Assembly (NCBI GenBank): GCA_964429275.1
Contig: CAYSBJ010000002.1
Location: 176,245 to 240,244, forward strand
Direction: 5' to 3'
From: an uncultured Pseudomonadota bacterium
GTDB lineage: Bacteria > Babelota > Babeliae > Babelales > JAUPTZ01
Length of the DNA stretch: 64,000 nt
Shown: in pieces, positions 1-64,000 of the stretch
Numbering within the stretch: the stretch's first letter is position 1
Layout of the letters: each line of letters starts with the position of its first letter
Program-made: the position numbers and the translations under genes
The notes under the pieces: generated by a model
Database searches by the model: none
Told to the model about the DNA's origin: nothing
Seen by the model: only the letters and a program-made list of their open reading frames with translations

Positions 1-40
1 TAAAACCAATCAAGGTGCTCTTTCGCCACTTACAAAAGGG

Positions 41-718
41 TTGGTGGCCACCACGGTGCTTGGGGTTGCTGGTTACGCTATAGCAGAATACGCGCTTAGC
101 TCTCTGCGTGATCCAGCGTTACGTACGACGGTGCCAACTGCAGTGTCAGGTGGTATTGATAGTGAGCGATGGTTGCAATTTCAAAAATGGTGTCAGCGAT
201 TAATCATTGGTGCGGCTTGTGTGAGCGGTGGGGCGCTCGCGGTGAAATGGGCACGCGGCACTACAGAAAAGGGTCCAGTAGTGATTGAACGTCGCTTGAC
301 TCGCAAAGAGTGGGAGGAGTGTCTTGCCGCGGCCCCCTATAAAAACATCGGCATGACAGCGGATGAGGTGCGGGAACATGCCCATAAAGCGGGCCCCGAG
401 CTTGAGGAGCAACTCGTCGCCTATGCACGGGCCGGAGAAATTGCAAAGTTTGCTGACTTAGCGACGTATGGAAAATTTCCGAACGACCGTATGGTTGATG
501 GAAAGCGCCTTAAAATGGCTAGCCGCGTATGCCACCCGGATAAGACGCGAGAAAGTTCTGCCGAAGTGCGTGCCGTGTATGATAAACTTCAACAGCGGCT
601 CAATTATGCAACAGAACCAAATCCACGACTTGACTGTGAAAAAACGGTGGCGGCGTATGATTTGCTGTACGGGACATTTAACGCAGTGGTGGATCCGCAT
701 AAAGAACGCGTTGACTGA
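41..718 (+). CDS. J-domain (DnaJ-like) protein with a hydrophobic N-terminus. The frame is open to the window edge, so the true start may lie upstream.
   Basis: The C-terminal segment KRLKMASRVCHPDKTRESSAEVRAVYDKLQQRLNYA carries the HPD tripeptide in a helix II/III-like context. The N-terminus VLGVAGYAIAEYAL and a second segment LIIGAACVSGGALAV are hydrophobic. Confidence 0.5.
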   Translation: MVATTVLGVAGYAIAEYALSSLRDPALRTTVPTAVSGGIDSERWLQFQKWCQRLIIGAACVSGGALAVKWARGTTEKGPVVIERRLTRKEWEECLAAAPYKNIGMTADEVREHAHKAGPELEEQLVAYARAGEIAKFADLATYGKFPNDRMVDGKRLKMASRVCHPDKTRESSAEVRAVYDKLQQRLNYATEPNPRLDCEKTVAAYDLLYGTFNAVVDPHKERVD

Positions 719-739
719 ATTCGAAATGTTTATTTTAGA

Positions 740-861
740 GACGTGCTAGCAGCACGTCATTGCGAGCCGCTTTGCGGCGTGGCAATCCAGAAACTTGCTT
801 GGTATAAGCATAACATAGATTGCTTCGTCACTATGTTCCTCGCAATGACGACTACGTCGTC
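740..861. mobile_element. Palindromic MITE-like repeat, copy A, inverted relative to copy B at 30316..30428.
   Basis: Terminal hairpin GACGTGCT-AGC-AGCACGTC. Inverted GTCATTGCGAG ... CTCGCAATGAC arms. Second terminal hairpin GACGAC-TAC-GTCGTC. The reverse complements of the ends match the ends of copy B. Confidence 0.6.
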
Positions 862-914
862 CATTAAATTGAAGTACTTTGACTATAGCCAACTGACTAA
901 GGAGTAATAAAGAA

Positions 915-1982
915 ATGGCGCTCTCTCTCAAAAAACTTATAGTTTTAGTGGCAATAGTTATCTGTGTTGGCGTATGGACGCGGTACTGGTGGCAAATTAG
1001 TACGAGAGTGCCTGCAACCATGGCTCCGTATACGATTGGCCTTGTGTCTATACCGTCTCGGGTGTATCAAGAGCAGGCGGCCACTGCGTTTATTCAAAAT
1101 GTTAAGGATGATGCCCGCAATGGAGGTTGGTGGAAATTTACGATCAAAGAATTTTCTGTGGCTGGCAGTGGTGATTCTGTGTTGCTCAATGCAGTCTGTG
1201 AATCGGCAATTCAGGCCGGCGTTGATGTTATTGTAACTATCGGCTGGATGTGTAGCCAGGCGGCCGTTCAGGCTTGTAAAAGGCGGCATTCATCAATACC
1301 AATAGTTTTTGTGGGGGTTATCGATCCAGTTGGGTTGGAGATAGTTGATTCGCTCAAGAAGCCGGGTGGGAACGCGACGGGAGTTTCTCCTTCGGGTGGT
1401 GTGCGGACCGATCCGACCTTGCTTTTGACGGCGGCAAAGCCACACTGGAAGCGAGCGCTGCTTCCGTATGGAGTGGTAGCGGATGGCAATGAAAAGTATG
1501 CGGAAAGTATTAAGAAGCGCTGTGCGCTCTCAGGGCAAGAGGTGACCTTGCTTCCGATAGACAATGTGGGTGACACACTCGTAAAAATTGAATCGATGCT
1601 TCCTGGTCACGACGTTCTGATGTACTTAGAAGGTGATATGTTGGTCTCTTACGGGGCAGCTTTCGGCAAAATTGCGTCAAAATATGGGGTAACAATGCTG
1701 GCAGGTTCTCTTGATGGGCTGAAGGAATCAGCACTGACTTTTGCGGATAACCCGGCTCCGGTAGCAGCCGCTGCCTTTGAGATGGTAAAGCGTATTCTTT
1801 TTGCCGGAGAATCGCCGGCGACAATGTCGATTGAATGTCTGCCGAATGTGTATGGGTTTACCATCAATCGCGTTTTGTGCGCAGAGCAGGACTTAGCAGG
1901 TATTGATGTTTCTCGTGCAGTGGGTGCGATACGAAGCGATCCCTCGCTTGCGGGCATCCATGACCATATTGTGATTAAATAA
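915..1982 (+). CDS. Membrane-anchored ABC-type substrate-binding-fold protein (ABC_sub_bind / PF04392-like).
   Basis: AAGGAG Shine-Dalgarno site. N-terminal TM segment LIVLVAIVICVGVW. Family signature GVIDPVGLEIVDSLKKPGGNATGV. Confidence 0.7.
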   Translation: MALSLKKLIVLVAIVICVGVWTRYWWQISTRVPATMAPYTIGLVSIPSRVYQEQAATAFIQNVKDDARNGGWWKFTIKEFSVAGSGDSVLLNAVCESAIQAGVDVIVTIGWMCSQAAVQACKRRHSSIPIVFVGVIDPVGLEIVDSLKKPGGNATGVSPSGGVRTDPTLLLTAAKPHWKRALLPYGVVADGNEKYAESIKKRCALSGQEVTLLPIDNVGDTLVKIESMLPGHDVLMYLEGDMLVSYGAAFGKIASKYGVTMLAGSLDGLKESALTFADNPAPVAAAAFEMVKRILFAGESPATMSIECLPNVYGFTINRVLCAEQDLAGIDVSRAVGAIRSDPSLAGIHDHIVIK

Positions 1983-2252
1983 ATTTATAGTCAACGCGTT
2001 TAAAATCTTGATTTTCAAGAACCGTAAGACGGGTCATCCGCCGCCGCACCTCTGGTGCTAAGGCGTGACACGCCGAAGTATCGAAGACGGTTGCGACGGC
2101 GAGCGAAGCGTGGCCGGTGGCAATTCAGAAAGATCGCTCTTATACAATTTAACTCAATGTCCCTAATGGGGCCTGCTTATTTTGGACTTATTTGACTACA
2201 GTAGCCGTTTCAATAATTGTGTTTATTCAGAAGAATTGCCGTAAATAGAAAG

Positions 2253-2288
2253 AGTGCCTATGGGATACAAATTCCAAACATAGGCACT
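2253..2288. terminator. Stem-loop between convergent genes.
   Basis: AGTGCCTATG ... CATAGGCACT forms a perfect 10-bp stem with a 16-nt loop. Confidence 0.35.
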
Positions 2289-2303
2289 CCACTTATCAAA
2301 GTT

Positions 2304-2360
2304 AAAAAAAGCCTCTCGCGCCCGGCTATAGTTATTAAAACCGGGCACGAGAGGTTTCTA
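2304..2360. terminator. Probable bidirectional intrinsic terminator.
   Basis: An A7 run, then CCTCTCGCGCCCGG ... CCGGGCACGAGAGG (13/14 bp paired), then TTTCT. Confidence 0.5.
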
Positions 2361-2403
2361 CGCAAAAATATCTTACACTACTCTGATTCAGTTGTGAATA
2401 TGC

Positions 2404-2439
2404 CCCCGTGCCCAGCGGACTTAATACCGGGCACAGGGG
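2404..2439. repeat. Stem-loop sharing the CCGGGCAC core with the hairpin at 2304..2360.
   Basis: CCCCGTGCCC ... GGGCAC(A)GGGG, a 10-bp stem with one bulge. Confidence 0.3.
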
Positions 2440-2653
2440 CCTTACACAGCGGCTTATTATATTCTTTTACCCCACGATATGGTTTCTAGGCTTGGGTATT
2501 TTTTACTGTTTGCCGTGACAGTTAAAGGAATAACAGAAATCGCAATCACTGTGAAAAAGAGCGTTTTGATGTATGTCGAACAATTTTTTTTCATTTTAAA
2601 ACCCTTCCTTATGTATGTGAGCCATCCCCACTTATCGTTGAATATGATAACTC

Positions 2654-3697
2654 TTATTGCATTCTAATACAATTATGGGCAAGGGCGAGTTTTTCATTTT
2701 TTCTTAAGGACATAACTACTCTTTGAGGAGAGGTACCTTCTAGTCCTTGGCTATCAAAGAGGTTTTTTTTGATAGTTAAAACTCGATCATTTGGCGCAGC
2801 TTGAATGGGCATGTCTTTTGGAGTGCATCCCGAGTGTAAAATTTCTTTTGCGAGAGTGAAGGCCACGCGAGCAAGAGGGGCGGGGTCAGAAGCGTAGCTG
2901 AATGCTGCATCTTTTACCCCATCAATTGAAGAGGCAAACATAGTAACGCCGTATTGAGAGGCGAGTTTTCCAAGTCCTGATCCATTACTGGCTATGGGGT
3001 CTGCCTCTAAATACATAAGCATATCATGCTCAGGCAGCATGGTTGTACATATCGCTATTGTCTCGTTGGGGTTATTAATGGGAAGCAATGTAACGTCTAC
3101 AAAGTTGGCCTTGAGTGCCTGCTTTATTTTGAGTGCTAAAGGTTCATTGCCGTCAGCAACTGCTGCGTACGGTAGAAGCACTTTCTTAGTAGTTGGCTTA
3201 AGTGCTAATAAAAGCATCGCAATATCGACTTTGTTTTCAAAGGAAGCGCTGAAGACGCCGGTGATATTGCCACCCGGGTTTTCAAGTGAGGAGACGATTC
3301 CTACCCCTACTGGATTGTTCACACCCATAAAAACCATAGGTTTTGTTGATTGGCGTTTTTTTGCCATTTGCGCGAATCCCCGCGAGCAGGCAATACCAGT
3401 GCAAATAACAAGGTTAACATTGCTATCAAGTGCTGCATCACAGGTTGCGTTTACCAATAAGGGATCCAGTGCAGATGCAGCAGTGAATTCTTTTACAGCA
3501 AAGCGCTTATCTAAGTTTATTTCTTGCATGAGTGCATTGTTTACTCGTTCGTGATAAGCCATTGAAGGTACGTATATGAGGCCAATGGAATAGAGCGGCG
3601 TGCTATGCCAAAACCTCAATTCGGTCTTGTATAGGATAAAACTAAGCGCCAGAAGAATAATGTAAAATGCGGTAATTACTTTGGTCCTTGATTGCAT
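2654..3697 (-). CDS. Membrane-anchored ABC-type substrate-binding-fold protein (PF04392-like).
   Basis: N-terminal TM segment ITAFYIILLALSFILY. Signature GVNNPVGVGIVSSLENPGGNITGV. Clear paralog of 915..1982. Confidence 0.7.
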   Translation of the reverse strand: MQSRTKVITAFYIILLALSFILYKTELRFWHSTPLYSIGLIYVPSMAYHERVNNALMQEINLDKRFAVKEFTAASALDPLLVNATCDAALDSNVNLVICTGIACSRGFAQMAKKRQSTKPMVFMGVNNPVGVGIVSSLENPGGNITGVFSASFENKVDIAMLLLALKPTTKKVLLPYAAVADGNEPLALKIKQALKANFVDVTLLPINNPNETIAICTTMLPEHDMLMYLEADPIASNGSGLGKLASQYGVTMFASSIDGVKDAAFSYASDPAPLARVAFTLAKEILHSGCTPKDMPIQAAPNDRVLTIKKNLFDSQGLEGTSPQRVVMSLRKNEKLALAHNCIRMQ

Positions 3698-3706
3698 GGT
3701 TCTCTC

Positions 3707-4675
3707 TTATGATTTTATTAATTTTCTGTGAACGTTGACCCATTTGCGAACAGTCTTGGTGCCATTGCTCAGGCAAATGCGCTTTAAACTCGTTGCTGGA
3801 AAATCAAGGCGACGAAACATGTCGATGTTAACAACAAACTCGCGGTCATCTGGTAGCGCGGCTATAGGCATTGACTCCAGGGGGACCCCGTCTTCGCAGT
3901 AGAGTCGGATACGTCGACAGAGCTCCGCAGCCATCTGGCTTAAATCGCCGGCAAAGGAGCAACAAAATCCCGCGTCGATAGCGGTTGTGAGGTTGCCAAT
4001 GGAGATCAGGCATTTTTCCCAGCATAAATACCCCAATTCTTCTTGAAAGAAGTTGCTAAAGCAGCCTTCTAAAAAGCAAATTGCTTGAACCTTGTTTTGG
4101 TAAGCCTTGATAACATCCATAACACTTGCTTCTGTTTGTTCAATCGGCTCTAAATAAATAGTCATTCCAACTTCCGAGAGAAGTCGTTTGATTTCTAAGG
4201 CTTCATCTTGTAGTAGCTGTGCTGTGGGAAGATAGGGAATAACTATGCACTCTACATCTGGATAAAGCTTTGCAATGTGTTTTGCTATTTTTGATGGGGG
4301 AGCATTTTCTCTGAAAACGCCGGTAACGGTAAAACCTGGTTTTTCAAGAGATTTGACTCCCTTGGGTCCCACGGGATTACGGACCCCAACAAACGCTATT
4401 GGTAACCCGTTTGCTTCGGCGGCTACTTCCATAGCATTAAAAAAGCAAAGCTCACCGATTGGCGCTATAAGATCGCAGTCATCTTCAAATGCCATTTCGC
4501 GTACACGTTGTTTAATAGAGTCCTTGTGCGGTGTTACTCGATATATAACGCATTCGTAAAGATTGGGCACCCCGTTGTTCATTTGGAAGCTGATCATATT
4601 TGACATTACGTGGTGGTAAGGCTGGCCCACGAGAGCCAGCACCCCAATACGAAACTTGTTTCCTTTTCTTACCAT
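3707..4675 (-). CDS. Substrate-binding-fold protein (PF04392-like) with no signal peptide or TM segment.
   Basis: Signature GVRNPVGPKGVKSLEKPGFTVTGV. Hydrophilic N-terminus MVRKGNKFRIGVL. Only a 9-nt gap to the downstream paralog. Confidence 0.65.
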   Translation of the reverse strand: MVRKGNKFRIGVLALVGQPYHHVMSNMISFQMNNGVPNLYECVIYRVTPHKDSIKQRVREMAFEDDCDLIAPIGELCFFNAMEVAAEANGLPIAFVGVRNPVGPKGVKSLEKPGFTVTGVFRENAPPSKIAKHIAKLYPDVECIVIPYLPTAQLLQDEALEIKRLLSEVGMTIYLEPIEQTEASVMDVIKAYQNKVQAICFLEGCFSNFFQEELGYLCWEKCLISIGNLTTAIDAGFCCSFAGDLSQMAAELCRRIRLYCEDGVPLESMPIAALPDDREFVVNIDMFRRLDFPATSLKRICLSNGTKTVRKWVNVHRKLIKS

Positions 4676-4684
4676 GATACGTTC

Positions 4685-5797
4685 CTACTTAATTGAGCCG
4701 TCGTATCGAATGCAGTCACGGTCGAGCATCGATTTTATGCGAAGCAGTGCCGATAGGGATCGCGTGAGCTGTACCCCTTGCCGCTGCAGCGCATGCTCGT
4801 TATACCGCATGCCAATTTGCATTGGAATGCGACGGGCGTTGACGATGCCATCGGTAAGCAGCAATTCTTCGAGTACTAACGCCATGAGCCCTATATAGGC
4901 ATCTTTGGTAATGCCACCGCCGAGTGCTGCCCCTTTGAACAGGGAGTCGAGCTCTGAGGCGCAAAAAACACGCTTTTCAGTATCACACAGCTTTGCCAGT
5001 GCTTGGCAGTGCCGGTAGATCGCTGGTTCGTCCAAGGTGATTACCACGTCTGCCATTCGCATCTTCTCCAACAAAGTGCCTTCATGCATTTCGTAGTAGG
5101 TCCAGAAATGCTCTTCCACCTCGATACCGTTTCTGAAAAGCGCGCTGGTAATGCGGCGCCGTTGCTCTTCGGTAATGTTGCATCGCCCGCCGACATTGCG
5201 GCGCGGGGTGTACACGATGCACACGCGCTTGATGTTTGGGATGAATGCGCGCAGGACGTCTGCATACTCATCACCAGACATTGGGGTGTTGTAGACGCCG
5301 GAAAACCCGTAGTCTTGCTGTACAAACCGGAATGTAAAGGAATCTTCGACGCAGTACAGTTGTACTATATCAAGGCCGAATTCATCGCGAATCTCATGTA
5401 CCATCCGCAGGGCGGTATAGCCTGGGGTGACGACAAAAGAAAAACGCTCTCGATCAGCACCAGTCAATGCTGGATGCGATGCAAGAGCGTTATACATATC
5501 AGTTTCGTCACCGCTAACGGTGAGAGTGAGAAGTTCAAAATGAGTGCCAGGGAAGTAGGTGCTGAGTTCAGCGGCTAGCCGTGCGTTAATAGCCTGTGTC
5601 CATTGACGGTTTCCCTCGGTTTCTATAATGAGTCCATTTACATGGTCGTCAACGGGGCGCCGGCGATAAATATTACGCTGGTTACGCTGAACGAAGGTTC
5701 GCGATGCTTCCTGTGCCATTTCAAGTAGGGCATTGAAGGTGTCAGAGGCCGCGTTTTTGATCTCTGTGAGGAGTTTATCCCTTTTCTTCTTATTCAT
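4685..5797 (-). CDS. Divergent substrate-binding-fold paralog with no signal peptide.
   Basis: The family blocks are retained in the same order in degenerate form: VVTPGYTAL, GFSGVYN, RVCIVY, ADVVITLDEPAI, KGAALGGGITKDAYIG. There is a 9-nt gap to the next gene. Confidence 0.45.
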   Translation of the reverse strand: MNKKKRDKLLTEIKNAASDTFNALLEMAQEASRTFVQRNQRNIYRRRPVDDHVNGLIIETEGNRQWTQAINARLAAELSTYFPGTHFELLTLTVSGDETDMYNALASHPALTGADRERFSFVVTPGYTALRMVHEIRDEFGLDIVQLYCVEDSFTFRFVQQDYGFSGVYNTPMSGDEYADVLRAFIPNIKRVCIVYTPRRNVGGRCNITEEQRRRITSALFRNGIEVEEHFWTYYEMHEGTLLEKMRMADVVITLDEPAIYRHCQALAKLCDTEKRVFCASELDSLFKGAALGGGITKDAYIGLMALVLEELLLTDGIVNARRIPMQIGMRYNEHALQRQGVQLTRSLSALLRIKSMLDRDCIRYDGSIK

Positions 5798-6113
5798 AGT
5801 AGTTCTTCCTTGTTGCGAAGTTGACTATACAATACACGAAATAAAAGCACCTCTCGATCAAGCTATTGTACCTGGCTCTATGGCATATAACCAAATAGCA
5901 CAGAACGGGAGATAAGAAGAATTATGCTCCTCTTTTTAGAAAAAGCAAGGAGAAATTGTGCTGCAGAAAGTATTTTGCTAGTTTTTCACCACAATTGATG
6001 GCTCCCGTTAATTTCCAATGTGTCTTCGGAGAGGCGCAATAGAGAAAAGAGGGGGTGGAGCTGTTGCGCCATTATAGAACACTCTTATCTTCTGCTCCTG
6101 CGGGCCAAAGTTT

Positions 6114-7535
6114 CTACTTTTTTTTCTTCTTTTTTATTTTCTTTGGCTTTTTTGCCTTTGCATCTTCTAATTCATGCATTCCAGAGATGCCATCACTTTC
6201 TATGCCATAGTGAGCTGCAACTTTGAGTATCTCTTTATCTGAAATGGAGAATGGCCCTGCGCGATGGCTTGTCTCAACTTCAAGCGAAAGCTTGTTGAGC
6301 ACTTCATTTATTTTGTCGTCTGATTCATAGCCAGTCAATTCATAACCGGTTTCATCGTAGATACTGAGGATAGCCGCATTTCGAAGCTTTTCTTCAATTT
6401 CTTCAGGCGTGAGCTCTGCTTCTTTTGGCTTTGGCCTTGCGGCTGCGGTAGCTGGTGCGGCATATGGGTATGTTGTGCAAAAAAGGTTCCACGGCTTTGT
6501 AACGAGTGTAGCAAACTGTTCTCGCCGGTAGGGGCACGCAGTAAGCATTTGTTGAAAGGTTTGCCAGGAAGATAAGGTGGTGGTGAGAAGTGGTGGATGT
6601 GCTGCCTTGAGAGTGCAAAAAGCTTGCGGTTCAAGTGGCGCTGCTCCCTCCTCATAGAGTGGTATGCAGTATTGGACATCAACTTCTTTTCCATCCCTAA
6701 TGTAGTTTGTTGGAAGCACCGATCGTGGATTTTGCCTTGCAAGGCGTTGTGAGTAAGGGAGAAGATCTGTTGCTGGTTTTCCGTGTGCGTTTGCAACGCG
6801 TTGGACGCGCATTGGTTCGTTAACATGGTCATTAAAAGTGGGAGTACGGCAGAAACTTTTTGATGCCCCGGCAAAAAGAGTATGATGGCATGTCGTAACA
6901 CCTTCGGGTCGACGAGGGCCGGCAACATCATTAAAAATCCCTTTTTGTATGGCATCGGCATCAAATACGATAACAAGGTTGTAATTTTGGTTATGGTTGA
7001 TGACGCCGCATAGATAGATTGGCTGGTTGGGTAAGCCAGGGTTGAGTTCGAAAAGTTCTAGGGGAAGCCGAAAAATGATCGCTGTTCCTCTATTATTAAG
7101 TGATTCGATAGCTATTTGCTTATACATTAATGCTCCAGCAAGTGCACTTTGTACAATAGCTTCAATACCATCGCCATGCGGAGGCGCAACAAGTGGCCGA
7201 TTGATAAAGTTGTCCCATTGTTTTGTAAACGCAGGCGTACAGAGTATCTTTGGAAAATAGATTTCTTGAACTTGATCCGGAATTTTTTTCTGAAGCGTTG
7301 CGTGTATCGTTTCAAGGTGATCAAAGCTAGGGGCATCGGATTGTAAATAGCTCAGCAAAAGAGAATTGACCGAATTGTGTTTAAAGGTTGACTGTTCGTT
7401 CTGAAGAATTACTTTTTCTTCAGGGGTGAGATTGCGTGGCTTTGCATTAGGAGCACACGGGGGAGGGGTGTCCGTCGCAGTGCCAATTGATGCGCAAAAA
7501 AAAGTTAAAATGCTAAAGAAAATATATGAGATCAT
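6114..7535 (-). CDS. Secreted hypothetical protein with a C-terminal polylysine tail.
   Basis: GGAGG Shine-Dalgarno site. Signal peptide MISYIFFSILTFFCASIGTA. C-terminus DAKAKKPKKIKKKKKK. No recognisable domain. Confidence 0.6.
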   Translation of the reverse strand: MISYIFFSILTFFCASIGTATDTPPPCAPNAKPRNLTPEEKVILQNEQSTFKHNSVNSLLLSYLQSDAPSFDHLETIHATLQKKIPDQVQEIYFPKILCTPAFTKQWDNFINRPLVAPPHGDGIEAIVQSALAGALMYKQIAIESLNNRGTAIIFRLPLELFELNPGLPNQPIYLCGVINHNQNYNLVIVFDADAIQKGIFNDVAGPRRPEGVTTCHHTLFAGASKSFCRTPTFNDHVNEPMRVQRVANAHGKPATDLLPYSQRLARQNPRSVLPTNYIRDGKEVDVQYCIPLYEEGAAPLEPQAFCTLKAAHPPLLTTTLSSWQTFQQMLTACPYRREQFATLVTKPWNLFCTTYPYAAPATAAARPKPKEAELTPEEIEEKLRNAAILSIYDETGYELTGYESDDKINEVLNKLSLEVETSHRAGPFSISDKEILKVAAHYGIESDGISGMHELEDAKAKKPKKIKKKKKK

Positions 7536-7614
7536 GAGAGCCTCCGAGGGTTGTAAAATAGTATGGCACGGAGAACGGTACTTGATTATGCAGGGGTTGG
7601 CAAATTATTCCAAA

Positions 7615-7648
7615 CGAAAGAGGCCCAGAATTACCCGGGCCTCTTTCG
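7615..7648 (-). terminator. Intrinsic terminator downstream of frr.
   Basis: CGAAAGAGGCCC ... GGGCCTCTTTCG forms a 12-bp stem. The T-run on the minus strand is short. Confidence 0.5.
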
Positions 7649-7671
7649 TAAAATGTATCATTCGAGTGGTA

Positions 7672-8256
7672 TTAAACCGCGCGAATATCGGTCGCCTTCT
7701 TCGCGCTCAATTCGTCAACAACTTTGATGCTGTTGTCGGTGACTTTTTGCAATGAATCGGCCAAGCGTTTAGCAAAGTCCTCTGAGATGTCGCCATCTTT
7801 TTCAAGTTCTTTTACCAAGTTTTGTGCTTCTTTGCGAATGCCGCGAACGCCAACACGGCATTCTTCGGTCTTCTTATTGAGCACCTTAACCAATTCTTCA
7901 CGACGATCAGAGCTCATTGGCGGTAATACTAAGCGGATCATTTGCCCGTCGTTTTGTGGCGTAATGCCAACATCGGAGGCAAGGATTCCTTTTTCAATGG
8001 CGCCGAGTAAGGCTTTGTCCCATGGTTGAATGGTCAACAAACGGGCATCAGGTGCGCCGAGTGTTGCTAAATCACGCAAGTTCATAACTTGGCCGTAGCT
8101 TTCCACTTTGACATCTTCGATCAATTTGGTATTCGCGCGGCCGGTACGAATGCTGGCAAGATCTTTTTCAAAATGCTTAATCGGATCTTGCATTGCAAGC
8201 GCTACAGCAGATTCAAACCCTTTAACATCACCTTCGGTAATCTTTAATGTTAACAT
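7672..8256 (-). CDS. frr: Ribosome recycling factor.
   Basis: Motifs LASIRTGRAN, LPPMSSDRREELVK and GVRGIRKEA, plus length, are typical of RRF. Confidence 0.95.
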   Translation of the reverse strand: MLTLKITEGDVKGFESAVALAMQDPIKHFEKDLASIRTGRANTKLIEDVKVESYGQVMNLRDLATLGAPDARLLTIQPWDKALLGAIEKGILASDVGITPQNDGQMIRLVLPPMSSDRREELVKVLNKKTEECRVGVRGIRKEAQNLVKELEKDGDISEDFAKRLADSLQKVTDNSIKVVDELSAKKATDIRAV

Positions 8257-8277
8257 AGAGCGTCCCTTTGTTGCGTA

Positions 8278-9153
8278 TTACTGACCAATGGCAAAACGAA
8301 CGAATCGAGCAACACGTACTGAGCAGCCGGCGTGTTTGCCGACAGCTTCGAGCATTTGCGCAATCGTTTGCTTGTCATCTTTAATGAACTTTTGGTTGTG
8401 AAGGCAGACTGTTTCGTAGAACTTGTTTAGTTTGCCTGGCAAGATCTTTTCGATGATTTGGGCATTTTTGCCTTCGCCGCGAAGCTGTTCTGCAAAGATT
8501 TCTGATTCTTTTGCGATAACTGCCTGATCTAGTTCTGATGGGTTGACACAGAGTGGCTTGGTAACCGCGATTTGCATCGCCACGTCTTTAGCCGCTTGCA
8601 CGAGCGCCGTGATATCGGCTGGGCGGTTGCCGTCTATTGCAAGTTCGACCAAGATGCCAAGTGTTGAGCCAGCGTGTACGTAACCGTTAATAACGCCGTT
8701 CGTTGTGGTCATTTTTACAAAGCGAGCTACTTTGATACTTTCGGCGATTTTAGCGATCAGGCCATCAAGAACCCCTTGGAGGGTCAAGCTGCCGCCACTT
8801 ATCGTTTCAGTCATCAGGTCAGCGACGTTGTCGGTGTTTGAAGAGAGAATTTGGTTGCAAACTGTTTGGTTGAAGTTGCGCATATCTTCGGTATTGGCCG
8901 AAAAGTCAGTTTCGCAGGCGGTTTCAACGATAGTGCCGCTCTTGAAGTCTGGGGCCACCATGACCTGAATGTTGCCATTGTTGGTAGCGTTTTCTGCACG
9001 CTTTGCGGCAACCGAGGCCCCCTTCTTACGAAGGATTTCGATTGCTTTATCAAAGTCGCCCTCAGCGTCGATGAGTGCCTTTTTGCAGTCCATCATGCTT
9101 ACTTGGGTTGCATCTCGTAGTTTTTTAATCATGTCCACAGAAATAGTAGTCAC
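8278..9153 (-). CDS. tsf: Elongation factor Ts.
   Basis: IKKLRDATQVSMMDCKKAL UBA-like N-terminus. I place the start at the GTG at 9153, preceded by AAAGGAA. The longer tracked ORF to 9333 has no EF-Ts-like sequence. Confidence 0.9.
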   Translation of the reverse strand: MTTISVDMIKKLRDATQVSMMDCKKALIDAEGDFDKAIEILRKKGASVAAKRAENATNNGNIQVMVAPDFKSGTIVETACETDFSANTEDMRNFNQTVCNQILSSNTDNVADLMTETISGGSLTLQGVLDGLIAKIAESIKVARFVKMTTTNGVINGYVHAGSTLGILVELAIDGNRPADITALVQAAKDVAMQIAVTKPLCVNPSELDQAVIAKESEIFAEQLRGEGKNAQIIEKILPGKLNKFYETVCLHNQKFIKDDKQTIAQMLEAVGKHAGCSVRVARFVRFAIGQ

Positions 9154-9366
9154 GACGTTCCTTTCATTGAATTTGCCGTCCAGCACCGGGTTTTCCACGG
9201 TCAGCGGGCGGTTTATAGGTTGCCGATCTTGTTTAATCGTATACACTGCTCTTTGACAAACAATCGCTGAAAAAGTAGGCTTAGCGTCACGATCATGATT
9301 AGAGAAGTATAAGGAAATCAAAATAAATAACAAGTTTCACCATGATCAGTAGCACAAGGAGCACGT

Positions 9367-9633
9367 ATGCCAGTACCAAAAATGAAGGTTTCTCGTTCCC
9401 GTCGGAATAAGAGATCTGCCAACAAATTCATCAAATTAAATCCAATTTCAGAGTGTCAAACCTGCAGAGCGCCTCTTGCTTCGCACCAAGTTTGCCAAGG
9501 TTGTGGCTACTACAAGGGTTCAAAGATCCTTAGAACTAAGTATGAGCGTCTTCATGATCGCGGTACTGCCCGATCTGCTCAGTATGCCGCTGCATCAGAA
9601 AATGCAATGCGCGCAAACGAATCTGCTGAATAA
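9367..9633 (+). CDS. rpmF: Ribosomal protein L32 with a C-terminal extension.
   Basis: MPVPKMKVSRSRRNKR N-terminus and CxxC...CxxC zinc-ribbon cysteines. Confidence 0.9.
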   Translation: MPVPKMKVSRSRRNKRSANKFIKLNPISECQTCRAPLASHQVCQGCGYYKGSKILRTKYERLHDRGTARSAQYAAASENAMRANESAE

Positions 9634-9657
9634 TTCTTAAGTTCACGTACGTGTTGG

Positions 9658-10659
9658 GTGAGTGGTATGAGCAAAAAAGCCCATTATGTGGCCGTTGACG
9701 GCATGGGGGGCGACTTTGCGCCGCACGCGGTGATTGAAGGGGTCCTAGAAGCAGCAAAGGCCGGTGTGCCGATTATGCTTTTTGGGCCCGAAAACAAGCT
9801 TGTCCGCTATTTGAGTGAGCAATACCCGGAATGGGAATCGCTTGGCATTAAGGTGGTACAGGCGGGTGAAATCATTGGCATGGCCGAAGAGCCGGTGTTT
9901 GCTGTGCGCAAAAAGCCGGATTCCTCCTTGGTAAAAGCGGTTCAGTCCATTGCCGATGGGAAGACTCATGCGGTGTTTTCTGCTGGTAATTCTGGCGCAT
10001 TGATGGCCGCTGCCTTGTTCATACTCGGCCGACAGGAAGGGATTGATCGGCCTGCGATTGCTGGGTTGCTGCCGACTCTTAAGGGGTCGGTTATCGCTCT
10101 TGATTTGGGAGCAAATGTCGATTGTCGACCGCATTACTTGCAGCAATTTGCAGAAATGGGTTCGCTCTACGCTGAAAAGTTACTTGCTATTTCTGAGCCG
10201 CGCATTGGTTTGTTGTCAAACGGAGCAGAGCGAGGCAAAGGAACTGTGCTCGTTAAGCAGGCGGCCGCCTTGCTTGAAGAATCAAGCCTTAACTTTATTG
10301 GAAACGTTGAGCCAATCGATGTGATTAATCACTGCGCTGATGTGGTGGTCTGTGATGGTTTTGCTGGCAATGTCATGCTCAAGACTATGGAGGCTACGGC
10401 TTCTATGATTCGCCATTCGCTGGCCCAAGAACTTTCAAACGGTGGTCTCCTGCGCGATACGCAAGATGGCGATAAAGTACGGGCCAAGCTTGAAGAAGCT
10501 CTTGTTTCGCTTGATAATCGCTTTGGCGAAGCTGCCCAATCAGGGGCTCGGTTGTTGGGGGTTAACGGCATCGTTGTTGTAGGCCATGGTGCATCGCATG
10601 CGGTGTCGATTAGTCGTTCCATTCGCAAGGCGTACAACATAATTTTAGCGGAAAAGTAG
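9658..10659 (+). CDS. plsX: Phosphate acyltransferase PlsX. The start may instead be the ATG at 9667.
   Basis: VAVDGMGGDFAP motif and the conserved position directly after rpmF. Confidence 0.9.
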   Translation: MSGMSKKAHYVAVDGMGGDFAPHAVIEGVLEAAKAGVPIMLFGPENKLVRYLSEQYPEWESLGIKVVQAGEIIGMAEEPVFAVRKKPDSSLVKAVQSIADGKTHAVFSAGNSGALMAAALFILGRQEGIDRPAIAGLLPTLKGSVIALDLGANVDCRPHYLQQFAEMGSLYAEKLLAISEPRIGLLSNGAERGKGTVLVKQAAALLEESSLNFIGNVEPIDVINHCADVVVCDGFAGNVMLKTMEATASMIRHSLAQELSNGGLLRDTQDGDKVRAKLEEALVSLDNRFGEAAQSGARLLGVNGIVVVGHGASHAVSISRSIRKAYNIILAEK

Positions 10660-10758
10660 ATAAGAGGTTGCGGGTATGGTAGTATCCGCCCCTCATTGGC
10701 TTGCCGGAGCCTCGCGCTCGGCTTTTGCACAGATTATTTATGGTGGGAGTACTAGAGC

Positions 10759-11484
10759 ATGGAATATTCTAAAACAGTGGTAGAACGGTTGTTTGACCGT
10801 GCAATGAACTACCGAAAAGAGTTATTGCTCTCAGCGACGTTGGTCGTGGTGAGTGGCGCCAGTATCACTGGCTATTTTTTTTACAAAGATTTCGTTTCAA
10901 AGCAAGGCCATAAGGCATATGCTGGTGCGATGCAATTATTGCAAGCACGGGTGCTGAAAGAAAACGAGGCAAAAGGACCATTTGAGCTTGCTTTTACCAG
11001 CAAAAAGGAGAAATGGCAGGCGGTTGCTGAAGCTTTTAGTAAAGTTTATGCGCAATACAGTCATGTTGGTATTGGTGCTATGGCCGGTGCCGCACAAGCG
11101 CAAGCGTTGCTCCATTTAGGTGATGAAGCGCAAGCGCGTACGGTACTTGCTGATGTTCTTACTCATATTAATGAGCCGAATATTCTTGCACTCTATACGT
11201 TGACTTACGCCCGATTGCTTATTGATAGCCCAGTAGAAGGGGACAAGGAGCGAGGGATGAGCTTGCTTACTCAGTTAGCAGCTACTAAAGAAAATGCAGT
11301 CCATGACAGCGCCCTATATTACTTGGGTCTTGAGTACTGGTTGAGCGATGATATGGCTTCAGCAGCAAACTATTGGAAGCAGTTGATTGCGCAGTATGAT
11401 AGTGCTGATCGTAAGAGTTCTCCATGGGTGAGCAAGGTAAAAGAAAAATTGGCACTCATTGACGGTGTTTCTGAATCGTTCTAG
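10759..11484 (+). CDS. Single-pass membrane protein with a TPR-like helical domain (YfgM-like architecture).
   Basis: Short cytoplasmic N-terminus, TM segment LLLSATLVVVSGASITGYFFY, then an alanine- and leucine-rich helical repeat region. Confidence 0.45.
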   Translation: MEYSKTVVERLFDRAMNYRKELLLSATLVVVSGASITGYFFYKDFVSKQGHKAYAGAMQLLQARVLKENEAKGPFELAFTSKKEKWQAVAEAFSKVYAQYSHVGIGAMAGAAQAQALLHLGDEAQARTVLADVLTHINEPNILALYTLTYARLLIDSPVEGDKERGMSLLTQLAATKENAVHDSALYYLGLEYWLSDDMASAANYWKQLIAQYDSADRKSSPWVSKVKEKLALIDGVSESF

Positions 11485-11504
11485 GCAGGAAGTGGCGCAC
11501 GCAT

Positions 11505-11753
11505 ATGGTATTTAGAAAAGAAGATACGGCTGCAAAAGTGATTGCCATTATCGAAGAAAAACTGGCTAAATCACCCGGCACGGTGACGTTGGATGATTCT
11601 TTTGAGAAGCTTGGGGCAGATTCCTTGGACTTGGTTGAACTCATTATGAGCTTTGAAGAGACTTTTGGTATCGAAATCAAAGATGAGCATTCAGATAGAA
11701 TAAAGACGGTGGGTAATGTCGTGGATTATGTTCACGCAATGCGCACAAAGTAA
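11505..11753 (+). CDS. acpP: Acyl carrier protein.
   Basis: LGADSLDLVELIMSFEETFGIEI contains the DSL phosphopantetheine attachment site. The protein is 82 aa. Confidence 0.9.
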   Translation: MVFRKEDTAAKVIAIIEEKLAKSPGTVTLDDSFEKLGADSLDLVELIMSFEETFGIEIKDEHSDRIKTVGNVVDYVHAMRTK

Positions 11754-11759
11754 GAAGCA

Positions 11760-11791
11760 AAAAGGGCACGTATAATTACGTGCCCTTTTTT
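11760..11791. terminator. Bidirectional intrinsic terminator.
   Basis: An A-run, then GGGCACGTA-TAAT-TACGTGCCC (perfect 9-bp stem), then T6. Confidence 0.7.
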
Positions 11792-11866
11792 AGCGAATGT
11801 GCCCTTATATGTATTCAAGAGATTTTTTCCCATCTAGTCTACTTTTGTGCTATCGTCACCCGCAAC

Positions 11867-13297
11867 CTAGAACGAGGCCATAACTTTAAACCAGCCGCCC
11901 ATGAGTGAGGCAGTTGCTTTGTTAAAGCCGGCAGTAAAGCTGAGGCCACCCCCAAAAGCGACGGGGAAACCATAAAATTCTATGTTATAACCGGCACCAA
12001 AAAGGCCACGGCCGCCAATTTGGGCAGGGCTTGTGGCCGCTGAAGTATTGAGCATATCGGTAGTCAAAAGTCGGTGATTCAGTAGGATTGTTTCGTGCAA
12101 ATAAGTGCCAGTGCTTGCGGTGTTGGTAAAAGCAGTGCTGGTGTCATATAGTGGTGACACGATAGCGTACGTGCCTTCTGGCCAGTTCAAGATAGTAAGA
12201 CGTTCTTCTTGGCGAGCAAAGAGCTCGTATCCTAGGTTAAAAGTAAAACTTTGCCAGGTGAGGGCGAGCATGCAAGAAACATCGGCAGCGTGTAGTGCAG
12301 AACGATTGACCGGTTGATAGAGAACGTTTGGAAGAGGGAAGACTCCGGCCACGTTGACTTGAGCGCCAAGTAAGTAGGGCGAGCCATAGGGAAGGCTGCC
12401 ATCGTCATCAATCAAGCCCAGGAGTCGATTTTCTGAGCCACCAAATATGTACTGGTAGTTAAATTGAGTGATGAGCTCGGTGGTTAGCCCTTCATACTGG
12501 CCGATGGTTGCTCCTGCTTCAATACCAGCAATAAATTTGTGGTGGTCGTATGCTGTGCTATGATAGTCGAATAAGTAAGTTTGTACTGGCTTTTTTTTAA
12601 GTGTGATGCCGGCGCCACTGTATACTGTGAGGTAGTTGCTTTCGTTTTCTAATGCACTATAGCGTAGAGAAACATTCAGCGGTCCACAGACTGTGTGGCG
12701 ATGTTTGCCAAATAACCCGTAGGCAAGAGGTGCCTGGATCGGGGTAATTTGTGAAAAAGCTCCAGAGAAGTACTCATCCATTATTTTAGTGCCGCCGGCT
12801 TGGGTTAGCGTCGCAGTGGTATAGTACAGTGGCATTTGGAACGAGAGTGCTATGCCGGGAAAGGAGTTTTTTGCGTCAAAGAACGCGCTGAATGTTGCAC
12901 CGATATTAGTAAAATCCGGGGTCAGGGTGAGTGTGGCGCTGCTCTCAGTCGCGCTGAGTGATGGATTGTGTACGATGGCGCTGTAGGGTAGCACGCTGGT
13001 GCTTTCCTGATTAAAGCGGTCGCTTGCTATTTGAATTGTCTCTGAATCCTTGAGTGTGAGGTGCCGAGCAATAGCCTCAGTATTAATCGCTTTATTTACA
13101 AAGGGCACGACTTGCACGCTCAGACCAATGGGGTTCCCAATGTCGGTAGTGGTGTGTGTGTGCCAGAGCGCCGTTTCTTGACAGCGTTGGGCATCAAGGT
13201 GCGGTAGTGAGAAATAGGTTTTTCCTCCATATTCAAGTACGGCATGACTGCTTGCAACAGAAGAAAAAAGGAAGGCGATAAGTAAGCGTGTGTTCAC
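11867..13297 (-). CDS. Beta-barrel outer-membrane protein, a divergent member of the local paralog family.
   Basis: Signal peptide. Family blocks DEYFSGAF, PLPNVL and FNLGYELFARQEERLTI. C-terminal aromatic residue in ...WFKVMASF. GTG start with an AGGAG site 17 nt after the stop of the giant gene. Confidence 0.7.
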   Translation of the reverse strand: MNTRLLIAFLFSSVASSHAVLEYGGKTYFSLPHLDAQRCQETALWHTHTTTDIGNPIGLSVQVVPFVNKAINTEAIARHLTLKDSETIQIASDRFNQESTSVLPYSAIVHNPSLSATESSATLTLTPDFTNIGATFSAFFDAKNSFPGIALSFQMPLYYTTATLTQAGGTKIMDEYFSGAFSQITPIQAPLAYGLFGKHRHTVCGPLNVSLRYSALENESNYLTVYSGAGITLKKKPVQTYLFDYHSTAYDHHKFIAGIEAGATIGQYEGLTTELITQFNYQYIFGGSENRLLGLIDDDGSLPYGSPYLLGAQVNVAGVFPLPNVLYQPVNRSALHAADVSCMLALTWQSFTFNLGYELFARQEERLTILNWPEGTYAIVSPLYDTSTAFTNTASTGTYLHETILLNHRLLTTDMLNTSAATSPAQIGGRGLFGAGYNIEFYGFPVAFGGGLSFTAGFNKATASLMGGWFKVMASF

Positions 13298-13314
13298 TAA
13301 AAATCTCCTGGTTA

Positions 13315-16300
13315 TTATGCGGCAGGTGCCGCTGCATGAGGAACGATGGCCGGCGCCAGCGGCTTGCTCGTGCTGGTGGTATTGCTCATTGCTGTTGGTG
13401 TAGTTTGTGCCATTATTTTGTCGCGACTAAATGTTGGAACCGCTGGAACGCTCACGGTGCTTACCACAGAATTCATCTTTGCTTTGAGCTCAAGTGTTGC
13501 AGCTTTTACATTTTTTTGTCGTGTCAGTGAGTCGAGTAATGATGCTGCTTTACTTTGAATAGTGGCGTCATCAATGATCCCCAATTTCTTTGGATGATTC
13601 TTTATGTAAGCATATAACAGCAGGGCTTTTGCAAGCCCATCTGTTGGAATGTCTATGGCTAATGTTTCTGGAAGTAGCCCCTCTGCTGAAAAAACAGCAG
13701 TACGGAACTCTACATCTTTTTTGCGACGATTTCTATTGCGATCCAATATGCCAAGCGTGTGTTCTTTTAAGATACTTAATGCTCGTGTGCAGTAGGTGCC
13801 AATCTTGGCCGGGGATTGTAGGTCTTTGCTATTCTCGGTCAGATATTTCGTGTCTCGATCTGCCTTTTGTAAGTATTTCAAGATGGCTGTCGCACGCATT
13901 TGCGCATTCTCATTATCGCTAATGCCAAGATTAGTTGGATTGTCGACTATGTATTGATAGAGCTGAATAGCTGATTGAAGCTGCGTTGCTTCCATACCAG
14001 AAACGATGCTTTCTGGTTTGTTTTTTATATCTGGCAGCAATCCTTCTGTTGAGAATATTGCGCTATGTAGATCACCTGGCTCTTTTATTTTTGTTCGGTC
14101 GGTAGTGTTTAAGGCGTTTATGATTTCCGGTGTGAAGGTATTCCATATTTTTTCACTTAAGGCAATCGCTTTATTTGTGCCGGATAAAATGCTGCGCGCT
14201 TTAGCGCAGAAATCTCCTATGAGGGAAGCATCTGCAAGATATTGGGGGGCAGTTTTGAAAAATTTAATATAGCGTGCAATACGAGCTTCATCATCGACAA
14301 CTCCTGACGGATCTTGGTCGCCGTCAATGCTATCAGTAGACTGTGCTTTAAGGGCTTTGAGAATTTGCGCAATTTTATTTTGTATGTGAAGACTGTTGCT
14401 AATTCCTATATTGCCCCAGTTGCTCTTATCATTTAGCCATGAGTAGAGCGTAATTGCTTTCTTCAAATTTTCTGAATCGATATTTTGGGCTATTTTATCA
14501 GCGGGTGGGAGAAGGCCTTTCGCTGAAAATATAACTGTATGGAGAGGACCAGGTCCTTTTATTTTTGTTCGATCAGTAGTTGTGATATTGTCGATGACTG
14601 CGGGTATAATAGTATTCCAAATCTTCTGCCTGATTGCTTTTAATTTAGTAGTATTTCCTAAAAGTTCCAAAGCTTTTTCACAAAAAAGGCCTATTTTATC
14701 TGGCTTGCTCAACCAGTAAGCGCCGGCGTTGAAAAATTTCATGTAACCCTTGACGCGCGCATTTTCGTCAGTGATGTTTTCGCTTTTGTCGTCATAATCG
14801 ATGTTCATATTTTCAAGTTCTTCTTCGGTTGGCTCATCTTCTTCATTATCTTCATCATCACTCTCTTCAGAGTTTTTCTTTTTACCTTTCTTTTTCTTTT
14901 TTTTTACATCATTTTCAGAGGTGCCTGCTTTGCCAGTTGCCTGTGCAATTTTAAGATCGGTAAGTTCTGCTTGCATTACTGCCATTTGGGCCGCATTTTG
15001 CGCAATGTTCGCAACATCTTGCCCGCCCCCCATTATACCGGGCATCATACCCATTCCCATACCAGGCATCATTGACATACCAGGCATCATTCCCATGCCC
15101 ATACCAGGCATCATAAATGGTGATACCATGGGCATTCCCATGGCGTTATTAGTTGCATTTTGAGCTCCCTTGCCTGTGTTTCCATTGAGCATAGATGCCG
15201 TTACCATACTTCCGGCCATTGGAAGCATCATGCCATTTACATTTATCATGCTAGCCGCGGGATCTACATCGCCGTCATACACTTCATCTTGAGCACGAGT
15301 AAGCTGTTTAGATGGGTCGCTTGTGAACAGGTCAACGATAATTTTTATCCGCGCTTGTGACTGCGAGTCCATGCTATATTTTCGTGCGTTCTCAGAGAGG
15401 TTTTTGTAATACTCAAGCATCTGCTCCTTTTGAGCTTTCCATTGTGGCTTATGTATATCACTTGGCAAGCGATTGATGCCGAGTACGGTGTTGCGGAACG
15501 CGTTTATCAGAGGGGTTTTGTCCATTATTCGTCTTAATTCGAGGAATCTTTTGAGCGCTCCCTTTTTTAAAAGAGACTCGTTTTGATCAAGTCTTTTGCA
15601 CATGCCGTCGAGAATTGTTATTGCAGCGTAAAAATTGGCCGTAGAGTCAGAATGAGTTTTCTTATAACCTTCCTTGTAAATGTAGTTATATATTGAAATT
15701 TGTTTGGTTGTCCATCCGTTGTCGCGCAGCGAAGCTTCGGTTATTTGCGGGCCGATATCTTTGACCGGATCATCATTCCCTATCATTATTTGTAAATCAA
15801 TTGGTATGTATCCTTGTGTTTTTTTAGTAGTAGGGTCCGGGGTGATGAAAACGTATGACTCAACGTCTTCATAATTTACTGAGGGGTCGTCTGACATTTC
15901 TTTGAGTTTATTGAGGACTTCAAGGATATCATTTACTCCTTTGAGGAATGGATCTACCGCCGCTGTTTTTGAAGTGACACCGAACTCGTTGGCGTTATCT
16001 TTGAGCATGTTGTAAAGGTTGAGCGCTTGATCTAGTCCATCTGGTGGGATGTAGCTAAATTTGAATTGAGTCGTAGTGTCGGGGAATAATCCCTGCGCGG
16101 AGAAGAGAAAATTGCGCACTTCTGGGTTTGCGTTAACTGCGGCCCGCTCTTTTTTTGTGTCTACCTGTTTTGCGACGGAGGCGCAGAAGTTTCCAATTTT
16201 TTTCTTATTCAAAAGATCGGCAGCGTATTGTTGTACGTAGGTCATGAGTTGTTTGGCGGCTGCAGCATCGCTACCATCAATGGTTGCAGAAGTTTTAAGT

Positions 16301-19300
16301 GCGTTTGTAGTTTCTTCAACTTGTGCTTTTGCTTCCGCTTGTGTTGGTGCGGCTTGCCCATCGGCAGACGGCTTAGCAGTTGTTGTCTGCGCATTGAGCG
16401 CTTGGAAAAATGCATGCCCTTTAGCAATAAGATTTTTTACGAGATCATCTTTCTTGTATCCTAAATCATCATCATTTTTTTTCATGCATTCAAACAGAGA
16501 TAGCCCTGCTTGAATAGTTATTCCATCAAATTGTGTTTGGTCTGGTTTGCTAATATCAACACCATCCGGCAGACAAAATATACCGGCGGGTGAAAAGAAA
16601 GTATTGTAGAGTTCTTTGTGGTCACCAATAAGTTTTCGATTGTCCTGCTCTTTAAGTTGAGCGTAAATACTCATTGCGCCTTGATCATAGGTCTTGAGTC
16701 CTTTGAGATTTAAAAAGCTTGCTGCTAGTATGGTATTGAGATTTTTTGCTTTTTCTGGCAGAGCCTCTGCGGCTGCTTTAATGTCTCGGTTCAGTTTATT
16801 AGTAAGATCATTAATTTGTGTGCGAATTTCTTCAAAGTCTGGTCGTTCTGCGTAGTTCAAATCTTTTGGATTGTTTCTTATTACTTCTAAAAGGCTTTGG
16901 GTCGCTTTGCGTGCCTCACTGTCAAGGCCAGTCGGTATGGTTTTTATAAAAAAGCCATCTTCATTAAAAAAGAGAGCATTTGCTTCCCAATTAAACCCAA
17001 TAAAGGTCCGAGACTGGTTGTCATCGAGCATCTTTGTTACTTGTATGGCATCAGTTGTGAAAGCATCAACAAGTGTTTGTTGATCTGTTCCCGAGAGTGT
17101 ATCGATCTTTTGTGTCGCTGCGGTAATAGCAGTAGTGTTCTCTTTGAGTGTTCTCAAAAGTGCAAGCTCAGACTCATTAGTACCTATTTGTTTAAATAAA
17201 TCACGTAATGCGGTCAAAGGTTGAATCAGTGTGGTGTTGCCATTTTCAATGGCAAGCAATTTATCTATAGCTCGGTATCCATCCTGACTTATGCTATAGC
17301 GCATTTTTTCATCTGAAATGGCGCGAGCATTTGTAAAGAAGTCGCGTGGTATATTGAGAAAAGCAGGAATATAGAGAGCGCTTCGCACAATGGCACTATT
17401 TTGTATTGTTTGTGCGATGTTAGGGCGATCGTCTTGATTGAGAACGACAGAGAAAGCGCTTAATTGTTTTGCGAGATTTGCAAGGGTCTTATCAGAAGTA
17501 AAAAGGTCTGTTTTGAGAGTGAAATCGGCGGCGGTGCTTGGTTGGTACAAGGCAAAAAGAAGCAGGTAAAAGGGAGTAAGGATTTCTTGTTCGATCAAGG
17601 TTTGTTTGGTTGTTGCAAACCGTACTTTTGTGGTTGCTTCAATTTGCGTGCGGATGCCTTTTTGCAGGATGAAGAAAAGGTTGGTGGCCATTACGTCTGC
17701 AGGCTTAAGTGTTTTCTGGATTGAAACTGGTATTGTTTCCGGTTCGATAGCCGTTTCTTGTGACAAAAGACAGGTGTACATCTTTGCATTGCCGACAATA
17801 AGATCTCTATTCCCTGATAACACTTTGTTAAACGCTCCAATGACAATGCTATAAGCTTCGATGGGCGACATATTACTTGAAAAGAGAGTGCTATTACTTG
17901 CCAAAACGTCAGAAAAAGAAACTTTTTTACCATCGTCGGTAACTGGCGCTGCAGACAAGGCGAAGGTGATATTGTTCTTTGCAGCGATTTCAAGGACAAT
18001 CGCTTTAATAAAGTTGTTGTATTGCGCAATTTGGTTGTAAACCGCTTGCTCCGTTGCTGAGCCAATAGCTAGGTCGTTTGTCTGCTTAGTTAAGCTTTCA
18101 ATTGTGTTAGTGCCATATGACTTTTTAATGCCAAAAGTGACAGAGTTTGCGTTGAGAGTAGTGAGCAGGGTGGCCATAACATTAATGAAAGTATCGCGAT
18201 CGTGATTTGATAGTGTGTTATGTGTTAGTTGTGCTTTTATGCCATCAAAAAACTCGGAAGGAAGCCAAAGGATAGGAAGAAAATAGCTTTCTGTCGTACT
18301 GCTAAGGAGATTTGAAGTCGGCGTGCTGAGCGCCTGCGTTAAGAGTACGTTCATGCGCATGAGGTAGGCGCTTAGAAGTTGTATGTTGCCCGGTTGAGCG
18401 AAAAATTTGGGGTTAAAAATCTTTTTTTCTGTTGTTGAGAGGTCGGTTGGCTGAGCGTATAGGGCTTCGGCAAGCTCGCGCGCCATCTCATGAAGTTCGT
18501 CAGCCGCAGGCTCTTTGCCTGCGACAAAAGATAGTATTTCATCGCTTCTTTTTTTGATGCGGTCAGCTACAACTTGCTCGGCACTTTTTTGTGCAATATT
18601 TTGTGCTGTGGTTGCAAATTCTTTAAGGAGGGTTTGGCCTTCCGGAGAGAGCATGCTAGAAATGGCAGGGAGATCTAGCTTATCAAGTGCTTTTTGTAAG
18701 TCGAGTACTGCGGCTTGGTTTTGGTCAAAAATCCCTGCTTTGTCAGCTTTCTGAAGGCTTTTTACAAGCGAAGTAAAGTGAGTAGCCGTACCAGAAGCGG
18801 TGTTGGGAACTTCGTAGGGGTTCATGCGTTCGCTTGCGCTGCTTGCTTTCTGGAATTCCGTGCGTGCCTCTTGGCCTGCGAGAGAAAGAGCTATGTCATG
18901 GTAGTTAGCGTAGCGGTCGCGGGCGTTGACATACTGATTTTTGAGGGTGGGGTTCTCTTCTATTTTAAGCGGGGTCCACGCACTGCGAGTGAGGGTGAAG
19001 TAAAATTTTTTGCCTTCATCTTCTGCTTTGTTAAATTGCTCGCTGGTTAGGGCTTGTTGGAGTTGTTCTCTGCTTGGTGCGGCGTATGCTACTGCCAGGA
19101 ATGCAGCTTGTAGCTCGGGATTGGCGGCAATGTCGTCGGAGCGGTTCTTATGGGTGAAGCCGGTCGAGATAAACTTGGTCATTTCTTCAAAAGCATTTGC
19201 GCAGGTGGTCGGAGTGCTTATGGCCGGGAGGAGTAATTTGAGTGAGCTAAAAATGTTTGCTTGAACGTCATTTAGTCCGTTGATGCTGGTGGGCATTGGT

Positions 19301-19512
19301 GGAACCGGGGGCCGACCAGCTTTGCCGGCAGAAAAATCAGCTGCTTGTAGTGCTGGCGGTGCCGTAACTGCCGAGGTTAAAGCCTGCTTTTGTGTGGCGC
19401 GGCGTTGAAATTCACTAGCGTTAAGAGCGTCTATTCCTGAGAGAGGTTTTGCCGCCAATACATCGATAGGGGGGGTGATAAAAATAAGGACTAAAATGGC
19501 GAGTAAGTTCAT
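13315..19512 (-). CDS. Giant (2065 aa) secreted repeat protein of unknown function.
   Basis: Uninterrupted 6.2-kb ORF. Signal peptide MNLLAILVLIFITPPIDVLAA. Internal module repeats and low-complexity Met/Gly, poly-Lys and acidic tracts. Confidence 0.8.
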   Translation of the reverse strand: MNLLAILVLIFITPPIDVLAAKPLSGIDALNASEFQRRATQKQALTSAVTAPPALQAADFSAGKAGRPPVPPMPTSINGLNDVQANIFSSLKLLLPAISTPTTCANAFEEMTKFISTGFTHKNRSDDIAANPELQAAFLAVAYAAPSREQLQQALTSEQFNKAEDEGKKFYFTLTRSAWTPLKIEENPTLKNQYVNARDRYANYHDIALSLAGQEARTEFQKASSASERMNPYEVPNTASGTATHFTSLVKSLQKADKAGIFDQNQAAVLDLQKALDKLDLPAISSMLSPEGQTLLKEFATTAQNIAQKSAEQVVADRIKKRSDEILSFVAGKEPAADELHEMARELAEALYAQPTDLSTTEKKIFNPKFFAQPGNIQLLSAYLMRMNVLLTQALSTPTSNLLSSTTESYFLPILWLPSEFFDGIKAQLTHNTLSNHDRDTFINVMATLLTTLNANSVTFGIKKSYGTNTIESLTKQTNDLAIGSATEQAVYNQIAQYNNFIKAIVLEIAAKNNITFALSAAPVTDDGKKVSFSDVLASNSTLFSSNMSPIEAYSIVIGAFNKVLSGNRDLIVGNAKMYTCLLSQETAIEPETIPVSIQKTLKPADVMATNLFFILQKGIRTQIEATTKVRFATTKQTLIEQEILTPFYLLLFALYQPSTAADFTLKTDLFTSDKTLANLAKQLSAFSVVLNQDDRPNIAQTIQNSAIVRSALYIPAFLNIPRDFFTNARAISDEKMRYSISQDGYRAIDKLLAIENGNTTLIQPLTALRDLFKQIGTNESELALLRTLKENTTAITAATQKIDTLSGTDQQTLVDAFTTDAIQVTKMLDDNQSRTFIGFNWEANALFFNEDGFFIKTIPTGLDSEARKATQSLLEVIRNNPKDLNYAERPDFEEIRTQINDLTNKLNRDIKAAAEALPEKAKNLNTILAASFLNLKGLKTYDQGAMSIYAQLKEQDNRKLIGDHKELYNTFFSPAGIFCLPDGVDISKPDQTQFDGITIQAGLSLFECMKKNDDDLGYKKDDLVKNLIAKGHAFFQALNAQTTTAKPSADGQAAPTQAEAKAQVEETTNALKTSATIDGSDAAAAKQLMTYVQQYAADLLNKKKIGNFCASVAKQVDTKKERAAVNANPEVRNFLFSAQGLFPDTTTQFKFSYIPPDGLDQALNLYNMLKDNANEFGVTSKTAAVDPFLKGVNDILEVLNKLKEMSDDPSVNYEDVESYVFITPDPTTKKTQGYIPIDLQIMIGNDDPVKDIGPQITEASLRDNGWTTKQISIYNYIYKEGYKKTHSDSTANFYAAITILDGMCKRLDQNESLLKKGALKRFLELRRIMDKTPLINAFRNTVLGINRLPSDIHKPQWKAQKEQMLEYYKNLSENARKYSMDSQSQARIKIIVDLFTSDPSKQLTRAQDEVYDGDVDPAASMINVNGMMLPMAGSMVTASMLNGNTGKGAQNATNNAMGMPMVSPFMMPGMGMGMMPGMSMMPGMGMGMMPGIMGGGQDVANIAQNAAQMAVMQAELTDLKIAQATGKAGTSENDVKKKKKKGKKKNSEESDDEDNEEDEPTEEELENMNIDYDDKSENITDENARVKGYMKFFNAGAYWLSKPDKIGLFCEKALELLGNTTKLKAIRQKIWNTIIPAVIDNITTTDRTKIKGPGPLHTVIFSAKGLLPPADKIAQNIDSENLKKAITLYSWLNDKSNWGNIGISNSLHIQNKIAQILKALKAQSTDSIDGDQDPSGVVDDEARIARYIKFFKTAPQYLADASLIGDFCAKARSILSGTNKAIALSEKIWNTFTPEIINALNTTDRTKIKEPGDLHSAIFSTEGLLPDIKNKPESIVSGMEATQLQSAIQLYQYIVDNPTNLGISDNENAQMRATAILKYLQKADRDTKYLTENSKDLQSPAKIGTYCTRALSILKEHTLGILDRNRNRRKKDVEFRTAVFSAEGLLPETLAIDIPTDGLAKALLLYAYIKNHPKKLGIIDDATIQSKAASLLDSLTRQKNVKAATLELKAKMNSVVSTVSVPAVPTFSRDKIMAQTTPTAMSNTTSTSKPLAPAIVPHAAAPAA

Positions 19513-19627
19513 GCCGGTGTTTCCTCTTACAAATATGAGAGAGATGCTTATCGCGCATGGTAAAAATAAATGGCGAGCGAGCTCAATGGTTTAGAACAAC
19601 TCTATTCGTATACAGTTTGTGGCCTTT

Positions 19628-21118
19628 TTAAAATATATGGCACAGTGAGCAAGAGAAGCCGTAGCCTCCAACGCCGAAAGTCTGTGCGCCGGTGAAGGAA
19701 TAATAGCCACGAAGCTGCAATGTGCTGTGGGAGAATTTTGGCAGTGGCACGCAGCGAGCGGAGAAAGAGACGGTGTGTGTCATTTGCATCGGCGTTGCAG
19801 CAGCATCAAAGTAAAGCATGTCGCTGGTAAGTGAGCTGTTGCTCCCGAAAGCGCTATCATTTGCTAAGTCAAAAATGTCGTACGCTGAGCCTGCAATTTG
19901 GCTATACGAGAGCTTAGAAAGTGCATATACACCAGCTGGCCAGCTCGAAAGTCCCGATACTTTCTCTTCGCTGGCACGGCTAAAGCGGTATTCAACAGTG
20001 CCAGTGAGTGCTTTGTACTGTGCGTTGAGACCGACATTAAGTTCAATACTGGTGCCGGGAGTAACGCTGACAACTTGGGTAAGAAGGTTTATAAGAGGGA
20101 AGAGGCGACGTGCATTTTGTTTGCCGCCGAGTGCGTAGCGTGCAAAGGCAACATCACTGGTGTCGAGTAAAAAACTAGGCGAACGGACCTCTTGTGTGCT
20201 TACACCAGCACGTATAGTAGCATCCGCAGAGCAACCAACAGTAATTGCGTTTAGAGAGAAGAAATTAGTGCTGGCGCGCCCATGAAGCCCAAATAATGGA
20301 TGGCCAGCACTTCCCAGCGTTGGCTCGAATAAGTACACACCATGTGATCGGCTGGTGGTTGGTAGTACGGCAAGGAGGCCAACTTGCACTACAACTTCGT
20401 CGCTTATGTTGGGCGTCAGGAGGCAGAGGAGTGTGATGTCCGCTAGACCTTGTATGGATTGCTTGTTGGTGAGTTTACCGTATTGAAGTGCATCTTGCTG
20501 GTCAGGACTGTTGCCTGCCTCTTGCTTGAGAGCGCCAGTAAAGAAGTCCATGACGTTGTAAAGGGTGCCATTAACTGTTTCGCTGGTATTGTTGGTAGTT
20601 GCGAGACCCATTACATGGTTTTTCTGCATCCATGGCATGATGGTATGAACTGTTACCCATTTGTCGATGCAGACAGAATTCGTAAAAATAACGCCGTATT
20701 GCTCAATATACGGGCTAAAAGTGATAGTTGCTTGAAGTGGGGTAGCAGCCGGGTTGCTCCAATTGTTAGCGTTTGCCGAATTATGAATGATGTTTTGCGG
20801 GGTCAGGCTATGTGGCTTTGTTAGGTCAGCAGTGACGCGCAAGAAGGGGCAAATATTGCCGCTGTTGGTATCATAAAAACCGAAGTAATTTCCGAGCGTT
20901 TTCTTTGCAGTGCTCTTCCAATAAAAACCTTCAAGGCCAACGGCGGTTTGCAATGAGTGGCTTGTGGGTTTTTTCCCTTGATTAAAAGGAAGGCTGCTTA
21001 TGCTAAGCCAGAGAGGGGCGTTTGGTGATTTATAAAAAGTTTTTGAAGTAGGGGGTGTGGCGGCGTTTGCGGCTATGGCGAGAAGAGTGAGAAAGAAGAG
21101 TGGTTTTACTATGCGCAT
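19628..21118 (-). CDS. Beta-barrel outer-membrane protein paralog (divergent).
   Basis: Start placed at MRIVKPLFFLTLLAIAANA, preceded by AAGGAG. Blocks MDFFTGAL and FEPTLGSAGH. C-terminal ...LCHIF. Confidence 0.7.
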   Translation of the reverse strand: MRIVKPLFFLTLLAIAANAATPPTSKTFYKSPNAPLWLSISSLPFNQGKKPTSHSLQTAVGLEGFYWKSTAKKTLGNYFGFYDTNSGNICPFLRVTADLTKPHSLTPQNIIHNSANANNWSNPAATPLQATITFSPYIEQYGVIFTNSVCIDKWVTVHTIMPWMQKNHVMGLATTNNTSETVNGTLYNVMDFFTGALKQEAGNSPDQQDALQYGKLTNKQSIQGLADITLLCLLTPNISDEVVVQVGLLAVLPTTSRSHGVYLFEPTLGSAGHPLFGLHGRASTNFFSLNAITVGCSADATIRAGVSTQEVRSPSFLLDTSDVAFARYALGGKQNARRLFPLINLLTQVVSVTPGTSIELNVGLNAQYKALTGTVEYRFSRASEEKVSGLSSWPAGVYALSKLSYSQIAGSAYDIFDLANDSAFGSNSSLTSDMLYFDAAATPMQMTHTVSFSARCVPLPKFSHSTLQLRGYYSFTGAQTFGVGGYGFSCSLCHIF

Positions 21119-21240
21119 GGGGCTCCTTTTTTGGCGGTAGTAAAGCAGTTTTGTCTGCTTCTGCGCAATCATATAAATAAAATAAGTAGAATGACTTTAT
21201 TGCAGTCGCAGGTAAGGTGGTATAGGTAAAACGTTATAGG

Positions 21241-21285
21241 CAAAAACAAAAGAGGAGGCGATGCCTGAGCCCCGCCTCCTCTTTT
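21241..21285 (-). terminator. Intrinsic terminator downstream of the OMP gene 21322..23322.
   Basis: AAAGAGGAGGCG ... CGCCTCCTCTTT forms a 12-bp stem, followed on the minus strand by TTTTGTTTTTG. Confidence 0.65.
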
Positions 21286-21321
21286 GTGCATGATAGTGCA
21301 TGCTACACAATATTCATTGTG

Positions 21322-23322
21322 TTAGAACGAAATACCGACCTTCGCCCACACTTTGTAGCCTTCAAGCGCTGAATTGCGGCTCGACGCTTGGAATTCGCCT
21401 TGACCGCCAATACCAACTACCATTGGGAAGTTGCCATTGAACTTGTAACTTACGCCACCAACAACGCTGTGTGTCATTTGGTTGCTAGTTACGCCAGGTG
21501 TGCTGGTAGTGTTGTAACGAACAGCCAATTTAGCTGCTTGTGCAACGTTACCACCTTTTAAGCTGCTGGCGTTAGTAGAGTCAGCAAGCTGTTGTACAAG
21601 GTTTGAGGATGATGAACCAGCAGCTTGAATTGGCCCGTTCAAGCTGGTAAATGCACCTGGATAAACGTTGTCTGATAGGCCATTCCCTGCAAGTGCCGTG
21701 CTTGGCAAAATATAAGGAGTGCCGCCAGCATCACCGTTAGAACCGATTACGTAACCATGTTTGGTTGCTTGTGAAAAATCGTCTGCATAATCGTCAGGAG
21801 ACAGGCCACCAGAGTCGTCACCGATGAAACCACCATTGTGGTTTACGGTTGTGCCGCTTACGTATGAAGTACCACCGACCACGTAGTGTGTTGTGTCACC
21901 AACTGTAGCTGGCACTGCAGTGTTCATGCTGTAGTGTGGGTGTGCAAGAGCAAACTTATCATTTGTCCATGCGCCAGACTTCATCGTCACAACATCTTGT
22001 TGATGCCAGTAGAAGTTGTAACCAAGATTTGCAGAGAAGTTTTTATACTTTGCGCAAAAGCCAGCCACTGCATCTACTTGGTTGCGTGGGGTTACATCAT
22101 GGTTTACGGTGAGTACGTTTGCTGCTGGTTGTACACCAGTTACGCCGTTTTGCATAACCAAGCGATACGAACTTGCTGGCAATACAACCAAGTTAGTGAG
22201 GTCGTAAATACCCATTGTGCGCATTTCGGTCGCTTTAAAGAAGTACTTCCAGTTAACAGAGAGGTCGAAGCCTATGCATACGCCTTTTTTGTTATAAAGA
22301 TCTGCATGTACAAATCCTTGTGCGCCAGCACCTACGTGCCCACGAGCACCGTAGAGGGGCTCAAAAAGACGTGTCATAGTCGGCTTGTTGCTGGTAGGTA
22401 TTTGCACCGCAGCGCCAATGCCAAATGACAAGGCGTTCATTTTAGCAAACTTAAAGCCGTAGTTCATTGCAATTTCAAGATCAGCAAGACCGGTTGCTGT
22501 TGCATAGGTATTGTTGATGAGATTCTTGCTAAGTGCGGCTTGAATTACGTGCAAATTGCTGCCTGTTCTTGCAACACTTACTGCGCCATTGAAGTAGTCT
22601 TTCAGTGTTGATCCTGAAGGGCCGTCTTCTGCTGGAATAGATGTTGCATAGGTGTTTGTTGTGTTTGCTCTCATGCTGCTGCGTACTTGAACAATTGGCG
22701 CACGTACGGAGAACGAAAGGCCCTTGAATAAAGCATCAAGTGATTGGTGCCAGCCAAGATGCGCGCCATATTCCTGACGAATTGGAGACAGAGCTACCGT
22801 GCCGTAGGCTGGTACGCGGTTTGATGCAGTATCAGCGGTAGATCCGTCCTCTAGGAGTCCAGCTGATTTAGCAAGGCTTGAACCGTCTGAGTTTGGCGAC
22901 TGTATGACGTTTGTGTTATAGAGAGCACTTCCCACCGTCGATGCGGTTGGTACGCCAGCAGTTACCGTAATAGCGCCAGTAGTACCCATACCAAACAGAT
23001 ATGCAAGATCGGCAGAATTGCTTGTTTGAGTATAGAATGGGGTTGCTGTTATGCAAGCGCCAAGTTTATTGCAGTTCTTTTTCTTCGCGACGCGATCTCT
23101 TCTGCCAGCTTTAACGTATTCTTGGTCTTTAGCTTTGCATTCTATTTCGCAGTCCTTTTCTGCCTTGCACGATGGATGGCTGCCGTTTACCCATTCCATG
23201 CCAGCGTTCGCAAGCGCATCGCGGTGTGCGATAAACGTCTTACCATTGCTGAGTGCAGCGTCTGCACAGGCAGTACTTGCAAGCATTGCTGCAAGCAGGC
23301 CTTTTATTAGTTTGTTCTTCAT
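21322..23322 (-). CDS. Beta-barrel outer-membrane protein paralog, the largest copy, with a Cys-rich insert.
   Basis: Signal peptide. Blocks KTFIAHRD, ATPFYTQTSNSADLAYLFG, KDYFNGAV, FEPLYGARGH, QPAANVLTV. C-terminal VWAKVGISF. Confidence 0.75.
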   Translation of the reverse strand: MKNKLIKGLLAAMLASTACADAALSNGKTFIAHRDALANAGMEWVNGSHPSCKAEKDCEIECKAKDQEYVKAGRRDRVAKKKNCNKLGACITATPFYTQTSNSADLAYLFGMGTTGAITVTAGVPTASTVGSALYNTNVIQSPNSDGSSLAKSAGLLEDGSTADTASNRVPAYGTVALSPIRQEYGAHLGWHQSLDALFKGLSFSVRAPIVQVRSSMRANTTNTYATSIPAEDGPSGSTLKDYFNGAVSVARTGSNLHVIQAALSKNLINNTYATATGLADLEIAMNYGFKFAKMNALSFGIGAAVQIPTSNKPTMTRLFEPLYGARGHVGAGAQGFVHADLYNKKGVCIGFDLSVNWKYFFKATEMRTMGIYDLTNLVVLPASSYRLVMQNGVTGVQPAANVLTVNHDVTPRNQVDAVAGFCAKYKNFSANLGYNFYWHQQDVVTMKSGAWTNDKFALAHPHYSMNTAVPATVGDTTHYVVGGTSYVSGTTVNHNGGFIGDDSGGLSPDDYADDFSQATKHGYVIGSNGDAGGTPYILPSTALAGNGLSDNVYPGAFTSLNGPIQAAGSSSSNLVQQLADSTNASSLKGGNVAQAAKLAVRYNTTSTPGVTSNQMTHSVVGGVSYKFNGNFPMVVGIGGQGEFQASSRNSALEGYKVWAKVGISF

Positions 23323-23485
23323 TAGTTTACCTTCCTTTTTTTGTGTAGCAATTCACTGTCCACTGCAGCCAGGGATTTGACTATAGACGATAGCGCAGCC
23401 CCGGTCTGTTTAAGTAGCCATGTTTTTGAGTAAAAGATGCGTTACTTATGGCATGGATACTGTGGGAGTGAAATTTTTTAAACTT

Positions 23486-25300
23486 TTAAAATTGTATGCC
23501 AATTTTTGTCCATACTTTTATGTTTTCTAGCGCGCTATTGCGGTTTGACTCCTGTACCTCTATCAAGCCGCCAAGGCCAAGAATAATTGGGTAACGAGCA
23601 TCGATGCGGTAGCTTACGCCACCAACCAAGCTGTGCGTGATTTGTGCGGCAGTGACAGCATGTGCGCTTGTAATCGTGTATTGAACTGCTTGAGTTCCGC
23701 TGCCGGCGCTGTCAACGCCAGTTGAGCCACTCGGCGTGCGATTTACGAGCGCAGAGGTTGATCGGCCGTCGTTTTGGATCGGGCCTTTCATGCTGAAGAA
23801 AGCCCCCGGAAATACGGTATTGGTTGCTGATGCTACCTGGGCGTTTGTTGCGCGTGCTGGGGAGCCAGACGGGTTGGCGTTTGCACCAATAATGTTTTGG
23901 TGTTTAGTGATTGGTGAATTTCCGTCAAGGTGGCCGCTGTTCCAGCTTGCGGTACGGGATGAATGAACTATATTGCTGCTACCATCGAGTGATGTTCCGC
24001 CGATAACAAAGGTTCCCAGTGCATTGGCATACATGCTGTAATGGTTATGGGCAAAGGCGTACGTATCGTCAACCCAGCTTGTTGCGCTTTTTAGTGATAC
24101 TTTTTCTTCTTGGTGCCAATATAAGTTATAAGCGATGTCAAAGGTCCAACGATCCCAGGAGGTGCTGGCGCCGATAAGACCGTCGAATTGGAATCCTGGC
24201 TTTACTGTGTGGTCAAGGGACATAACGTTGGCGGCTGGTTGTACACCAGAATAAATATTTTGCACGATGAGGCGATATGGGCTTGCTGGCAGCACAACGG
24301 CGTTAGTGCGGTCGTAGACGCTTGCAATGCGCCGCTCAGTGCCTTCAAAAAAGTATTTAAGGTCTCCAAGGACATCAATCCGGACGGTGACGCCATCTTG
24401 CTCAAGTGCTTTTAATTGGAGCAAGCCGTTTATGCCAGCTGCTACGTGGAGGCGGGCGCCTAGTTGCGGTTCAAACATATATTCGTTGGAGGCAGCAGCG
24501 CCGGTAGGTAATTGGAGGCTGCCGCCGACGGTACAATTAAACCGATCATTGGTGTAGCAATTCCAATCTAATCGAAGGTCAACGTCAGCTAAACCAAAAG
24601 TTTGTACGAGTGTATTGCTAATTTTTCCACGAGTTAGTTTGCGTTGTAGTACATGCGAACTAATGGCCGGTCCTTTTTCGAGATTGCCCGAAAAGTAATC
24701 TTTCAGGGTTGCGCCGGTAATGCCGTCTGTTGAAGGAATCAACGACGGTGTGGAGTTTGAATCATTCGGCCGCATGCCGGCTTGAACGTTTATGATTGGT
24801 GCTAGGATGCGGACGCGGAGTCCTTTGAGAATATTATTGAGTGATTGATCCCATCCCAGGTATACGCCTTCGACGCAGCGTTGTGGCGAAAGTTGAAGTC
24901 TTCCACTCATTGGCTTTTGAGTGGCGCTTGAGCCATCACAGTTTGGGCAGTGATCGATACTAAAGCCATAGAGTTCTTGGTGAAAGGTAGAGCCGTAATT
25001 GTCTGTTGTGCCGGATAGGGGAATGCTAGAGACTGAGATTCCGGTGGCGCCCCCGGTACCAAATAAAATAGCAAGCTCCTCGCTATTGATTGTTTGGCTG
25101 TAAAGAGGAGTAGCGGTGAGGAGGCCGCCCATTTCTGTTTCACTTTTGGTGTTTCTATAGTGGTTATTAGTGGTCCATTCTATGGCTTGATATGCCAATT
25201 CATCTCGATGCGCAATGAACGTACGATTACTGAGTGTGATGCTTAAAAGAGGGGTGGTGGCCGCGGTCAGGAGGACCAGGCCTTGAAGTATCTTTTTCAT
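23486..25300 (-). CDS. Beta-barrel outer-membrane protein paralog.
   Basis: Blocks RTFIAHRD, ATPLYSQTINSEELAILFG, KDYFSGNL, FEPQLGARLH, QPAANVMSL. C-terminal VWTKIGIQF. Confidence 0.75.
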   Translation of the reverse strand: MKKILQGLVLLTAATTPLLSITLSNRTFIAHRDELAYQAIEWTTNNHYRNTKSETEMGGLLTATPLYSQTINSEELAILFGTGGATGISVSSIPLSGTTDNYGSTFHQELYGFSIDHCPNCDGSSATQKPMSGRLQLSPQRCVEGVYLGWDQSLNNILKGLRVRILAPIINVQAGMRPNDSNSTPSLIPSTDGITGATLKDYFSGNLEKGPAISSHVLQRKLTRGKISNTLVQTFGLADVDLRLDWNCYTNDRFNCTVGGSLQLPTGAAASNEYMFEPQLGARLHVAAGINGLLQLKALEQDGVTVRIDVLGDLKYFFEGTERRIASVYDRTNAVVLPASPYRLIVQNIYSGVQPAANVMSLDHTVKPGFQFDGLIGASTSWDRWTFDIAYNLYWHQEEKVSLKSATSWVDDTYAFAHNHYSMYANALGTFVIGGTSLDGSSNIVHSSRTASWNSGHLDGNSPITKHQNIIGANANPSGSPARATNAQVASATNTVFPGAFFSMKGPIQNDGRSTSALVNRTPSGSTGVDSAGSGTQAVQYTITSAHAVTAAQITHSLVGGVSYRIDARYPIILGLGGLIEVQESNRNSALENIKVWTKIGIQF

Positions 25301-25582
25301 GCGGCTTTTTCTCTCATTAGGCTAATAGTCGGGTAATTGGTGTGCTGCGAACGGTAGTATGAAACGACGCAAAAATGCAAGAGATTCGTCCTACATTTTT
25401 TCGTGGTCTATTTGTGTGCAGTCTGACGGCAGGAAAAAAGGCGTAATTTGACTGGGTATTTCCAACTTTTGTTGCAATTCATTCAAGAGATAGGTATCTT
25501 ACTTTGAACCTATTTTTCATATAGCTAAACAGAGAGCACACGTAAGCAGCAGAACCAGTTAGTTTTCTAGGGAGAATTTCAC

Positions 25583-26548
25583 ATGGTGGTAGAAAAAAGA
25601 CCGTATTTGATTGCCTTGTTAAGCCCCGTTGGTATGGGCATGCATGGGCAGGTTATGAATGGCGTTATGAGTTCCTCTCCGGTCAAGAACGATACATTTC
25701 GCGTATACCATTTTTTTTCACGAGGTTTGTCCGATCAGGCAATCACTCAGTCAGTAGAGCAGATACTTGAAGCACGCTTTTCCCTTATAATTACTATCGG
25801 TTTAAGCTGTGCTCTTGTTGCCAAAAAGGTTTTGGAACAAAAAAAAGTTACTATTCCCCATGTTTTTGTTGGAATCACCGATCCCTTCGCCTACGGACTG
25901 GGGGAAAGTCCGGAAGATCTTATTGCTCACAATATGACCGGCATCTTGTATAACGCATACGAAACTGAAAAATCAGCACAATTTTTGTGTGAAGCAAAGC
26001 CGCACATGAAGTCACTCTTGGTGGTTTCTGAGCAAATTAGCTTGAGTGGTGCGCATCGCCGCCCCGATTGGATAGCACAAGAGCTTGCCGCAATCAAATT
26101 GGTATGTGAGTCAAAAGGGGTCACGGTCAGCCATTATGCAGCTCCGACCCTTGCCGAGTTGTATACGTATGTGGAAAAAAATGTTGATAGGTTTGATACC
26201 CTTATGCTTCCAGAGGGAACCACAACGTTTAATATTTATGAATCGCTTGGTGATTTGTGTACCAAGTATAAAAAGACCCTGTTTAGTGGCCTTATTGAGC
26301 CGGTTGCGCGGAGTGCTGCACTTGGATACGGTGCTTCATACGAATCGATGGGAGAGTATGCGGTTGAATATGCATACAAACTTCTTGTTGAAGGGGTGCC
26401 TCTGAGCAAGTTGCCGTTGTTTCGTGACTTGAAAGGTCGCCAGGCGGTAGTAAATACCGAAGTAGCACGCAAGCAAGATCTTGATCCAGAACATCTTGAA
26501 AAAGTGTGCCGTAAGTGGGATGGATTGATTTTTAGATCACTCCACTAA
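25583..26548 (+). CDS. Substrate-binding-fold protein (PF04392-like) with no signal peptide.
   Basis: VGITDPFAYGLGESPEDLIAHNMTGILY corresponds to the family DPVG...TGV block. GGGAGA Shine-Dalgarno site. Confidence 0.55.
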   Translation: MVVEKRPYLIALLSPVGMGMHGQVMNGVMSSSPVKNDTFRVYHFFSRGLSDQAITQSVEQILEARFSLIITIGLSCALVAKKVLEQKKVTIPHVFVGITDPFAYGLGESPEDLIAHNMTGILYNAYETEKSAQFLCEAKPHMKSLLVVSEQISLSGAHRRPDWIAQELAAIKLVCESKGVTVSHYAAPTLAELYTYVEKNVDRFDTLMLPEGTTTFNIYESLGDLCTKYKKTLFSGLIEPVARSAALGYGASYESMGEYAVEYAYKLLVEGVPLSKLPLFRDLKGRQAVVNTEVARKQDLDPEHLEKVCRKWDGLIFRSLH

Positions 26549-26554
26549 GAATTT

Positions 26555-26597
26555 AAAAACAAAAGAGGCCGGGATTTTTCCCGGCCTCTTTTGTTTT
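26555..26597. terminator. Bidirectional intrinsic terminator.
   Basis: An A-run, then GAGGCCGGG-ATTTTT-CCCGGCCTC, then TTTTGTTTT. Confidence 0.7.
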
Positions 26598-26610
26598 AGT
26601 CGGTGGAAAA

Positions 26611-28182
26611 TTAGAAGCAGATACAGAGCTTGCTCCAGGCTGTCCATGAATGGACTCCGTTATTGCTATGGGTAAGACCGGCCATTTCATAATCAGCACC
26701 AACGCTCATGTTGATAGGGAAATAGAAATTGCGGTAGTGCCATTCGCCAACGGCTGAAATTTTATGGGTGATATCGCTGCTTGTAGTACAAGCGGCGGTG
26801 GTTACATAGTATTGAGAGGCATTGTAGGTTGATTCACCGTTATAGGAAGTCATATTACCTTCTTGTAGGATGCCTCCGCCGTAGGTATGGCCATCGCTAC
26901 CAAGAGTAATGCTCGTTACATCCTTACCATGAGGTAGCATGTAATACGAGTTATCAACCCAGCGGCTGGTTGGTGCTAGTACAACTGACTCATTGCTGTG
27001 TGCATGCAAGTTGTAGAAGAACGAAACGCCAAGTCCTTTGCAATTGTAACGCGCTCCCAGAACACCATCAAAAATTTGTCCTGGATTTACCGTTACGGTG
27101 CGGGTTAAAGCGTTTGCCGATGGTATTGCATAGGCAGAGCCGGAAGTAGCCAAGTTGCGATATTGGCTGCCAGTTGCAACCAGGTTAAACCAGAAATCGT
27201 AGATGCCAAGGGTCCGTGTTTTGTCGGCGTTAAAGAGATAGCGGTAATCAAAAGCAGCGATACCGGTTACTTTATGTGCTTTGTCCTCACTGCAAAATAA
27301 CTTTGCAGTGATTTTTGTATTCAAGCCAATACCAACATGACCGCTACCAAGAGTTGGCTCAAAGAGGTTTATCGCGTTAAGTGTGGCGTTAGTTGGTAAA
27401 ACGAAATACCCTTTAGTGTTGATGCGGAAAGTACGGTCACTGTAGAAGTTGTAACCAAGTCCAACTTGAATGTCTGCAACGCCGGTAAAGCCATGCGATT
27501 TTCCATCTATAAGCATGTATTTCAACGCTTGTTGAGTGGCGGTAGAACTTTTGGTCAGTGTTGCGCCACTAAAATAGTTTTGAAGCGTGCCGCCAACAGG
27601 GCCAGCCGTGCCTTCAGTGTGTGGGTAGCCTTCAAATACTGCGTTTAAATTATGATTTACTCGTACTACAGGGATATCAATATTGAGTGAAAGACATGGT
27701 GTAATGAAGCCAAGGTCTTGTTGCCAGCTGATATGAGTACCATACTCAGTGCGGACAGGACTGAAGTTGATCTTGCCGTACATGCCACCGGTAACTCCTG
27801 CGGATGCCATATGGTCAAGTGCAGATGAGTAGAGGTATTCAGAGTCGTATTCAAATCCAGTAGCAACTGGTGATAAAGTTGGTGATTGCCCGGCCGCTAT
27901 TGCTAATTGCCCACGTTGGTCGTCATTAATAGCTTGTCCACCACCAAAGTAGGTTGCAAGGTCACGGGTGTTGTGTGACTGCCGATAATAGCTGGTACCA
28001 GACAATGTGCTGCCCATGCCGTTCTTTTTGTCTTTAGGCCAGGAGTTGCCGGCAAGGCCCATCAGCAGGTTGTGGCTGAGAGAATCACGCGAGCGCATAA
28101 ATGTTTTGTTACTTTCAATTTTTGCGTGCGTGCTCGCAGCAACGGCGCAGAGGAGCGCTCCGCACAGGAATTTTTTATTCAT
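26611..28182 (-). CDS. Beta-barrel outer-membrane protein paralog.
   Basis: Start at MNKKFLCGALL, preceded by GGAGG. Blocks KTFMRSRD, YYRQSHNTRDLATYFGG, QNYFSGAT, FEPTLGSGHV. C-terminal AWSKLCICF. Confidence 0.75.
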   Translation of the reverse strand: MNKKFLCGALLCAVAASTHAKIESNKTFMRSRDSLSHNLLMGLAGNSWPKDKKNGMGSTLSGTSYYRQSHNTRDLATYFGGGQAINDDQRGQLAIAAGQSPTLSPVATGFEYDSEYLYSSALDHMASAGVTGGMYGKINFSPVRTEYGTHISWQQDLGFITPCLSLNIDIPVVRVNHNLNAVFEGYPHTEGTAGPVGGTLQNYFSGATLTKSSTATQQALKYMLIDGKSHGFTGVADIQVGLGYNFYSDRTFRINTKGYFVLPTNATLNAINLFEPTLGSGHVGIGLNTKITAKLFCSEDKAHKVTGIAAFDYRYLFNADKTRTLGIYDFWFNLVATGSQYRNLATSGSAYAIPSANALTRTVTVNPGQIFDGVLGARYNCKGLGVSFFYNLHAHSNESVVLAPTSRWVDNSYYMLPHGKDVTSITLGSDGHTYGGGILQEGNMTSYNGESTYNASQYYVTTAACTTSSDITHKISAVGEWHYRNFYFPINMSVGADYEMAGLTHSNNGVHSWTAWSKLCICF

Positions 28183-28740
28183 ATCAACCTCCATTTCAAC
28201 AACCTTCCGCGCATTCAGGCGGGAGAAGCGAGTTACTTCGTTCGCGACTGTACTATTGCGCTAAATTTAATTGCAATAGTTTGTCATAGAGGTATCCCGT
28301 TCGGGCTTCGCCGTCTATCCTATTAACTATGCGGTTATTATGCCTCAGCCTTGGCAGAGAACGAGGTTTTTACTGGTGGTCCAACGACAGCGTCCGCTAC
28401 TGCTGCTGCGCCCATCCAGAGCTGCCCCATTCGCTGCGAACATCTTGTTTTTGACTTCGTCAAAAGCCAAAACTTGCTCTGTGGGGCACTCTGGCCTGGG
28501 CTCTCGCAGATATGAAACTGAACGTTGAATCTGACCTGTGGAGTAAAAATGGCCCCTTCGAGGCGACTATGGTTTTTGCCGAGCAGCCCCAAACGGGCTG
28601 TCTAAGCGAGGCAAAAGAGTTGGAAGCCGAGTGGGGGGCTATTTGAGCGGCACATAATAGGTCTTAATATATTGCTGCAGTTTTAGCTTAAGATGGCTCA
28701 CAGTCGGAACTCCGTACGGGGACATTAGTAAGCGGTATAT

Positions 28741-28749
28741 CCCCCCCCC
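28741..28749. repeat. C9 homopolymer (G9 on the minus strand).
   Basis: A run of nine C lies two bases beyond the stop codon of the OMP gene 28751..30268, read in that gene's direction. Confidence 0.9.
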
Positions 28750-28750
28750 A

Positions 28751-30268
28751 TTAAAAACAGAGGCCGACTTTAAGCCACACACCCAATGAATTAACCGAGT
28801 GGTTATCCCCGCTCACATCAACCTCGCCACCGGCGCCAACCCGCATTGGAATACGAGTGCCAAAGCGATAGCCCAAACCGCAGCCAAATTTATGAATGAG
28901 CTGCGCTGGCGTTGAAGCAGGAGTAAAGTCTGCATAATTACTGTTGCCGCGGTTGCCAGGGCGCAGGATGGCATTGCCAATGATGAGTGCAGTATTGGTA
29001 AGTATAAAGTGACTAGAGGCGCTGATGGCGCCATCAGCAAGGCCAGTGTTGGCAACACCATACGTACCTTCGTCCCATGCTTTATCTAAAGTAAGGTTTT
29101 CTGCAGTGCTATAAAAGAGGTTGTAGGCAAGGTCAGCGGTAAATCCTTTGTAGTTGCAGCAGAGGCCAGTAAAGGCATCGAATCGGCTTTTTGGGTTGGT
29201 TCTGGTGAGAACAGTAGAGACATTTGCAAAAGGAAGAACTTCATTCGTTTGTGATTTGCCGACTAAGATGTACTGGCTTTGAGGAAGACTACCATTGATA
29301 GTACTGTAAATACCAAGAGTGCGCATATGTGCCGCGGGAAAACAGAAAGTGTATTTTGCACAGGCATACGCTTCAAGGCTTGCTTTCATCGTAGTATCTT
29401 GCCACAAAACATATTCGGTGTTTACGCCAGCGCCTACAGAAAAATTGCGCTGTCCATACAGAGGCTCAAAGAGGAAGCGGCCTGATGCTCTGTTTCCGGT
29501 AGGAAGCTCAGTGTGGAGGCAGCAATCAAGGTGAACCTTATCGCTTTCCATTATGGTGTAACCAAGTGAGGCCTTCAGATCGGCAATACCAATGGCATAA
29601 TTACGATCGGTGCTGGTGCTCAGTACCTGGCGTGACAGGGCAACTTGAGCGGCTGGAGAGGTTTTGCCAAGGTCACTACCGCTAAAGAAATCTGCGAGCC
29701 CTTTGCCGGTGCCCTTGGCTGCTGAGCTGGTAGTGTTTGCGGTGCTATGATAGAGGGCTTGCGTGTTGGTGTAGACCACCGTTATAGGCAGGGCAATGAT
29801 GTACCACAATCCTTTTGCTAGTTTATCGAGTCCTTGTACCCATTGAAGATGTGCGCCAGTTTCGGTGCGATAGGGGTCAAGAAAAACGGTGCCGTACATT
29901 GGCGCTTTGCTTGCGCTGACAGAGTCTGACGAGATGCTATCGATCTGTGTGCCGTATAACGCAGTAGTGCTGCTGCTACCGAGTGGCGCTACTTCTATGG
30001 TGCCGGTTGGTATCAAATTAGTACCACCACCGAAGTATTGAGCTAATTTAGCGTTGTTGTAAGAAGTGCGATAAAAAGCAGTAATGCTTAAATCACCATC
30101 TAGGGCATCCGCGCCCTTACTCTTGACTGGATTGACGCCCATGCTTAGAAGACAGTTATCGCTGACAGCACCGCGTGTAGCCATAAAAGTTTTGTTAGCC
30201 ACAGTGGCGCTGAGTGTGGGAATGGTAGCGAGCGCGGCGCTGAACGCCAGGGTTACGATTTTTTTCAT
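28751..30268 (-). CDS. Beta-barrel outer-membrane protein paralog.
   Basis: Start at MKKIVTLAFSAALA. Blocks KTFMATRG, FYRTSYNNAKLAQYFGG, ADFFSGSD, FEPLYGQRNF, PFANVSTV. C-terminal VWLKVGLCF. Confidence 0.75.
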   Translation of the reverse strand: MKKIVTLAFSAALATIPTLSATVANKTFMATRGAVSDNCLLSMGVNPVKSKGADALDGDLSITAFYRTSYNNAKLAQYFGGGTNLIPTGTIEVAPLGSSSTTALYGTQIDSISSDSVSASKAPMYGTVFLDPYRTETGAHLQWVQGLDKLAKGLWYIIALPITVVYTNTQALYHSTANTTSSAAKGTGKGLADFFSGSDLGKTSPAAQVALSRQVLSTSTDRNYAIGIADLKASLGYTIMESDKVHLDCCLHTELPTGNRASGRFLFEPLYGQRNFSVGAGVNTEYVLWQDTTMKASLEAYACAKYTFCFPAAHMRTLGIYSTINGSLPQSQYILVGKSQTNEVLPFANVSTVLTRTNPKSRFDAFTGLCCNYKGFTADLAYNLFYSTAENLTLDKAWDEGTYGVANTGLADGAISASSHFILTNTALIIGNAILRPGNRGNSNYADFTPASTPAQLIHKFGCGLGYRFGTRIPMRVGAGGEVDVSGDNHSVNSLGVWLKVGLCF

Positions 30269-30315
30269 AGCAATGCTTCTTCCGCTAATTAAAGACAACG
30301 CAGTTCAATTTAATA

Positions 30316-30428
30316 GACGACGCACAGTCGTCATTGCGAGCGAAGCGCGGCAATCCAGGGTAATTTTATATGATTTAACTGGATTGCTTCGAACCTTCGG
30401 TTCTCGTAATGACGTGCTGCTAGCACGC
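30316..30428. mobile_element. Palindromic MITE-like repeat, copy B.
   Basis: Sequence reads GACGAC-GCACA-GTCGTC, GTCATTGCGAGCGAAGCGCGGCAATCCAG ... CTGGATTGCTTCG ... CTCGTAATGAC, then GACGTGCTGCTAGCACG. Its ends are the reverse complement of the ends of copy A. Confidence 0.65.
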
Positions 30429-30526
30429 CCCTAAGATCAATATCTTCAAGTGTGTTGACTATAGAGACAGCTCATAATAGTCGGGAGGCTAGTCAAGAAC
30501 GGTTATTGAAGGCAAGTCTTTGGTTC

Positions 30527-32095
30527 TTATGTGAGAGGTTCCCAAACATAGGCAAGTTTTTTATCTTGATAATCAAATGACATGCCGACGAGATAGATTG
30601 GTTTTCTGTGCATACGGTACTTTTCGTAGTAGCGTCGCTCCTTGATTTGCGTAATAGCCGCTGATGGGCTTTCACCAAGCTTGAGCTCGAATAGATATAT
30701 GGCGGTTGGGTTTTGTAATGCAAGGTCTACGCGTCCTTTGCTTGTAGAGACTTCCGAAGAAACTTCTACCCCAAGCATCATGCAAATCATGTGAAACAAT
30801 GAGTGGTAATATGCCTCTTCTTGGACATGAATTTGATACGGTATGTGGGCCAATAATATCTGTAGAGTTTCGCAGAAATGGGGAATGTCGCCTTTCTGCA
30901 AAGCTTGTTTCAGTGTGGTGGCCACAGCGGCTGTTTCTGCATTCTTGATATTAAGCATCATGCTAATGAGGTATTTGTTGAGCGATTGGCGCACTTCCTC
31001 GTTTGGATACGTAAGCTTGTATAAATTGGACTCTGGTTGACAGTCTTCAATAGTTAGATAGCCGGTCTGATAGAGAAGTGTTGTCAGTGGGAGTGTGCCT
31101 ATATCAAATGAGTCGAGTGTTGAATCGTCTACCCAGCAGTGATCTACTTCGCTAAAAGTTGGAAGGTTGCTTTTGACAAGGTCCACAAGAAAAGTTGGTG
31201 TGCCGGAAGCAAACCAGTAATTTCCACAGTGCTGCTCATCTAAGTAGTGGAAAACAGAAAAGGGGTTGTAGACTTTTGCTTCGCCGCGGGAGAACCGGTA
31301 TCCGTTATACCACGCTCGCATCTCATTCATTATTTCCGCTGCTGAGCGATTACTGGCGGCAGCAAAGTCTGCTATGTAATCAGGGAAATTCTGACGTATT
31401 TCATCTTCGGTGTAGCCACATAATGTGGCGAAAGCGGGGGTTAGCGAGATATCCTTGAGGTTGTTGAGGCCGGAAAAGACTGAAGTTTTTGAAAATTTGC
31501 TGACGCCGGTAAAAAAAACAAAATGTAAGTGTTCGTCTAAGCCCTTAAAGCAAGAGTAAAAAGAACGCAGGACATCCCTGTTTCGCTGTGCAAGTTCTGG
31601 ATTATTTATATGATTAACTAACGCATAGTCGTATTCATCTATAAGTACGGCTATACGGCCGTGTTTTTCAGCCAAAGACCGAACGAGGAGCTTTGTTTTT
31701 TCTGCGATATCCTTTGTTTTAAATAGCTTGATCCCATAACTTTGACCAATAACGTCTAGTTCTGCCGCAAGTCCTGCTTCTAAGAGTTCAGCGCTTTTAT
31801 GGGCAATCATTGAAAAATCTATTGTTATAACTGGGTGTTCTTTCCAGTCATAACGCTCCTCTTGTCCGATCCAGAGATTTTTGAAGAGTTCTTTATTCCC
31901 GGAAAAAATTTCTTTAAGCGTTGATACGAGCAATGATTTACCAAAACGGCGTGGTCGTGCGAGGAAGTAGCGTTTTGTCGTAGTTATTAGTCGGTGGATA
32001 AGCTCTGTCTTATCTATATAGAGGCAGTCCTCAGATATAAGTGTCTCAAACGAGCTGATGCCTATGGGCAGATTCTTTTTTTTCTTTGCATTCAT
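30527..32095 (-). CDS. Predicted AAA-ATPase-like protein with a C-terminal PD-(D/E)XK nuclease-like domain. As I recall the families are PF09820 plus PF08011/DUF1703.
   Basis: N-terminus LPIGISSFETLISEDCLYIDKTELI ... YFLARPRRFGKSLLVSTLKEIF. C-terminus GRVDLAL ... IYLFELKLGES. Start placed at the ATG at 32095, after AAGAGGA. Confidence 0.7.
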   Translation of the reverse strand: MNAKKKKNLPIGISSFETLISEDCLYIDKTELIHRLITTTKRYFLARPRRFGKSLLVSTLKEIFSGNKELFKNLWIGQEERYDWKEHPVITIDFSMIAHKSAELLEAGLAAELDVIGQSYGIKLFKTKDIAEKTKLLVRSLAEKHGRIAVLIDEYDYALVNHINNPELAQRNRDVLRSFYSCFKGLDEHLHFVFFTGVSKFSKTSVFSGLNNLKDISLTPAFATLCGYTEDEIRQNFPDYIADFAAASNRSAAEIMNEMRAWYNGYRFSRGEAKVYNPFSVFHYLDEQHCGNYWFASGTPTFLVDLVKSNLPTFSEVDHCWVDDSTLDSFDIGTLPLTTLLYQTGYLTIEDCQPESNLYKLTYPNEEVRQSLNKYLISMMLNIKNAETAAVATTLKQALQKGDIPHFCETLQILLAHIPYQIHVQEEAYYHSLFHMICMMLGVEVSSEVSTSKGRVDLALQNPTAIYLFELKLGESPSAAITQIKERRYYEKYRMHRKPIYLVGMSFDYQDKKLAYVWEPLT

Positions 32096-32167
32096 GTGCA
32101 AGTCCTCTTGTTGAGTTCGTAGCGCATTTTAGTCTATGAGCGATGCTTTGAGCAAGAGGGGAGAAAT

Positions 32168-32199
32168 GGAAAAGGGCGGCAGATTGCTCTGCCGCCCTA
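32168..32199 (-). terminator. Intrinsic terminator downstream of the OMP gene 32224..33792.
   Basis: GGGCGGCAGA-TTGC-TCTGCCGCCC, followed on the minus strand by TTTTCCATTT. Confidence 0.6.
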
Positions 32200-32223
32200 A
32201 TTTCTGAGTCGAATCGATTCAGC

Positions 32224-33792
32224 TTAGAAGCCGAAGCCGACCTTCGCCCAAACACCCCATGAATTGATGGAAGCGTTGTTTGAAGAAAGTTCAACTTCAC
32301 CACCAACCGCAGCGCGAACTGGGATTGAGCCGCCGAAGCCGTAAGACAAGTCAGCGCCAACTTTGTGTACAACTTGTTCAGGAGTTGTAGCAGCGCCAAG
32401 GTCAAGAGCTTGAACGTTGGTGCTTGAAGCAAGGCCTGGAGCGAGAATTTCGCTGTTCGGGCTGAATGCTTTAGTTGTACCACCGTCTGGAAGTTCAAAT
32501 GTAAGGTGAGTAGTTCCACCTGCTAGATCGCTAGAAGCTGGCGATCCATCAAAGCCGGTTTTAGCTATAGTGCCGTAGGTTGTTTGATCGAACGCGCCTG
32601 TCAATTCAAGCTTTTCAGCTTGGTTGTAGAACAAGTTGTACGATACGCTTGCGGCAAAACGCTCATAGTTGAACGTCAAACCAGCAGTAGCTTCTACGCG
32701 GCTGCGTGGAGTTACTTTTACTGCAAGTGTTGATACGTTAGCCAAAGGCATCATGTTTACAGTGCCTTCGTCACCAACCACAATGTACTGACCATCAGCG
32801 ATGCGACCAGTTGTGTAGTTTGTCAAGCCAAGCGTACGAATTTCTTCTGCAGCGAATCCGTAGCTGTATACAGCGTTTGCGCGAACGTTGAATGATGTTT
32901 TACCATCTTCAGTTTTCCACAAGTTTGCCCATGCATCAAGACCACCACCAAGTGAGAAGTGACGGCTGCCTGCTACTGGTTCAAATGCATACACACCAGC
33001 TGGCTTTTTGCCAGTAGGGATGTTTCCTGTCAAAAGAGCGCCCAAACGGTAGCTATGTGCTTTCTTCAAGAAGGTGTAACCAAGAGCTACTTTAACGTCA
33101 GCAACTTGCGTTGTGTTAACGTGAGTCGGGCTGATGATAGCGTTTGCAAGTGCGGCTTGTGTAAGCGTTACTGCGTATGTGCTACCAACAACTACAGATT
33201 TACCAAGACTTGCGCCACCAAAGTAGTCAGCAAGGCCTTTGCCGCCACCTAAGCTAGCAGCCAAAGAGTTTGCGGTGCCAGTGTAGGTTGGGCGAAGAGA
33301 AGTGCGTACGTACGTAACTGGTGCAGATACGTCAAACGAAAGTCCTTCAACCAACTTATCCAACGATTGTGACCATTGCAATTGTGCGCCGGCTTCAATG
33401 CGACGTGGGCTCAATGCAACGTTACCGTACATTGCGCTTGTAGTGTTATCAATAATTTGTGGATCGACTTGACCGCTGTTCAAACCAGTTGTTGTAGCTG
33501 TTGTAAGCGCTACATTGATCAAGCCGGTAGGAACTGCAGCTGTGCCATCACCAAAGTATTGGGCAAGCTTTACGTGGTTGTGGGATTGACGATAGAAAGC
33601 TGCTGCGCTAACAACTGCTCCGATCGCGTCTTTACTTTTATTATGCATTCTGTGGCAAGCGCGGCTGATCAACGCATTGTCGCTGATTGTGCCACGGTGT
33701 GCTATGAATGTTTGGTTAACATTAGCTGCAAACATTGTGGTGCTTGCAAGTGTTAATGCTGCCAAGAGGCCATGTATGATTTTTTTCTTCAT
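32224..33792 (-). CDS. Beta-barrel outer-membrane protein paralog.
   Basis: TAGGAGC Shine-Dalgarno site. Blocks QTFIAHRG, FYRQSHNHVKLAQYFGDG, ADYFGGAS, FEPVAGSRHF, PLANVSTL. C-terminal VWAKVGFGF. Confidence 0.75.
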   Translation of the reverse strand: MKKKIIHGLLAALTLASTTMFAANVNQTFIAHRGTISDNALISRACHRMHNKSKDAIGAVVSAAAFYRQSHNHVKLAQYFGDGTAAVPTGLINVALTTATTTGLNSGQVDPQIIDNTTSAMYGNVALSPRRIEAGAQLQWSQSLDKLVEGLSFDVSAPVTYVRTSLRPTYTGTANSLAASLGGGKGLADYFGGASLGKSVVVGSTYAVTLTQAALANAIISPTHVNTTQVADVKVALGYTFLKKAHSYRLGALLTGNIPTGKKPAGVYAFEPVAGSRHFSLGGGLDAWANLWKTEDGKTSFNVRANAVYSYGFAAEEIRTLGLTNYTTGRIADGQYIVVGDEGTVNMMPLANVSTLAVKVTPRSRVEATAGLTFNYERFAASVSYNLFYNQAEKLELTGAFDQTTYGTIAKTGFDGSPASSDLAGGTTHLTFELPDGGTTKAFSPNSEILAPGLASSTNVQALDLGAATTPEQVVHKVGADLSYGFGGSIPVRAAVGGEVELSSNNASINSWGVWAKVGFGF

Positions 33793-34173
33793 ACTAGTGC
33801 TCCTATGTTGTTACTACTCTTAATTTCCACTGATTTGACGCGCTTGCGATGAAGCGCACACGCCAATTTGCTTCTTCAGTGACCGTTGTCTCGTGCAAAA
33901 TCAACTTAGAGAGAAGAGCACGCTGAATACAAGAATTTTGAAATATTTTTTTTTCAAAGTCCTCTCGTTGAGCGGTTTTTGCGCACACAAACTATCCAAA
34001 AACATAATAAAAATCGGGCTTTTTGTCGGTGAGTATTTCATTTCATTCTCAGTGTAGTGGATACAGAAAAATTACACGGCGCAAACGACAGGATACTGTG
34101 GATTCTGACATGGTCGAAAAAAGAAAAGGCGACACATTTCTATGCCGCCCTCTCTTCTGTTGAGTGAAAATGG

Positions 34174-35724
34174 TTAGAAGCTAAAGCCAAGCTTTGCCCA
34201 TACAGCCCAGGAATTAACCGAAGTGTTGTTTGAAGAAAGATCAACTTCTGCGCCGATAGCGGTGTGGACAGGCAGCGATAATTGAAAGCGGTATCCCGTG
34301 TCGATACCAACTTTATGAATTACTTGTATCGGTGTTGTAGCAGTATCTAAATCAAGTGCGTATGTGCCAGCAGTGTTGCCTGGATTCAGAATTGGATTGC
34401 CAACTGTTACTGGTGTTGCGTAGTAGTCAGCGGTGGCACTAAAGTTAAAAGCGCTGGTGCCGGCTGTAAATTCAGGAGAGCCGCTTCCCGTTACAAAGCC
34501 GCTGGAGACGATATTTGCGTACTGTGTGTTATTCCAGTTTCCCTTGAGCGTCAGTGATTCTTGTTGAGTGTAGAACAAGTTGTAGGTGACGTTTGCGGTG
34601 AAACGATTGTGGCAGTAGCAGAAGCCAACGATACTTTCTAGGCGACTGCCCGGAACCACGCTTACTGCAAGCGTTGACACGTTTGCAAGCGGCATGGCGT
34701 GTGTAGTGCCGTTAGAGCCAACCAAGCTATACTGACCTTGTGCGACATTGCCACTTGAGGTGTTGGTCATGCCAATCGTGCGAATCTGTTGTGCGCCAAA
34801 ACCATAGTTGTAATCAAATCCGGCGCGCATGCTAACGGAGCTGCTCTTGTCGTCGCTACGCCACAAGTTGAATCGTGCACTTAAGCCGCCGCCAAGAAAA
34901 ACGCTTCGGTTGCCAACATTTGGCTCAAAAGCAACTGAGCCGGTCGGCTTAGTGCCGGTTGGAATAAGTGCGTTAATCGATGCGTCAATGCGGTAGTCTT
35001 TTTCTTTTAAGAGAGTGTAACCAAGTGCGCAGCGTACATCGGCAACGTGCGTTGTGCTATTGTTAGTAGTCGTTAGTACTTGTTTAGTGAGTGCGTCTTG
35101 TGTTACCGGGCTTGTTTTGTCGAGATTTTTCCCGCCAAAGAAATCAGCAAGGCCTTTGCCGCCGCCTTTTGACGCGGAAGCCAATGAGTTTGCGACTGCA
35201 TTAGCATAGGTTGCTCCCGTATGTGTACGTACATATACGATTGCGCTGGAGACCGATGCCCAGAGGCCAGCAACAAAATTGCCAAGGCTTTGGTCCCATT
35301 GCAGCTGGGCGCCCGCTTCAAGGCGCTGTGGATTAAGGAGCACGGTGCCGTACATTTCATGGGTGTTATCGCTTGATGAGGTTGATTGTACGTCAATCTG
35401 TCCGCTCACTAAGCCGGTTGTTACCCCTGAGCCGAGAGCTACATCAATCATGGCGCTTGGATTTGCAGACGTTCCGTCACCAAGGTACTGTGCAAGCTTG
35501 GTATTGTTGTATGATTGGCGGTAGAAAGCAGCCGCAGTGAGCGTGCCACCAAACTTGCCTTTTCGTATGTGGTTACGTATGCAGCCTGTCTTGCTGATTA
35601 GTGTATTATTGCTTATGCTACCGCGACTCATCATAAAGGTTTTGTTTACTGCAGTGGCTTCGAGCATGCAAATACTAGAAAAAGTGGTCAGTGCCAAAAG
35701 GCTCTGTATGATTTTTTTCTTCAT
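34174..35724 (-). CDS. Beta-barrel outer-membrane protein paralog, the closest relative of 32224..33792.
   Basis: Blocks KTFMMSRG, FYRQSYNNTKLAQYLGDG, ADFFGGKN, FEPNVGNRSV, PLANVSTL. C-terminal VWAKLGFSF. Confidence 0.75.
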   Translation of the reverse strand: MKKKIIQSLLALTTFSSICMLEATAVNKTFMMSRGSISNNTLISKTGCIRNHIRKGKFGGTLTAAAFYRQSYNNTKLAQYLGDGTSANPSAMIDVALGSGVTTGLVSGQIDVQSTSSSDNTHEMYGTVLLNPQRLEAGAQLQWDQSLGNFVAGLWASVSSAIVYVRTHTGATYANAVANSLASASKGGGKGLADFFGGKNLDKTSPVTQDALTKQVLTTTNNSTTHVADVRCALGYTLLKEKDYRIDASINALIPTGTKPTGSVAFEPNVGNRSVFLGGGLSARFNLWRSDDKSSSVSMRAGFDYNYGFGAQQIRTIGMTNTSSGNVAQGQYSLVGSNGTTHAMPLANVSTLAVSVVPGSRLESIVGFCYCHNRFTANVTYNLFYTQQESLTLKGNWNNTQYANIVSSGFVTGSGSPEFTAGTSAFNFSATADYYATPVTVGNPILNPGNTAGTYALDLDTATTPIQVIHKVGIDTGYRFQLSLPVHTAIGAEVDLSSNNTSVNSWAVWAKLGFSF

Positions 35725-35966
35725 ACGGTTTTTCCCTGTGTTGTCGCTGTAAATTTAATTTTTACGCTGATTTGCGCGCAATAACTGTAAAGAACTGGTA
35801 AGACTGGCACAAGAAATTTGAAATATTCTCTTTAGACGCTTTTTCTGGCGCTTGTTTCTGCGGATATTTTAATTTTAACTACTCGTCTCTTGTGCAAAGC
35901 AGCAAACTCCTCGTATGATTTCCATTCAATGATCAAAAAGGCAACCACCCAAGAAAGGACATCTCT

Positions 35967-38588
35967 ATGATACAAACTCCGCAAACACCACCGGTCCGCG
36001 CGGTATCGCCCCTTGCGCGGTATGCGTCAGCCGAACGTTGTACGCTTCCCCACGAGCCAGCGCAGCCATTACCTGAGTTGCGCGATGTTTGGTTAGTACT
36101 TGGCGTTGCTGGATGTGCCTGGTTATTCTTGGCGCTGGCAAGTTTTAATGCGCAAGATTCTTCTTTTTTTACTATGGTCTTGCCGGCAACTGCGGTTACC
36201 AATTGGTGCGGCGCGCTCGGTGCTCACTGCGCAGCTTGGCTTTTTGTGGTTGCTGGTCCGGCGGCATGGGTTTTGGTAGCAATGTTTTTAAAAGCACTTT
36301 TTGTGCGCTCTGATAAACGGGTGGCCTACTATGTAATACAATTACTGTCCGGCAGCGTTATTATTAGCTCACTTGCTGTGTTGAGTTCAGTTTTTCATGT
36401 TGGTGTTGCAGGTGGTGGTATTGTTGGTAATGCACTATCTGCCTATTTGAGCGGCATTGGTGCGGTGGGTACCGGGCTCCTTGCAGGTACCACATTGTTC
36501 TTTTCTTCGCTTGTGTTTGTTCGGTTGACACTTCGTCAGTTTGTGTATGGTATTACAACGACCCTTTCATATGGATTTTATGGTATTTCATTAACATGGT
36601 ACTTTTTGCGTACTGGCATTACACATTTGTGGCCGCGCTCTGCAGATGCGTATGATAAGATGCCACCGCAACCCCCGGTGAGGCCGGCAACGCAAGAGCG
36701 GGTGCGTGAGCAAGATGTGTATCATATTCCTGATGTTGACCCAATTCCGGCCGGTGCTCATTGCCCACTTGGTAAAAAGCCCGAATCATCACAACACATC
36801 GAAATTAGTGACATTGCTGAAGCAAGTGCGCAGCTATCTTCCGCTGCGCCAACTGATGAGTCTTCATTTGCGCCACAAGAAGTGCCGCATGAATCATTTG
36901 TTTTTGATGACGAAGAAGAAGAGGCTGAGGAAGATGCCGTGATGCTTGATGGTTCCGAGCCGAGCAGGGGAGGGGATGCTGCTCAGACTCTTGCCGCAGA
37001 AGGTGAGGATGAGTCTTTAGATGACGAGGATGATGGAGATGAAGAAGCGGGCGACGAAGAAGATGATGACGAGAGTGGCAGTGGCGATGGTGGTGGCGGT
37101 TTTCATGGGGCGAAAGCTGACCAAAGCCTACTTGAAGAAGTAGAGCCCCAGGAGCCACCGTTGCCTTTTGATCTTGCGCCGCTCAATGAAATTTTTGATG
37201 CATGTGGTGCAACGCAACAGGATGAAGCCTTTATGGCGCGATGTCGGGAGCGAGCATCGATTTTAGAGGAAAAACTTACCCACTTCGGGATTACCGGTCG
37301 AGTGCTTAAAATTAAGCCCGGACCGGTAATTACTTTATTTGAGTATGAGCCAGAAGTTGGCACAAAAGTAAGTCGCATCTTGGCTCTTGAAGATGATTTG
37401 GCCCTCAGCTTGAAAGCCCTTAGCATTCGTATTCTTGCTCCTATCCCTGGAGAGTCGGTTGTTGGCTTTGAAATAGCAAACGAAAAAAGAGACTCTGTTA
37501 TGTTTGGTGATCTGATAGGGAAAGAAGGACTTACTGGCTCTCGTGCTCACTTGCCGTTGGCATTGGGGGTCGATATTACAGGCAATCCGGTTATTGCTGA
37601 TTTAGCGACGATGCCACATTTGCTGGTAGCAGGGGCAACTGGTTCTGGAAAATCAGTTGGTATGAACGTAATGCTCGTAAGCTTGCTGGCGCGTGTGACG
37701 CCAGATAAGGTGCGTATGATCCTTATTGACCCAAAACGGCTTGAATTTGCACCATATGCTGACATTCCTCATTTGCTTTTTCCGATTGTGACAAATCCGG
37801 CTGATGTCGGCCCAGTATTGAAATGGGTCGCTGAAGAAATGGAACTCCGCTATGAATTAATGGCACAAGTGGGCGTACGCAACATTGCGGAGTACCATAG
37901 ATTAGATAAATCGATGTGTTTTGCTAAAGAACGGGAAGCTGGGATCCACGTGCATGGTATGCCATACATGGTAATCATGATTGACGAGCTTGCTGATTTG
38001 ATGATGGTTGGTGGTCGAGAGATTGAAACGCTGATTGCCCGTATTGCACAAATGGCGCGTGCTGCTGGCATTCATATGATTGTGGCTACTCAGCGACCAT
38101 CGGTTGACGTGGTAACTGGTTTAATTAAGGCAAATTTCCCGAGCCGTGTTGCGTTCCGCGTTTCAAGCAAAATTGATTCTCGCACAATTCTTGATACATC
38201 CGGAGCCGAAAAGCTTTTGGGGCGCGGCGATATGCTCTATATGAGCCCGAGCAGCATGGGCGGCGTACAGCGCCTTCATGGAGCATACGTTACCGATGCA
38301 GAAATTGACCGATTAACCGACTATTTGAAAGCTCAGCGCCCAGCTTCTTATTTCTCGCTTAAGCAGGTAGTAGCGCAGCATACCGAGAGCGATGACGATT
38401 TGAACGACCCTCTTTATGATGAAGTACGTGAGTTTTTGCTGTCAGTTGATGAAATCTCAATTTCTTTGCTGCAGCGCAAGTATCGCGTGGGCTTTAATCG
38501 TTCGGCCCGTTTAATCGAGATGTTAGAGCGTGACGGCCACGTGGCAGCAGCGCAGGGAGGCAAGCCGCGACGAGTGCTTCGGGATTAA
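35967..38588 (+). CDS. ftsK: DNA translocase FtsK.
   Basis: N-terminal multi-TM region, acidic linker, then a motor domain with HLLVAGATGSGKSVGMN (Walker A), MPYMVIMIDELADLM (Walker B) and a gamma-domain-like C-terminus. Confidence 0.9.
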   Translation: MIQTPQTPPVRAVSPLARYASAERCTLPHEPAQPLPELRDVWLVLGVAGCAWLFLALASFNAQDSSFFTMVLPATAVTNWCGALGAHCAAWLFVVAGPAAWVLVAMFLKALFVRSDKRVAYYVIQLLSGSVIISSLAVLSSVFHVGVAGGGIVGNALSAYLSGIGAVGTGLLAGTTLFFSSLVFVRLTLRQFVYGITTTLSYGFYGISLTWYFLRTGITHLWPRSADAYDKMPPQPPVRPATQERVREQDVYHIPDVDPIPAGAHCPLGKKPESSQHIEISDIAEASAQLSSAAPTDESSFAPQEVPHESFVFDDEEEEAEEDAVMLDGSEPSRGGDAAQTLAAEGEDESLDDEDDGDEEAGDEEDDDESGSGDGGGGFHGAKADQSLLEEVEPQEPPLPFDLAPLNEIFDACGATQQDEAFMARCRERASILEEKLTHFGITGRVLKIKPGPVITLFEYEPEVGTKVSRILALEDDLALSLKALSIRILAPIPGESVVGFEIANEKRDSVMFGDLIGKEGLTGSRAHLPLALGVDITGNPVIADLATMPHLLVAGATGSGKSVGMNVMLVSLLARVTPDKVRMILIDPKRLEFAPYADIPHLLFPIVTNPADVGPVLKWVAEEMELRYELMAQVGVRNIAEYHRLDKSMCFAKEREAGIHVHGMPYMVIMIDELADLMMVGGREIETLIARIAQMARAAGIHMIVATQRPSVDVVTGLIKANFPSRVAFRVSSKIDSRTILDTSGAEKLLGRGDMLYMSPSSMGGVQRLHGAYVTDAEIDRLTDYLKAQRPASYFSLKQVVAQHTESDDDLNDPLYDEVREFLLSVDEISISLLQRKYRVGFNRSARLIEMLERDGHVAAAQGGKPRRVLRD

Positions 38589-38669
38589 CCGCGTTTTTTC
38601 TTGACACTGTTGTGCAATAGCGTAAGCTGTCGTCGTAAATTTATTAGTTGCAAGCAGGAGTTCCTCACT

Positions 38670-40115
38670 ATGCACATTAATGCACTTTTCATAAGTTCAT
38701 TGATTGCCGATTCGTGTTATGTGCGGTTTGATGAGAACGGAAATACCGTTCCTATACCGCTGCACCTTGCAACCGCATCGCTAGTGCCCATCACTCCTCA
38801 TTCTGAGCTTGTGGTTTCCGGAGCTACTTGGTGGAACTTGGATCCGACTATTCCAGACATTTCTGAATCTTTCTTGCAAGCATGCGCAAATGGTGTTTCA
38901 ACTGTGGTTGTTGCCCCGCATCATTACCAGCAGATTATGGCTTTACCGGTAGATGCGTGGAAAAATCTTGAATTTTTAATACTCCCTGATACGCGACAAG
39001 CATTATTTGAAGCGGCTACTTCCTGGCGCTCACAGTGCTTGGTGCCTATTGTTGCGGTGACTGGGTCGCTTGGTAAAACAACAACGGTTGATATGCTGAC
39101 TGCTATCTTTGCGGTGGACCGCTTACCGGTTTTGATTGTTCCGGCCGGGATCTCTTCGGTAGCTGAACTTGCTATAAAAATGCTGCATATTACAAGCAAG
39201 CATCTTGCGGCAGTATTTGAAGTAGGCACTATGCCCGCTGGTGAAATGCGTCGCTGTGCCGACCTTATGCGGCCGACAATCGCGATTATTACTGCAATTT
39301 GCCCTGCTTATTTGGAAGATAGTGGCGGGCTTGATCATATTGCGAGTGAAAAACAACAGATATTTTCCTATTTTAGCCCAAGCCAAGTTGGTATTGTGTG
39401 CGGCGACTATCCAATGTTGACCTCTCATTTTTACGAACATCCGGTAGTTCGCTTTGGGCTAAAGAATAAAAACGTGGTAACGGCACGTAAGGTAACATTC
39501 TTCCGTGACGAACATGGCATGAATAAAACAAAGCTTGTTCTACGTGTCTATGATTATGAACGTGAAGTAATTTTATCTGGGCACCATCGTGGACTTGTAT
39601 ATGGTGCATTGGCTGCTAGCGCACTCGCGCATTTTTTGTATGTACCGTTTGAAGTCATGGTAAAAGGCCTTGTAGCCTACGTTCCAACAGCCTGTGGATT
39701 GCATCAGTATGCATTGCGCGACGGTCGTGGCATGTTGATGCAAGATTCGCATAGCATCAGCCCTGAAAGTGTTAAAGCATCTTTGCATGCGGTTCATGAG
39801 AGTGGCACACTGCAGTCTCGTAAAATTGCAGTACTTGGTATGATCCCCTATTTGGGTCAGCGTACACCATTTTGGCATCGCCATGTGGGGCGAGAACTCA
39901 TTAAAACACGCAGCATTTCTGATATTGTTTTGGTTGGTGAAGATACCCGTCCAATTCGTGCCGTGGCTCCGGCAACAATGAATATTTGGCTTGCTTCAGA
40001 ATGGAGCGACGTGCAAGGGCAAGTCGAGCGCCTTTTGGCTCCTTCTGACAACGTGCTGCTTATTAGCGGTGCGGCGCCACTTTCTATGAATCGACTTGTT
40101 GCCGAATTGGTGTAG
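38670..40115 (+). CDS. murF: Mur ligase family protein, most like MurF (UDP-MurNAc-pentapeptide synthetase).
   Basis: VAVTGSLGKTTTVDMLTAIF P-loop, then EVG ... RPTIAIITAICPAYLE ... IASEKQQIF middle-domain blocks. Start placed at the ATG at 38670, after AGGAG. Confidence 0.55.
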   Translation: MHINALFISSLIADSCYVRFDENGNTVPIPLHLATASLVPITPHSELVVSGATWWNLDPTIPDISESFLQACANGVSTVVVAPHHYQQIMALPVDAWKNLEFLILPDTRQALFEAATSWRSQCLVPIVAVTGSLGKTTTVDMLTAIFAVDRLPVLIVPAGISSVAELAIKMLHITSKHLAAVFEVGTMPAGEMRRCADLMRPTIAIITAICPAYLEDSGGLDHIASEKQQIFSYFSPSQVGIVCGDYPMLTSHFYEHPVVRFGLKNKNVVTARKVTFFRDEHGMNKTKLVLRVYDYEREVILSGHHRGLVYGALAASALAHFLYVPFEVMVKGLVAYVPTACGLHQYALRDGRGMLMQDSHSISPESVKASLHAVHESGTLQSRKIAVLGMIPYLGQRTPFWHRHVGRELIKTRSISDIVLVGEDTRPIRAVAPATMNIWLASEWSDVQGQVERLLAPSDNVLLISGAAPLSMNRLVAELV

Positions 40116-40232
40116 AAACCATCTCTTTTTACTTATTTTTACTTAAATATTGTCATTGCCTGTTTGTTGGCATTAGGATGCGCTTACTATTCAACAAAAC
40201 CCTTTTAAAACCAGGCAGAAGAGAGGTGAAGC

Positions 40233-40784
40233 ATGGCAGAGCGTATAGCGAGCACTACGTTGAGCGATCATGAACGAGGTCTAATAGATACCGTTACCGG
40301 ATTACCTCATAAAATATTGCGATACCATTCCTTGGATGGTTTGTCTCAGATGGTTTTGCATGAGCTTGGCCATGATACGGGCTTTGGTTTTGATCGGGCG
40401 ACCTACTTGGTCGACAACCCAGATTTTGATCATTTGCTTGGGGTTGCAGGGTTTGATCGTCAAGAATGCAGCATGCATAAGAAAAACATTTGGGAGCATC
40501 CTGAAGGTTTTTGCAAAGATATGGAAGCAGCAGCGTTTAACAATAATGTTCGCAGAATCTTAAATAGTAGCGTGGCGCGCAAAGAGGTGAATTTGAACGA
40601 TGCTCATGATGTAAAGGCGCTTGGCTTTGAACTTGGCATTAAAAACCCGCAATTCTTTGCATGGGACATGAAGCATGGCAATCATGGTGTGTTTATCTAT
40701 GAAAAAAATGATAGCATTTGCCTTTGGCGACATGGCTTATTAAAGAATATGAGTTCGTTACTTGGGATGTGTGGACTGCACTAA
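40233..40784 (+). CDS. Hypothetical cytoplasmic protein, possibly GAF-like.
   Basis: 183-aa ORF. The pattern LSQMVLHELGHDTGFGFDRATYLVDNPDFDHLLGVAG resembles the core of a GAF domain. This is a weak call. Confidence 0.3.
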   Translation: MAERIASTTLSDHERGLIDTVTGLPHKILRYHSLDGLSQMVLHELGHDTGFGFDRATYLVDNPDFDHLLGVAGFDRQECSMHKKNIWEHPEGFCKDMEAAAFNNNVRRILNSSVARKEVNLNDAHDVKALGFELGIKNPQFFAWDMKHGNHGVFIYEKNDSICLWRHGLLKNMSSLLGMCGLH

Positions 40785-42079
40785 AAAGCAGACAAATCTT
40801 CTGGTTGTCGTGCTTGCAGGATTGCATTTTCCAGTGTTTGTAAGTCGAGCTCCTTCTTTCCTTGCGCAAGCATCGAATAGATCGTTTGCGCAACCAGTGA
40901 GTCTACTTGCCGTCCAACAAGTCCTTCTAGCTTTTGGCCTAACATTGTTTTCTCATTAATGATATCGGTGTGCAACGTAAAACTATTGTCTAAGATATGT
41001 TGCTTTAGGTACACATCAAGCAAGGCACGCAACTGTTCTTCGCCTGGTACGGAGAAGCGAATGCGGTTTGATGGGTCGATACGGTTGAGAAGCGCTTTGT
41101 CGATGCGATCTGGATAGTTTGTCGACAGAATAAACATCATATTGGTGTTAATAGCCCGTTCAAAGAAGCTGAGCATGGTGGTGGTTAAGTCGTTGGTCAT
41201 TTCATTAGCGTATTGTGAACCGCGGTCTGCAAACATAGTTTCTGCTTCGTCAAACACCAAGATTACCGGCACTTTGCTCTTGCTCGCCCAGCGTAACGTG
41301 TCAGCCAGCGCCGCCTGTGCTTTTGAGGCGCTACCAAGGCGCTTGAGGGCTGGTCCACGAACAATGACGTGATTGGCAAGTTTGTCTTCATAGAGTTTGC
41401 GCGCAAACGCTTGTGCTGCCATTGTTTTTCCGGTTCCCGCTGGTCCGTAGAACAGCATGTTGCTTAATGGCATGTGTTGTTTGAGTGCCAGTGTGAGACC
41501 AGTAAATTTCCCGAGTACTTTTTCTGCCAAACGTGGCTCCAAAATAACATTTTGCAGGTTTGAGGTAGGAACTTTAAAGCCGCGCCATTTCTCAAAGGGA
41601 CTGAGCATCGAAGTATCCGTGCGCTCAATAATAGTGGGTCGTGGTTGGTAGTAGTGACGTGCCGCAAAATAGGTCAAAATAGTGAGCATAACGCCGCCGG
41701 TTCCCAAAAGAAGAGCTTGGCGCTGACGCTTAGTGCCTTCTTCTAAGTCAGCCTTATGTTGGCGTTCAAGGCGGGGGGCATCGGCGATAGTTTTGGCAAT
41801 TTCTCGACGAGTTATCATTTTTTCTTGTGCGCCCATGAACATGGTATCCATATACCCGCCTGCACCTTTTTCTACAAGCCGCAGGTACATATCACCTACT
41901 TTTTCTGCGGTCGCAGGGCTGAGAATACTTTGTTGGCGCTTAATATCAGTAGCCATGGCATTCGAAAAACGGTTTAACATTTCTTTTACGCGTGCCTCGG
42001 CGTCTGCAGCGTGCAGAAGCGGCGTGCTTGTTGTTAGAAGTACGAAGAGCAGTGCTATGTATTTGGGTTTTATGTTCAT
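40781..42079 (-). CDS. Membrane-anchored AAA+ ATPase with ATAD3-like architecture.
   Basis: Signal or TM segment, coiled-coil region, TM segment ALLLGTGGVMLTILTYFAA, then Walker A LFYGPAGTGKT, Walker B VILVFDEAE and DKALLNRIDPSNRIRFSVPGEEQLRALL. Confidence 0.75.
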   Translation of the reverse strand: MNIKPKYIALLFVLLTTSTPLLHAADAEARVKEMLNRFSNAMATDIKRQQSILSPATAEKVGDMYLRLVEKGAGGYMDTMFMGAQEKMITRREIAKTIADAPRLERQHKADLEEGTKRQRQALLLGTGGVMLTILTYFAARHYYQPRPTIIERTDTSMLSPFEKWRGFKVPTSNLQNVILEPRLAEKVLGKFTGLTLALKQHMPLSNMLFYGPAGTGKTMAAQAFARKLYEDKLANHVIVRGPALKRLGSASKAQAALADTLRWASKSKVPVILVFDEAETMFADRGSQYANEMTNDLTTTMLSFFERAINTNMMFILSTNYPDRIDKALLNRIDPSNRIRFSVPGEEQLRALLDVYLKQHILDNSFTLHTDIINEKTMLGQKLEGLVGRQVDSLVAQTIYSMLAQGKKELDLQTLENAILQARQPEDLSAF

Positions 42080-42089
42080 ATGTTAGTCC

Positions 42090-43958
42090 TTAATCAGTCT
42101 TCTTATGGTTAAAAAGTGCAAAGAATTTATAAAGATTTTTTGTTGCAAGGCCAGCGAAAAAGAGGCTATTAACCACCCAGCGCGCCTTGAGCCGTTTGGC
42201 GTACACTACTTGTACATCGCTGAGGTGGCCGCTTATTTTTTTGGTTTTATTGATTTTGCTAAGCGCAGCACTGAGCAATGCCCGTCTCTTTGGGTATGCT
42301 TTTTCAACAAAGATCCGCATCTGAATTTCGTTGCCATCTTGTGCTATCGCTAAGAATTCTTTTTTATTTTGTACTATAGCGGTGATGATGTCTTTAATTG
42401 CTTGTCCATCAACATACCGTAAGGTAAGGAAGGCAATCAGGAACCGTCGTAAAAAATGCATTGATTGGCTGGTGACGAAATTGGTTGTTTTTTCGCTTTC
42501 TGCCTTTGTTTTTGGCTGTCCAACAAGAGCCTCTGAGAGTGCCTCGAGGGAAGAAAATCTACCGGTGGTTAATAGTTCAATTACGCTGTAGGCTGAAATT
42601 GGGATATGGGTGGCGTATTGGCTGGAAAAGTCGTTTACCTTTAAATTAAATATAGTGGTCAAGGGATTGGTAAATTTTTCTCGTATTTTATCCGATACAT
42701 ACGGACCAGCCAGATGTTTTTCAGCTTGATATACTGCTTCTTCCAATGCAGCGTACAAAAAAACAAAAGTGCGTATGTTTTTGTTGAATGGGTTCCATGG
42801 AATAAAGCGCAATTTCTTTGTGAGGTTTTCTTGCCATTTTTTCTCACGCACAATGGTGTGGCTCTGTGCCATTAATACTTTAGTTACAAAGTTTGTTCTT
42901 GCCCTTTTAATGCGCTGATACAGCAGCGATGTGGCAACTGTTTCTGCGCCAAGAAGGGCGATTTGTTTGCCAAATCCTTCATAAAAGCCAAATGCGAGGT
43001 CGAGGCGATTTTGTTGAATAATTTTGCCATCGAAGCGAAAGAAATGTTCATCAGTGAAAGTGCCGTTTTTAAGGCAACGCACTACCGTTGGTGCATCAAC
43101 TACACAATAATAAGAACCGGCAAAAGGAGCGACAGGTTCTAGAACTATGTCGTCTCTGTTTGGTGTGGCAGCGTTGCCTGGTAAGGTGCTGACTTCATAC
43201 CAGCGGCGGTGAGCTAGGTAGTTTTCCAGCAAGTTTAAGGGGCGTACTGTCTCATCAGTTTTTATAAAGATGCTATTATGTTCTGGAAGCGCTGCTAATG
43301 TCGCGGCATCAAGGATTTTTGTTGCTTCTTTATCAGCAAAAAGTCGATTTCCTTGAAAAGCCTCACGCAACTGCACTCGCAATTGCTCCTCTGCTTGTTG
43401 GGGTTTTCTGAACGGAAGAGGCTCTTCGCCGTCATCCTGGTCATCATCTTCATTCGGTATTTCGGCCTTGTTTGTGCTGAGGTTTATTAAATTTTCCTGG
43501 CTCTGCGGGGCAAAAGTATACCACCCAGACTTGTTGTTATTGGCAGGAATTTGCGTGGGTTCTGCCGGCAGAATAAAGGAGGCTTTGTTATGAGGTACGG
43601 TAGGAGTCACTACTCTAGGTTCTGAGTTAGTCTCTGTTGAAAAAGGGCGGCTTCCCACCGGCTTTTTTGGCGATGTTTTAATTGGCTCAAGTGGTATGCT
43701 CCAACAGTGTGGAGTAAAAAAAACTTTATTCCGACGGCGCATCTCTGAAGCAAAGAGGCTGTTCACCGCTACTCGTTGTGCTTCGCGAGACTGCTTTAAT
43801 AATTCAGGAAGCTGTTTTTCCAGGGTCTCGGTTTGTTTTTCTGTGGCTTCGATTGCTTGTTCAATCTGCAAAAGTGTTGCTTCATCAATCGCAGCTACAT
43901 CTGTTGGTAGAAGTGTGCGAGCAAGGCTGAGACAGAGTAAGAATGAACAAAAATACAT
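42090..43958 (-). CDS. Hypothetical 622-aa exported protein with a C-terminal TM anchor, coupled to the AAA+ gene.
   Basis: Signal peptide MYFCSFLLCLSLARTLL. C-terminal hydrophobic segment WVVNSLFFAGLATKNLYKFFALF. The 10-nt gap to the downstream AAA+ gene contains AAGGA. Confidence 0.6.
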   Translation of the reverse strand: MYFCSFLLCLSLARTLLPTDVAAIDEATLLQIEQAIEATEKQTETLEKQLPELLKQSREAQRVAVNSLFASEMRRRNKVFFTPHCWSIPLEPIKTSPKKPVGSRPFSTETNSEPRVVTPTVPHNKASFILPAEPTQIPANNNKSGWYTFAPQSQENLINLSTNKAEIPNEDDDQDDGEEPLPFRKPQQAEEQLRVQLREAFQGNRLFADKEATKILDAATLAALPEHNSIFIKTDETVRPLNLLENYLAHRRWYEVSTLPGNAATPNRDDIVLEPVAPFAGSYYCVVDAPTVVRCLKNGTFTDEHFFRFDGKIIQQNRLDLAFGFYEGFGKQIALLGAETVATSLLYQRIKRARTNFVTKVLMAQSHTIVREKKWQENLTKKLRFIPWNPFNKNIRTFVFLYAALEEAVYQAEKHLAGPYVSDKIREKFTNPLTTIFNLKVNDFSSQYATHIPISAYSVIELLTTGRFSSLEALSEALVGQPKTKAESEKTTNFVTSQSMHFLRRFLIAFLTLRYVDGQAIKDIITAIVQNKKEFLAIAQDGNEIQMRIFVEKAYPKRRALLSAALSKINKTKKISGHLSDVQVVYAKRLKARWVVNSLFFAGLATKNLYKFFALFNHKKTD

Positions 43959-44025
43959 GCAATAATCGGCTTTCCTCTAGAAATTTAAACCGAAATTGTT
44001 GCATGAAAAGCCAAAAAATACAAGA

Positions 44026-45330
44026 TTAATTGCCTCGAAGTACCTGGGCTACCGAGAACTGTTTGAGCTGTTGGAGCGGTAGCTGGCAAGCAATTAAGCC
44101 AAGCAAAAGCGTGCCGCCGGCAACCACCAGAGCGTGGATTGGTTCAAGGGCGGCTGGGAGGTAGGCAATATAGTAGATATCTGGCAGCGTAATGGGTTTA
44201 TAGGTATCGATGAACCATCCCAGAGTCCAGGCAATACCGATGCCGGTTCCAACTGCCTGGGTAACAATCGTCATTCCTATGCGGGTAAAGAGGGCGGCGA
44301 TGGCTCGTCGGCTCATCCCTAGAGTCTGGAGGATAGCAATGTCTTGTTGTTTGTACTGTAAAAACATAAAAAGAAGGCAAATAATAAGCATGCTAGCTAC
44401 GAGGGCTATAAGCCCTAGTGCAATACTCATCGCATATTTTTCGAGCTGCAGTGAGGCGACCAAGTCTGGGTAAAGCTCACGCCAGCCGCGAACGCACAGG
44501 CCAGGCAGCAGGTTATGGAGGCGCCGGACTTGCGCCGCATAATACAGATCACTGCCAATGCGGAGTCGGTTCCAGTTGTTTTTAAACCAGGCACCAATGC
44601 TTGCTGCGGGGCGTTCCCATGGTGGAGCGGCAAAAGTAAGAGCTATTTGGTCGGCGCCACGGCATTGCTCGTACATTTTTTTAAGAGCAGGTGTGCTGCA
44701 ATAGGCAATGTTCATGTCGTAATCTTCAAGGCCGAGGTGAAAAATGCCGGCGACATGCATAGTCTTTTTCTCGAGAGCTATCTTTGATTTGCCCCCTTCT
44801 TGCGGGACGTACACTGTTAATTCACTGCCAAGCCAAAGATTGTTTTGGGTGGCAAATTGCTTGCCAATAACAATGGCTGATTCTGAGTTTAACAGAGAGG
44901 CCAATGTTGCTTTTTGTGGGGTGGTTATTTTTTGCTCTAAGGTAGTTGTTTGCGCTTCGTTGATGGGATCAATGCCGCGGACAAAAAGAACGCGAGATTG
45001 ATCGTTGTGGGTGACAATTAGGTGCCGCACGCTGCTCCCACTAATGCCATGAACAGCGCTGCCGAGATGCTCGCGAATATAGGCGCCGATTTGTTCTGTT
45101 TCGAGCTGATTGCCGGGTGACTCAATGACCACATCGCTGCTGATCCCCTTCATCTTGAGACTGACGTCTCGCTCAAACCCTTGTGTAATGATGAGAGCAA
45201 GCATCAACGCTCCCGAGCCAATCGCGATGCCGATGTAGCACAGTAACTTAATGGTTTGAAGAGCGCGGGGTGCTCGAGTTGAGGAGAGATAGGCACTGGC
45301 AAGAAGGTGAGAGGCAACATTTTGTTTCAT
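44026..45330 (-). CDS. LolC/LolE-type (FtsX-fold) lipoprotein-release ABC permease.
   Basis: Four-TM MacB/FtsX architecture with GFERDV after TM1, a large periplasmic loop, QQDIAILQTLGMSRRAI, and C-terminal AQVLRGN. Confidence 0.75.
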   Translation of the reverse strand: MKQNVASHLLASAYLSSTRAPRALQTIKLLCYIGIAIGSGALMLALIITQGFERDVSLKMKGISSDVVIESPGNQLETEQIGAYIREHLGSAVHGISGSSVRHLIVTHNDQSRVLFVRGIDPINEAQTTTLEQKITTPQKATLASLLNSESAIVIGKQFATQNNLWLGSELTVYVPQEGGKSKIALEKKTMHVAGIFHLGLEDYDMNIAYCSTPALKKMYEQCRGADQIALTFAAPPWERPAASIGAWFKNNWNRLRIGSDLYYAAQVRRLHNLLPGLCVRGWRELYPDLVASLQLEKYAMSIALGLIALVASMLIICLLFMFLQYKQQDIAILQTLGMSRRAIAALFTRIGMTIVTQAVGTGIGIAWTLGWFIDTYKPITLPDIYYIAYLPAALEPIHALVVAGGTLLLGLIACQLPLQQLKQFSVAQVLRGN

Positions 45331-45415
45331 ATAAACCTTTTAAAGCAGGTGAGAAGGCGAGTATACTTGCCGGCCGACATAGGTACAAGATATCTCTTTA
45401 AAAGGAATGGTAGTC

Positions 45416-46174
45416 ATGAAGTTACTTAAAAATAGCGCAAAACTTGGGTATTTATTGGCCTGCTTGGCTGTAGGCGGGTGCATCGACCGTTCGTACAATA
45501 TGATTGGCCGCGAGTGCCCACAGGTAATAAAGTACGAGCCGCCCTATGCCCTGATTAAGCAGTATCTCCATTCAATTACGCTATACGAAGGCTACGAAAC
45601 GAGAGCGCATTTTGATGCTTTAATTATGTCTGATCAAATGTCGGCAGTGTATGCAGCATTGCGCAGTTCTCGAGTGGGACATAGTGACAATGAACGTACT
45701 GCGTTGCTTTCGCAGCAACTGGAAGAAAACCGTGAATGTCGTTCGCTGTATCTCTTGGCTGATATTGCTGACGAATCGCATATCTCCATGAGTGACAAAA
45801 ATAGCGCCTGGTCGTTGTATGTTACGCTACCAAATGGCGTAAAATTAACCCCGCTTTCTATTAAGGAAATTGATTTAAGCCCTGAAATTCGCAGCATTTT
45901 CAACTACCGTTACGTCCCTTTTAAAAAATCATATCTGGTGAAATTTGCGGCGGCAGATATTCAAGGTCGTCCGTACCTACAGTCGGGCGATATTGCAACA
46001 CTTACTTTTGCGGGTTCTGGTATGGCTGGCAGTGTGCAGTGGCAGGAGCATCAGCTGCAAAAAGCGGAAGCCACCCCCGATGAGTTGTTGAAGCGCCAAG
46101 ATACTGTTGAATTGAAAGCGTTGTTTTCGTCATTAACGGCAGGAAAAGAGCGCGACGAAGACTTTTACTGGTAG
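45416..46174 (+). CDS. Hypothetical lipoprotein.
   Basis: Lipobox LAVGG-C follows a signal peptide. AAGGA lies upstream of the ATG at 45416. Confidence 0.55.
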   Translation: MKLLKNSAKLGYLLACLAVGGCIDRSYNMIGRECPQVIKYEPPYALIKQYLHSITLYEGYETRAHFDALIMSDQMSAVYAALRSSRVGHSDNERTALLSQQLEENRECRSLYLLADIADESHISMSDKNSAWSLYVTLPNGVKLTPLSIKEIDLSPEIRSIFNYRYVPFKKSYLVKFAAADIQGRPYLQSGDIATLTFAGSGMAGSVQWQEHQLQKAEATPDELLKRQDTVELKALFSSLTAGKERDEDFYW

Positions 46175-46256
46175 TTTGCTGTAGCAAATTCTTGCACCCC
46201 CAAAGGCGACCTGATATCTTTCACTTCCCCAGCCTTGAGATACTAAGGAGAAGTGT

Positions 46257-46775
46257 ATGAAGAGAATATTCATGGCCGGGTTATTTGCAAGTTTTGCGTC
46301 TGGTGCGCTGCCGGCAGATGAATCAGTAGTGCATTTAAAGTGTATGGTTGTCGGTGGAGTAGCCGTTGCCTATGCCGTTGAGATGAAAAAGAAACTTGAT
46401 AGTTTTGGTTTGTGTTCTGCTACTGTTTACCTTCAAAATCAGTCAAGCTCTTCAATACGTATTTCCGCTAAACAATCAGAAGTAGAGCCATACACCATGC
46501 TCGATCTCGCGACGCGAGCCTTTATCATGATTCGCACAGCGTTTAAGCATCCATTCGACTGCAATTTTTATATACCTTGTGTCTCTTGGCGCTCTACTGC
46601 TGTTGGCGTTGCTAACAATGATAATGTGGAGTGGCAAGACTTTCCACCGGAAACAGAGTCTTGCGTCATTGAGCCGTATCATTTTTTTACGACTACCGTA
46701 TTGCTTACGTCGGACGAAATGAAAGCTTTTAAGCGTTGTGGCATGGCAGCGTTACTTGATATTGCGGTCGCGTAG
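46257..46775 (+). CDS. Hypothetical secreted protein.
   Basis: AAGGAG Shine-Dalgarno site and signal-like N-terminus MKRIFMAGLFASFASGA. Confidence 0.45.
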   Translation: MKRIFMAGLFASFASGALPADESVVHLKCMVVGGVAVAYAVEMKKKLDSFGLCSATVYLQNQSSSSIRISAKQSEVEPYTMLDLATRAFIMIRTAFKHPFDCNFYIPCVSWRSTAVGVANNDNVEWQDFPPETESCVIEPYHFFTTTVLLTSDEMKAFKRCGMAALLDIAVA

Positions 46776-46859
46776 CGGTCTCTTGCGCGTCTAGGCCTCT
46801 TCCGGTACACTGCCGCGCATTCTGCATACCAAGATTAAATCATTTATTTAAGGGGTTTT

Positions 46860-47444
46860 ATGAAGAGATTGATGGCGCTGTGCGTCGGGATAGTTTTGGT
46901 TTGCAACCTAAGGGCGTCCGATAACGGATCGTTGTGTCGAGTTGTGCGGCTGTCCGAGGGCGTGGCTGAGAAAGTGTTTTTCTTTAATCCAGAACTTGTA
47001 AGATCTTATTCATTGTTTGAGTTTTCTATTATAAATCGATCAAAAATTCGTACATTAACTATTTTTCCAAGTCGATTGCCATTGCCGCAGGGGAGTTTGG
47101 GCTTTGTTGATTGTATGGCGCAGTGGCGTCCAAGTCTGCGTGCCGGTGGTTACTTGTTGGTAGCGTATGAGCTCACAAAAGCTATTATGGACAGAGGTCT
47201 TTTTGACTGTCCTATTGATAAGCAAGCAGCGACTTATTTGAGAGCAGCGCTTCCTGTTATCATCGCACCAAATCAAGAAATGACCTGGCCAGCTCGAGGA
47301 GTAGAGTGTCGTTTGTACCCTCAATATCGGTATGTCAGCCTTTTGGCGATTCCAAAAAAAGAAGAACCCGATTTTATGAAGTTATGGCAAAGTCCCGAAG
47401 CTGAATTATGTGTCCTGAAAGTCTGCAGTGAGATATTAAGTTAA
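46860..47444 (+). CDS. Hypothetical secreted protein.
   Basis: Signal-like N-terminus MKRLMALCVGIVLVCNLRA. Confidence 0.45.
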   Translation: MKRLMALCVGIVLVCNLRASDNGSLCRVVRLSEGVAEKVFFFNPELVRSYSLFEFSIINRSKIRTLTIFPSRLPLPQGSLGFVDCMAQWRPSLRAGGYLLVAYELTKAIMDRGLFDCPIDKQAATYLRAALPVIIAPNQEMTWPARGVECRLYPQYRYVSLLAIPKKEEPDFMKLWQSPEAELCVLKVCSEILS

Positions 47445-47578
47445 GAAATTTCGCCCTCAGAAGAATTTGTGTTAAACTTGCCCACTCTTTGTTTCCATCG
47501 AGCGGCTTTCGCTTTTAGAGCGAGCAGCCCATGTTTTACTATTTTAACTATTCGAATGTAACCAGTGAAAGGGGTTTC

Positions 47579-48778
47579 ATGAGTACTCCAATACCGACGC
47601 AACTTCGTTATATCTTCACTACCGGCCTTGCTATGTTTTCTATGTTCTTTGGGGCAGGAAATGTGGTGTTCCCATTGGTTGTGGGACAAATGGCTGGCGA
47701 TATGGCGTGGGCGGCGATTATTGGATTATTAATTACCGCTGTTGGCGTTCCATTTATTGGGCTTCTGGCGATGGTCTTATATGAAGGTGATTACCATGCT
47801 TTTTTTGGACGAATTGGTCGAGTTCCTGGCTTTTTGGTAACTCTTTTCATCATGATTCTTATTGGGCCATTTGGCGCGACACCTCGCTGTATTGCGTTGG
47901 CGTATAGTACGCTTAAAATGTACGACCCGTCACTTTCAAGCACTTTGTTCGCATTGATTTCGTGTGTGGTTATTTACTTGGCAACTTATCGTAAAAACAG
48001 AATCGTCGACCTTTTGGGCGCGGTCTTGAGTCCAATTTTGGTGGTGAGTCTGGCCGTTATTATTGTCAAAGGAATTCTCATGCACCCGGCAGCCCCAGTG
48101 TCTGCTGAAGGTGCGTGGTCGTTGTTTAGCGCTGGTTTTCTTGAAGGCTACAATACCATGGACCTCTTGGGGACTTTCTTCTTTTCTAGCGTTGTTATTG
48201 CTGGTTTACGCCAAGCTGGCGGTGCTACTGGCGGCAGCCAGTGGGCCATTGCTCGCTACGCGCTTCAGGCTTCCACTATTGGCGTTACGCTCCTTGGCGT
48301 TGTATATGCTGGGTTTGTCCTCGTTGCCTCCTATTATGGCGGAGTGCTTGCCGGTATGCCAGCAGAGGCATTACTTGGCACTATCGCACATATCGTTCTT
48401 GGTAAAGCAGGGGGGATCTTTGTGAGCCTTGCTGTTGCGCTTGCATGTCTTACGACAGCATTAGCATTGGTTGCGGTGTTTGCCGAATTTATTCATGTCC
48501 AAATTTTTCGCAAAGTTGTGTGTTATCGCAGCAGCCTTGTGTTGACGTTAATTGCTACGTTTATCTTTGCAAATCTCAGGTTTACCGAGATTGTAAGTAT
48601 GCTGTATCCAGTGCTGGTGATTATTTACCCAGCATTATTGGTGCTGACTATTGCCAATATTTTGCATAAGGTATATGGCATTGCAATAGTTAAAACGCCA
48701 GTGGCGGCTGCTACCGTCGCTTCTTTAATCTGGTACCAAGCACCACAACTGCTTGCGCTTATTTCATCTGGCGTTTAG
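47579..48778 (+). CDS. brnQ: Branched-chain amino acid transporter (LIVCS/BrnQ family), copy 1.
   Basis: LAMFSMFFGAGNVVFPL signature and about 12 TM segments. Start placed at the ATG at 47579, after AAAGGGG. Confidence 0.85.
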   Translation: MSTPIPTQLRYIFTTGLAMFSMFFGAGNVVFPLVVGQMAGDMAWAAIIGLLITAVGVPFIGLLAMVLYEGDYHAFFGRIGRVPGFLVTLFIMILIGPFGATPRCIALAYSTLKMYDPSLSSTLFALISCVVIYLATYRKNRIVDLLGAVLSPILVVSLAVIIVKGILMHPAAPVSAEGAWSLFSAGFLEGYNTMDLLGTFFFSSVVIAGLRQAGGATGGSQWAIARYALQASTIGVTLLGVVYAGFVLVASYYGGVLAGMPAEALLGTIAHIVLGKAGGIFVSLAVALACLTTALALVAVFAEFIHVQIFRKVVCYRSSLVLTLIATFIFANLRFTEIVSMLYPVLVIIYPALLVLTIANILHKVYGIAIVKTPVAAATVASLIWYQAPQLLALISSGV

Positions 48779-48837
48779 CGCCCTCGGTATTACTACCGTG
48801 TGTAACGAACAATTTCGTTGTATACGAAGGGTTTTTT

Positions 48838-50037
48838 ATGAATAACATATTTTTGCTCAGACTTAACTCTGTATTTATTACTGGTCTTGCGATGTTTTCG
48901 ATGTTTTTTGGTGCGGGAAACGTCGTATTCCCACTGATTGTTGGCAAAGCCGTTGGCGAGCAGGCATGGAGTGCGATCGGTGGCTTGTTTTTAACCGCAG
49001 TCGGCGTTCCATTTTTGGGTCTTGTTGCGCTAACTTTGTATGGTGGTGATTATCGGGCGTTTTTAGGGCGGCTGGGGAGAATCCCTGGCTTTTTGCTTGC
49101 TTTTTTTATGCTTCTCATTTTAGGGCCTATCGGAGCGATACCACGTTGTATTGCCTTATCTTGTGGCACGCTCAAAATGTATATACCCATGCTTTCGACA
49201 GCAGTTTTTAGTCTCGTTGCATGCGTGGTTATCTATATGGCTACCTGCCGGCGCAACCGCATGGTGGGACTTCTTGGCGCAGTTTTAAGCCCGCTCTTAA
49301 TAATCAGCTTGACGGTTATTATTGTAAAAGGTTTGTTGGCTGGGCACGGAGCATCGCCTTCAGCATTGAGCAGCGCGTCGGCTTTTTCTTTTGGGCTTGC
49401 TCAAGGGTACAACACCATGGATTTGCTTGCTGCCTTTTTCTTTTCCGGCGTTATTATTACGAGTTTGCGGCAAAGAGAGGGTGGTGTGGTCTCTGATACC
49501 TGGGGTATAGCTCGGTATGCATTGCTTTCCTCATTAGTAGGGGCATCGTTGCTTGGCCTGGTATATGCCGGCTTTGCGCTAGTTGCTGCTCAGTACGGGA
49601 AAGCACTGAGTGTTGTGGCGCCAGAAGCTTTGCTCGGCACCATAGCAAGTAGCGTTTTGGGAGCAGCAGGAGGGCTGTTTGTAAGCGCCACTGTTATTCT
49701 TGCCTGTGTTACAACTGCGATAACACTGACCGCAGTATTTGCTGAGTTTTTACAAGAACAAGTTTTTTCAAAAACCATCTCGTATAACGTTGGTTTATTA
49801 TTAACGTTGGTTGTGACCTTTGTTTTTGCAAATCTTGAATTTGGAAAAATCGTATCACTGTTAGTTCCGGTACTTATAGTTATTTATCCAGCGCTTTTGG
49901 TGTTAACCATCATCAATATTTTACACAAGATGTATGGTATTTCCATGATTAAGATGCCAGTGGCGATTGCAACCATTGCATCTATTATTTGGCACCAAGC
50001 ACCACAATTATTAACGTATCTAGGACTGGCAGCATAA
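48838..50037 (+). CDS. brnQ: Branched-chain amino acid transporter (BrnQ family), copy 2.
   Basis: LAMFSMFFGAGNVVFPL signature; collinear with copies 1 and 3. Confidence 0.85.
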   Translation: MNNIFLLRLNSVFITGLAMFSMFFGAGNVVFPLIVGKAVGEQAWSAIGGLFLTAVGVPFLGLVALTLYGGDYRAFLGRLGRIPGFLLAFFMLLILGPIGAIPRCIALSCGTLKMYIPMLSTAVFSLVACVVIYMATCRRNRMVGLLGAVLSPLLIISLTVIIVKGLLAGHGASPSALSSASAFSFGLAQGYNTMDLLAAFFFSGVIITSLRQREGGVVSDTWGIARYALLSSLVGASLLGLVYAGFALVAAQYGKALSVVAPEALLGTIASSVLGAAGGLFVSATVILACVTTAITLTAVFAEFLQEQVFSKTISYNVGLLLTLVVTFVFANLEFGKIVSLLVPVLIVIYPALLVLTIINILHKMYGISMIKMPVAIATIASIIWHQAPQLLTYLGLAA

Positions 50038-50076
50038 AAGCGCTCCTCTATATCGCATACGCGATTTAAAAACTCC

Positions 50077-50114
50077 AAAAGCTGGCTGCCATCAAAAGGT
50101 AGCCAGCTTTTTTT
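50077..50114 (+). terminator. Intrinsic terminator after brnQ copy 2.
   Basis: AAAAGCTGGCT ... AGCCAGC stem followed by T7. Confidence 0.7.
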
Positions 50115-50130
50115 ATTGAAAGGAAATACT

Positions 50131-51330
50131 ATGAATACCACTAACGCACTTCATCTTCGCCACATATGTACGGCCGGATTTGCGATGTTTTCTATGTTCT
50201 TTGGCGCTGGCAATGTGGTGTTTCCGTTGATCATAGGGCAAATGGCTGGTGATCAAGCTTGTGCGGGTATTATTGGATTATTGATAAGTGCAGTTGGCAT
50301 TCCATTTATCGGGCTTTTGGCAATGGTACTCTATGAGGGAGATTATTATGCATTTTTTGCAAGGATAGGGCGAGTTCCTGGGTTCTTGATCACGCTGTTT
50401 ATCATGATTTTAATCGGGCCGTTCAATGGAACAGCGCGCTGCATTGCCTTTTCGTACGGCACACTCAAGATGTATTGCCCATCACTGTCGGCTGTGTTTT
50501 TTAGTTTTGTTTCATGCATTGTTATTTTTTGTGCGACATATAAGAAGAATCGCATGGTTGACCTGTTAGGTATGCTTTTAAGTCCGATACTACTCGTGAG
50601 TTTGGCCGTTATTATCATCAAAGGGCTGATCATTCACCCGGTCGCACCGGTCTCGGCTTTTAATGTAATAACCATGTTCTCATGTGGTTTAATCGAGGGT
50701 TATAACACCATGGATCTTTTAGTCACCTTCTTCTTTTCTGGGCTTATCATCAGTGGGCTTCGTCAGATTGATGAGGTTAAGGCCGGGGACCAATGGTTGC
50801 TTGCGCGGTATGCACTGCAGGCATCGCTTATTGGCGTCACGCTTCTTGGGGTGGTATACGCAAGTTTTGTTTTAGTGGCTGCGTATTACAGTGCAACATT
50901 GAGGGCAGTGCCAGCTGAAGCGCTGCTTGGTACTATTGCGCATGCTGTTCTTGGTGGCGTTGGTGGGGCGTTTGTAAGTCTTGCCGTAGTGCTTGCGTGT
51001 TTGACAACGGCAATGACATTGGTGGCGGTATTTGCCAATTTTTTAGACAACCAAGTGTTTGCAAAAACATTAGGCTACCGCAATTGTTTGCTTCTTACGC
51101 TCGTTGCCACCTTTATTGTTGCAAACTTTAAGTTTTCCGAGATTGTGGCGATGTTAGTGCCAATTTTGGTGGTGATATACCCAGTGCTTTTGGTACTTAC
51201 GGTTGTAAACATCCTGCATAAGCTCTATGGATTTTCAGTAGTTAAAACGCCGGTAGCCATTGCTACTATTGTCTCTATTGCCTGGTATCAATGGCCACAG
51301 GTGCTTGGATGCCTAGGTATTATTGGGTAG
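50131..51330 (+). CDS. brnQ: Branched-chain amino acid transporter (BrnQ family), copy 3.
   Basis: FAMFSMFFGAGNVVFPL signature; very close to copy 1. Start placed at the ATG at 50131, after AAAGGAA. Confidence 0.85.
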   Translation: MNTTNALHLRHICTAGFAMFSMFFGAGNVVFPLIIGQMAGDQACAGIIGLLISAVGIPFIGLLAMVLYEGDYYAFFARIGRVPGFLITLFIMILIGPFNGTARCIAFSYGTLKMYCPSLSAVFFSFVSCIVIFCATYKKNRMVDLLGMLLSPILLVSLAVIIIKGLIIHPVAPVSAFNVITMFSCGLIEGYNTMDLLVTFFFSGLIISGLRQIDEVKAGDQWLLARYALQASLIGVTLLGVVYASFVLVAAYYSATLRAVPAEALLGTIAHAVLGGVGGAFVSLAVVLACLTTAMTLVAVFANFLDNQVFAKTLGYRNCLLLTLVATFIVANFKFSEIVAMLVPILVVIYPVLLVLTVVNILHKLYGFSVVKTPVAIATIVSIAWYQWPQVLGCLGIIG

Positions 51331-51492
51331 CGGCGGCGGACGACGGCACTCGCCGTCTATAGAGCTTTACATGATACAGAGCAAGATGTGCTTGCCCTGC
51401 ATCATGGCTTGCAAAGACGCACTTTTTAAAAAAACTATGATACACTTGCCGCTCTTTAAGAATTAAAAGAAGTGGCACTACAAGGAAAAAAC

Positions 51493-54378
51493 ATGAGTAC
51501 CCCAGAAAAAGAACAAAAATCATATAAAGATACCCTTAATCTTCCGACGACCTCGCTTAATATTCGTGCCAATGCTGCGGAGCGCGAGCCCGCACTTCGT
51601 TCTCACTGGGAAGAAATTCAGTTGCAGGCAAAATATTTTAAGAAACAGGCCACCGATACGGTGCTTCATTATGATAAGCTGTATACCGAGAGTAACCTGC
51701 ATGTGGGCCTTGCCTTGCGTCCCAGTTGGGACGTGGTGATGCCGAAGCCAAAATACCTTGAACAGGAAAGTGCTCCGTTCGTGCTTCATTACGGCCCGCC
51801 GTATGCGAATGGTCATCTGCACGTAGGGCATGCGTTAACGTATGTATTAAAAGATATGGTAGTGCGCTCGGAGCGCATGAACGGCCGTAGCGTCTCTGCC
51901 GTTCCAGGATGGGATTGCCATGGACTGCCAATTGAATTGAAGGTCGCGAGCGAAACAGGTGATCTTCGCACAACTGATCCGGCCGCCTTTAAAAAAGCAT
52001 GTCGTGCGTATGCGATGCGCTGGAAAGAAGTACAAGAAAAAGAAATGAAAGAGCTTGGTATTTGTGCTGAATGGGACAAGCGGTACATGACGATGGATCC
52101 ATCGTATGAAGCTGACATTATGCGAAGTTTGGCTACGTTTGTCGAAAAAGGGTATATCGAGCGCAAGGGAAAGACAGTGCCATGGTGTTTTTCATGCCAA
52201 ACGGTTTTAGCAACAGCAGAAATTGAGCACGCTGAGCGCAAAGATCCGTCATGTTATATCATGTTCCCACTCATGGACAACCCGCGCCGTGCGTTGCTCA
52301 TATGGACTACAACACCCTGGACCATTCCATTAAACCGTGCAGTAGTGCTTAATCCAACGGCGAACTACGCGGTAGTAGTACTGGCTGATGGTCGCGAAGT
52401 AATTGTTGGTGCAGATCTTGTGGCTTCATTGATGCCAATTTTGGGCGAAGGGGCTACTGTTCTTACTACAATTCCAAGTAGCCAGTTAATTGGAATGCGC
52501 GCGCTGCACCCGATAGTTGACGGTTTTACAGTGCCAGTGATTAGTGACGATGGTGTGAGTACCACTGACGGAACGGCCTGTTTGCATTCAGCCCCCGGGT
52601 GCGGTCCTGATGACTATGTAATGGGCATCAAAAATAATCTTGAAATTTATTCTCCGTTATCTTCTGATGGTAAGTATACCAACGAAATTATGCCGCAGGA
52701 GCTTGCGGGTATGCCGATTGCTGATGGTCAATGGTGGGTGCTCAAGCAGCTGCAAGAGCGGGGCGCATTGCTTCATAAAACCTCTATTAAACACGCGTAT
52801 CCTCATTGTTGGCGTTGCCGCAACGGACTTATGTTCCGTGCAACCGACCAGTGGTTTTGTAGTCTTGATAAGCACAATTTGGTGGCGCGGACTCAGGAAG
52901 CATTGAATGGGATTGCTTTCATCCCAAGCTGGGGAAAAACCCGTCTTGATGCCTTTCTTGGTAACCGTACTGAATGGTGTATTTCTCGCCAACGTAGCTG
53001 GGGAGTGCCGATTACTGCTTTGTTTAACACGGTAACAGGTCAACACTTTTTAACGCCTGAATTGATTCGCGGCGTTGCAGACAAAGTAGCCGTTGAAGGT
53101 ATTGAATATTGGGATCGCGTAACGATTGCACAACTTCGTACCGATGGCTTGTTGCCGACAGAGCTCACTGGCGTGGCTGACGAACACATTCGCAAAGAAA
53201 CTGATATATTGGACGTATGGTTTGACTCTGGCGTAAGCCATGCAGCCGTTATTGCGGCACGTGGTGGCTCATTGCCAGTTGATATGTATTTTGAAGGTTC
53301 TGACCAACACCGGGGCTGGTTTCAAAGTGCTGTGCTTACCTCTATGGTGCTCCATGATAAAGCGCCAATGAAGACTATTGTTACGCATGGCTTTGTGATG
53401 GATGCGCAGGGGCACAAGATGTCAAAATCTCGCGGTAACGTAGTCGATCCAAAAGAGGTGGTCAAAAAATATGGCGCTGACGTTTTGCGTCTCTGGGTTG
53501 CAAGTGTTGACTATGAACGTGACGTTGTAATTTCTGATACGTTACTGACACAAACGGCAGAAGTGTATCGGAAAATCAGGAACACCTGCCGATTCTTGCT
53601 CGCTAATTTGTACGACTTTAATCCAGAAACCGATTGTGTTTCTTTTGATCAAATGCAATTGCTCGATCGGTATGCACTGCACCAAGCAATTACTACACTA
53701 AATATGGCACGACAGTGGTATAGTGAATATGCATTTGCAAGCATTGTTCAATTGCTGGCGCGGTATTGCAGTGTAGAGTTAAGTGCACATTACCTTGATA
53801 TGTCCAAAGATCGACTGTATGTCGAAGGTAAAGCAAGCGTAGAACGTCGCTCTGCACAGACAGCACAGTACTATATTTTGACCGTATTAAACCAGATGAT
53901 TGCGCCATTGTTACCTTTTACAGCGGATGATATTTACCTCGCTGCACCATATACTGACAAGCAACAGTCTATTCATTTGCAGCAGTTTTTAGCGCTTCAC
54001 GTGCCAATAGCAGGAAGCTCTGAGATGTGGGAGTCGCTTCATGAGCTGCGTGCTGCTATTTTGCAGGAAATAGAAAAGGTTCGTGCAACCGGCCTAATTA
54101 AGCATTCACTTGAGGCAGCTTTGGTGTTGCGTGGGCTAGAAGAAGGGCAGTACCAAAAAACGTTTGCCCAGTTACGTACTGTATTAGGCACTCAGTCAAT
54201 AACTGAATTTCTCATCGAGTGGTGTATTGTATCGCAGTGCACACTTGTGCCGTCAACAACCAACAATGAAGAAGTAATGATTACGGTTTCTTCTGCGGCT
54301 GGGACGAAATGCCCGCGTTGCTGGCATTGGTTTGAGAGCAATGGTGCTATTTGCAAGCGTTGCGCTGCCGTAATATAA
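51493..54378 (+). CDS. ileS: Isoleucyl-tRNA synthetase (type 1, with a C-terminal zinc finger).
   Basis: HYGPPYANGHLHVGHAL (HIGH motif), HKMSKSRGN (KMSKS motif), and C-terminal CPRCWHW...CKRC. Confidence 0.95.
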   Translation: MSTPEKEQKSYKDTLNLPTTSLNIRANAAEREPALRSHWEEIQLQAKYFKKQATDTVLHYDKLYTESNLHVGLALRPSWDVVMPKPKYLEQESAPFVLHYGPPYANGHLHVGHALTYVLKDMVVRSERMNGRSVSAVPGWDCHGLPIELKVASETGDLRTTDPAAFKKACRAYAMRWKEVQEKEMKELGICAEWDKRYMTMDPSYEADIMRSLATFVEKGYIERKGKTVPWCFSCQTVLATAEIEHAERKDPSCYIMFPLMDNPRRALLIWTTTPWTIPLNRAVVLNPTANYAVVVLADGREVIVGADLVASLMPILGEGATVLTTIPSSQLIGMRALHPIVDGFTVPVISDDGVSTTDGTACLHSAPGCGPDDYVMGIKNNLEIYSPLSSDGKYTNEIMPQELAGMPIADGQWWVLKQLQERGALLHKTSIKHAYPHCWRCRNGLMFRATDQWFCSLDKHNLVARTQEALNGIAFIPSWGKTRLDAFLGNRTEWCISRQRSWGVPITALFNTVTGQHFLTPELIRGVADKVAVEGIEYWDRVTIAQLRTDGLLPTELTGVADEHIRKETDILDVWFDSGVSHAAVIAARGGSLPVDMYFEGSDQHRGWFQSAVLTSMVLHDKAPMKTIVTHGFVMDAQGHKMSKSRGNVVDPKEVVKKYGADVLRLWVASVDYERDVVISDTLLTQTAEVYRKIRNTCRFLLANLYDFNPETDCVSFDQMQLLDRYALHQAITTLNMARQWYSEYAFASIVQLLARYCSVELSAHYLDMSKDRLYVEGKASVERRSAQTAQYYILTVLNQMIAPLLPFTADDIYLAAPYTDKQQSIHLQQFLALHVPIAGSSEMWESLHELRAAILQEIEKVRATGLIKHSLEAALVLRGLEEGQYQKTFAQLRTVLGTQSITEFLIEWCIVSQCTLVPSTTNNEEVMITVSSAAGTKCPRCWHWFESNGAICKRCAAVI

Positions 54379-54425
54379 CAAGTATATATCATGAATTTTG
54401 GGCGTTGTTAAAAAAATCCCGAAAA

Positions 54426-54457
54426 GCAATAGGGAGAGGCATGCCTCTCCCTATTGC
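54426..54457. terminator. Perfect 16-bp palindromic hairpin between convergent genes.
   Basis: GCAATAGGGAGAGGCA/TGCCTCTCCCTATTGC. The T-run is on the minus-strand side, reading TTTTCGGGATTTTTTT. Confidence 0.6.
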
Positions 54458-54476
54458 TGCTTAGAAGGCCTTGTGG

Positions 54477-55712
54477 TTACCAGCCTAGCATATCGAATAA
54501 AGCTTTTGGATCCACAGTAATTCCGTTGCGAATCTCATCATAGCGATTAGCTTTTTTTATCTCGGCGCCAAGAGTGAGTTGTTGGGTTTGTGCAAAATAA
54601 CTCAGATTCATCTGTATCTGCCCACTGGTGATGCTTTGCGCCATGATAGAAAGCTGCTCAGGTGTAATTGCTTTTAATTGAGCGCTGCTTAGTCTGGCTT
54701 TTTCCAAGAATGCACCGGACAGTTCTTTGCAGCGTGCGAAAAGTGGTATTTGTGCTGGGGTTGGCCAGTCTCTGTTTATTTGATGGCTTAAACTTGTAAT
54801 TTGAGCCGGACTAAGTGCTTTAATTTGAGTATCAGTGAGCCATGATGGCTGTGGGCGCCCATCATCAGCAGCCATCGTGCGATTATAGGGTGCAGAGTTT
54901 TGACTAGGGTCGAATGCTGCAGTAGGCAGCTGAGCGATTAATTCTCCTGGCAGTCCTTGGAATTTTGTCTTATTAAAATAAGAAATAATGAGCGCCAATT
55001 GTGCAATTTCCGCTGGCGTATATTGTTTTGTGCCTAGCAAGTCTGATGAATTTATTACTGTGGCTGCTAGCGGAGCAGGTAGTTGTCTTATGGCTGCTTG
55101 ATTAGCGGTGGCTAGTTGTGCTATCGAAAGAGATTCTACAAGCGATTTGCCAGTGGCATTAAGTTTCGTTGCTAGCTGTGTTGCGTTTAATGCCGGAATA
55201 AAACCAGCTTTTTCGAGTTCGGCAACGGTAAAGATGGATACGGGGATATTTTGTATATCACTCCATAATAGGTTTTTAACAACTAGAAGCCAATTTGAAT
55301 TGTTGATCATGTTTTTCAGCTCAACCAAGTTTATGCAGGAAAGTTGATCTACAGAAAGAAGGCTCAAAAAGGCTTTTTCGGGTGATTTCGGTGTGCCGAC
55401 TGGGACGGCCGGGCCGGGTATAAGATTAGCAAGTTGTGCGGCGCTAAAGAACGGCATCTGGATTTTTGTAAGTTGCCTGATTTGCTCGAAAGTTATAGAT
55501 TTTAGTTGATTTAAGTTAAGATTTTTAATTTGCTTTTCTGTTAAATACGGGATTGCCGAAAAGTGTATTTTGCTAAAATCGATGTCTTTCGGTGCTAGTT
55601 TTGCGATGTCGACTTTATTATTAATCAAACTTACGCCTGATACTGCCTGTGAACCATGCACCCACATTCCGCATGCGGCCAATGCAATGGGAAAAAAAAT
55701 TAATTTAAACAT
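54477..55712 (-). CDS. Secreted helical-repeat protein.
   Basis: Signal peptide MFKLIFFPIALAACGMWVHG. At least 12 copies of an (S/T)xxQ(L/I)xx(L/I) motif. Confidence 0.6.
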   Translation of the reverse strand: MFKLIFFPIALAACGMWVHGSQAVSGVSLINNKVDIAKLAPKDIDFSKIHFSAIPYLTEKQIKNLNLNQLKSITFEQIRQLTKIQMPFFSAAQLANLIPGPAVPVGTPKSPEKAFLSLLSVDQLSCINLVELKNMINNSNWLLVVKNLLWSDIQNIPVSIFTVAELEKAGFIPALNATQLATKLNATGKSLVESLSIAQLATANQAAIRQLPAPLAATVINSSDLLGTKQYTPAEIAQLALIISYFNKTKFQGLPGELIAQLPTAAFDPSQNSAPYNRTMAADDGRPQPSWLTDTQIKALSPAQITSLSHQINRDWPTPAQIPLFARCKELSGAFLEKARLSSAQLKAITPEQLSIMAQSITSGQIQMNLSYFAQTQQLTLGAEIKKANRYDEIRNGITVDPKALFDMLGW

Positions 55713-55756
55713 GCTATCTCCTTATGCTGGTAAAATGAATTGCTTTAGAGTTTATC

Positions 55757-58255
55757 CTAAGCAATCGCACCCTGAGAGGGCAACAGCTTTGATGTTTCCA
55801 TGTCTTTTACATCTATTGCTGCGCTTTTTTCTTCTCGATAGATTTTACTTTCTATAATTGGTTCAACTGAAGCCTTGATCGACTTTTCTTGCGCATCATC
55901 AGGCAATGTGTCGTTTTTCTCATCTGCAATAAGTATTTTTGGTGGCCACATATCCATTAATTCTGACCATACCATATGCTGAAGCTCTATTTGTTGGAAC
56001 CTGTGCTTGTCGCATGGAATGAGCATTTCCTGCAGTATTCGTTTTTGTGCATGATCTGCTCTGGTAGTAGAAATCAAGTGCTGAAGTTTTAGTGAGAAAG
56101 CTTGCATTATATGAGGTTCCTCAAGCCTGAGATCGTCATCGGCGTCTATACCAAGATCGCTGTGCACCGCCTCTGTTGTTTCTTGCAGAAGGAGTGTCAT
56201 TTCGTGGAAAAGGGCATACTGCTTTTCTACCAACGGGCGTATCTGTTCATTGAGCGCAATCTTTTGTGCGCGGATATCGGCAATTTGCTCTTTGCGCGCT
56301 TTTGTTGCTTCAGATTCATCATCATCTAGTGCTGCGTATGCAATAGCGACAGGCTCATGATAGAGTTGGCGGGAAAGCGCATCCAATTGCATTACTTGTT
56401 CAAGTGAGGACGGGCCATCGTTTTTAATTTCTTCAGCAAAAAGTTTTAGTTTTTTCAATATGCGCTCCCCATGCTTGAGGAGGTTGTTCATGATGAGGCC
56501 AAATAGCTTCTTGTGTGTTGCGCGTTCTGTCCGTATTGTATCAAGCCATCTCATGAGTACGCGATATGATCGTTGGCGTTGTGCTTGTGCATTTTCAGCA
56601 ATTTTACGAGATTTGTGTTTTGAAATGCCTTGCTTTGCTGACAACTCTTTTTCTTCAAAGAGTTTGGCAAAAGGGGGAGATGCGTAAGTCGTTGCATGTA
56701 CCAACATTGGAACGTAAGCAGGAAGGGCGGCCTGCAAATCACTAAAATACTGTTGTTGCCTATCGCTTAACTCATCCTTAACTTCAGGGTAGAGCTCCGT
56801 AAGGCGTGACAGGCGCTCTATATCGGCAGTAAAGGGTGAACTTTCAAGGATCGCTTTTATCTCTTTTGTTTTATCCCTAAATGTCTTTGCAGATTCATAG
56901 CGAGCATGCCATTTTTTCATGTTTACAGGAAGTCGCTTTAGGAAATCAATTACTTGCTCTTTAGGTGTCGCATCAAGAGTGGTTGTCGGCTCTTGGTAGT
57001 AGCTGCCCGGTACCCGCGGCTGCGCATACTCGCTGTTGTCATAGCTATCATTAAAGTTAAATGGTGAATAGCTACTACCTTGTGGACTTGCATATACAGT
57101 TTGCGGCGAGCTGCTTTTTGCACTTCCTTGATAGCTATTGCTTCCGCCGCCGTAGTTGCTGGAGCTGCCGTAAGTGTCATAGCCACCATAACTGCTTCCA
57201 TAACGACTGCTATATCCTCCGCCATAGCCGCCATCATCCCAGCTATACCCGCCAGAACTCCCATAATTGCCGTAACCGCCATCATAACCGCCATAACCGC
57301 CACTGCGTCCATAGCCGCTATCAAAATAGTCACCTGCGCCCGAGCCCCATCCGCCGGCAGCACTTGCACGCGAGCCAGCGATTTTTGGTGCGTATTTTTT
57401 TTTCTTTGCTGCGAGACGAGTTTGAACGCTTTTGTGATCAAATACCTTTTTGAGATCAACAATGAGTGGTTCTAGCGTTTTTGTTATGACCCCTTTTATT
57501 TTATCTGCAAGTTGCTGTTTTTGCTTTGCAGCAACTGCATCTGTTGTCTCAAGCGAATCATCTGAGGATTGCGCTGTAATGACTGCATATTCAGCATTGA
57601 GAGGATCAATTGCAGTCGTGACCTCTATAAGCTGTTCGCGGAGCTTTGAAAAATCTTTTTGTAAAAACGCTATATGGTAAAGAGAGGAAGTGCGTAGCTT
57701 GTTTATAAGGTCTAAAACTTCAGTTGCAATCGCACTTGATGCGGCAAGTTCATTTTTTAGTCGAATGCCAAGTGTGAAACTAGTTAGATTGGCAATCAAT
57801 TTTTCCAGATTGACCGATATTGGAGTGAGATGCGCGGTTAAGGCTTCTTTATATTGCGATGTGAGCTTTTTTGTTTCTGTCTTTACTCCGTTTTTAAAAG
57901 CTTCTTCTAAAGATGCGGCTACTTCTGGTATGGCGTCCTTTGACCCTTTTTTATTGTTTCCTTCTTCGTCATTGTTATTAAACGAGGAGCCAAAATCGTC
58001 GTCATTGAATCCATCTTCATTTCCGTCCCCAAAGAGGGAGCCAAACGAGTCATTTTCGCCATCAAATCCCATATCGCCAAAATCCATATCGCCAAAATCC
58101 ATGCCGCCAAAATCCATATCACCAAACCCGCCGCCACCGCCAAAGAAATCATCCATGCCCCCGCCACCAAAATCAGCGAATGGGTCATTGGCCAAAAGTG
58201 GTCCTGAGGAGAAGGCGAAGGTGGTCAGGCAGATCAATAGAATGTTTTTTTTCAT
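55757..58255 (-). CDS. Secreted 832-aa protein with D/F/G-rich and G/S/Y-rich low-complexity domains.
   Basis: Signal peptide MKKNILLICLTTFAFSSGPLLA. Residues about 23-100 are D/F/G-rich and about 296-420 are G/S/Y-rich. The remainder looks helical. Confidence 0.65.
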   Translation of the reverse strand: MKKNILLICLTTFAFSSGPLLANDPFADFGGGGMDDFFGGGGGFGDMDFGGMDFGDMDFGDMGFDGENDSFGSLFGDGNEDGFNDDDFGSSFNNNDEEGNNKKGSKDAIPEVAASLEEAFKNGVKTETKKLTSQYKEALTAHLTPISVNLEKLIANLTSFTLGIRLKNELAASSAIATEVLDLINKLRTSSLYHIAFLQKDFSKLREQLIEVTTAIDPLNAEYAVITAQSSDDSLETTDAVAAKQKQQLADKIKGVITKTLEPLIVDLKKVFDHKSVQTRLAAKKKKYAPKIAGSRASAAGGWGSGAGDYFDSGYGRSGGYGGYDGGYGNYGSSGGYSWDDGGYGGGYSSRYGSSYGGYDTYGSSSNYGGGSNSYQGSAKSSSPQTVYASPQGSSYSPFNFNDSYDNSEYAQPRVPGSYYQEPTTTLDATPKEQVIDFLKRLPVNMKKWHARYESAKTFRDKTKEIKAILESSPFTADIERLSRLTELYPEVKDELSDRQQQYFSDLQAALPAYVPMLVHATTYASPPFAKLFEEKELSAKQGISKHKSRKIAENAQAQRQRSYRVLMRWLDTIRTERATHKKLFGLIMNNLLKHGERILKKLKLFAEEIKNDGPSSLEQVMQLDALSRQLYHEPVAIAYAALDDDESEATKARKEQIADIRAQKIALNEQIRPLVEKQYALFHEMTLLLQETTEAVHSDLGIDADDDLRLEEPHIMQAFSLKLQHLISTTRADHAQKRILQEMLIPCDKHRFQQIELQHMVWSELMDMWPPKILIADEKNDTLPDDAQEKSIKASVEPIIESKIYREEKSAAIDVKDMETSKLLPSQGAIA
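58064..58138. repeat. 15-bp in-frame tandem repeat, about 5 units.
   Basis: Units are AAATCCCATATCGCC, AAAATCCATATCGCC, AAAATCCATGCCGCC, AAAATCCATATCACC and AAACCCGCCGCCACC. They encode (G/D)MDFG pentapeptides on the minus strand. Confidence 0.7.
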
Positions 58256-58272
58256 TGTAACGGCTCTCCGCT

Positions 58273-58659
58273 CTACGAGCTGATAATTAAGCTAAGTAAC
58301 TCATTTTGCGCATCTATGCCAAACTTCTTTAATACCTCTTGTGATCCAGGAAAGTCACTTGCTGTTCCAGTAATAAGACCTGATGCGGGGCTTTTTGCTT
58401 GTTTTAGGCATTGCAGCTCGTTATTAAAAAAACCAACGGGATCATTGGCTTTTTTAGCCTTTATTTCGTGAAGAGCACTCGTAAAGTCACTTGCGGTTGC
58501 GTTCGTTGTTCCATTAATCATGCTGAGCAGTTTGGCAGTTTCCGGCCATTGTGAGGTGGTGGTAACCCCAGGCGATTTTATCTCGTAACCTGTGGCAAAA
58601 AGAATTCCTCCAGCAAGTGCTATCACGCCGAAAAGATACAGTTGTTTTATTGGTTTCAT
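58273..58659 (-). CDS. Small membrane-anchored or secreted hypothetical protein.
   Basis: N-terminal hydrophobic segment LYLFGVIALAGGILFA. Internal repeat T(A/G)TASDF. Lies 17 nt upstream of the 832-aa gene. Confidence 0.5.
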   Translation of the reverse strand: MKPIKQLYLFGVIALAGGILFATGYEIKSPGVTTTSQWPETAKLLSMINGTTNATASDFTSALHEIKAKKANDPVGFFNNELQCLKQAKSPASGLITGTASDFPGSQEVLKKFGIDAQNELLSLIISS

Positions 58660-58889
58660 GGCAGCCTCTTTATGGTTGTAAAAAGTTATAGCATTACTCC
58701 AGCTTAGCGAATGCTGATGCTTTTTTTCAATTGTATGGCTAAAAATGCTTTATTAGTAACGATTTTTTGTGAGTCAAGGTAGGCTGTTTTATCTTGGGTC
58801 AGCGCAAAATTTTTGCTTGCACTTACTGCGATTTTTATAGTAGCGTCCGCGTGTAAGTCGGGGCCACACGCTGTCAAGAAAGAGGAATA

Positions 58890-59180
58890 ATGATGCGACA
58901 AAAATCAGGTTTTTTCGCTATGTATGCTGTCGTAGGAAGCGTGCTTTCTTTTGTTATTGTAGCATTGTGTTTGCGGCTCATAAGTCGCCTTTCATTTGTG
59001 CAATCAAGGCTCTCTGCCGGACTGGTTGCGCATTGTAGTCGAGAAACAATGAATTTTGGTTGTGTTCCTGCACAGCTAATTGTATTTCAGTGCGGATCAG
59101 GCCAGGTTTCGCTTATGGCGCCTGCCTTTAAGTACCGCACTAATACCCAGGAAGGACGCACGATTTATGCGCCTGCATAA
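58890..59180 (+). CDS. Small membrane protein, possibly a degenerate pseudopilin.
   Basis: KSGFFAMYAVVGSVLSFVIVAL resembles a prepilin leader plus hydrophobic helix but lacks the Glu at position +5. Confidence 0.3.
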   Translation: MMRQKSGFFAMYAVVGSVLSFVIVALCLRLISRLSFVQSRLSAGLVAHCSRETMNFGCVPAQLIVFQCGSGQVSLMAPAFKYRTNTQEGRTIYAPA

Positions 59181-59655
59181 GGGGTTTTTGCTGTTAGAAG
59201 CCGCGCTTTATGGCGCTCTAGTAATGATGGCTCTAGGTTTTTTTATTACCGCTTTACATACTTATATCTCATGGCAACGACAGGTAAGCGCTGACCTTAC
59301 AACACTATTATACCATTATAGGGCGCTTGCTGTGATGCAAAAAGATCTGAGCTGCGCCAGTACTGTTGTGGTGCGGGATAATCAAATAACTATCCACACT
59401 GCTAATCTCGACGCCCACTGGGGCGCGACTGCCCAGACCGTGACTTATATGTGTAGAAAAAATGGGTTGTATCGACAAAAAACAATCGCCGATATCGATG
59501 TGAAAGCGCGCAAGAGTGGTTTGCGCCTTGCGCCGAAACCATTATTTTTGCGATGTGTGCCATGCGGCACTGGTTACACAGTTACGTACGGCATTAAAAA
59601 CCATGCACCGCTTACTCTTTATGTAAATTTATTGAGCGCAGAAGGTGTGGCGTGA
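59167..59655 (+). CDS. Prepilin-type N-terminal cleavage/methylation domain protein (minor pilin or pseudopilin).
   Basis: MRLHKG-FLLLEAALYGALVMMALGFF has Gly at -1, Phe at +1, Glu at +5 and a hydrophobic helix. The start overlaps the previous ORF by 14 nt. Confidence 0.5.
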   Translation: MRLHKGFLLLEAALYGALVMMALGFFITALHTYISWQRQVSADLTTLLYHYRALAVMQKDLSCASTVVVRDNQITIHTANLDAHWGATAQTVTYMCRKNGLYRQKTIADIDVKARKSGLRLAPKPLFLRCVPCGTGYTVTYGIKNHAPLTLYVNLLSAEGVA

Positions 59656-60062
59656 AGAAAGGATTTATTCTTAATTCGCTTCTTTTAGCAACCTGCTTAT
59701 TAGCGACTTTAATTTTTATAACTATGCGTACCGCTGGGATGGGTATCGCCGCAATGCGGGCGCAACAAGAACAAGACGCCGCATTTTTAAAAATATGTAT
59801 CGCCGTTCGGTATCAGCAATGGCTGATAAGGCATGGTTACGACTTTTTATTGGATCAGTCACAGAAGCAAAAAACAGTTTTGGAGGCGAAAACACCATTT
59901 GATGCGGTATTTCGCTGTGGTGTTGCAGTTGCTTGGCGCGGAGCGATAGCGCGAGACGGGTTGTTGTGTGAAACGGTAGTTTGTAAAAAACGTTGTCGGT
60001 GGTTGGCGCAGCGAAAGGGAAGGGAATATGTTTTTAGTGGGCATACTTTTACTACTGTGTAG
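59652..60062 (+). CDS. Minor-pilin-like small protein.
   Basis: VKKG-FILNSLLLATCLLATLIFIT, with no Glu at +5, as in GspK/PilX-type minor pilins. GTGA overlap with the upstream gene. Confidence 0.3.
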   Translation: MKKGFILNSLLLATCLLATLIFITMRTAGMGIAAMRAQQEQDAAFLKICIAVRYQQWLIRHGYDFLLDQSQKQKTVLEAKTPFDAVFRCGVAVAWRGAIARDGLLCETVVCKKRCRWLAQRKGREYVFSGHTFTTV

Positions 60063-61173
60063 CGCCTGGTGGCCCCTGCAGATTGGTTTTTTAAGTATTG
60101 CTGGTGTTGCTTGGTGTTTTTGGTTTTATCCTCGCTCTTGGCAGGAGGGGGTCGCTGGATGTGTGATATTGTGGGTCGGACATTTATATTGGATTGTGAC
60201 GTTTATTAATAAGGAGCTTTCTGCTTCAATAAATGGCAGCTACAGCCTTGGCGTGGGATTGCTGATGTATTTTATGCTTACAACTTGCTTTTTTTGGGCG
60301 GTTTTATGGCGATTGGCAGTTGTTTATTTGTTGCATCCTTGTGCGCGAGGTGTGATGATAAGCAGCCTCTACATGTGGTGGGCTTGCGCGGGAAGTTTGC
60401 CGTTTTTAGATTGTACGCCAGGATATGTTTTTATGAATCCAGCGCTGCCAATGCTTGTATGGGGTCGAAGTTGTATCTCGCGTGAAGTTCTACCAACACA
60501 GTGGCAACGCTGCTGGGTTGGTAGCGAAGTCTTTTGGCTCTATTATATGCCACCAGAAACAACTGTGACACGCATAGCTTTGGCACAAAAAATATATAAA
60601 AAGTTGTTCGCGGTGCCTTCAGCGCCAGGTGAGGGAGCGGCTGTCGTTGTAAGCCCCGAATCAACTTTTTCATATCCGGTCTACGAAGAATTGGAAGAGT
60701 TTAGGTTGTGGCAGTCGGCGCTTCCAGCCGATGTTGTATGGATTTTTGGTGGGGTGCAACCGCGTGGTTCCATGCTGGTTCAAACGCTGTTTTATTTAAG
60801 CAGAAGTCCGATAACGGAGCGCTATGAAAAAACAAATCTGATTGATTTATTTGAAGCCCCACCACAAGGATTTCTGCAAAAATCTGTCGCCACCGCTTTT
60901 TCGATTGCTTTTGGTAGCTTTATTTCTGGCAAGAAGGGAGAAATAAATAGAGTCCCGAACTTGCAGCCTGCGCTCTGTAGTGATTTGTTTTGTTTAAATT
61001 CTGACCAAAGGAGGGCGGTTCTCCTGGCGGCCAATGAGGAATGGCTGCCTGATTTTGTGAAACTTTTGTGGCAGGGCTATGGCCTGTATTGGAGCCTCAC
61101 GCGGGGGAGGGGGCTCATATGGGTGGGGCACCGAGAGTGCAGGGTGACAAAGCCCTTTAGGCTTCTGGGGTAA
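60028..61173 (+). CDS. lnt: Apolipoprotein N-acyltransferase (short form).
   Basis: Multi-TM N-terminus followed by blocks resembling the CN-hydrolase catalytic triad: VVVSPESTF (Glu), RYEKTNLIDLFE (Lys), LQPALCSDLF (Cys). Confidence 0.6.
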   Translation: MFLVGILLLLCSAWWPLQIGFLSIAGVAWCFWFYPRSWQEGVAGCVILWVGHLYWIVTFINKELSASINGSYSLGVGLLMYFMLTTCFFWAVLWRLAVVYLLHPCARGVMISSLYMWWACAGSLPFLDCTPGYVFMNPALPMLVWGRSCISREVLPTQWQRCWVGSEVFWLYYMPPETTVTRIALAQKIYKKLFAVPSAPGEGAAVVVSPESTFSYPVYEELEEFRLWQSALPADVVWIFGGVQPRGSMLVQTLFYLSRSPITERYEKTNLIDLFEAPPQGFLQKSVATAFSIAFGSFISGKKGEINRVPNLQPALCSDLFCLNSDQRRAVLLAANEEWLPDFVKLLWQGYGLYWSLTRGRGLIWVGHRECRVTKPFRLLG

Positions 61174-61364
61174 GTCAATGAGATGTGAAGGCCTCGTACA
61201 AGATTCGCCTACACTCCTGTCCGCACCTAAGAAGGCAGGCCAGCCAGAAAGAATGGACACCCAAACGAAGGTAGTTCGTCCGTGGTTCATTTCTTCTCCT
61301 GGTAAAGGGCCCTATTTTTTGGTACCATGCGCACCACTCGTATTCCTTTATTGTGGAGTTTCTA

Positions 61365-61817
61365 ATGAAAGTATTTCTTCTCAAAGACGTTGAAAGCGTC
61401 GGCATGGCTGGTCAAATCGTAAACGTAACTGACGGTTACGCAGCAAACTTTTTATTTCCCCGCAAGCTCGCCCAAAAAGTAGATGAAGGTAGCGAGACTT
61501 TCTTTAAACAAAAAATTAAAAAAGCTGAAATCGATGCCCAAGTTCTTTCAAGCAAAACATCTATGCTTGCTGAACGCATCAAAACAACCCACATCACTAT
61601 CAAAAAGCGCGTACATGACGACGGCAAGCTTTACGGCTCTGTTGCTGCAGAAGAAGTAGTAAATGGACTTAAAGACAAAAATATCGTTGTCACTAAGAAA
61701 CAAGTTGTGTTTAGCAAGACTATTCGTGCAACTGGCGAACACAAAGTAACAATTAAACTTTCTACCAAGTTGATGCCTGAAATGACAGTCAACGTGGTAG
61801 GCGGCGCGGAGAGCTAG
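61365..61817 (+). CDS. rplI: Ribosomal protein L9.
   Basis: MKVFLLKDVESVGMAGQIVNVTDGYAANFLFPRKLA N-terminus. GGAG lies upstream of the ATG at 61365. Confidence 0.9.
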   Translation: MKVFLLKDVESVGMAGQIVNVTDGYAANFLFPRKLAQKVDEGSETFFKQKIKKAEIDAQVLSSKTSMLAERIKTTHITIKKRVHDDGKLYGSVAAEEVVNGLKDKNIVVTKKQVVFSKTIRATGEHKVTIKLSTKLMPEMTVNVVGGAES

Positions 61818-61823
61818 TCACCC

Positions 61824-63197
61824 GTGTCCACGACTTCCGCTCGTAAATTTAGCAACAAAGAACAGAAGCAGCCGGAATTACTGTTCGGTCGGGCCCTTCC
61901 TTCCTCCGTTGAGGCTGAACGGGCCGTTCTTTCTGCTGTTTTGCTAAATAACGAATCATTAACACTTATCGCTGATACTCTTGCCGCGACCGATTTTTAT
62001 CATCGGTCGCACCGGCTTATGTATCAAGTCTTGGTTGATCTTTCTAGTCAAGGTAAGCCGCTTGATCTTATTACCGTGCAAGACGCCTTAGCTGCGCGCC
62101 AGCAACTGGAAGAAGTAGGGGGAATGGCCTTTTTACTAGAATTGCAGGAGGATCTTCCTTCGCTTGGCTTGGTAGAGCAGCATGCGCGCATTATTAAAGA
62201 GAAAGCCGTACTGCGCCAGCTCATTAACAGCTCATCAGCAACAATTAAGGATTGTTATGAGCAGGGCGATGCAACGCTGGACGATATTCTTGATCGAGCA
62301 GAAAAAAGCATCTTTAGTATTGCACATAAAGTAGCTAAGCCAAACTTTGTGCAGCTGAATGTTTTGCTCAAGCAAACCTTCCACCGCCTCGCAAACACAA
62401 AAGTCAGTCAGAATGGGGTAACAGGCATTCCAACCGGGTTTGGCAAGTTTGATTCCATGACATCCGGACTGCAGAAAGGTGACCTTATCATTTTGGCGGC
62501 GCGTCCTTCGATGGGCAAGACAGCGTTGATGTTGAACATGGCAGTAGCAGCATCAAAAGAAGGTTACAAAATCGGCATATTCTCTCTTGAAATGTCGGCC
62601 GAACAATTATTGCTTCGTATGCTTTCAAGCGAATCACATATTGCGCACCAAAAAATTAGAAACGCGAGCATTTCCTCTGATGAGTGGGTGGCGCTAACAA
62701 ATACGGCAGCACGCTTGGCAGAAACCCGAGTATATGTTGATGATACTCCATCATTAACCATTCGCGATTTGCGCAGTAAGGCGCGTAAGCTCAAGGCCCA
62801 GGGAGAGCTGGATTTGATAATTATCGACTATCTTCAGCTCTTATCTGGTGGTGGCCAATTTGAAAACCGTACTCAGGAAATTTCTTCTATTTCTCGTGCG
62901 CTCAAGGCATTAGCTAAGGAGCTTGAGGTTCCGGTTATTGCCGGCTCACAGCTTTCGCGTTCGCTTGAAGGGCGGATGGACAAGCGGCCATTGCTTTCTG
63001 ACCTTCGGGAATCCGGGGCGATTGAGCAAGATGGTGATTTAATTTTCTTTCTCTATCGTGATGTTGTATACAATCCAGATACTGAACACCCAACGCTAAC
63101 CGAGATTATCATTGGCAAGCAGCGTAACGGGCCGATTGGCACCTGTTACGCCACGTTTAGTGGTGAAACCACTCGGTTTGACGACCTTCCTGAATAA
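61824..63197 (+). CDS. dnaB: Replicative DNA helicase DnaB.
   Basis: LPSSVEAERAVLSAVLLNNE N-terminal domain, Walker A ARPSMGKTALMLNMA, and the conserved rplI-dnaB order. Confidence 0.95.
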   Translation: MSTTSARKFSNKEQKQPELLFGRALPSSVEAERAVLSAVLLNNESLTLIADTLAATDFYHRSHRLMYQVLVDLSSQGKPLDLITVQDALAARQQLEEVGGMAFLLELQEDLPSLGLVEQHARIIKEKAVLRQLINSSSATIKDCYEQGDATLDDILDRAEKSIFSIAHKVAKPNFVQLNVLLKQTFHRLANTKVSQNGVTGIPTGFGKFDSMTSGLQKGDLIILAARPSMGKTALMLNMAVAASKEGYKIGIFSLEMSAEQLLLRMLSSESHIAHQKIRNASISSDEWVALTNTAARLAETRVYVDDTPSLTIRDLRSKARKLKAQGELDLIIIDYLQLLSGGGQFENRTQEISSISRALKALAKELEVPVIAGSQLSRSLEGRMDKRPLLSDLRESGAIEQDGDLIFFLYRDVVYNPDTEHPTLTEIIIGKQRNGPIGTCYATFSGETTRFDDLPE

Positions 63198-63237
63198 ATA
63201 GCGCTGTCAGCTTGCTGGCGGCTTAAAGGAGTTGCCC

Positions 63238-63738
63238 ATGCAAGAACCAATTATATTACTTGGCGTTGATCCTGGCCTGCGGATAACCGGCTTTGCCGTG
63301 GCTCGTGTACAGGCAGGGCGCACTTCTATTTTTGATTATGGCTATCTCAGCATGCCATCAACTGAATCGATTCCAGCTCGTGTTGCACGCTTTTATGCTT
63401 TTATGACCGAAAAAATTATCGTGCATAAAGTGACACATTTAGCCATTGAAACACCATTCTTGGGTAAAAACGCGCAAACTTTTGTAAAGCTTGGTTATCT
63501 GCGGTCAATTCTATATTTGCTCAGCGAGCAGCATAAATTACAACTTCATGAGCTTGCGCCATGTCATGTTAAACAGGCAGTAACCGGCTATGGTAAGGCA
63601 AGCAAGGAACAAGTCGCAACGGTTATGGCGACCCTATTTCCAGCGCTGAAGACGCTGGGGGCAAGTGTTAAAGAAGACGTAACTGATGCTATAGCAATAT
63701 GCATGGCAGGACTTGCGGCCTCATCGCGCGCTTATTAG
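63238..63738 (+). CDS. ruvC: Holliday junction resolvase RuvC.
   Basis: ILLGVDPGLRITGFAV and EDVTDAIAICMAG motifs. AAGGAG lies 6 nt upstream of the ATG at 63238. Confidence 0.9.
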   Translation: MQEPIILLGVDPGLRITGFAVARVQAGRTSIFDYGYLSMPSTESIPARVARFYAFMTEKIIVHKVTHLAIETPFLGKNAQTFVKLGYLRSILYLLSEQHKLQLHELAPCHVKQAVTGYGKASKEQVATVMATLFPALKTLGASVKEDVTDAIAICMAGLAASSRAY

Positions 63739-64000
63739 CGCCTGACTGTTGTTGTTACGCCGCGCATGCGATTGAATGATTTTTGCGCGTCTTCATGTCC
63801 GCGTTGAGCGGCGGCCATATAAAACTTTGTCGCTTGAATAAAGTTTTTTGTCATTCCATACCCATGCTCATGCATAGTTCCCAAGTGATACAATGCATCA
63901 GCATGACCCTGCGCTGCCGCCCGAGAGAACCAAGAAGATGCTTGATGAAAATCTTGTTCGACGTGATCGCCGGCAAAAAACATTGCGCCTATATTACACT
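63735..64000 (-). CDS. Sel1-repeat (TPR-like) protein, 5' partial because the frame runs off the window.
   Basis: AASWFSRAAAQGHADALYHLGTMHEHGYGMTKNFIQATKFYMAAAQRGHEDAQ is a classical SEL1 repeat pattern. Confidence 0.8.
   Translation of the reverse strand, partial: CNIGAMFFAGDHVEQDFHQASSWFSRAAAQGHADALYHLGTMHEHGYGMTKNFIQATKFYMAAAQRGHEDAQKSFNRMRGVTTTVRR

Follow-up and report, generated by a model that had tools for sequence, protein, structure and literature searches.

How a very large exported protein without any recognizable membrane anchor is related to the outer-membrane β-barrels encoded beside it is the question raised by the locus described here. The Dependentiae, which parasitize protists, form a widespread phylum from which very few isolates have been cultured. 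The window, that is, the whole stretch of 64,000 nucleotides that was analysed, comes from an uncultured, amoeba-parasite-type bacterium of Candidatus Dependentiae (TM6), and contains a gene for a giant protein that is followed closely by a gene for a 476-residue barrel. A GC dip was noted, and horizontal transfer was considered as its cause. A first-pass annotation had proposed that this barrel is dedicated to exporting the giant. As described below, the giant and two barrels, one on either side, probably constitute an undescribed envelope complex. The envelope of Dependentiae has been described as degenerate (bioRxiv 10.1101/2021.05.31.446380; PMC4776705), and a survey detected neither Lpp, Pal, OmpA nor OmpM, the four outer-membrane tethers that are known, in this phylum (bioRxiv 10.1101/2021.05.31.446380), so that unconventional envelope proteins are to be expected there. 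The triad offers an entry point to how the outer membrane of Dependentiae holds together and how their signal-peptide proteins reach the host.

Organization and Conservation of the Locus

The giant gene begins with ATG and ends with TAATAA, and the 476-residue barrel gene that follows it begins with GTG (Table 1). The junction reads ...GCA TAA TAA CCAGGAGATTTTTA GTG, so that the GTG comes 17 nt after the first stop codon and the AGGAG lies 7 nt before the GTG; coordinates, strand and lengths were the same on re-reading. No terminator-like site was reported in the spacer that precedes the giant gene, and the first terminator in the block stands after the 476-residue barrel gene. The giant and this barrel are presumably co-transcribed.

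Table 1. Features of the giant-barrel block, in the direction of transcription (positions in the window)
Feature	Position	Strand	Remarks
666-aa barrel-family paralog	21322..23322	-	first gene in the conserved four-gene order
514-aa divergent barrel-family paralog	19628..21172	-	directly upstream of the giant; candidate second partner
115-nt spacer, 514-aa barrel gene to giant gene	19513..19627	-	AGAGGAAA 8 nt before ATG
Giant gene	13315..19512	-	2065-aa Sec-exported all-α modular protein
Signal peptide of the giant	19450..19512	-	aa 1 to ~21, cleavage near VLA↓A; hydropathy
Three central copies of the ~127-aa helical module	15961..17151	-	aa 788-907, 913-1035, 1066-1184; module HMM
Met/Gly-rich, nearly charge-free tract	15022..15234	-	aa ~1427-1497
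~30-aa stretch directly after the Met/Gly tract	14932..15021	-	aa ~1498-1527; alignment
Lys-run, then acidic low-complexity linker	14758..14904	-	aa 1537-1585
Three C-terminal module copies	13525..14730	-	aa 1595-1722, 1752-1882, 1892-1996
Ala/Ser/Thr/Pro-rich C-terminal tail	13318..13515	-	without conserved sorting motif
Giant-barrel junction, 17 nt	13298..13314	-	second TAA, AGGAG ribosome-binding site, then GTG
476-aa specialised outer-membrane β-barrel	11867..13297	-	AlphaFold model, signal peptide, C-terminal ...VMASF
Strong hairpin terminator, 14-bp stem	11759..11790	-	after the barrel gene; common to the convergent acpP gene

The spacing of the two genes is tight in many relatives. The open reading frames share a 4-nt ATGA overlap in lineages L003, L007 and L009, are 1-2 nt apart in L005 and L010, overlap or abut in L018, and are separated by 24 nt in L008 and by 17 nt in the window and its closest relative. 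Such overlaps and 1-24-nt gaps across many lineages indicate selection for coupled expression. In contrast, the gap is 98 nt in L012 and 124 nt in L019, and small opposite-strand genes lie between giant and barrel in two distant lineages, L011 and the P0027 contig. Given these inserted genes and the gaps of ~100-124 nt, tight coupling cannot be essential. The coupling proposed in the first-pass annotation is therefore borne out in the eight lineages with a stop/start overlap or a gap of at most 24 nt, but does not extend to L012, L019, L011 and P0027.

The pairing itself had been made to depend on the two genes being conserved neighbours, and a giant open reading frame was found upstream of the barrel ortholog in all 12 related lineages examined; its recurrence in 12 independent lineages argues that the arrangement is not a matter of chance. 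In nine of the nine lineages with enough upstream DNA, the complete order of a ~650-residue barrel, a ~505-residue barrel, the giant and a ~476-residue barrel was observed, and order and strand are conserved down to sequence identities of 25% for the giant and 43% for the barrel. In addition, the adjacency of giant and barrel has outlasted several changes of the genes downstream of the barrel, which include ABC_sub_bind genes in L010, fab genes in L011 and L012, and, in L018, the absence of acpP, which in most lineages comes next after the barrel. However, the whole region is syntenic in these genomes (rpmF-plsX-acpP, tsf-frr), which makes adjacency weaker evidence of function, since it may partly reflect shared ancestry. 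An exhaustive HMMER search of 1.84 billion proteins returned 13 cluster representatives of the giant family, and scans of a genome collection and of metagenomes returned three GTDB species representatives and two loci, respectively; because the family is rare, the statistics of co-occurrence are based on 12 lineages. The 476-residue barrel is likewise represented by 13 ortholog clusters, with identities of 43-92%.

Architecture of the Giant Protein

The only segment of the giant with a 19-residue Kyte-Doolittle hydropathy above 1.6 comprises residues 1-24 and is followed by VLA↓A. Judged by hydropathy and by reading of the sequence, this N terminus is signal-peptide-like and has no lipobox, in agreement with the Sec signal peptide originally assigned to it, and all orthologs begin with similar hydrophobic N termini. 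No transmembrane segment, lipobox, β-signal or conserved C-terminal sorting tag was found in the giant. A lipoprotein anchor, for which a lipobox would be needed, was rejected.

Residues 241-1440 were modelled by AlphaFold as all-α with a mean pLDDT of 79, and form helical bundles rather than one long coiled-coil rod. An iterated module HMM defines a novel module of ~127 residues that is present in six copies; the three central copies have domain E-values of 1e-29 to 1e-31 and are helical in the model. The repeated helical modules and the low-complexity tracts that the first-pass annotation had pointed out are thus both present, the latter as the Met/Gly tract and the Lys-run with its acidic linker. 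Conservation is uneven along the chain. The N-terminal ~1400-1500 residues are conserved, whereas the C-terminal part varies in copy number and sequence: identity drops to 6-20% with many gaps in the C-terminal module region, the number of C-terminal module copies ranges from zero to three among the relatives scanned, the C termini differ in every ortholog, and the giant of L008 contains a poly-Q run. The acidic linker is also variable among orthologs.

The Met/Gly tract, the sole tract of its kind in the window, is found at the same position in seven aligned orthologs and in L019, with lengths of 71-136 residues, 21-33% Met and 16-36% Gly; in L018, the tract is only ~30 residues long. Position and composition are therefore kept despite sequence turnover, which makes the tract an unusual bacterial low-complexity region under clear positional selection. 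A copper-binding Met motif was considered for the tract and rejected, as it is mostly Gly and Met and lacks His and Asp. The ~30-residue stretch that follows is present in every ortholog aligned and is probably an amphipathic helix; it lies outside the modelled region.

The Flanking β-Barrels

Eight local paralogs of the barrel family are encoded between positions 11867 and 35724, all on the minus strand, and a C-terminal Phe is present on all eight and on their orthologs. The 476-residue barrel is, as previously stated, the most divergent member, with 23-27% identity to the other seven (E-values of 1e-7 to 1e-13), and the 514-residue paralog is nearly as divergent. The latter ends in ...CHIF, has no Pfam match, and has orthologs of 38-51% identity that immediately precede the giant in L005, L007, L008, L009, L010, L011, L012, L016 and L017. 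The 666-residue paralog begins with a signal peptide and ends in ...GISF, and its 1:1 orthologs (37-54% identity) occupy the same position and strand in each of the nine lineages with enough upstream DNA. Each of the two barrels that flank the giant forms a 1:1 ortholog group of its own, apart from the other paralogs. Within the family, these two have diverged the most, and their phyletic range is about as narrow as that of the giant. The giant is thus flanked on both sides by specialised barrels, and the unit comprises three genes or more; the upstream barrel was absent from the first-pass annotation.

The 476-residue barrel has a signal peptide (SHA↓V) and a C-terminal ...KVMASF with a Phe β-signal. 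Its AlphaFold model, of only moderate confidence (pTM 0.70, pLDDT 68), is a β-barrel of long antiparallel strands, and signal peptide, antiparallel barrel and C-terminal aromatic β-signal together are those of a generic BAM-dependent outer-membrane barrel. Residues 20-58, which precede the first strand, have no secondary structure in the model, and Pfam gave no POTRA or Omp85 match; the barrel accordingly has no POTRA-like N terminus, as had been noted at first pass. Three motifs, WHTHTTTD, SDRF and LPY, are invariant and lie in low-confidence, non-strand N-terminal segments of the model, where they would fit a putative plug or partner-binding element.

Foldseek matches of the barrel model are outer-membrane barrels only. 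These matches are generic, comprising 12-14-strand barrels with TM-scores normalised to the query of ~0.4 or less and rmsd values of 7-9 Å. They include FapF and the autotransporter β-domains of EstA, EspP and AIDA-I, in which the lumen holds polypeptide, as well as the uptake channels FadL, TodX, OmpG and COG4313.

Searches against Known Families

When the giant, four ~500-residue pieces of it and three orthologs were compared with Pfam and NCBIfam, no match was obtained even at E ≤ 1, and 26 members of the barrel family and 26 module copies likewise gave no meaningful match. In these barrel-family members, Pfam detected no ShlB, POTRA or Omp85 domain at E ≤ 10. Sequence and profile searches of the PDB with the giant, the barrel and barrel-family alignments, and with the C-terminal 544 residues of the giant and the module profile, returned only chance-level matches (E about 1). 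At the level of fold, the giant model matched generic α-solenoids in the PDB (FANCI, the Munc13 MUN domain, importins and vinculin) with TM-scores of 0.06-0.16, and a relationship was rejected; among viral predicted structures, there was nothing at E ≤ 0.001. Searches of the literature on Dependentiae outer-membrane proteins, proteomics and Met/Gly tracts yielded no description of these proteins. The first-pass annotation had found the giant to be without TPS, autotransporter, RTX, Ig-like and T9SS-type C-terminal motifs and had seen in neither partner a resemblance to the families of two-partner or usher-type secretion. Pfam and NCBIfam, which gave no match for any of these, agree, and both proteins fall outside the known families of adhesins, S-layer proteins, TPS proteins, autotransporters, ushers, RTX proteins and T9SS cargo. 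The giant and the two flanking barrels resemble no described family. The barrel family, the N-terminal region of the giant and the ~127-residue module are thereby defined as new families that can be searched for elsewhere.

A Proposed Outer-Membrane Complex

The best explanation, to which we assign a probability of about 0.4, is that one clade of Candidatus Dependentiae has inherited these genes vertically as an envelope block of its own, and that the three proteins associate non-covalently in a complex whose barrels retain the giant at the outer membrane. The giant would be exported by Sec, without an anchor, as a chain of four regions: the conserved N-terminal part of ~1400 residues with three of the ~127-residue modules, the Met/Gly tract with the ~30-residue helix, the charged linker, and the variable C-terminal part with one to three modules and the Ser/Thr/Pro-rich tail. 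It would be co-expressed with the 476-residue barrel, in most lineages through translational coupling, and preceded by the second specialised barrel. For a segment lying in or passing through a barrel lumen, the best candidates would, purely by inference, be the Met/Gly tract, which is flexible and uncharged, and the helix that follows. The conserved N-terminal part would then lie on the periplasmic side, and the variable C-terminal modules would be surface-exposed and able to contact the eukaryotic host. That the proteins interact physically, how the giant is arranged across the membrane, and that it is exposed at the surface and contacts the host are inferred.

In RcsF-OmpA/C/F and LptE-LptD, a disordered linker of the partner occupies the barrel lumen, so that domains of the partner lie on either side of the membrane; the Met/Gly tract would act in a comparable way. 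Unlike the giant, which has 2065 residues and no lipobox, RcsF and LptE are small lipoproteins. The triad could represent a kind of outer-membrane display or anchoring that has not been described before, with the giant threaded or held by the Met/Gly linker and helix in one or two non-Omp85 barrels, and acting as a combined envelope strut and host-contact organ; we hold this reading to be speculative and rather doubtful. If the barrels did anchor or pass an all-α protein of 2000 residues, the known modes of outer-membrane display or crossing would be extended.

Comparison with Alternative Explanations

The block could instead lack any functional link, the barrels being nutrient porins or channels like FadL and COG4313, and the giant an unrelated effector or periplasmic protein kept in the array by descent. 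Eight tandem paralogs do look like a general outer-membrane protein family, uptake channels are among the fold matches, synteny is high in the region generally, small genes separate giant and barrel in two lineages, and these parasites rely on nutrient import (PMC4776705). This explanation is nevertheless unlikely in view of the ATGA overlaps and short gaps in many lineages, the adjacency that is maintained through changes in the next downstream gene, and the divergence, specialisation and narrow phyletic range of the flanking barrels. A functional partnership of giant and barrels is likely, in which the barrels may serve as anchor or conduit, or as neither.

A dedicated translocator is a second alternative, in which the 476-residue barrel, possibly with the 514-residue barrel, would export the whole giant to the surface or the host, similar to two-partner secretion or FapF. 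The conserved and coupled pair, the Sec signal without an anchor, the fold matches, of which the best is a polypeptide transporter followed by autotransporter barrels, and the host-facing appearance of the variable C-terminal modules, the poly-Q run of L008 and the Ser/Thr/Pro-rich tail would all suit such a role. As in two-partner secretion (type Vb; FhaB/FhaC, ShlA/ShlB), a very large Sec-dependent exoprotein is co-expressed with an adjacent dedicated barrel. However, the TPS domain of TpsA (PF05860) is absent from the giant, TpsB is a 16-strand barrel of the Omp85 superfamily with POTRA domains that the barrel described here lacks, and a β-helical passenger and one barrel are replaced by an all-α giant and two flanking barrels. 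The best match of the barrel is the plugged 12-strand channel of FapF and COG4313 (5o67, Foldseek E-value of 3e-9, TM-score normalised to the target of 0.57-0.68, but to the query of 0.37-0.41, with an rmsd of 7-9 Å and 7-9% identity). FapF, which serves functional amyloid secretion in Pseudomonas, lets unfolded polypeptide through and carries a plug element at its N terminus, whereas the 476-residue barrel is ~200 residues larger and its putative substrate is helical and 2065 residues long; no Fap sequence-family signal was found for the barrel in Pfam or PDB chains, and there are no fap genes nearby.

The autotransporter β-domains of EstA, EspP and AIDA-I match at the level of fold and hold a passenger helix or linker in the lumen, as is proposed here for the Met/Gly tract and helix. 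In contrast to classical autotransporters (type Va), passenger and barrel are separate open reading frames with a stop codon and ribosome-binding site between them, the proposed barrel-proximal segment of the giant is internal rather than C-terminal, and PF03797 has no match in the giant block or the barrel family. The known energy-free outer-membrane translocators move unfolded, β-rich passengers, whereas the giant is entirely α-helical and confidently folded in its model; we know of no precedent among energy-independent outer-membrane translocators for an all-α passenger of 2065 residues. With this passenger, a generic barrel match and no TPS, POTRA/Omp85, autotransporter or Fap family signal, the dedicated export that the first-pass annotation had favoured is not supported and appears improbable. 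Furthermore, components of type II secretion, among them two copies of gspD, occur in every TM6 genome studied, and this route could export folded proteins instead (PMC4776705). Other routes fit no better: Pfam matched no usher (PF00577), chaperone or pilin-fold subunit in the block, and the giant is all-α; it has no T9SS C-terminal sorting domain in Pfam or NCBIfam, and its C termini are unrelated among orthologs; no RTX match was found in it, and it has an N-terminal signal peptide of the cleavable type, whereas RTX substrates of type I secretion have Gly/Asp-rich nonapeptide repeats and a C-terminal signal but no Sec signal. A TamA/TamB-like pair was also rejected, since the giant is helical rather than a β-taco and the Pfam families gave zero matches.

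As a third alternative, the giant could be a periplasmic scaffold or tether, a helical strut resting on the barrels that replaces Lpp, Pal, OmpA and OmpM. In Thermotoga, the exported α-helical structural protein Omp-α is paired genetically with the porin-like barrel Omp-β. Similar to this pair and to the OmpM/SlpA tethers, a helical exported protein is encoded here with barrels in one block, in a lineage without Lpp, Pal and OmpA. The giant differs from these proteins in being built of helical-bundle modules and not of one coiled coil, in its roughly fivefold greater length, and in the variability of its C terminus. Its fast-evolving C terminus and variable copy number would be unusual for an internal structural strut, the model contains no long rod, Pfam gave no SLH, OmpA_C, LysM or other peptidoglycan-binding domain in the giant or the barrels, and restriction to one clade means that the giant would not be the phylum-wide answer. 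We accordingly regard this role, too, as having little probability. In its favour are the absence of all four known tethers (bioRxiv 10.1101/2021.05.31.446380), the conserved N-terminal and presumably periplasmic segment of the barrel, which could be a docking site, and the dark-staining periplasmic material that has been seen in another Dependentiae species (PMC6561590).

Organization of the giant–barrel locus

The gene for the giant, a 2065-residue exported repeat protein, is followed directly by that of a 476-residue outer-membrane β-barrel paralog. The junction reads GCA-TAA-TAA-CCAGGAGATTTTTA-GTG, with 17 nt between the first stop codon of the giant and the GTG of the barrel and an AGGAG site 7 nt 5′ of the start. 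A terminator scan of the window found none between the two genes; a terminator with a 14-bp stem lies 3′ of the barrel gene. Re-reading the ORFs, junction, AGGAG site, and GTG in the window showed the first-pass annotation of the locus to be accurate.

All-against-all BLAST of the window ORFs places the barrel in a tandem family of eight paralogs of 476–666 residues, all on the minus strand. As proposed earlier, the 476-residue protein is the most divergent member (23–27% identity, E 1e-7 to 1e-13), and the divergence of the 514-residue paralog, directly 5′ of the giant, is close to this. A C-terminal Phe, the typical β-signal of outer-membrane barrels, is shared by all eight paralogs and by their orthologs. 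Signal peptides are present in all eight. Because no relative of these paralogs was found in Pfam, NCBIfam, or the PDB, the array is an undescribed outer-membrane protein family, with one-to-one orthologs in related genomes.

Features of the window and of related loci
Feature	Locus	Position	Strand	Details
Giant ORF	window	13315..19512	minus	2065 residues; ORF listing of window
Barrel ORF	window	11867..13297	minus	476 residues, GTG start; ORF listing of window
514-residue barrel	window	19628..21172	minus	
666-residue barrel	window	21322..23322	minus	
Barrel array	window	11867–35724	minus	eight paralogs
IGxFC Cys codons	window	~16183, 14680, 14206, 13789		giant residues 1110, 1611, 1769, 1908
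GC dip	window	14001–18000		41.5%; flanks 46–48%
AAA-ATPase_like + PD-(D/E)XK ORF	window	30527–32101	minus	PDDEXK_9
ABC substrate-binding paralogs, four	window	915–4675, 25583–26548		PF04392
BrnQ paralogs, three	window	47531–51330	plus	PF05525
ORFs without Pfam match	window	42090–43958, 55757–58255, 6114–7535, 4685–5797		622, 832, 473, 370 residues
EF-Ts ORF	window	8278–9333	minus	351 residues as listed, TTG start
Giant ortholog	L008	3212–9976		insert within residues ~1560–2254
AAA_14/DUF4143 ATPase gene	L008	15620–16873		a few genes beyond barrel
AAA_14/DUF4143 ATPase gene	L012	14461–15701		adjoins barrel
PF04392 genes, four	L010	11546–15560		between barrel and acpP

Conservation of gene order

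Lineages for comparison were chosen as contigs carrying barrel orthologs of falling identity, followed by contigs with distant relatives of the giant. The giant and the barrel are neighbors in all 12, the outcome that the first-pass annotation had demanded of a true pair, with no counter-example (0 of 12) to the giant lying upstream. The downstream ORFs are, by BLAST, orthologs of the 476-residue barrel and not of other paralogs.

Giant–barrel junctions in related lineages
Lineage	Giant (residues)	Junction
L001	2069	17 nt, as in the window
L003	incomplete at contig end	ATGA overlap
L005	2012	1 nt
L007	1994	ATGA overlap
L008	2254	24 nt
L009	1777	ATGA overlap
L010	1771	2 nt
L018	at least 1838, cut	ORFs overlapping or abutting
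L019	cut	124-nt gap
L012	2031	98-nt gap
L011	1858	one small opposite-strand ORF
P0027 contig	1651	two small opposite-strand ORFs

Orthologs of the 514- and 666-residue barrels precede the giant in the same order in 9 of the 9 lineages with enough DNA, and the conserved unit therefore comprises a ~650-residue barrel, a ~505-residue barrel, the giant, and the ~476-residue barrel. The giant does adjoin the 476-residue barrel as claimed, but the partner set first proposed was incomplete, the conserved upstream barrels having been overlooked. In most lineages the next gene after the barrel is acpP; this place is taken by ABC_sub_bind genes in L010 and by fab genes in both L011 and L012, and in L018 the barrel is not followed by acpP. 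Because this neighbor has changed several times, the barrel–giant block has outlasted local rearrangements, an argument tempered by the general synteny of the region.

Architecture of the giant protein

The only hydrophobic stretch of the giant is residues 1–24 (...VLA/A), in keeping with the Sec signal peptide recognized earlier. Residues 22–120 include a motif that follows this peptide and the sequence KKGRPPxP. Its orthologs, all with signal peptides, align over ~1400 N-terminal residues at 25–32% identity; compared with distant orthologs, identity is 20–40% to residue ~1500 and then 6–20% with many gaps. A profile started from the three evident repeats near the C terminus and refined iteratively across the giant family defines a module of ~127 residues with the signature R..IG.N..L...FFS..G[IL][LF]...P.GL...AG..LY..I..NP..[LF]G. 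Six copies are found in the window giant (residues 788–907, 913–1035, 1066–1184, 1595–1722, 1752–1882, and 1892–1996) and three to eight in its relatives. An AlphaFold2 model of residues 241–1440, built from a 14-row alignment, is entirely helical (mean pLDDT 79, 974 of 1200 residues at or above 70, pTM 0.48). Such a model is what one would expect of helical domains in series, each folded with confidence but uncertainly placed relative to one another. The repeated helical-looking modules of the first reading are recovered by both profile and model.

Foldseek matched this model only to generic α-solenoids in the PDB (TM-scores 0.06–0.16) and to nothing in a viral library. Searches of Pfam, NCBIfam, and PDB sequences with the giant, whole or in pieces, with its orthologs, and with the module found no relatives. 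Scanned exhaustively with HMMER, 1.84 billion cluster representatives yielded no more than 13 relatives, each of them a long protein or a fragment.

A Met/Gly tract separates the conserved region from the C-terminal modules. In seven measured orthologs it spans 71–136 residues (Met 21–33%, Gly 16–36%, no more than about eight charged residues) at an identical position in all seven. A similar tract is present in L019 and a short one, of ~30 residues, in L018. The tract is followed immediately by a conserved stretch of ~30 residues, probably an amphipathic helix; in the window giant, both fall within residues 1420–1535. Next come linkers that are charged or variable, then modules, which number zero to three among the relatives scanned, and finally tails rich in Ser/Thr/Pro that are not conserved. 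In L008, an extra Cys/Thr/Gly-rich insert of ~270 residues, probably β-rich, follows the tract, and the protein also carries long Pro/Ser/Thr-rich stretches and a run of 24 Gln near its C terminus. In the window giant, four modules (the third central one and all three at the C terminus) each have a single semi-conserved Cys in an IGxFC context, which recurs in several orthologs. Being unpaired and exported, these cysteines could link one protein molecule to another by disulfides, as in chlamydial envelopes.

Structure of the 476-residue barrel

A signal peptide (SHA/V) opens the barrel sequence, which ends in ...KVMASF. Its 13 ortholog clusters, at 43–92% identity, align with a mean column identity of 63%. 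The AlphaFold2 model (pLDDT 68, pTM 0.70) contains long antiparallel strands, including a hairpin of 22 and 19 residues, and has no POTRA-like domain, consistent with the earlier reading of the N terminus. Residues 8–54 and 81–115 have no confident structure and hold the invariant motifs WHTHTTTD (45–52), SDRF (92–95), and LPY (103–105), as one would expect of a plug or partner-binding element. DDDGS (297–301) is also invariant across these orthologs. The His and Asp clusters of the motifs could equally well indicate metal binding or catalysis.

Foldseek matches to the barrel model are exclusively outer-membrane barrels. FapF ranks first (E 3e-9), with a target-normalized TM-score of 0.57–0.68, and is followed by COG4313, the autotransporter β-domains EstA, EspP, and AIDA-I, FadL-type channels, OmpG, and omptins. 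These matches to a predicted structure fix the fold class and not the family, and the 26 barrel-family members have no sequence relation to Pfam families or PDB chains.

Relation to known systems and functional interpretation

In its logic, a giant exported protein paired with its own barrel, the locus is similar to known systems. Membership tests for known exoprotein and barrel systems failed, in line with the original view that neither partner resembles a known family, apart from two: that for FapF, a first-ranking but generic fold match with a query-normalized TM-score of only about 0.4 and an rmsd of 7–9 Å, and that for the generic outer-membrane β-barrel, to which the 476-residue protein conforms. 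The barrel family, the N-terminal region of the giant, and the 127-residue module are undescribed at the level of sequence and fold, and the key papers on Dependentiae contain no description of the giant and barrel proteins.

A functional link between the giant and the barrels on either side of it is probable: the giant lacks an anchor, its gene lies between the two most specialized members of the barrel family, most lineages show translational coupling to one of these, and all three share a narrow phyletic range. We favor, with a probability of roughly 0.4, a complex that anchors and displays the giant. Being flexible and free of charge, the Met/Gly tract would, with the helix that follows, be well suited to occupy the barrel lumen, much as linker segments do in autotransporters and in RcsF–OmpA. 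The conservation of the N-terminal 1400 residues, set against a C terminus that evolves fast and varies in copy number, would fit a giant whose two parts meet different environments. A genuinely new mechanism of display or anchoring is rather unlikely.

The general synteny of the region, together with the two lineages with genes inserted between giant and barrel, would also suit a tandem array of ordinary uptake channels beside an unrelated exported protein, which we consider rather unlikely. The giant would then perhaps be exported by type II secretion, components of which, among them two gspD copies, occur in all studied TM6 genomes (PMC4776705). A purely periplasmic tether has the appeal that Lpp, Pal, OmpA, and OmpM are missing from Dependentiae (bioRxiv 10.1101/2021.05.31.446380), but is improbable for a clade-confined family with no detectable wall-binding domain. 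Secretion of the whole giant through the barrel is equally improbable: a well-folding, all-α passenger makes it harder to accept, and the features that define TPS, autotransporter, and Fap systems are all missing.

The triad is a good, well-delimited lead in a poorly understood phylum, limited by its narrow distribution and a want of cultured hosts.

Host lineage and genomic surroundings

Close barrel orthologs (92% and 67% identity) are annotated Candidatus Dependentiae bacterium. Among GTDB species representatives only three, all river or lake MAGs, carry the barrel, and the two whose names give a phylum are likewise Candidatus Dependentiae bacterium. The surroundings are ordinary chromosomal genes (rpmF, plsX, a TPR protein, acpP, tsf, frr, ftsK, a Mur ligase, a class I tRNA synthetase, dnaB, and ruvC). 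The GC dip covers most of the giant gene and may reflect a composition rich in Lys, Asn, Ile, and Thr, or foreign origin.

The nuclease-domain ATPase ORF breaks into the barrel array, and with the ATPase genes of L008 and L012 it suggests that selfish ATPases possibly recur around the locus. One of the PF04392 paralogs also lies within the array. The three BrnQ branched-chain amino-acid transporter paralogs, mutually 58–69% identical, fit a nutrient-scavenging lifestyle. The 473-residue Pfam-less ORF is conserved in L001 and L002. Finally, the EF-Ts ORF as listed probably begins too far upstream, because orthologs in related loci have 284–301 residues and its EF_TS domain begins at residue 133.
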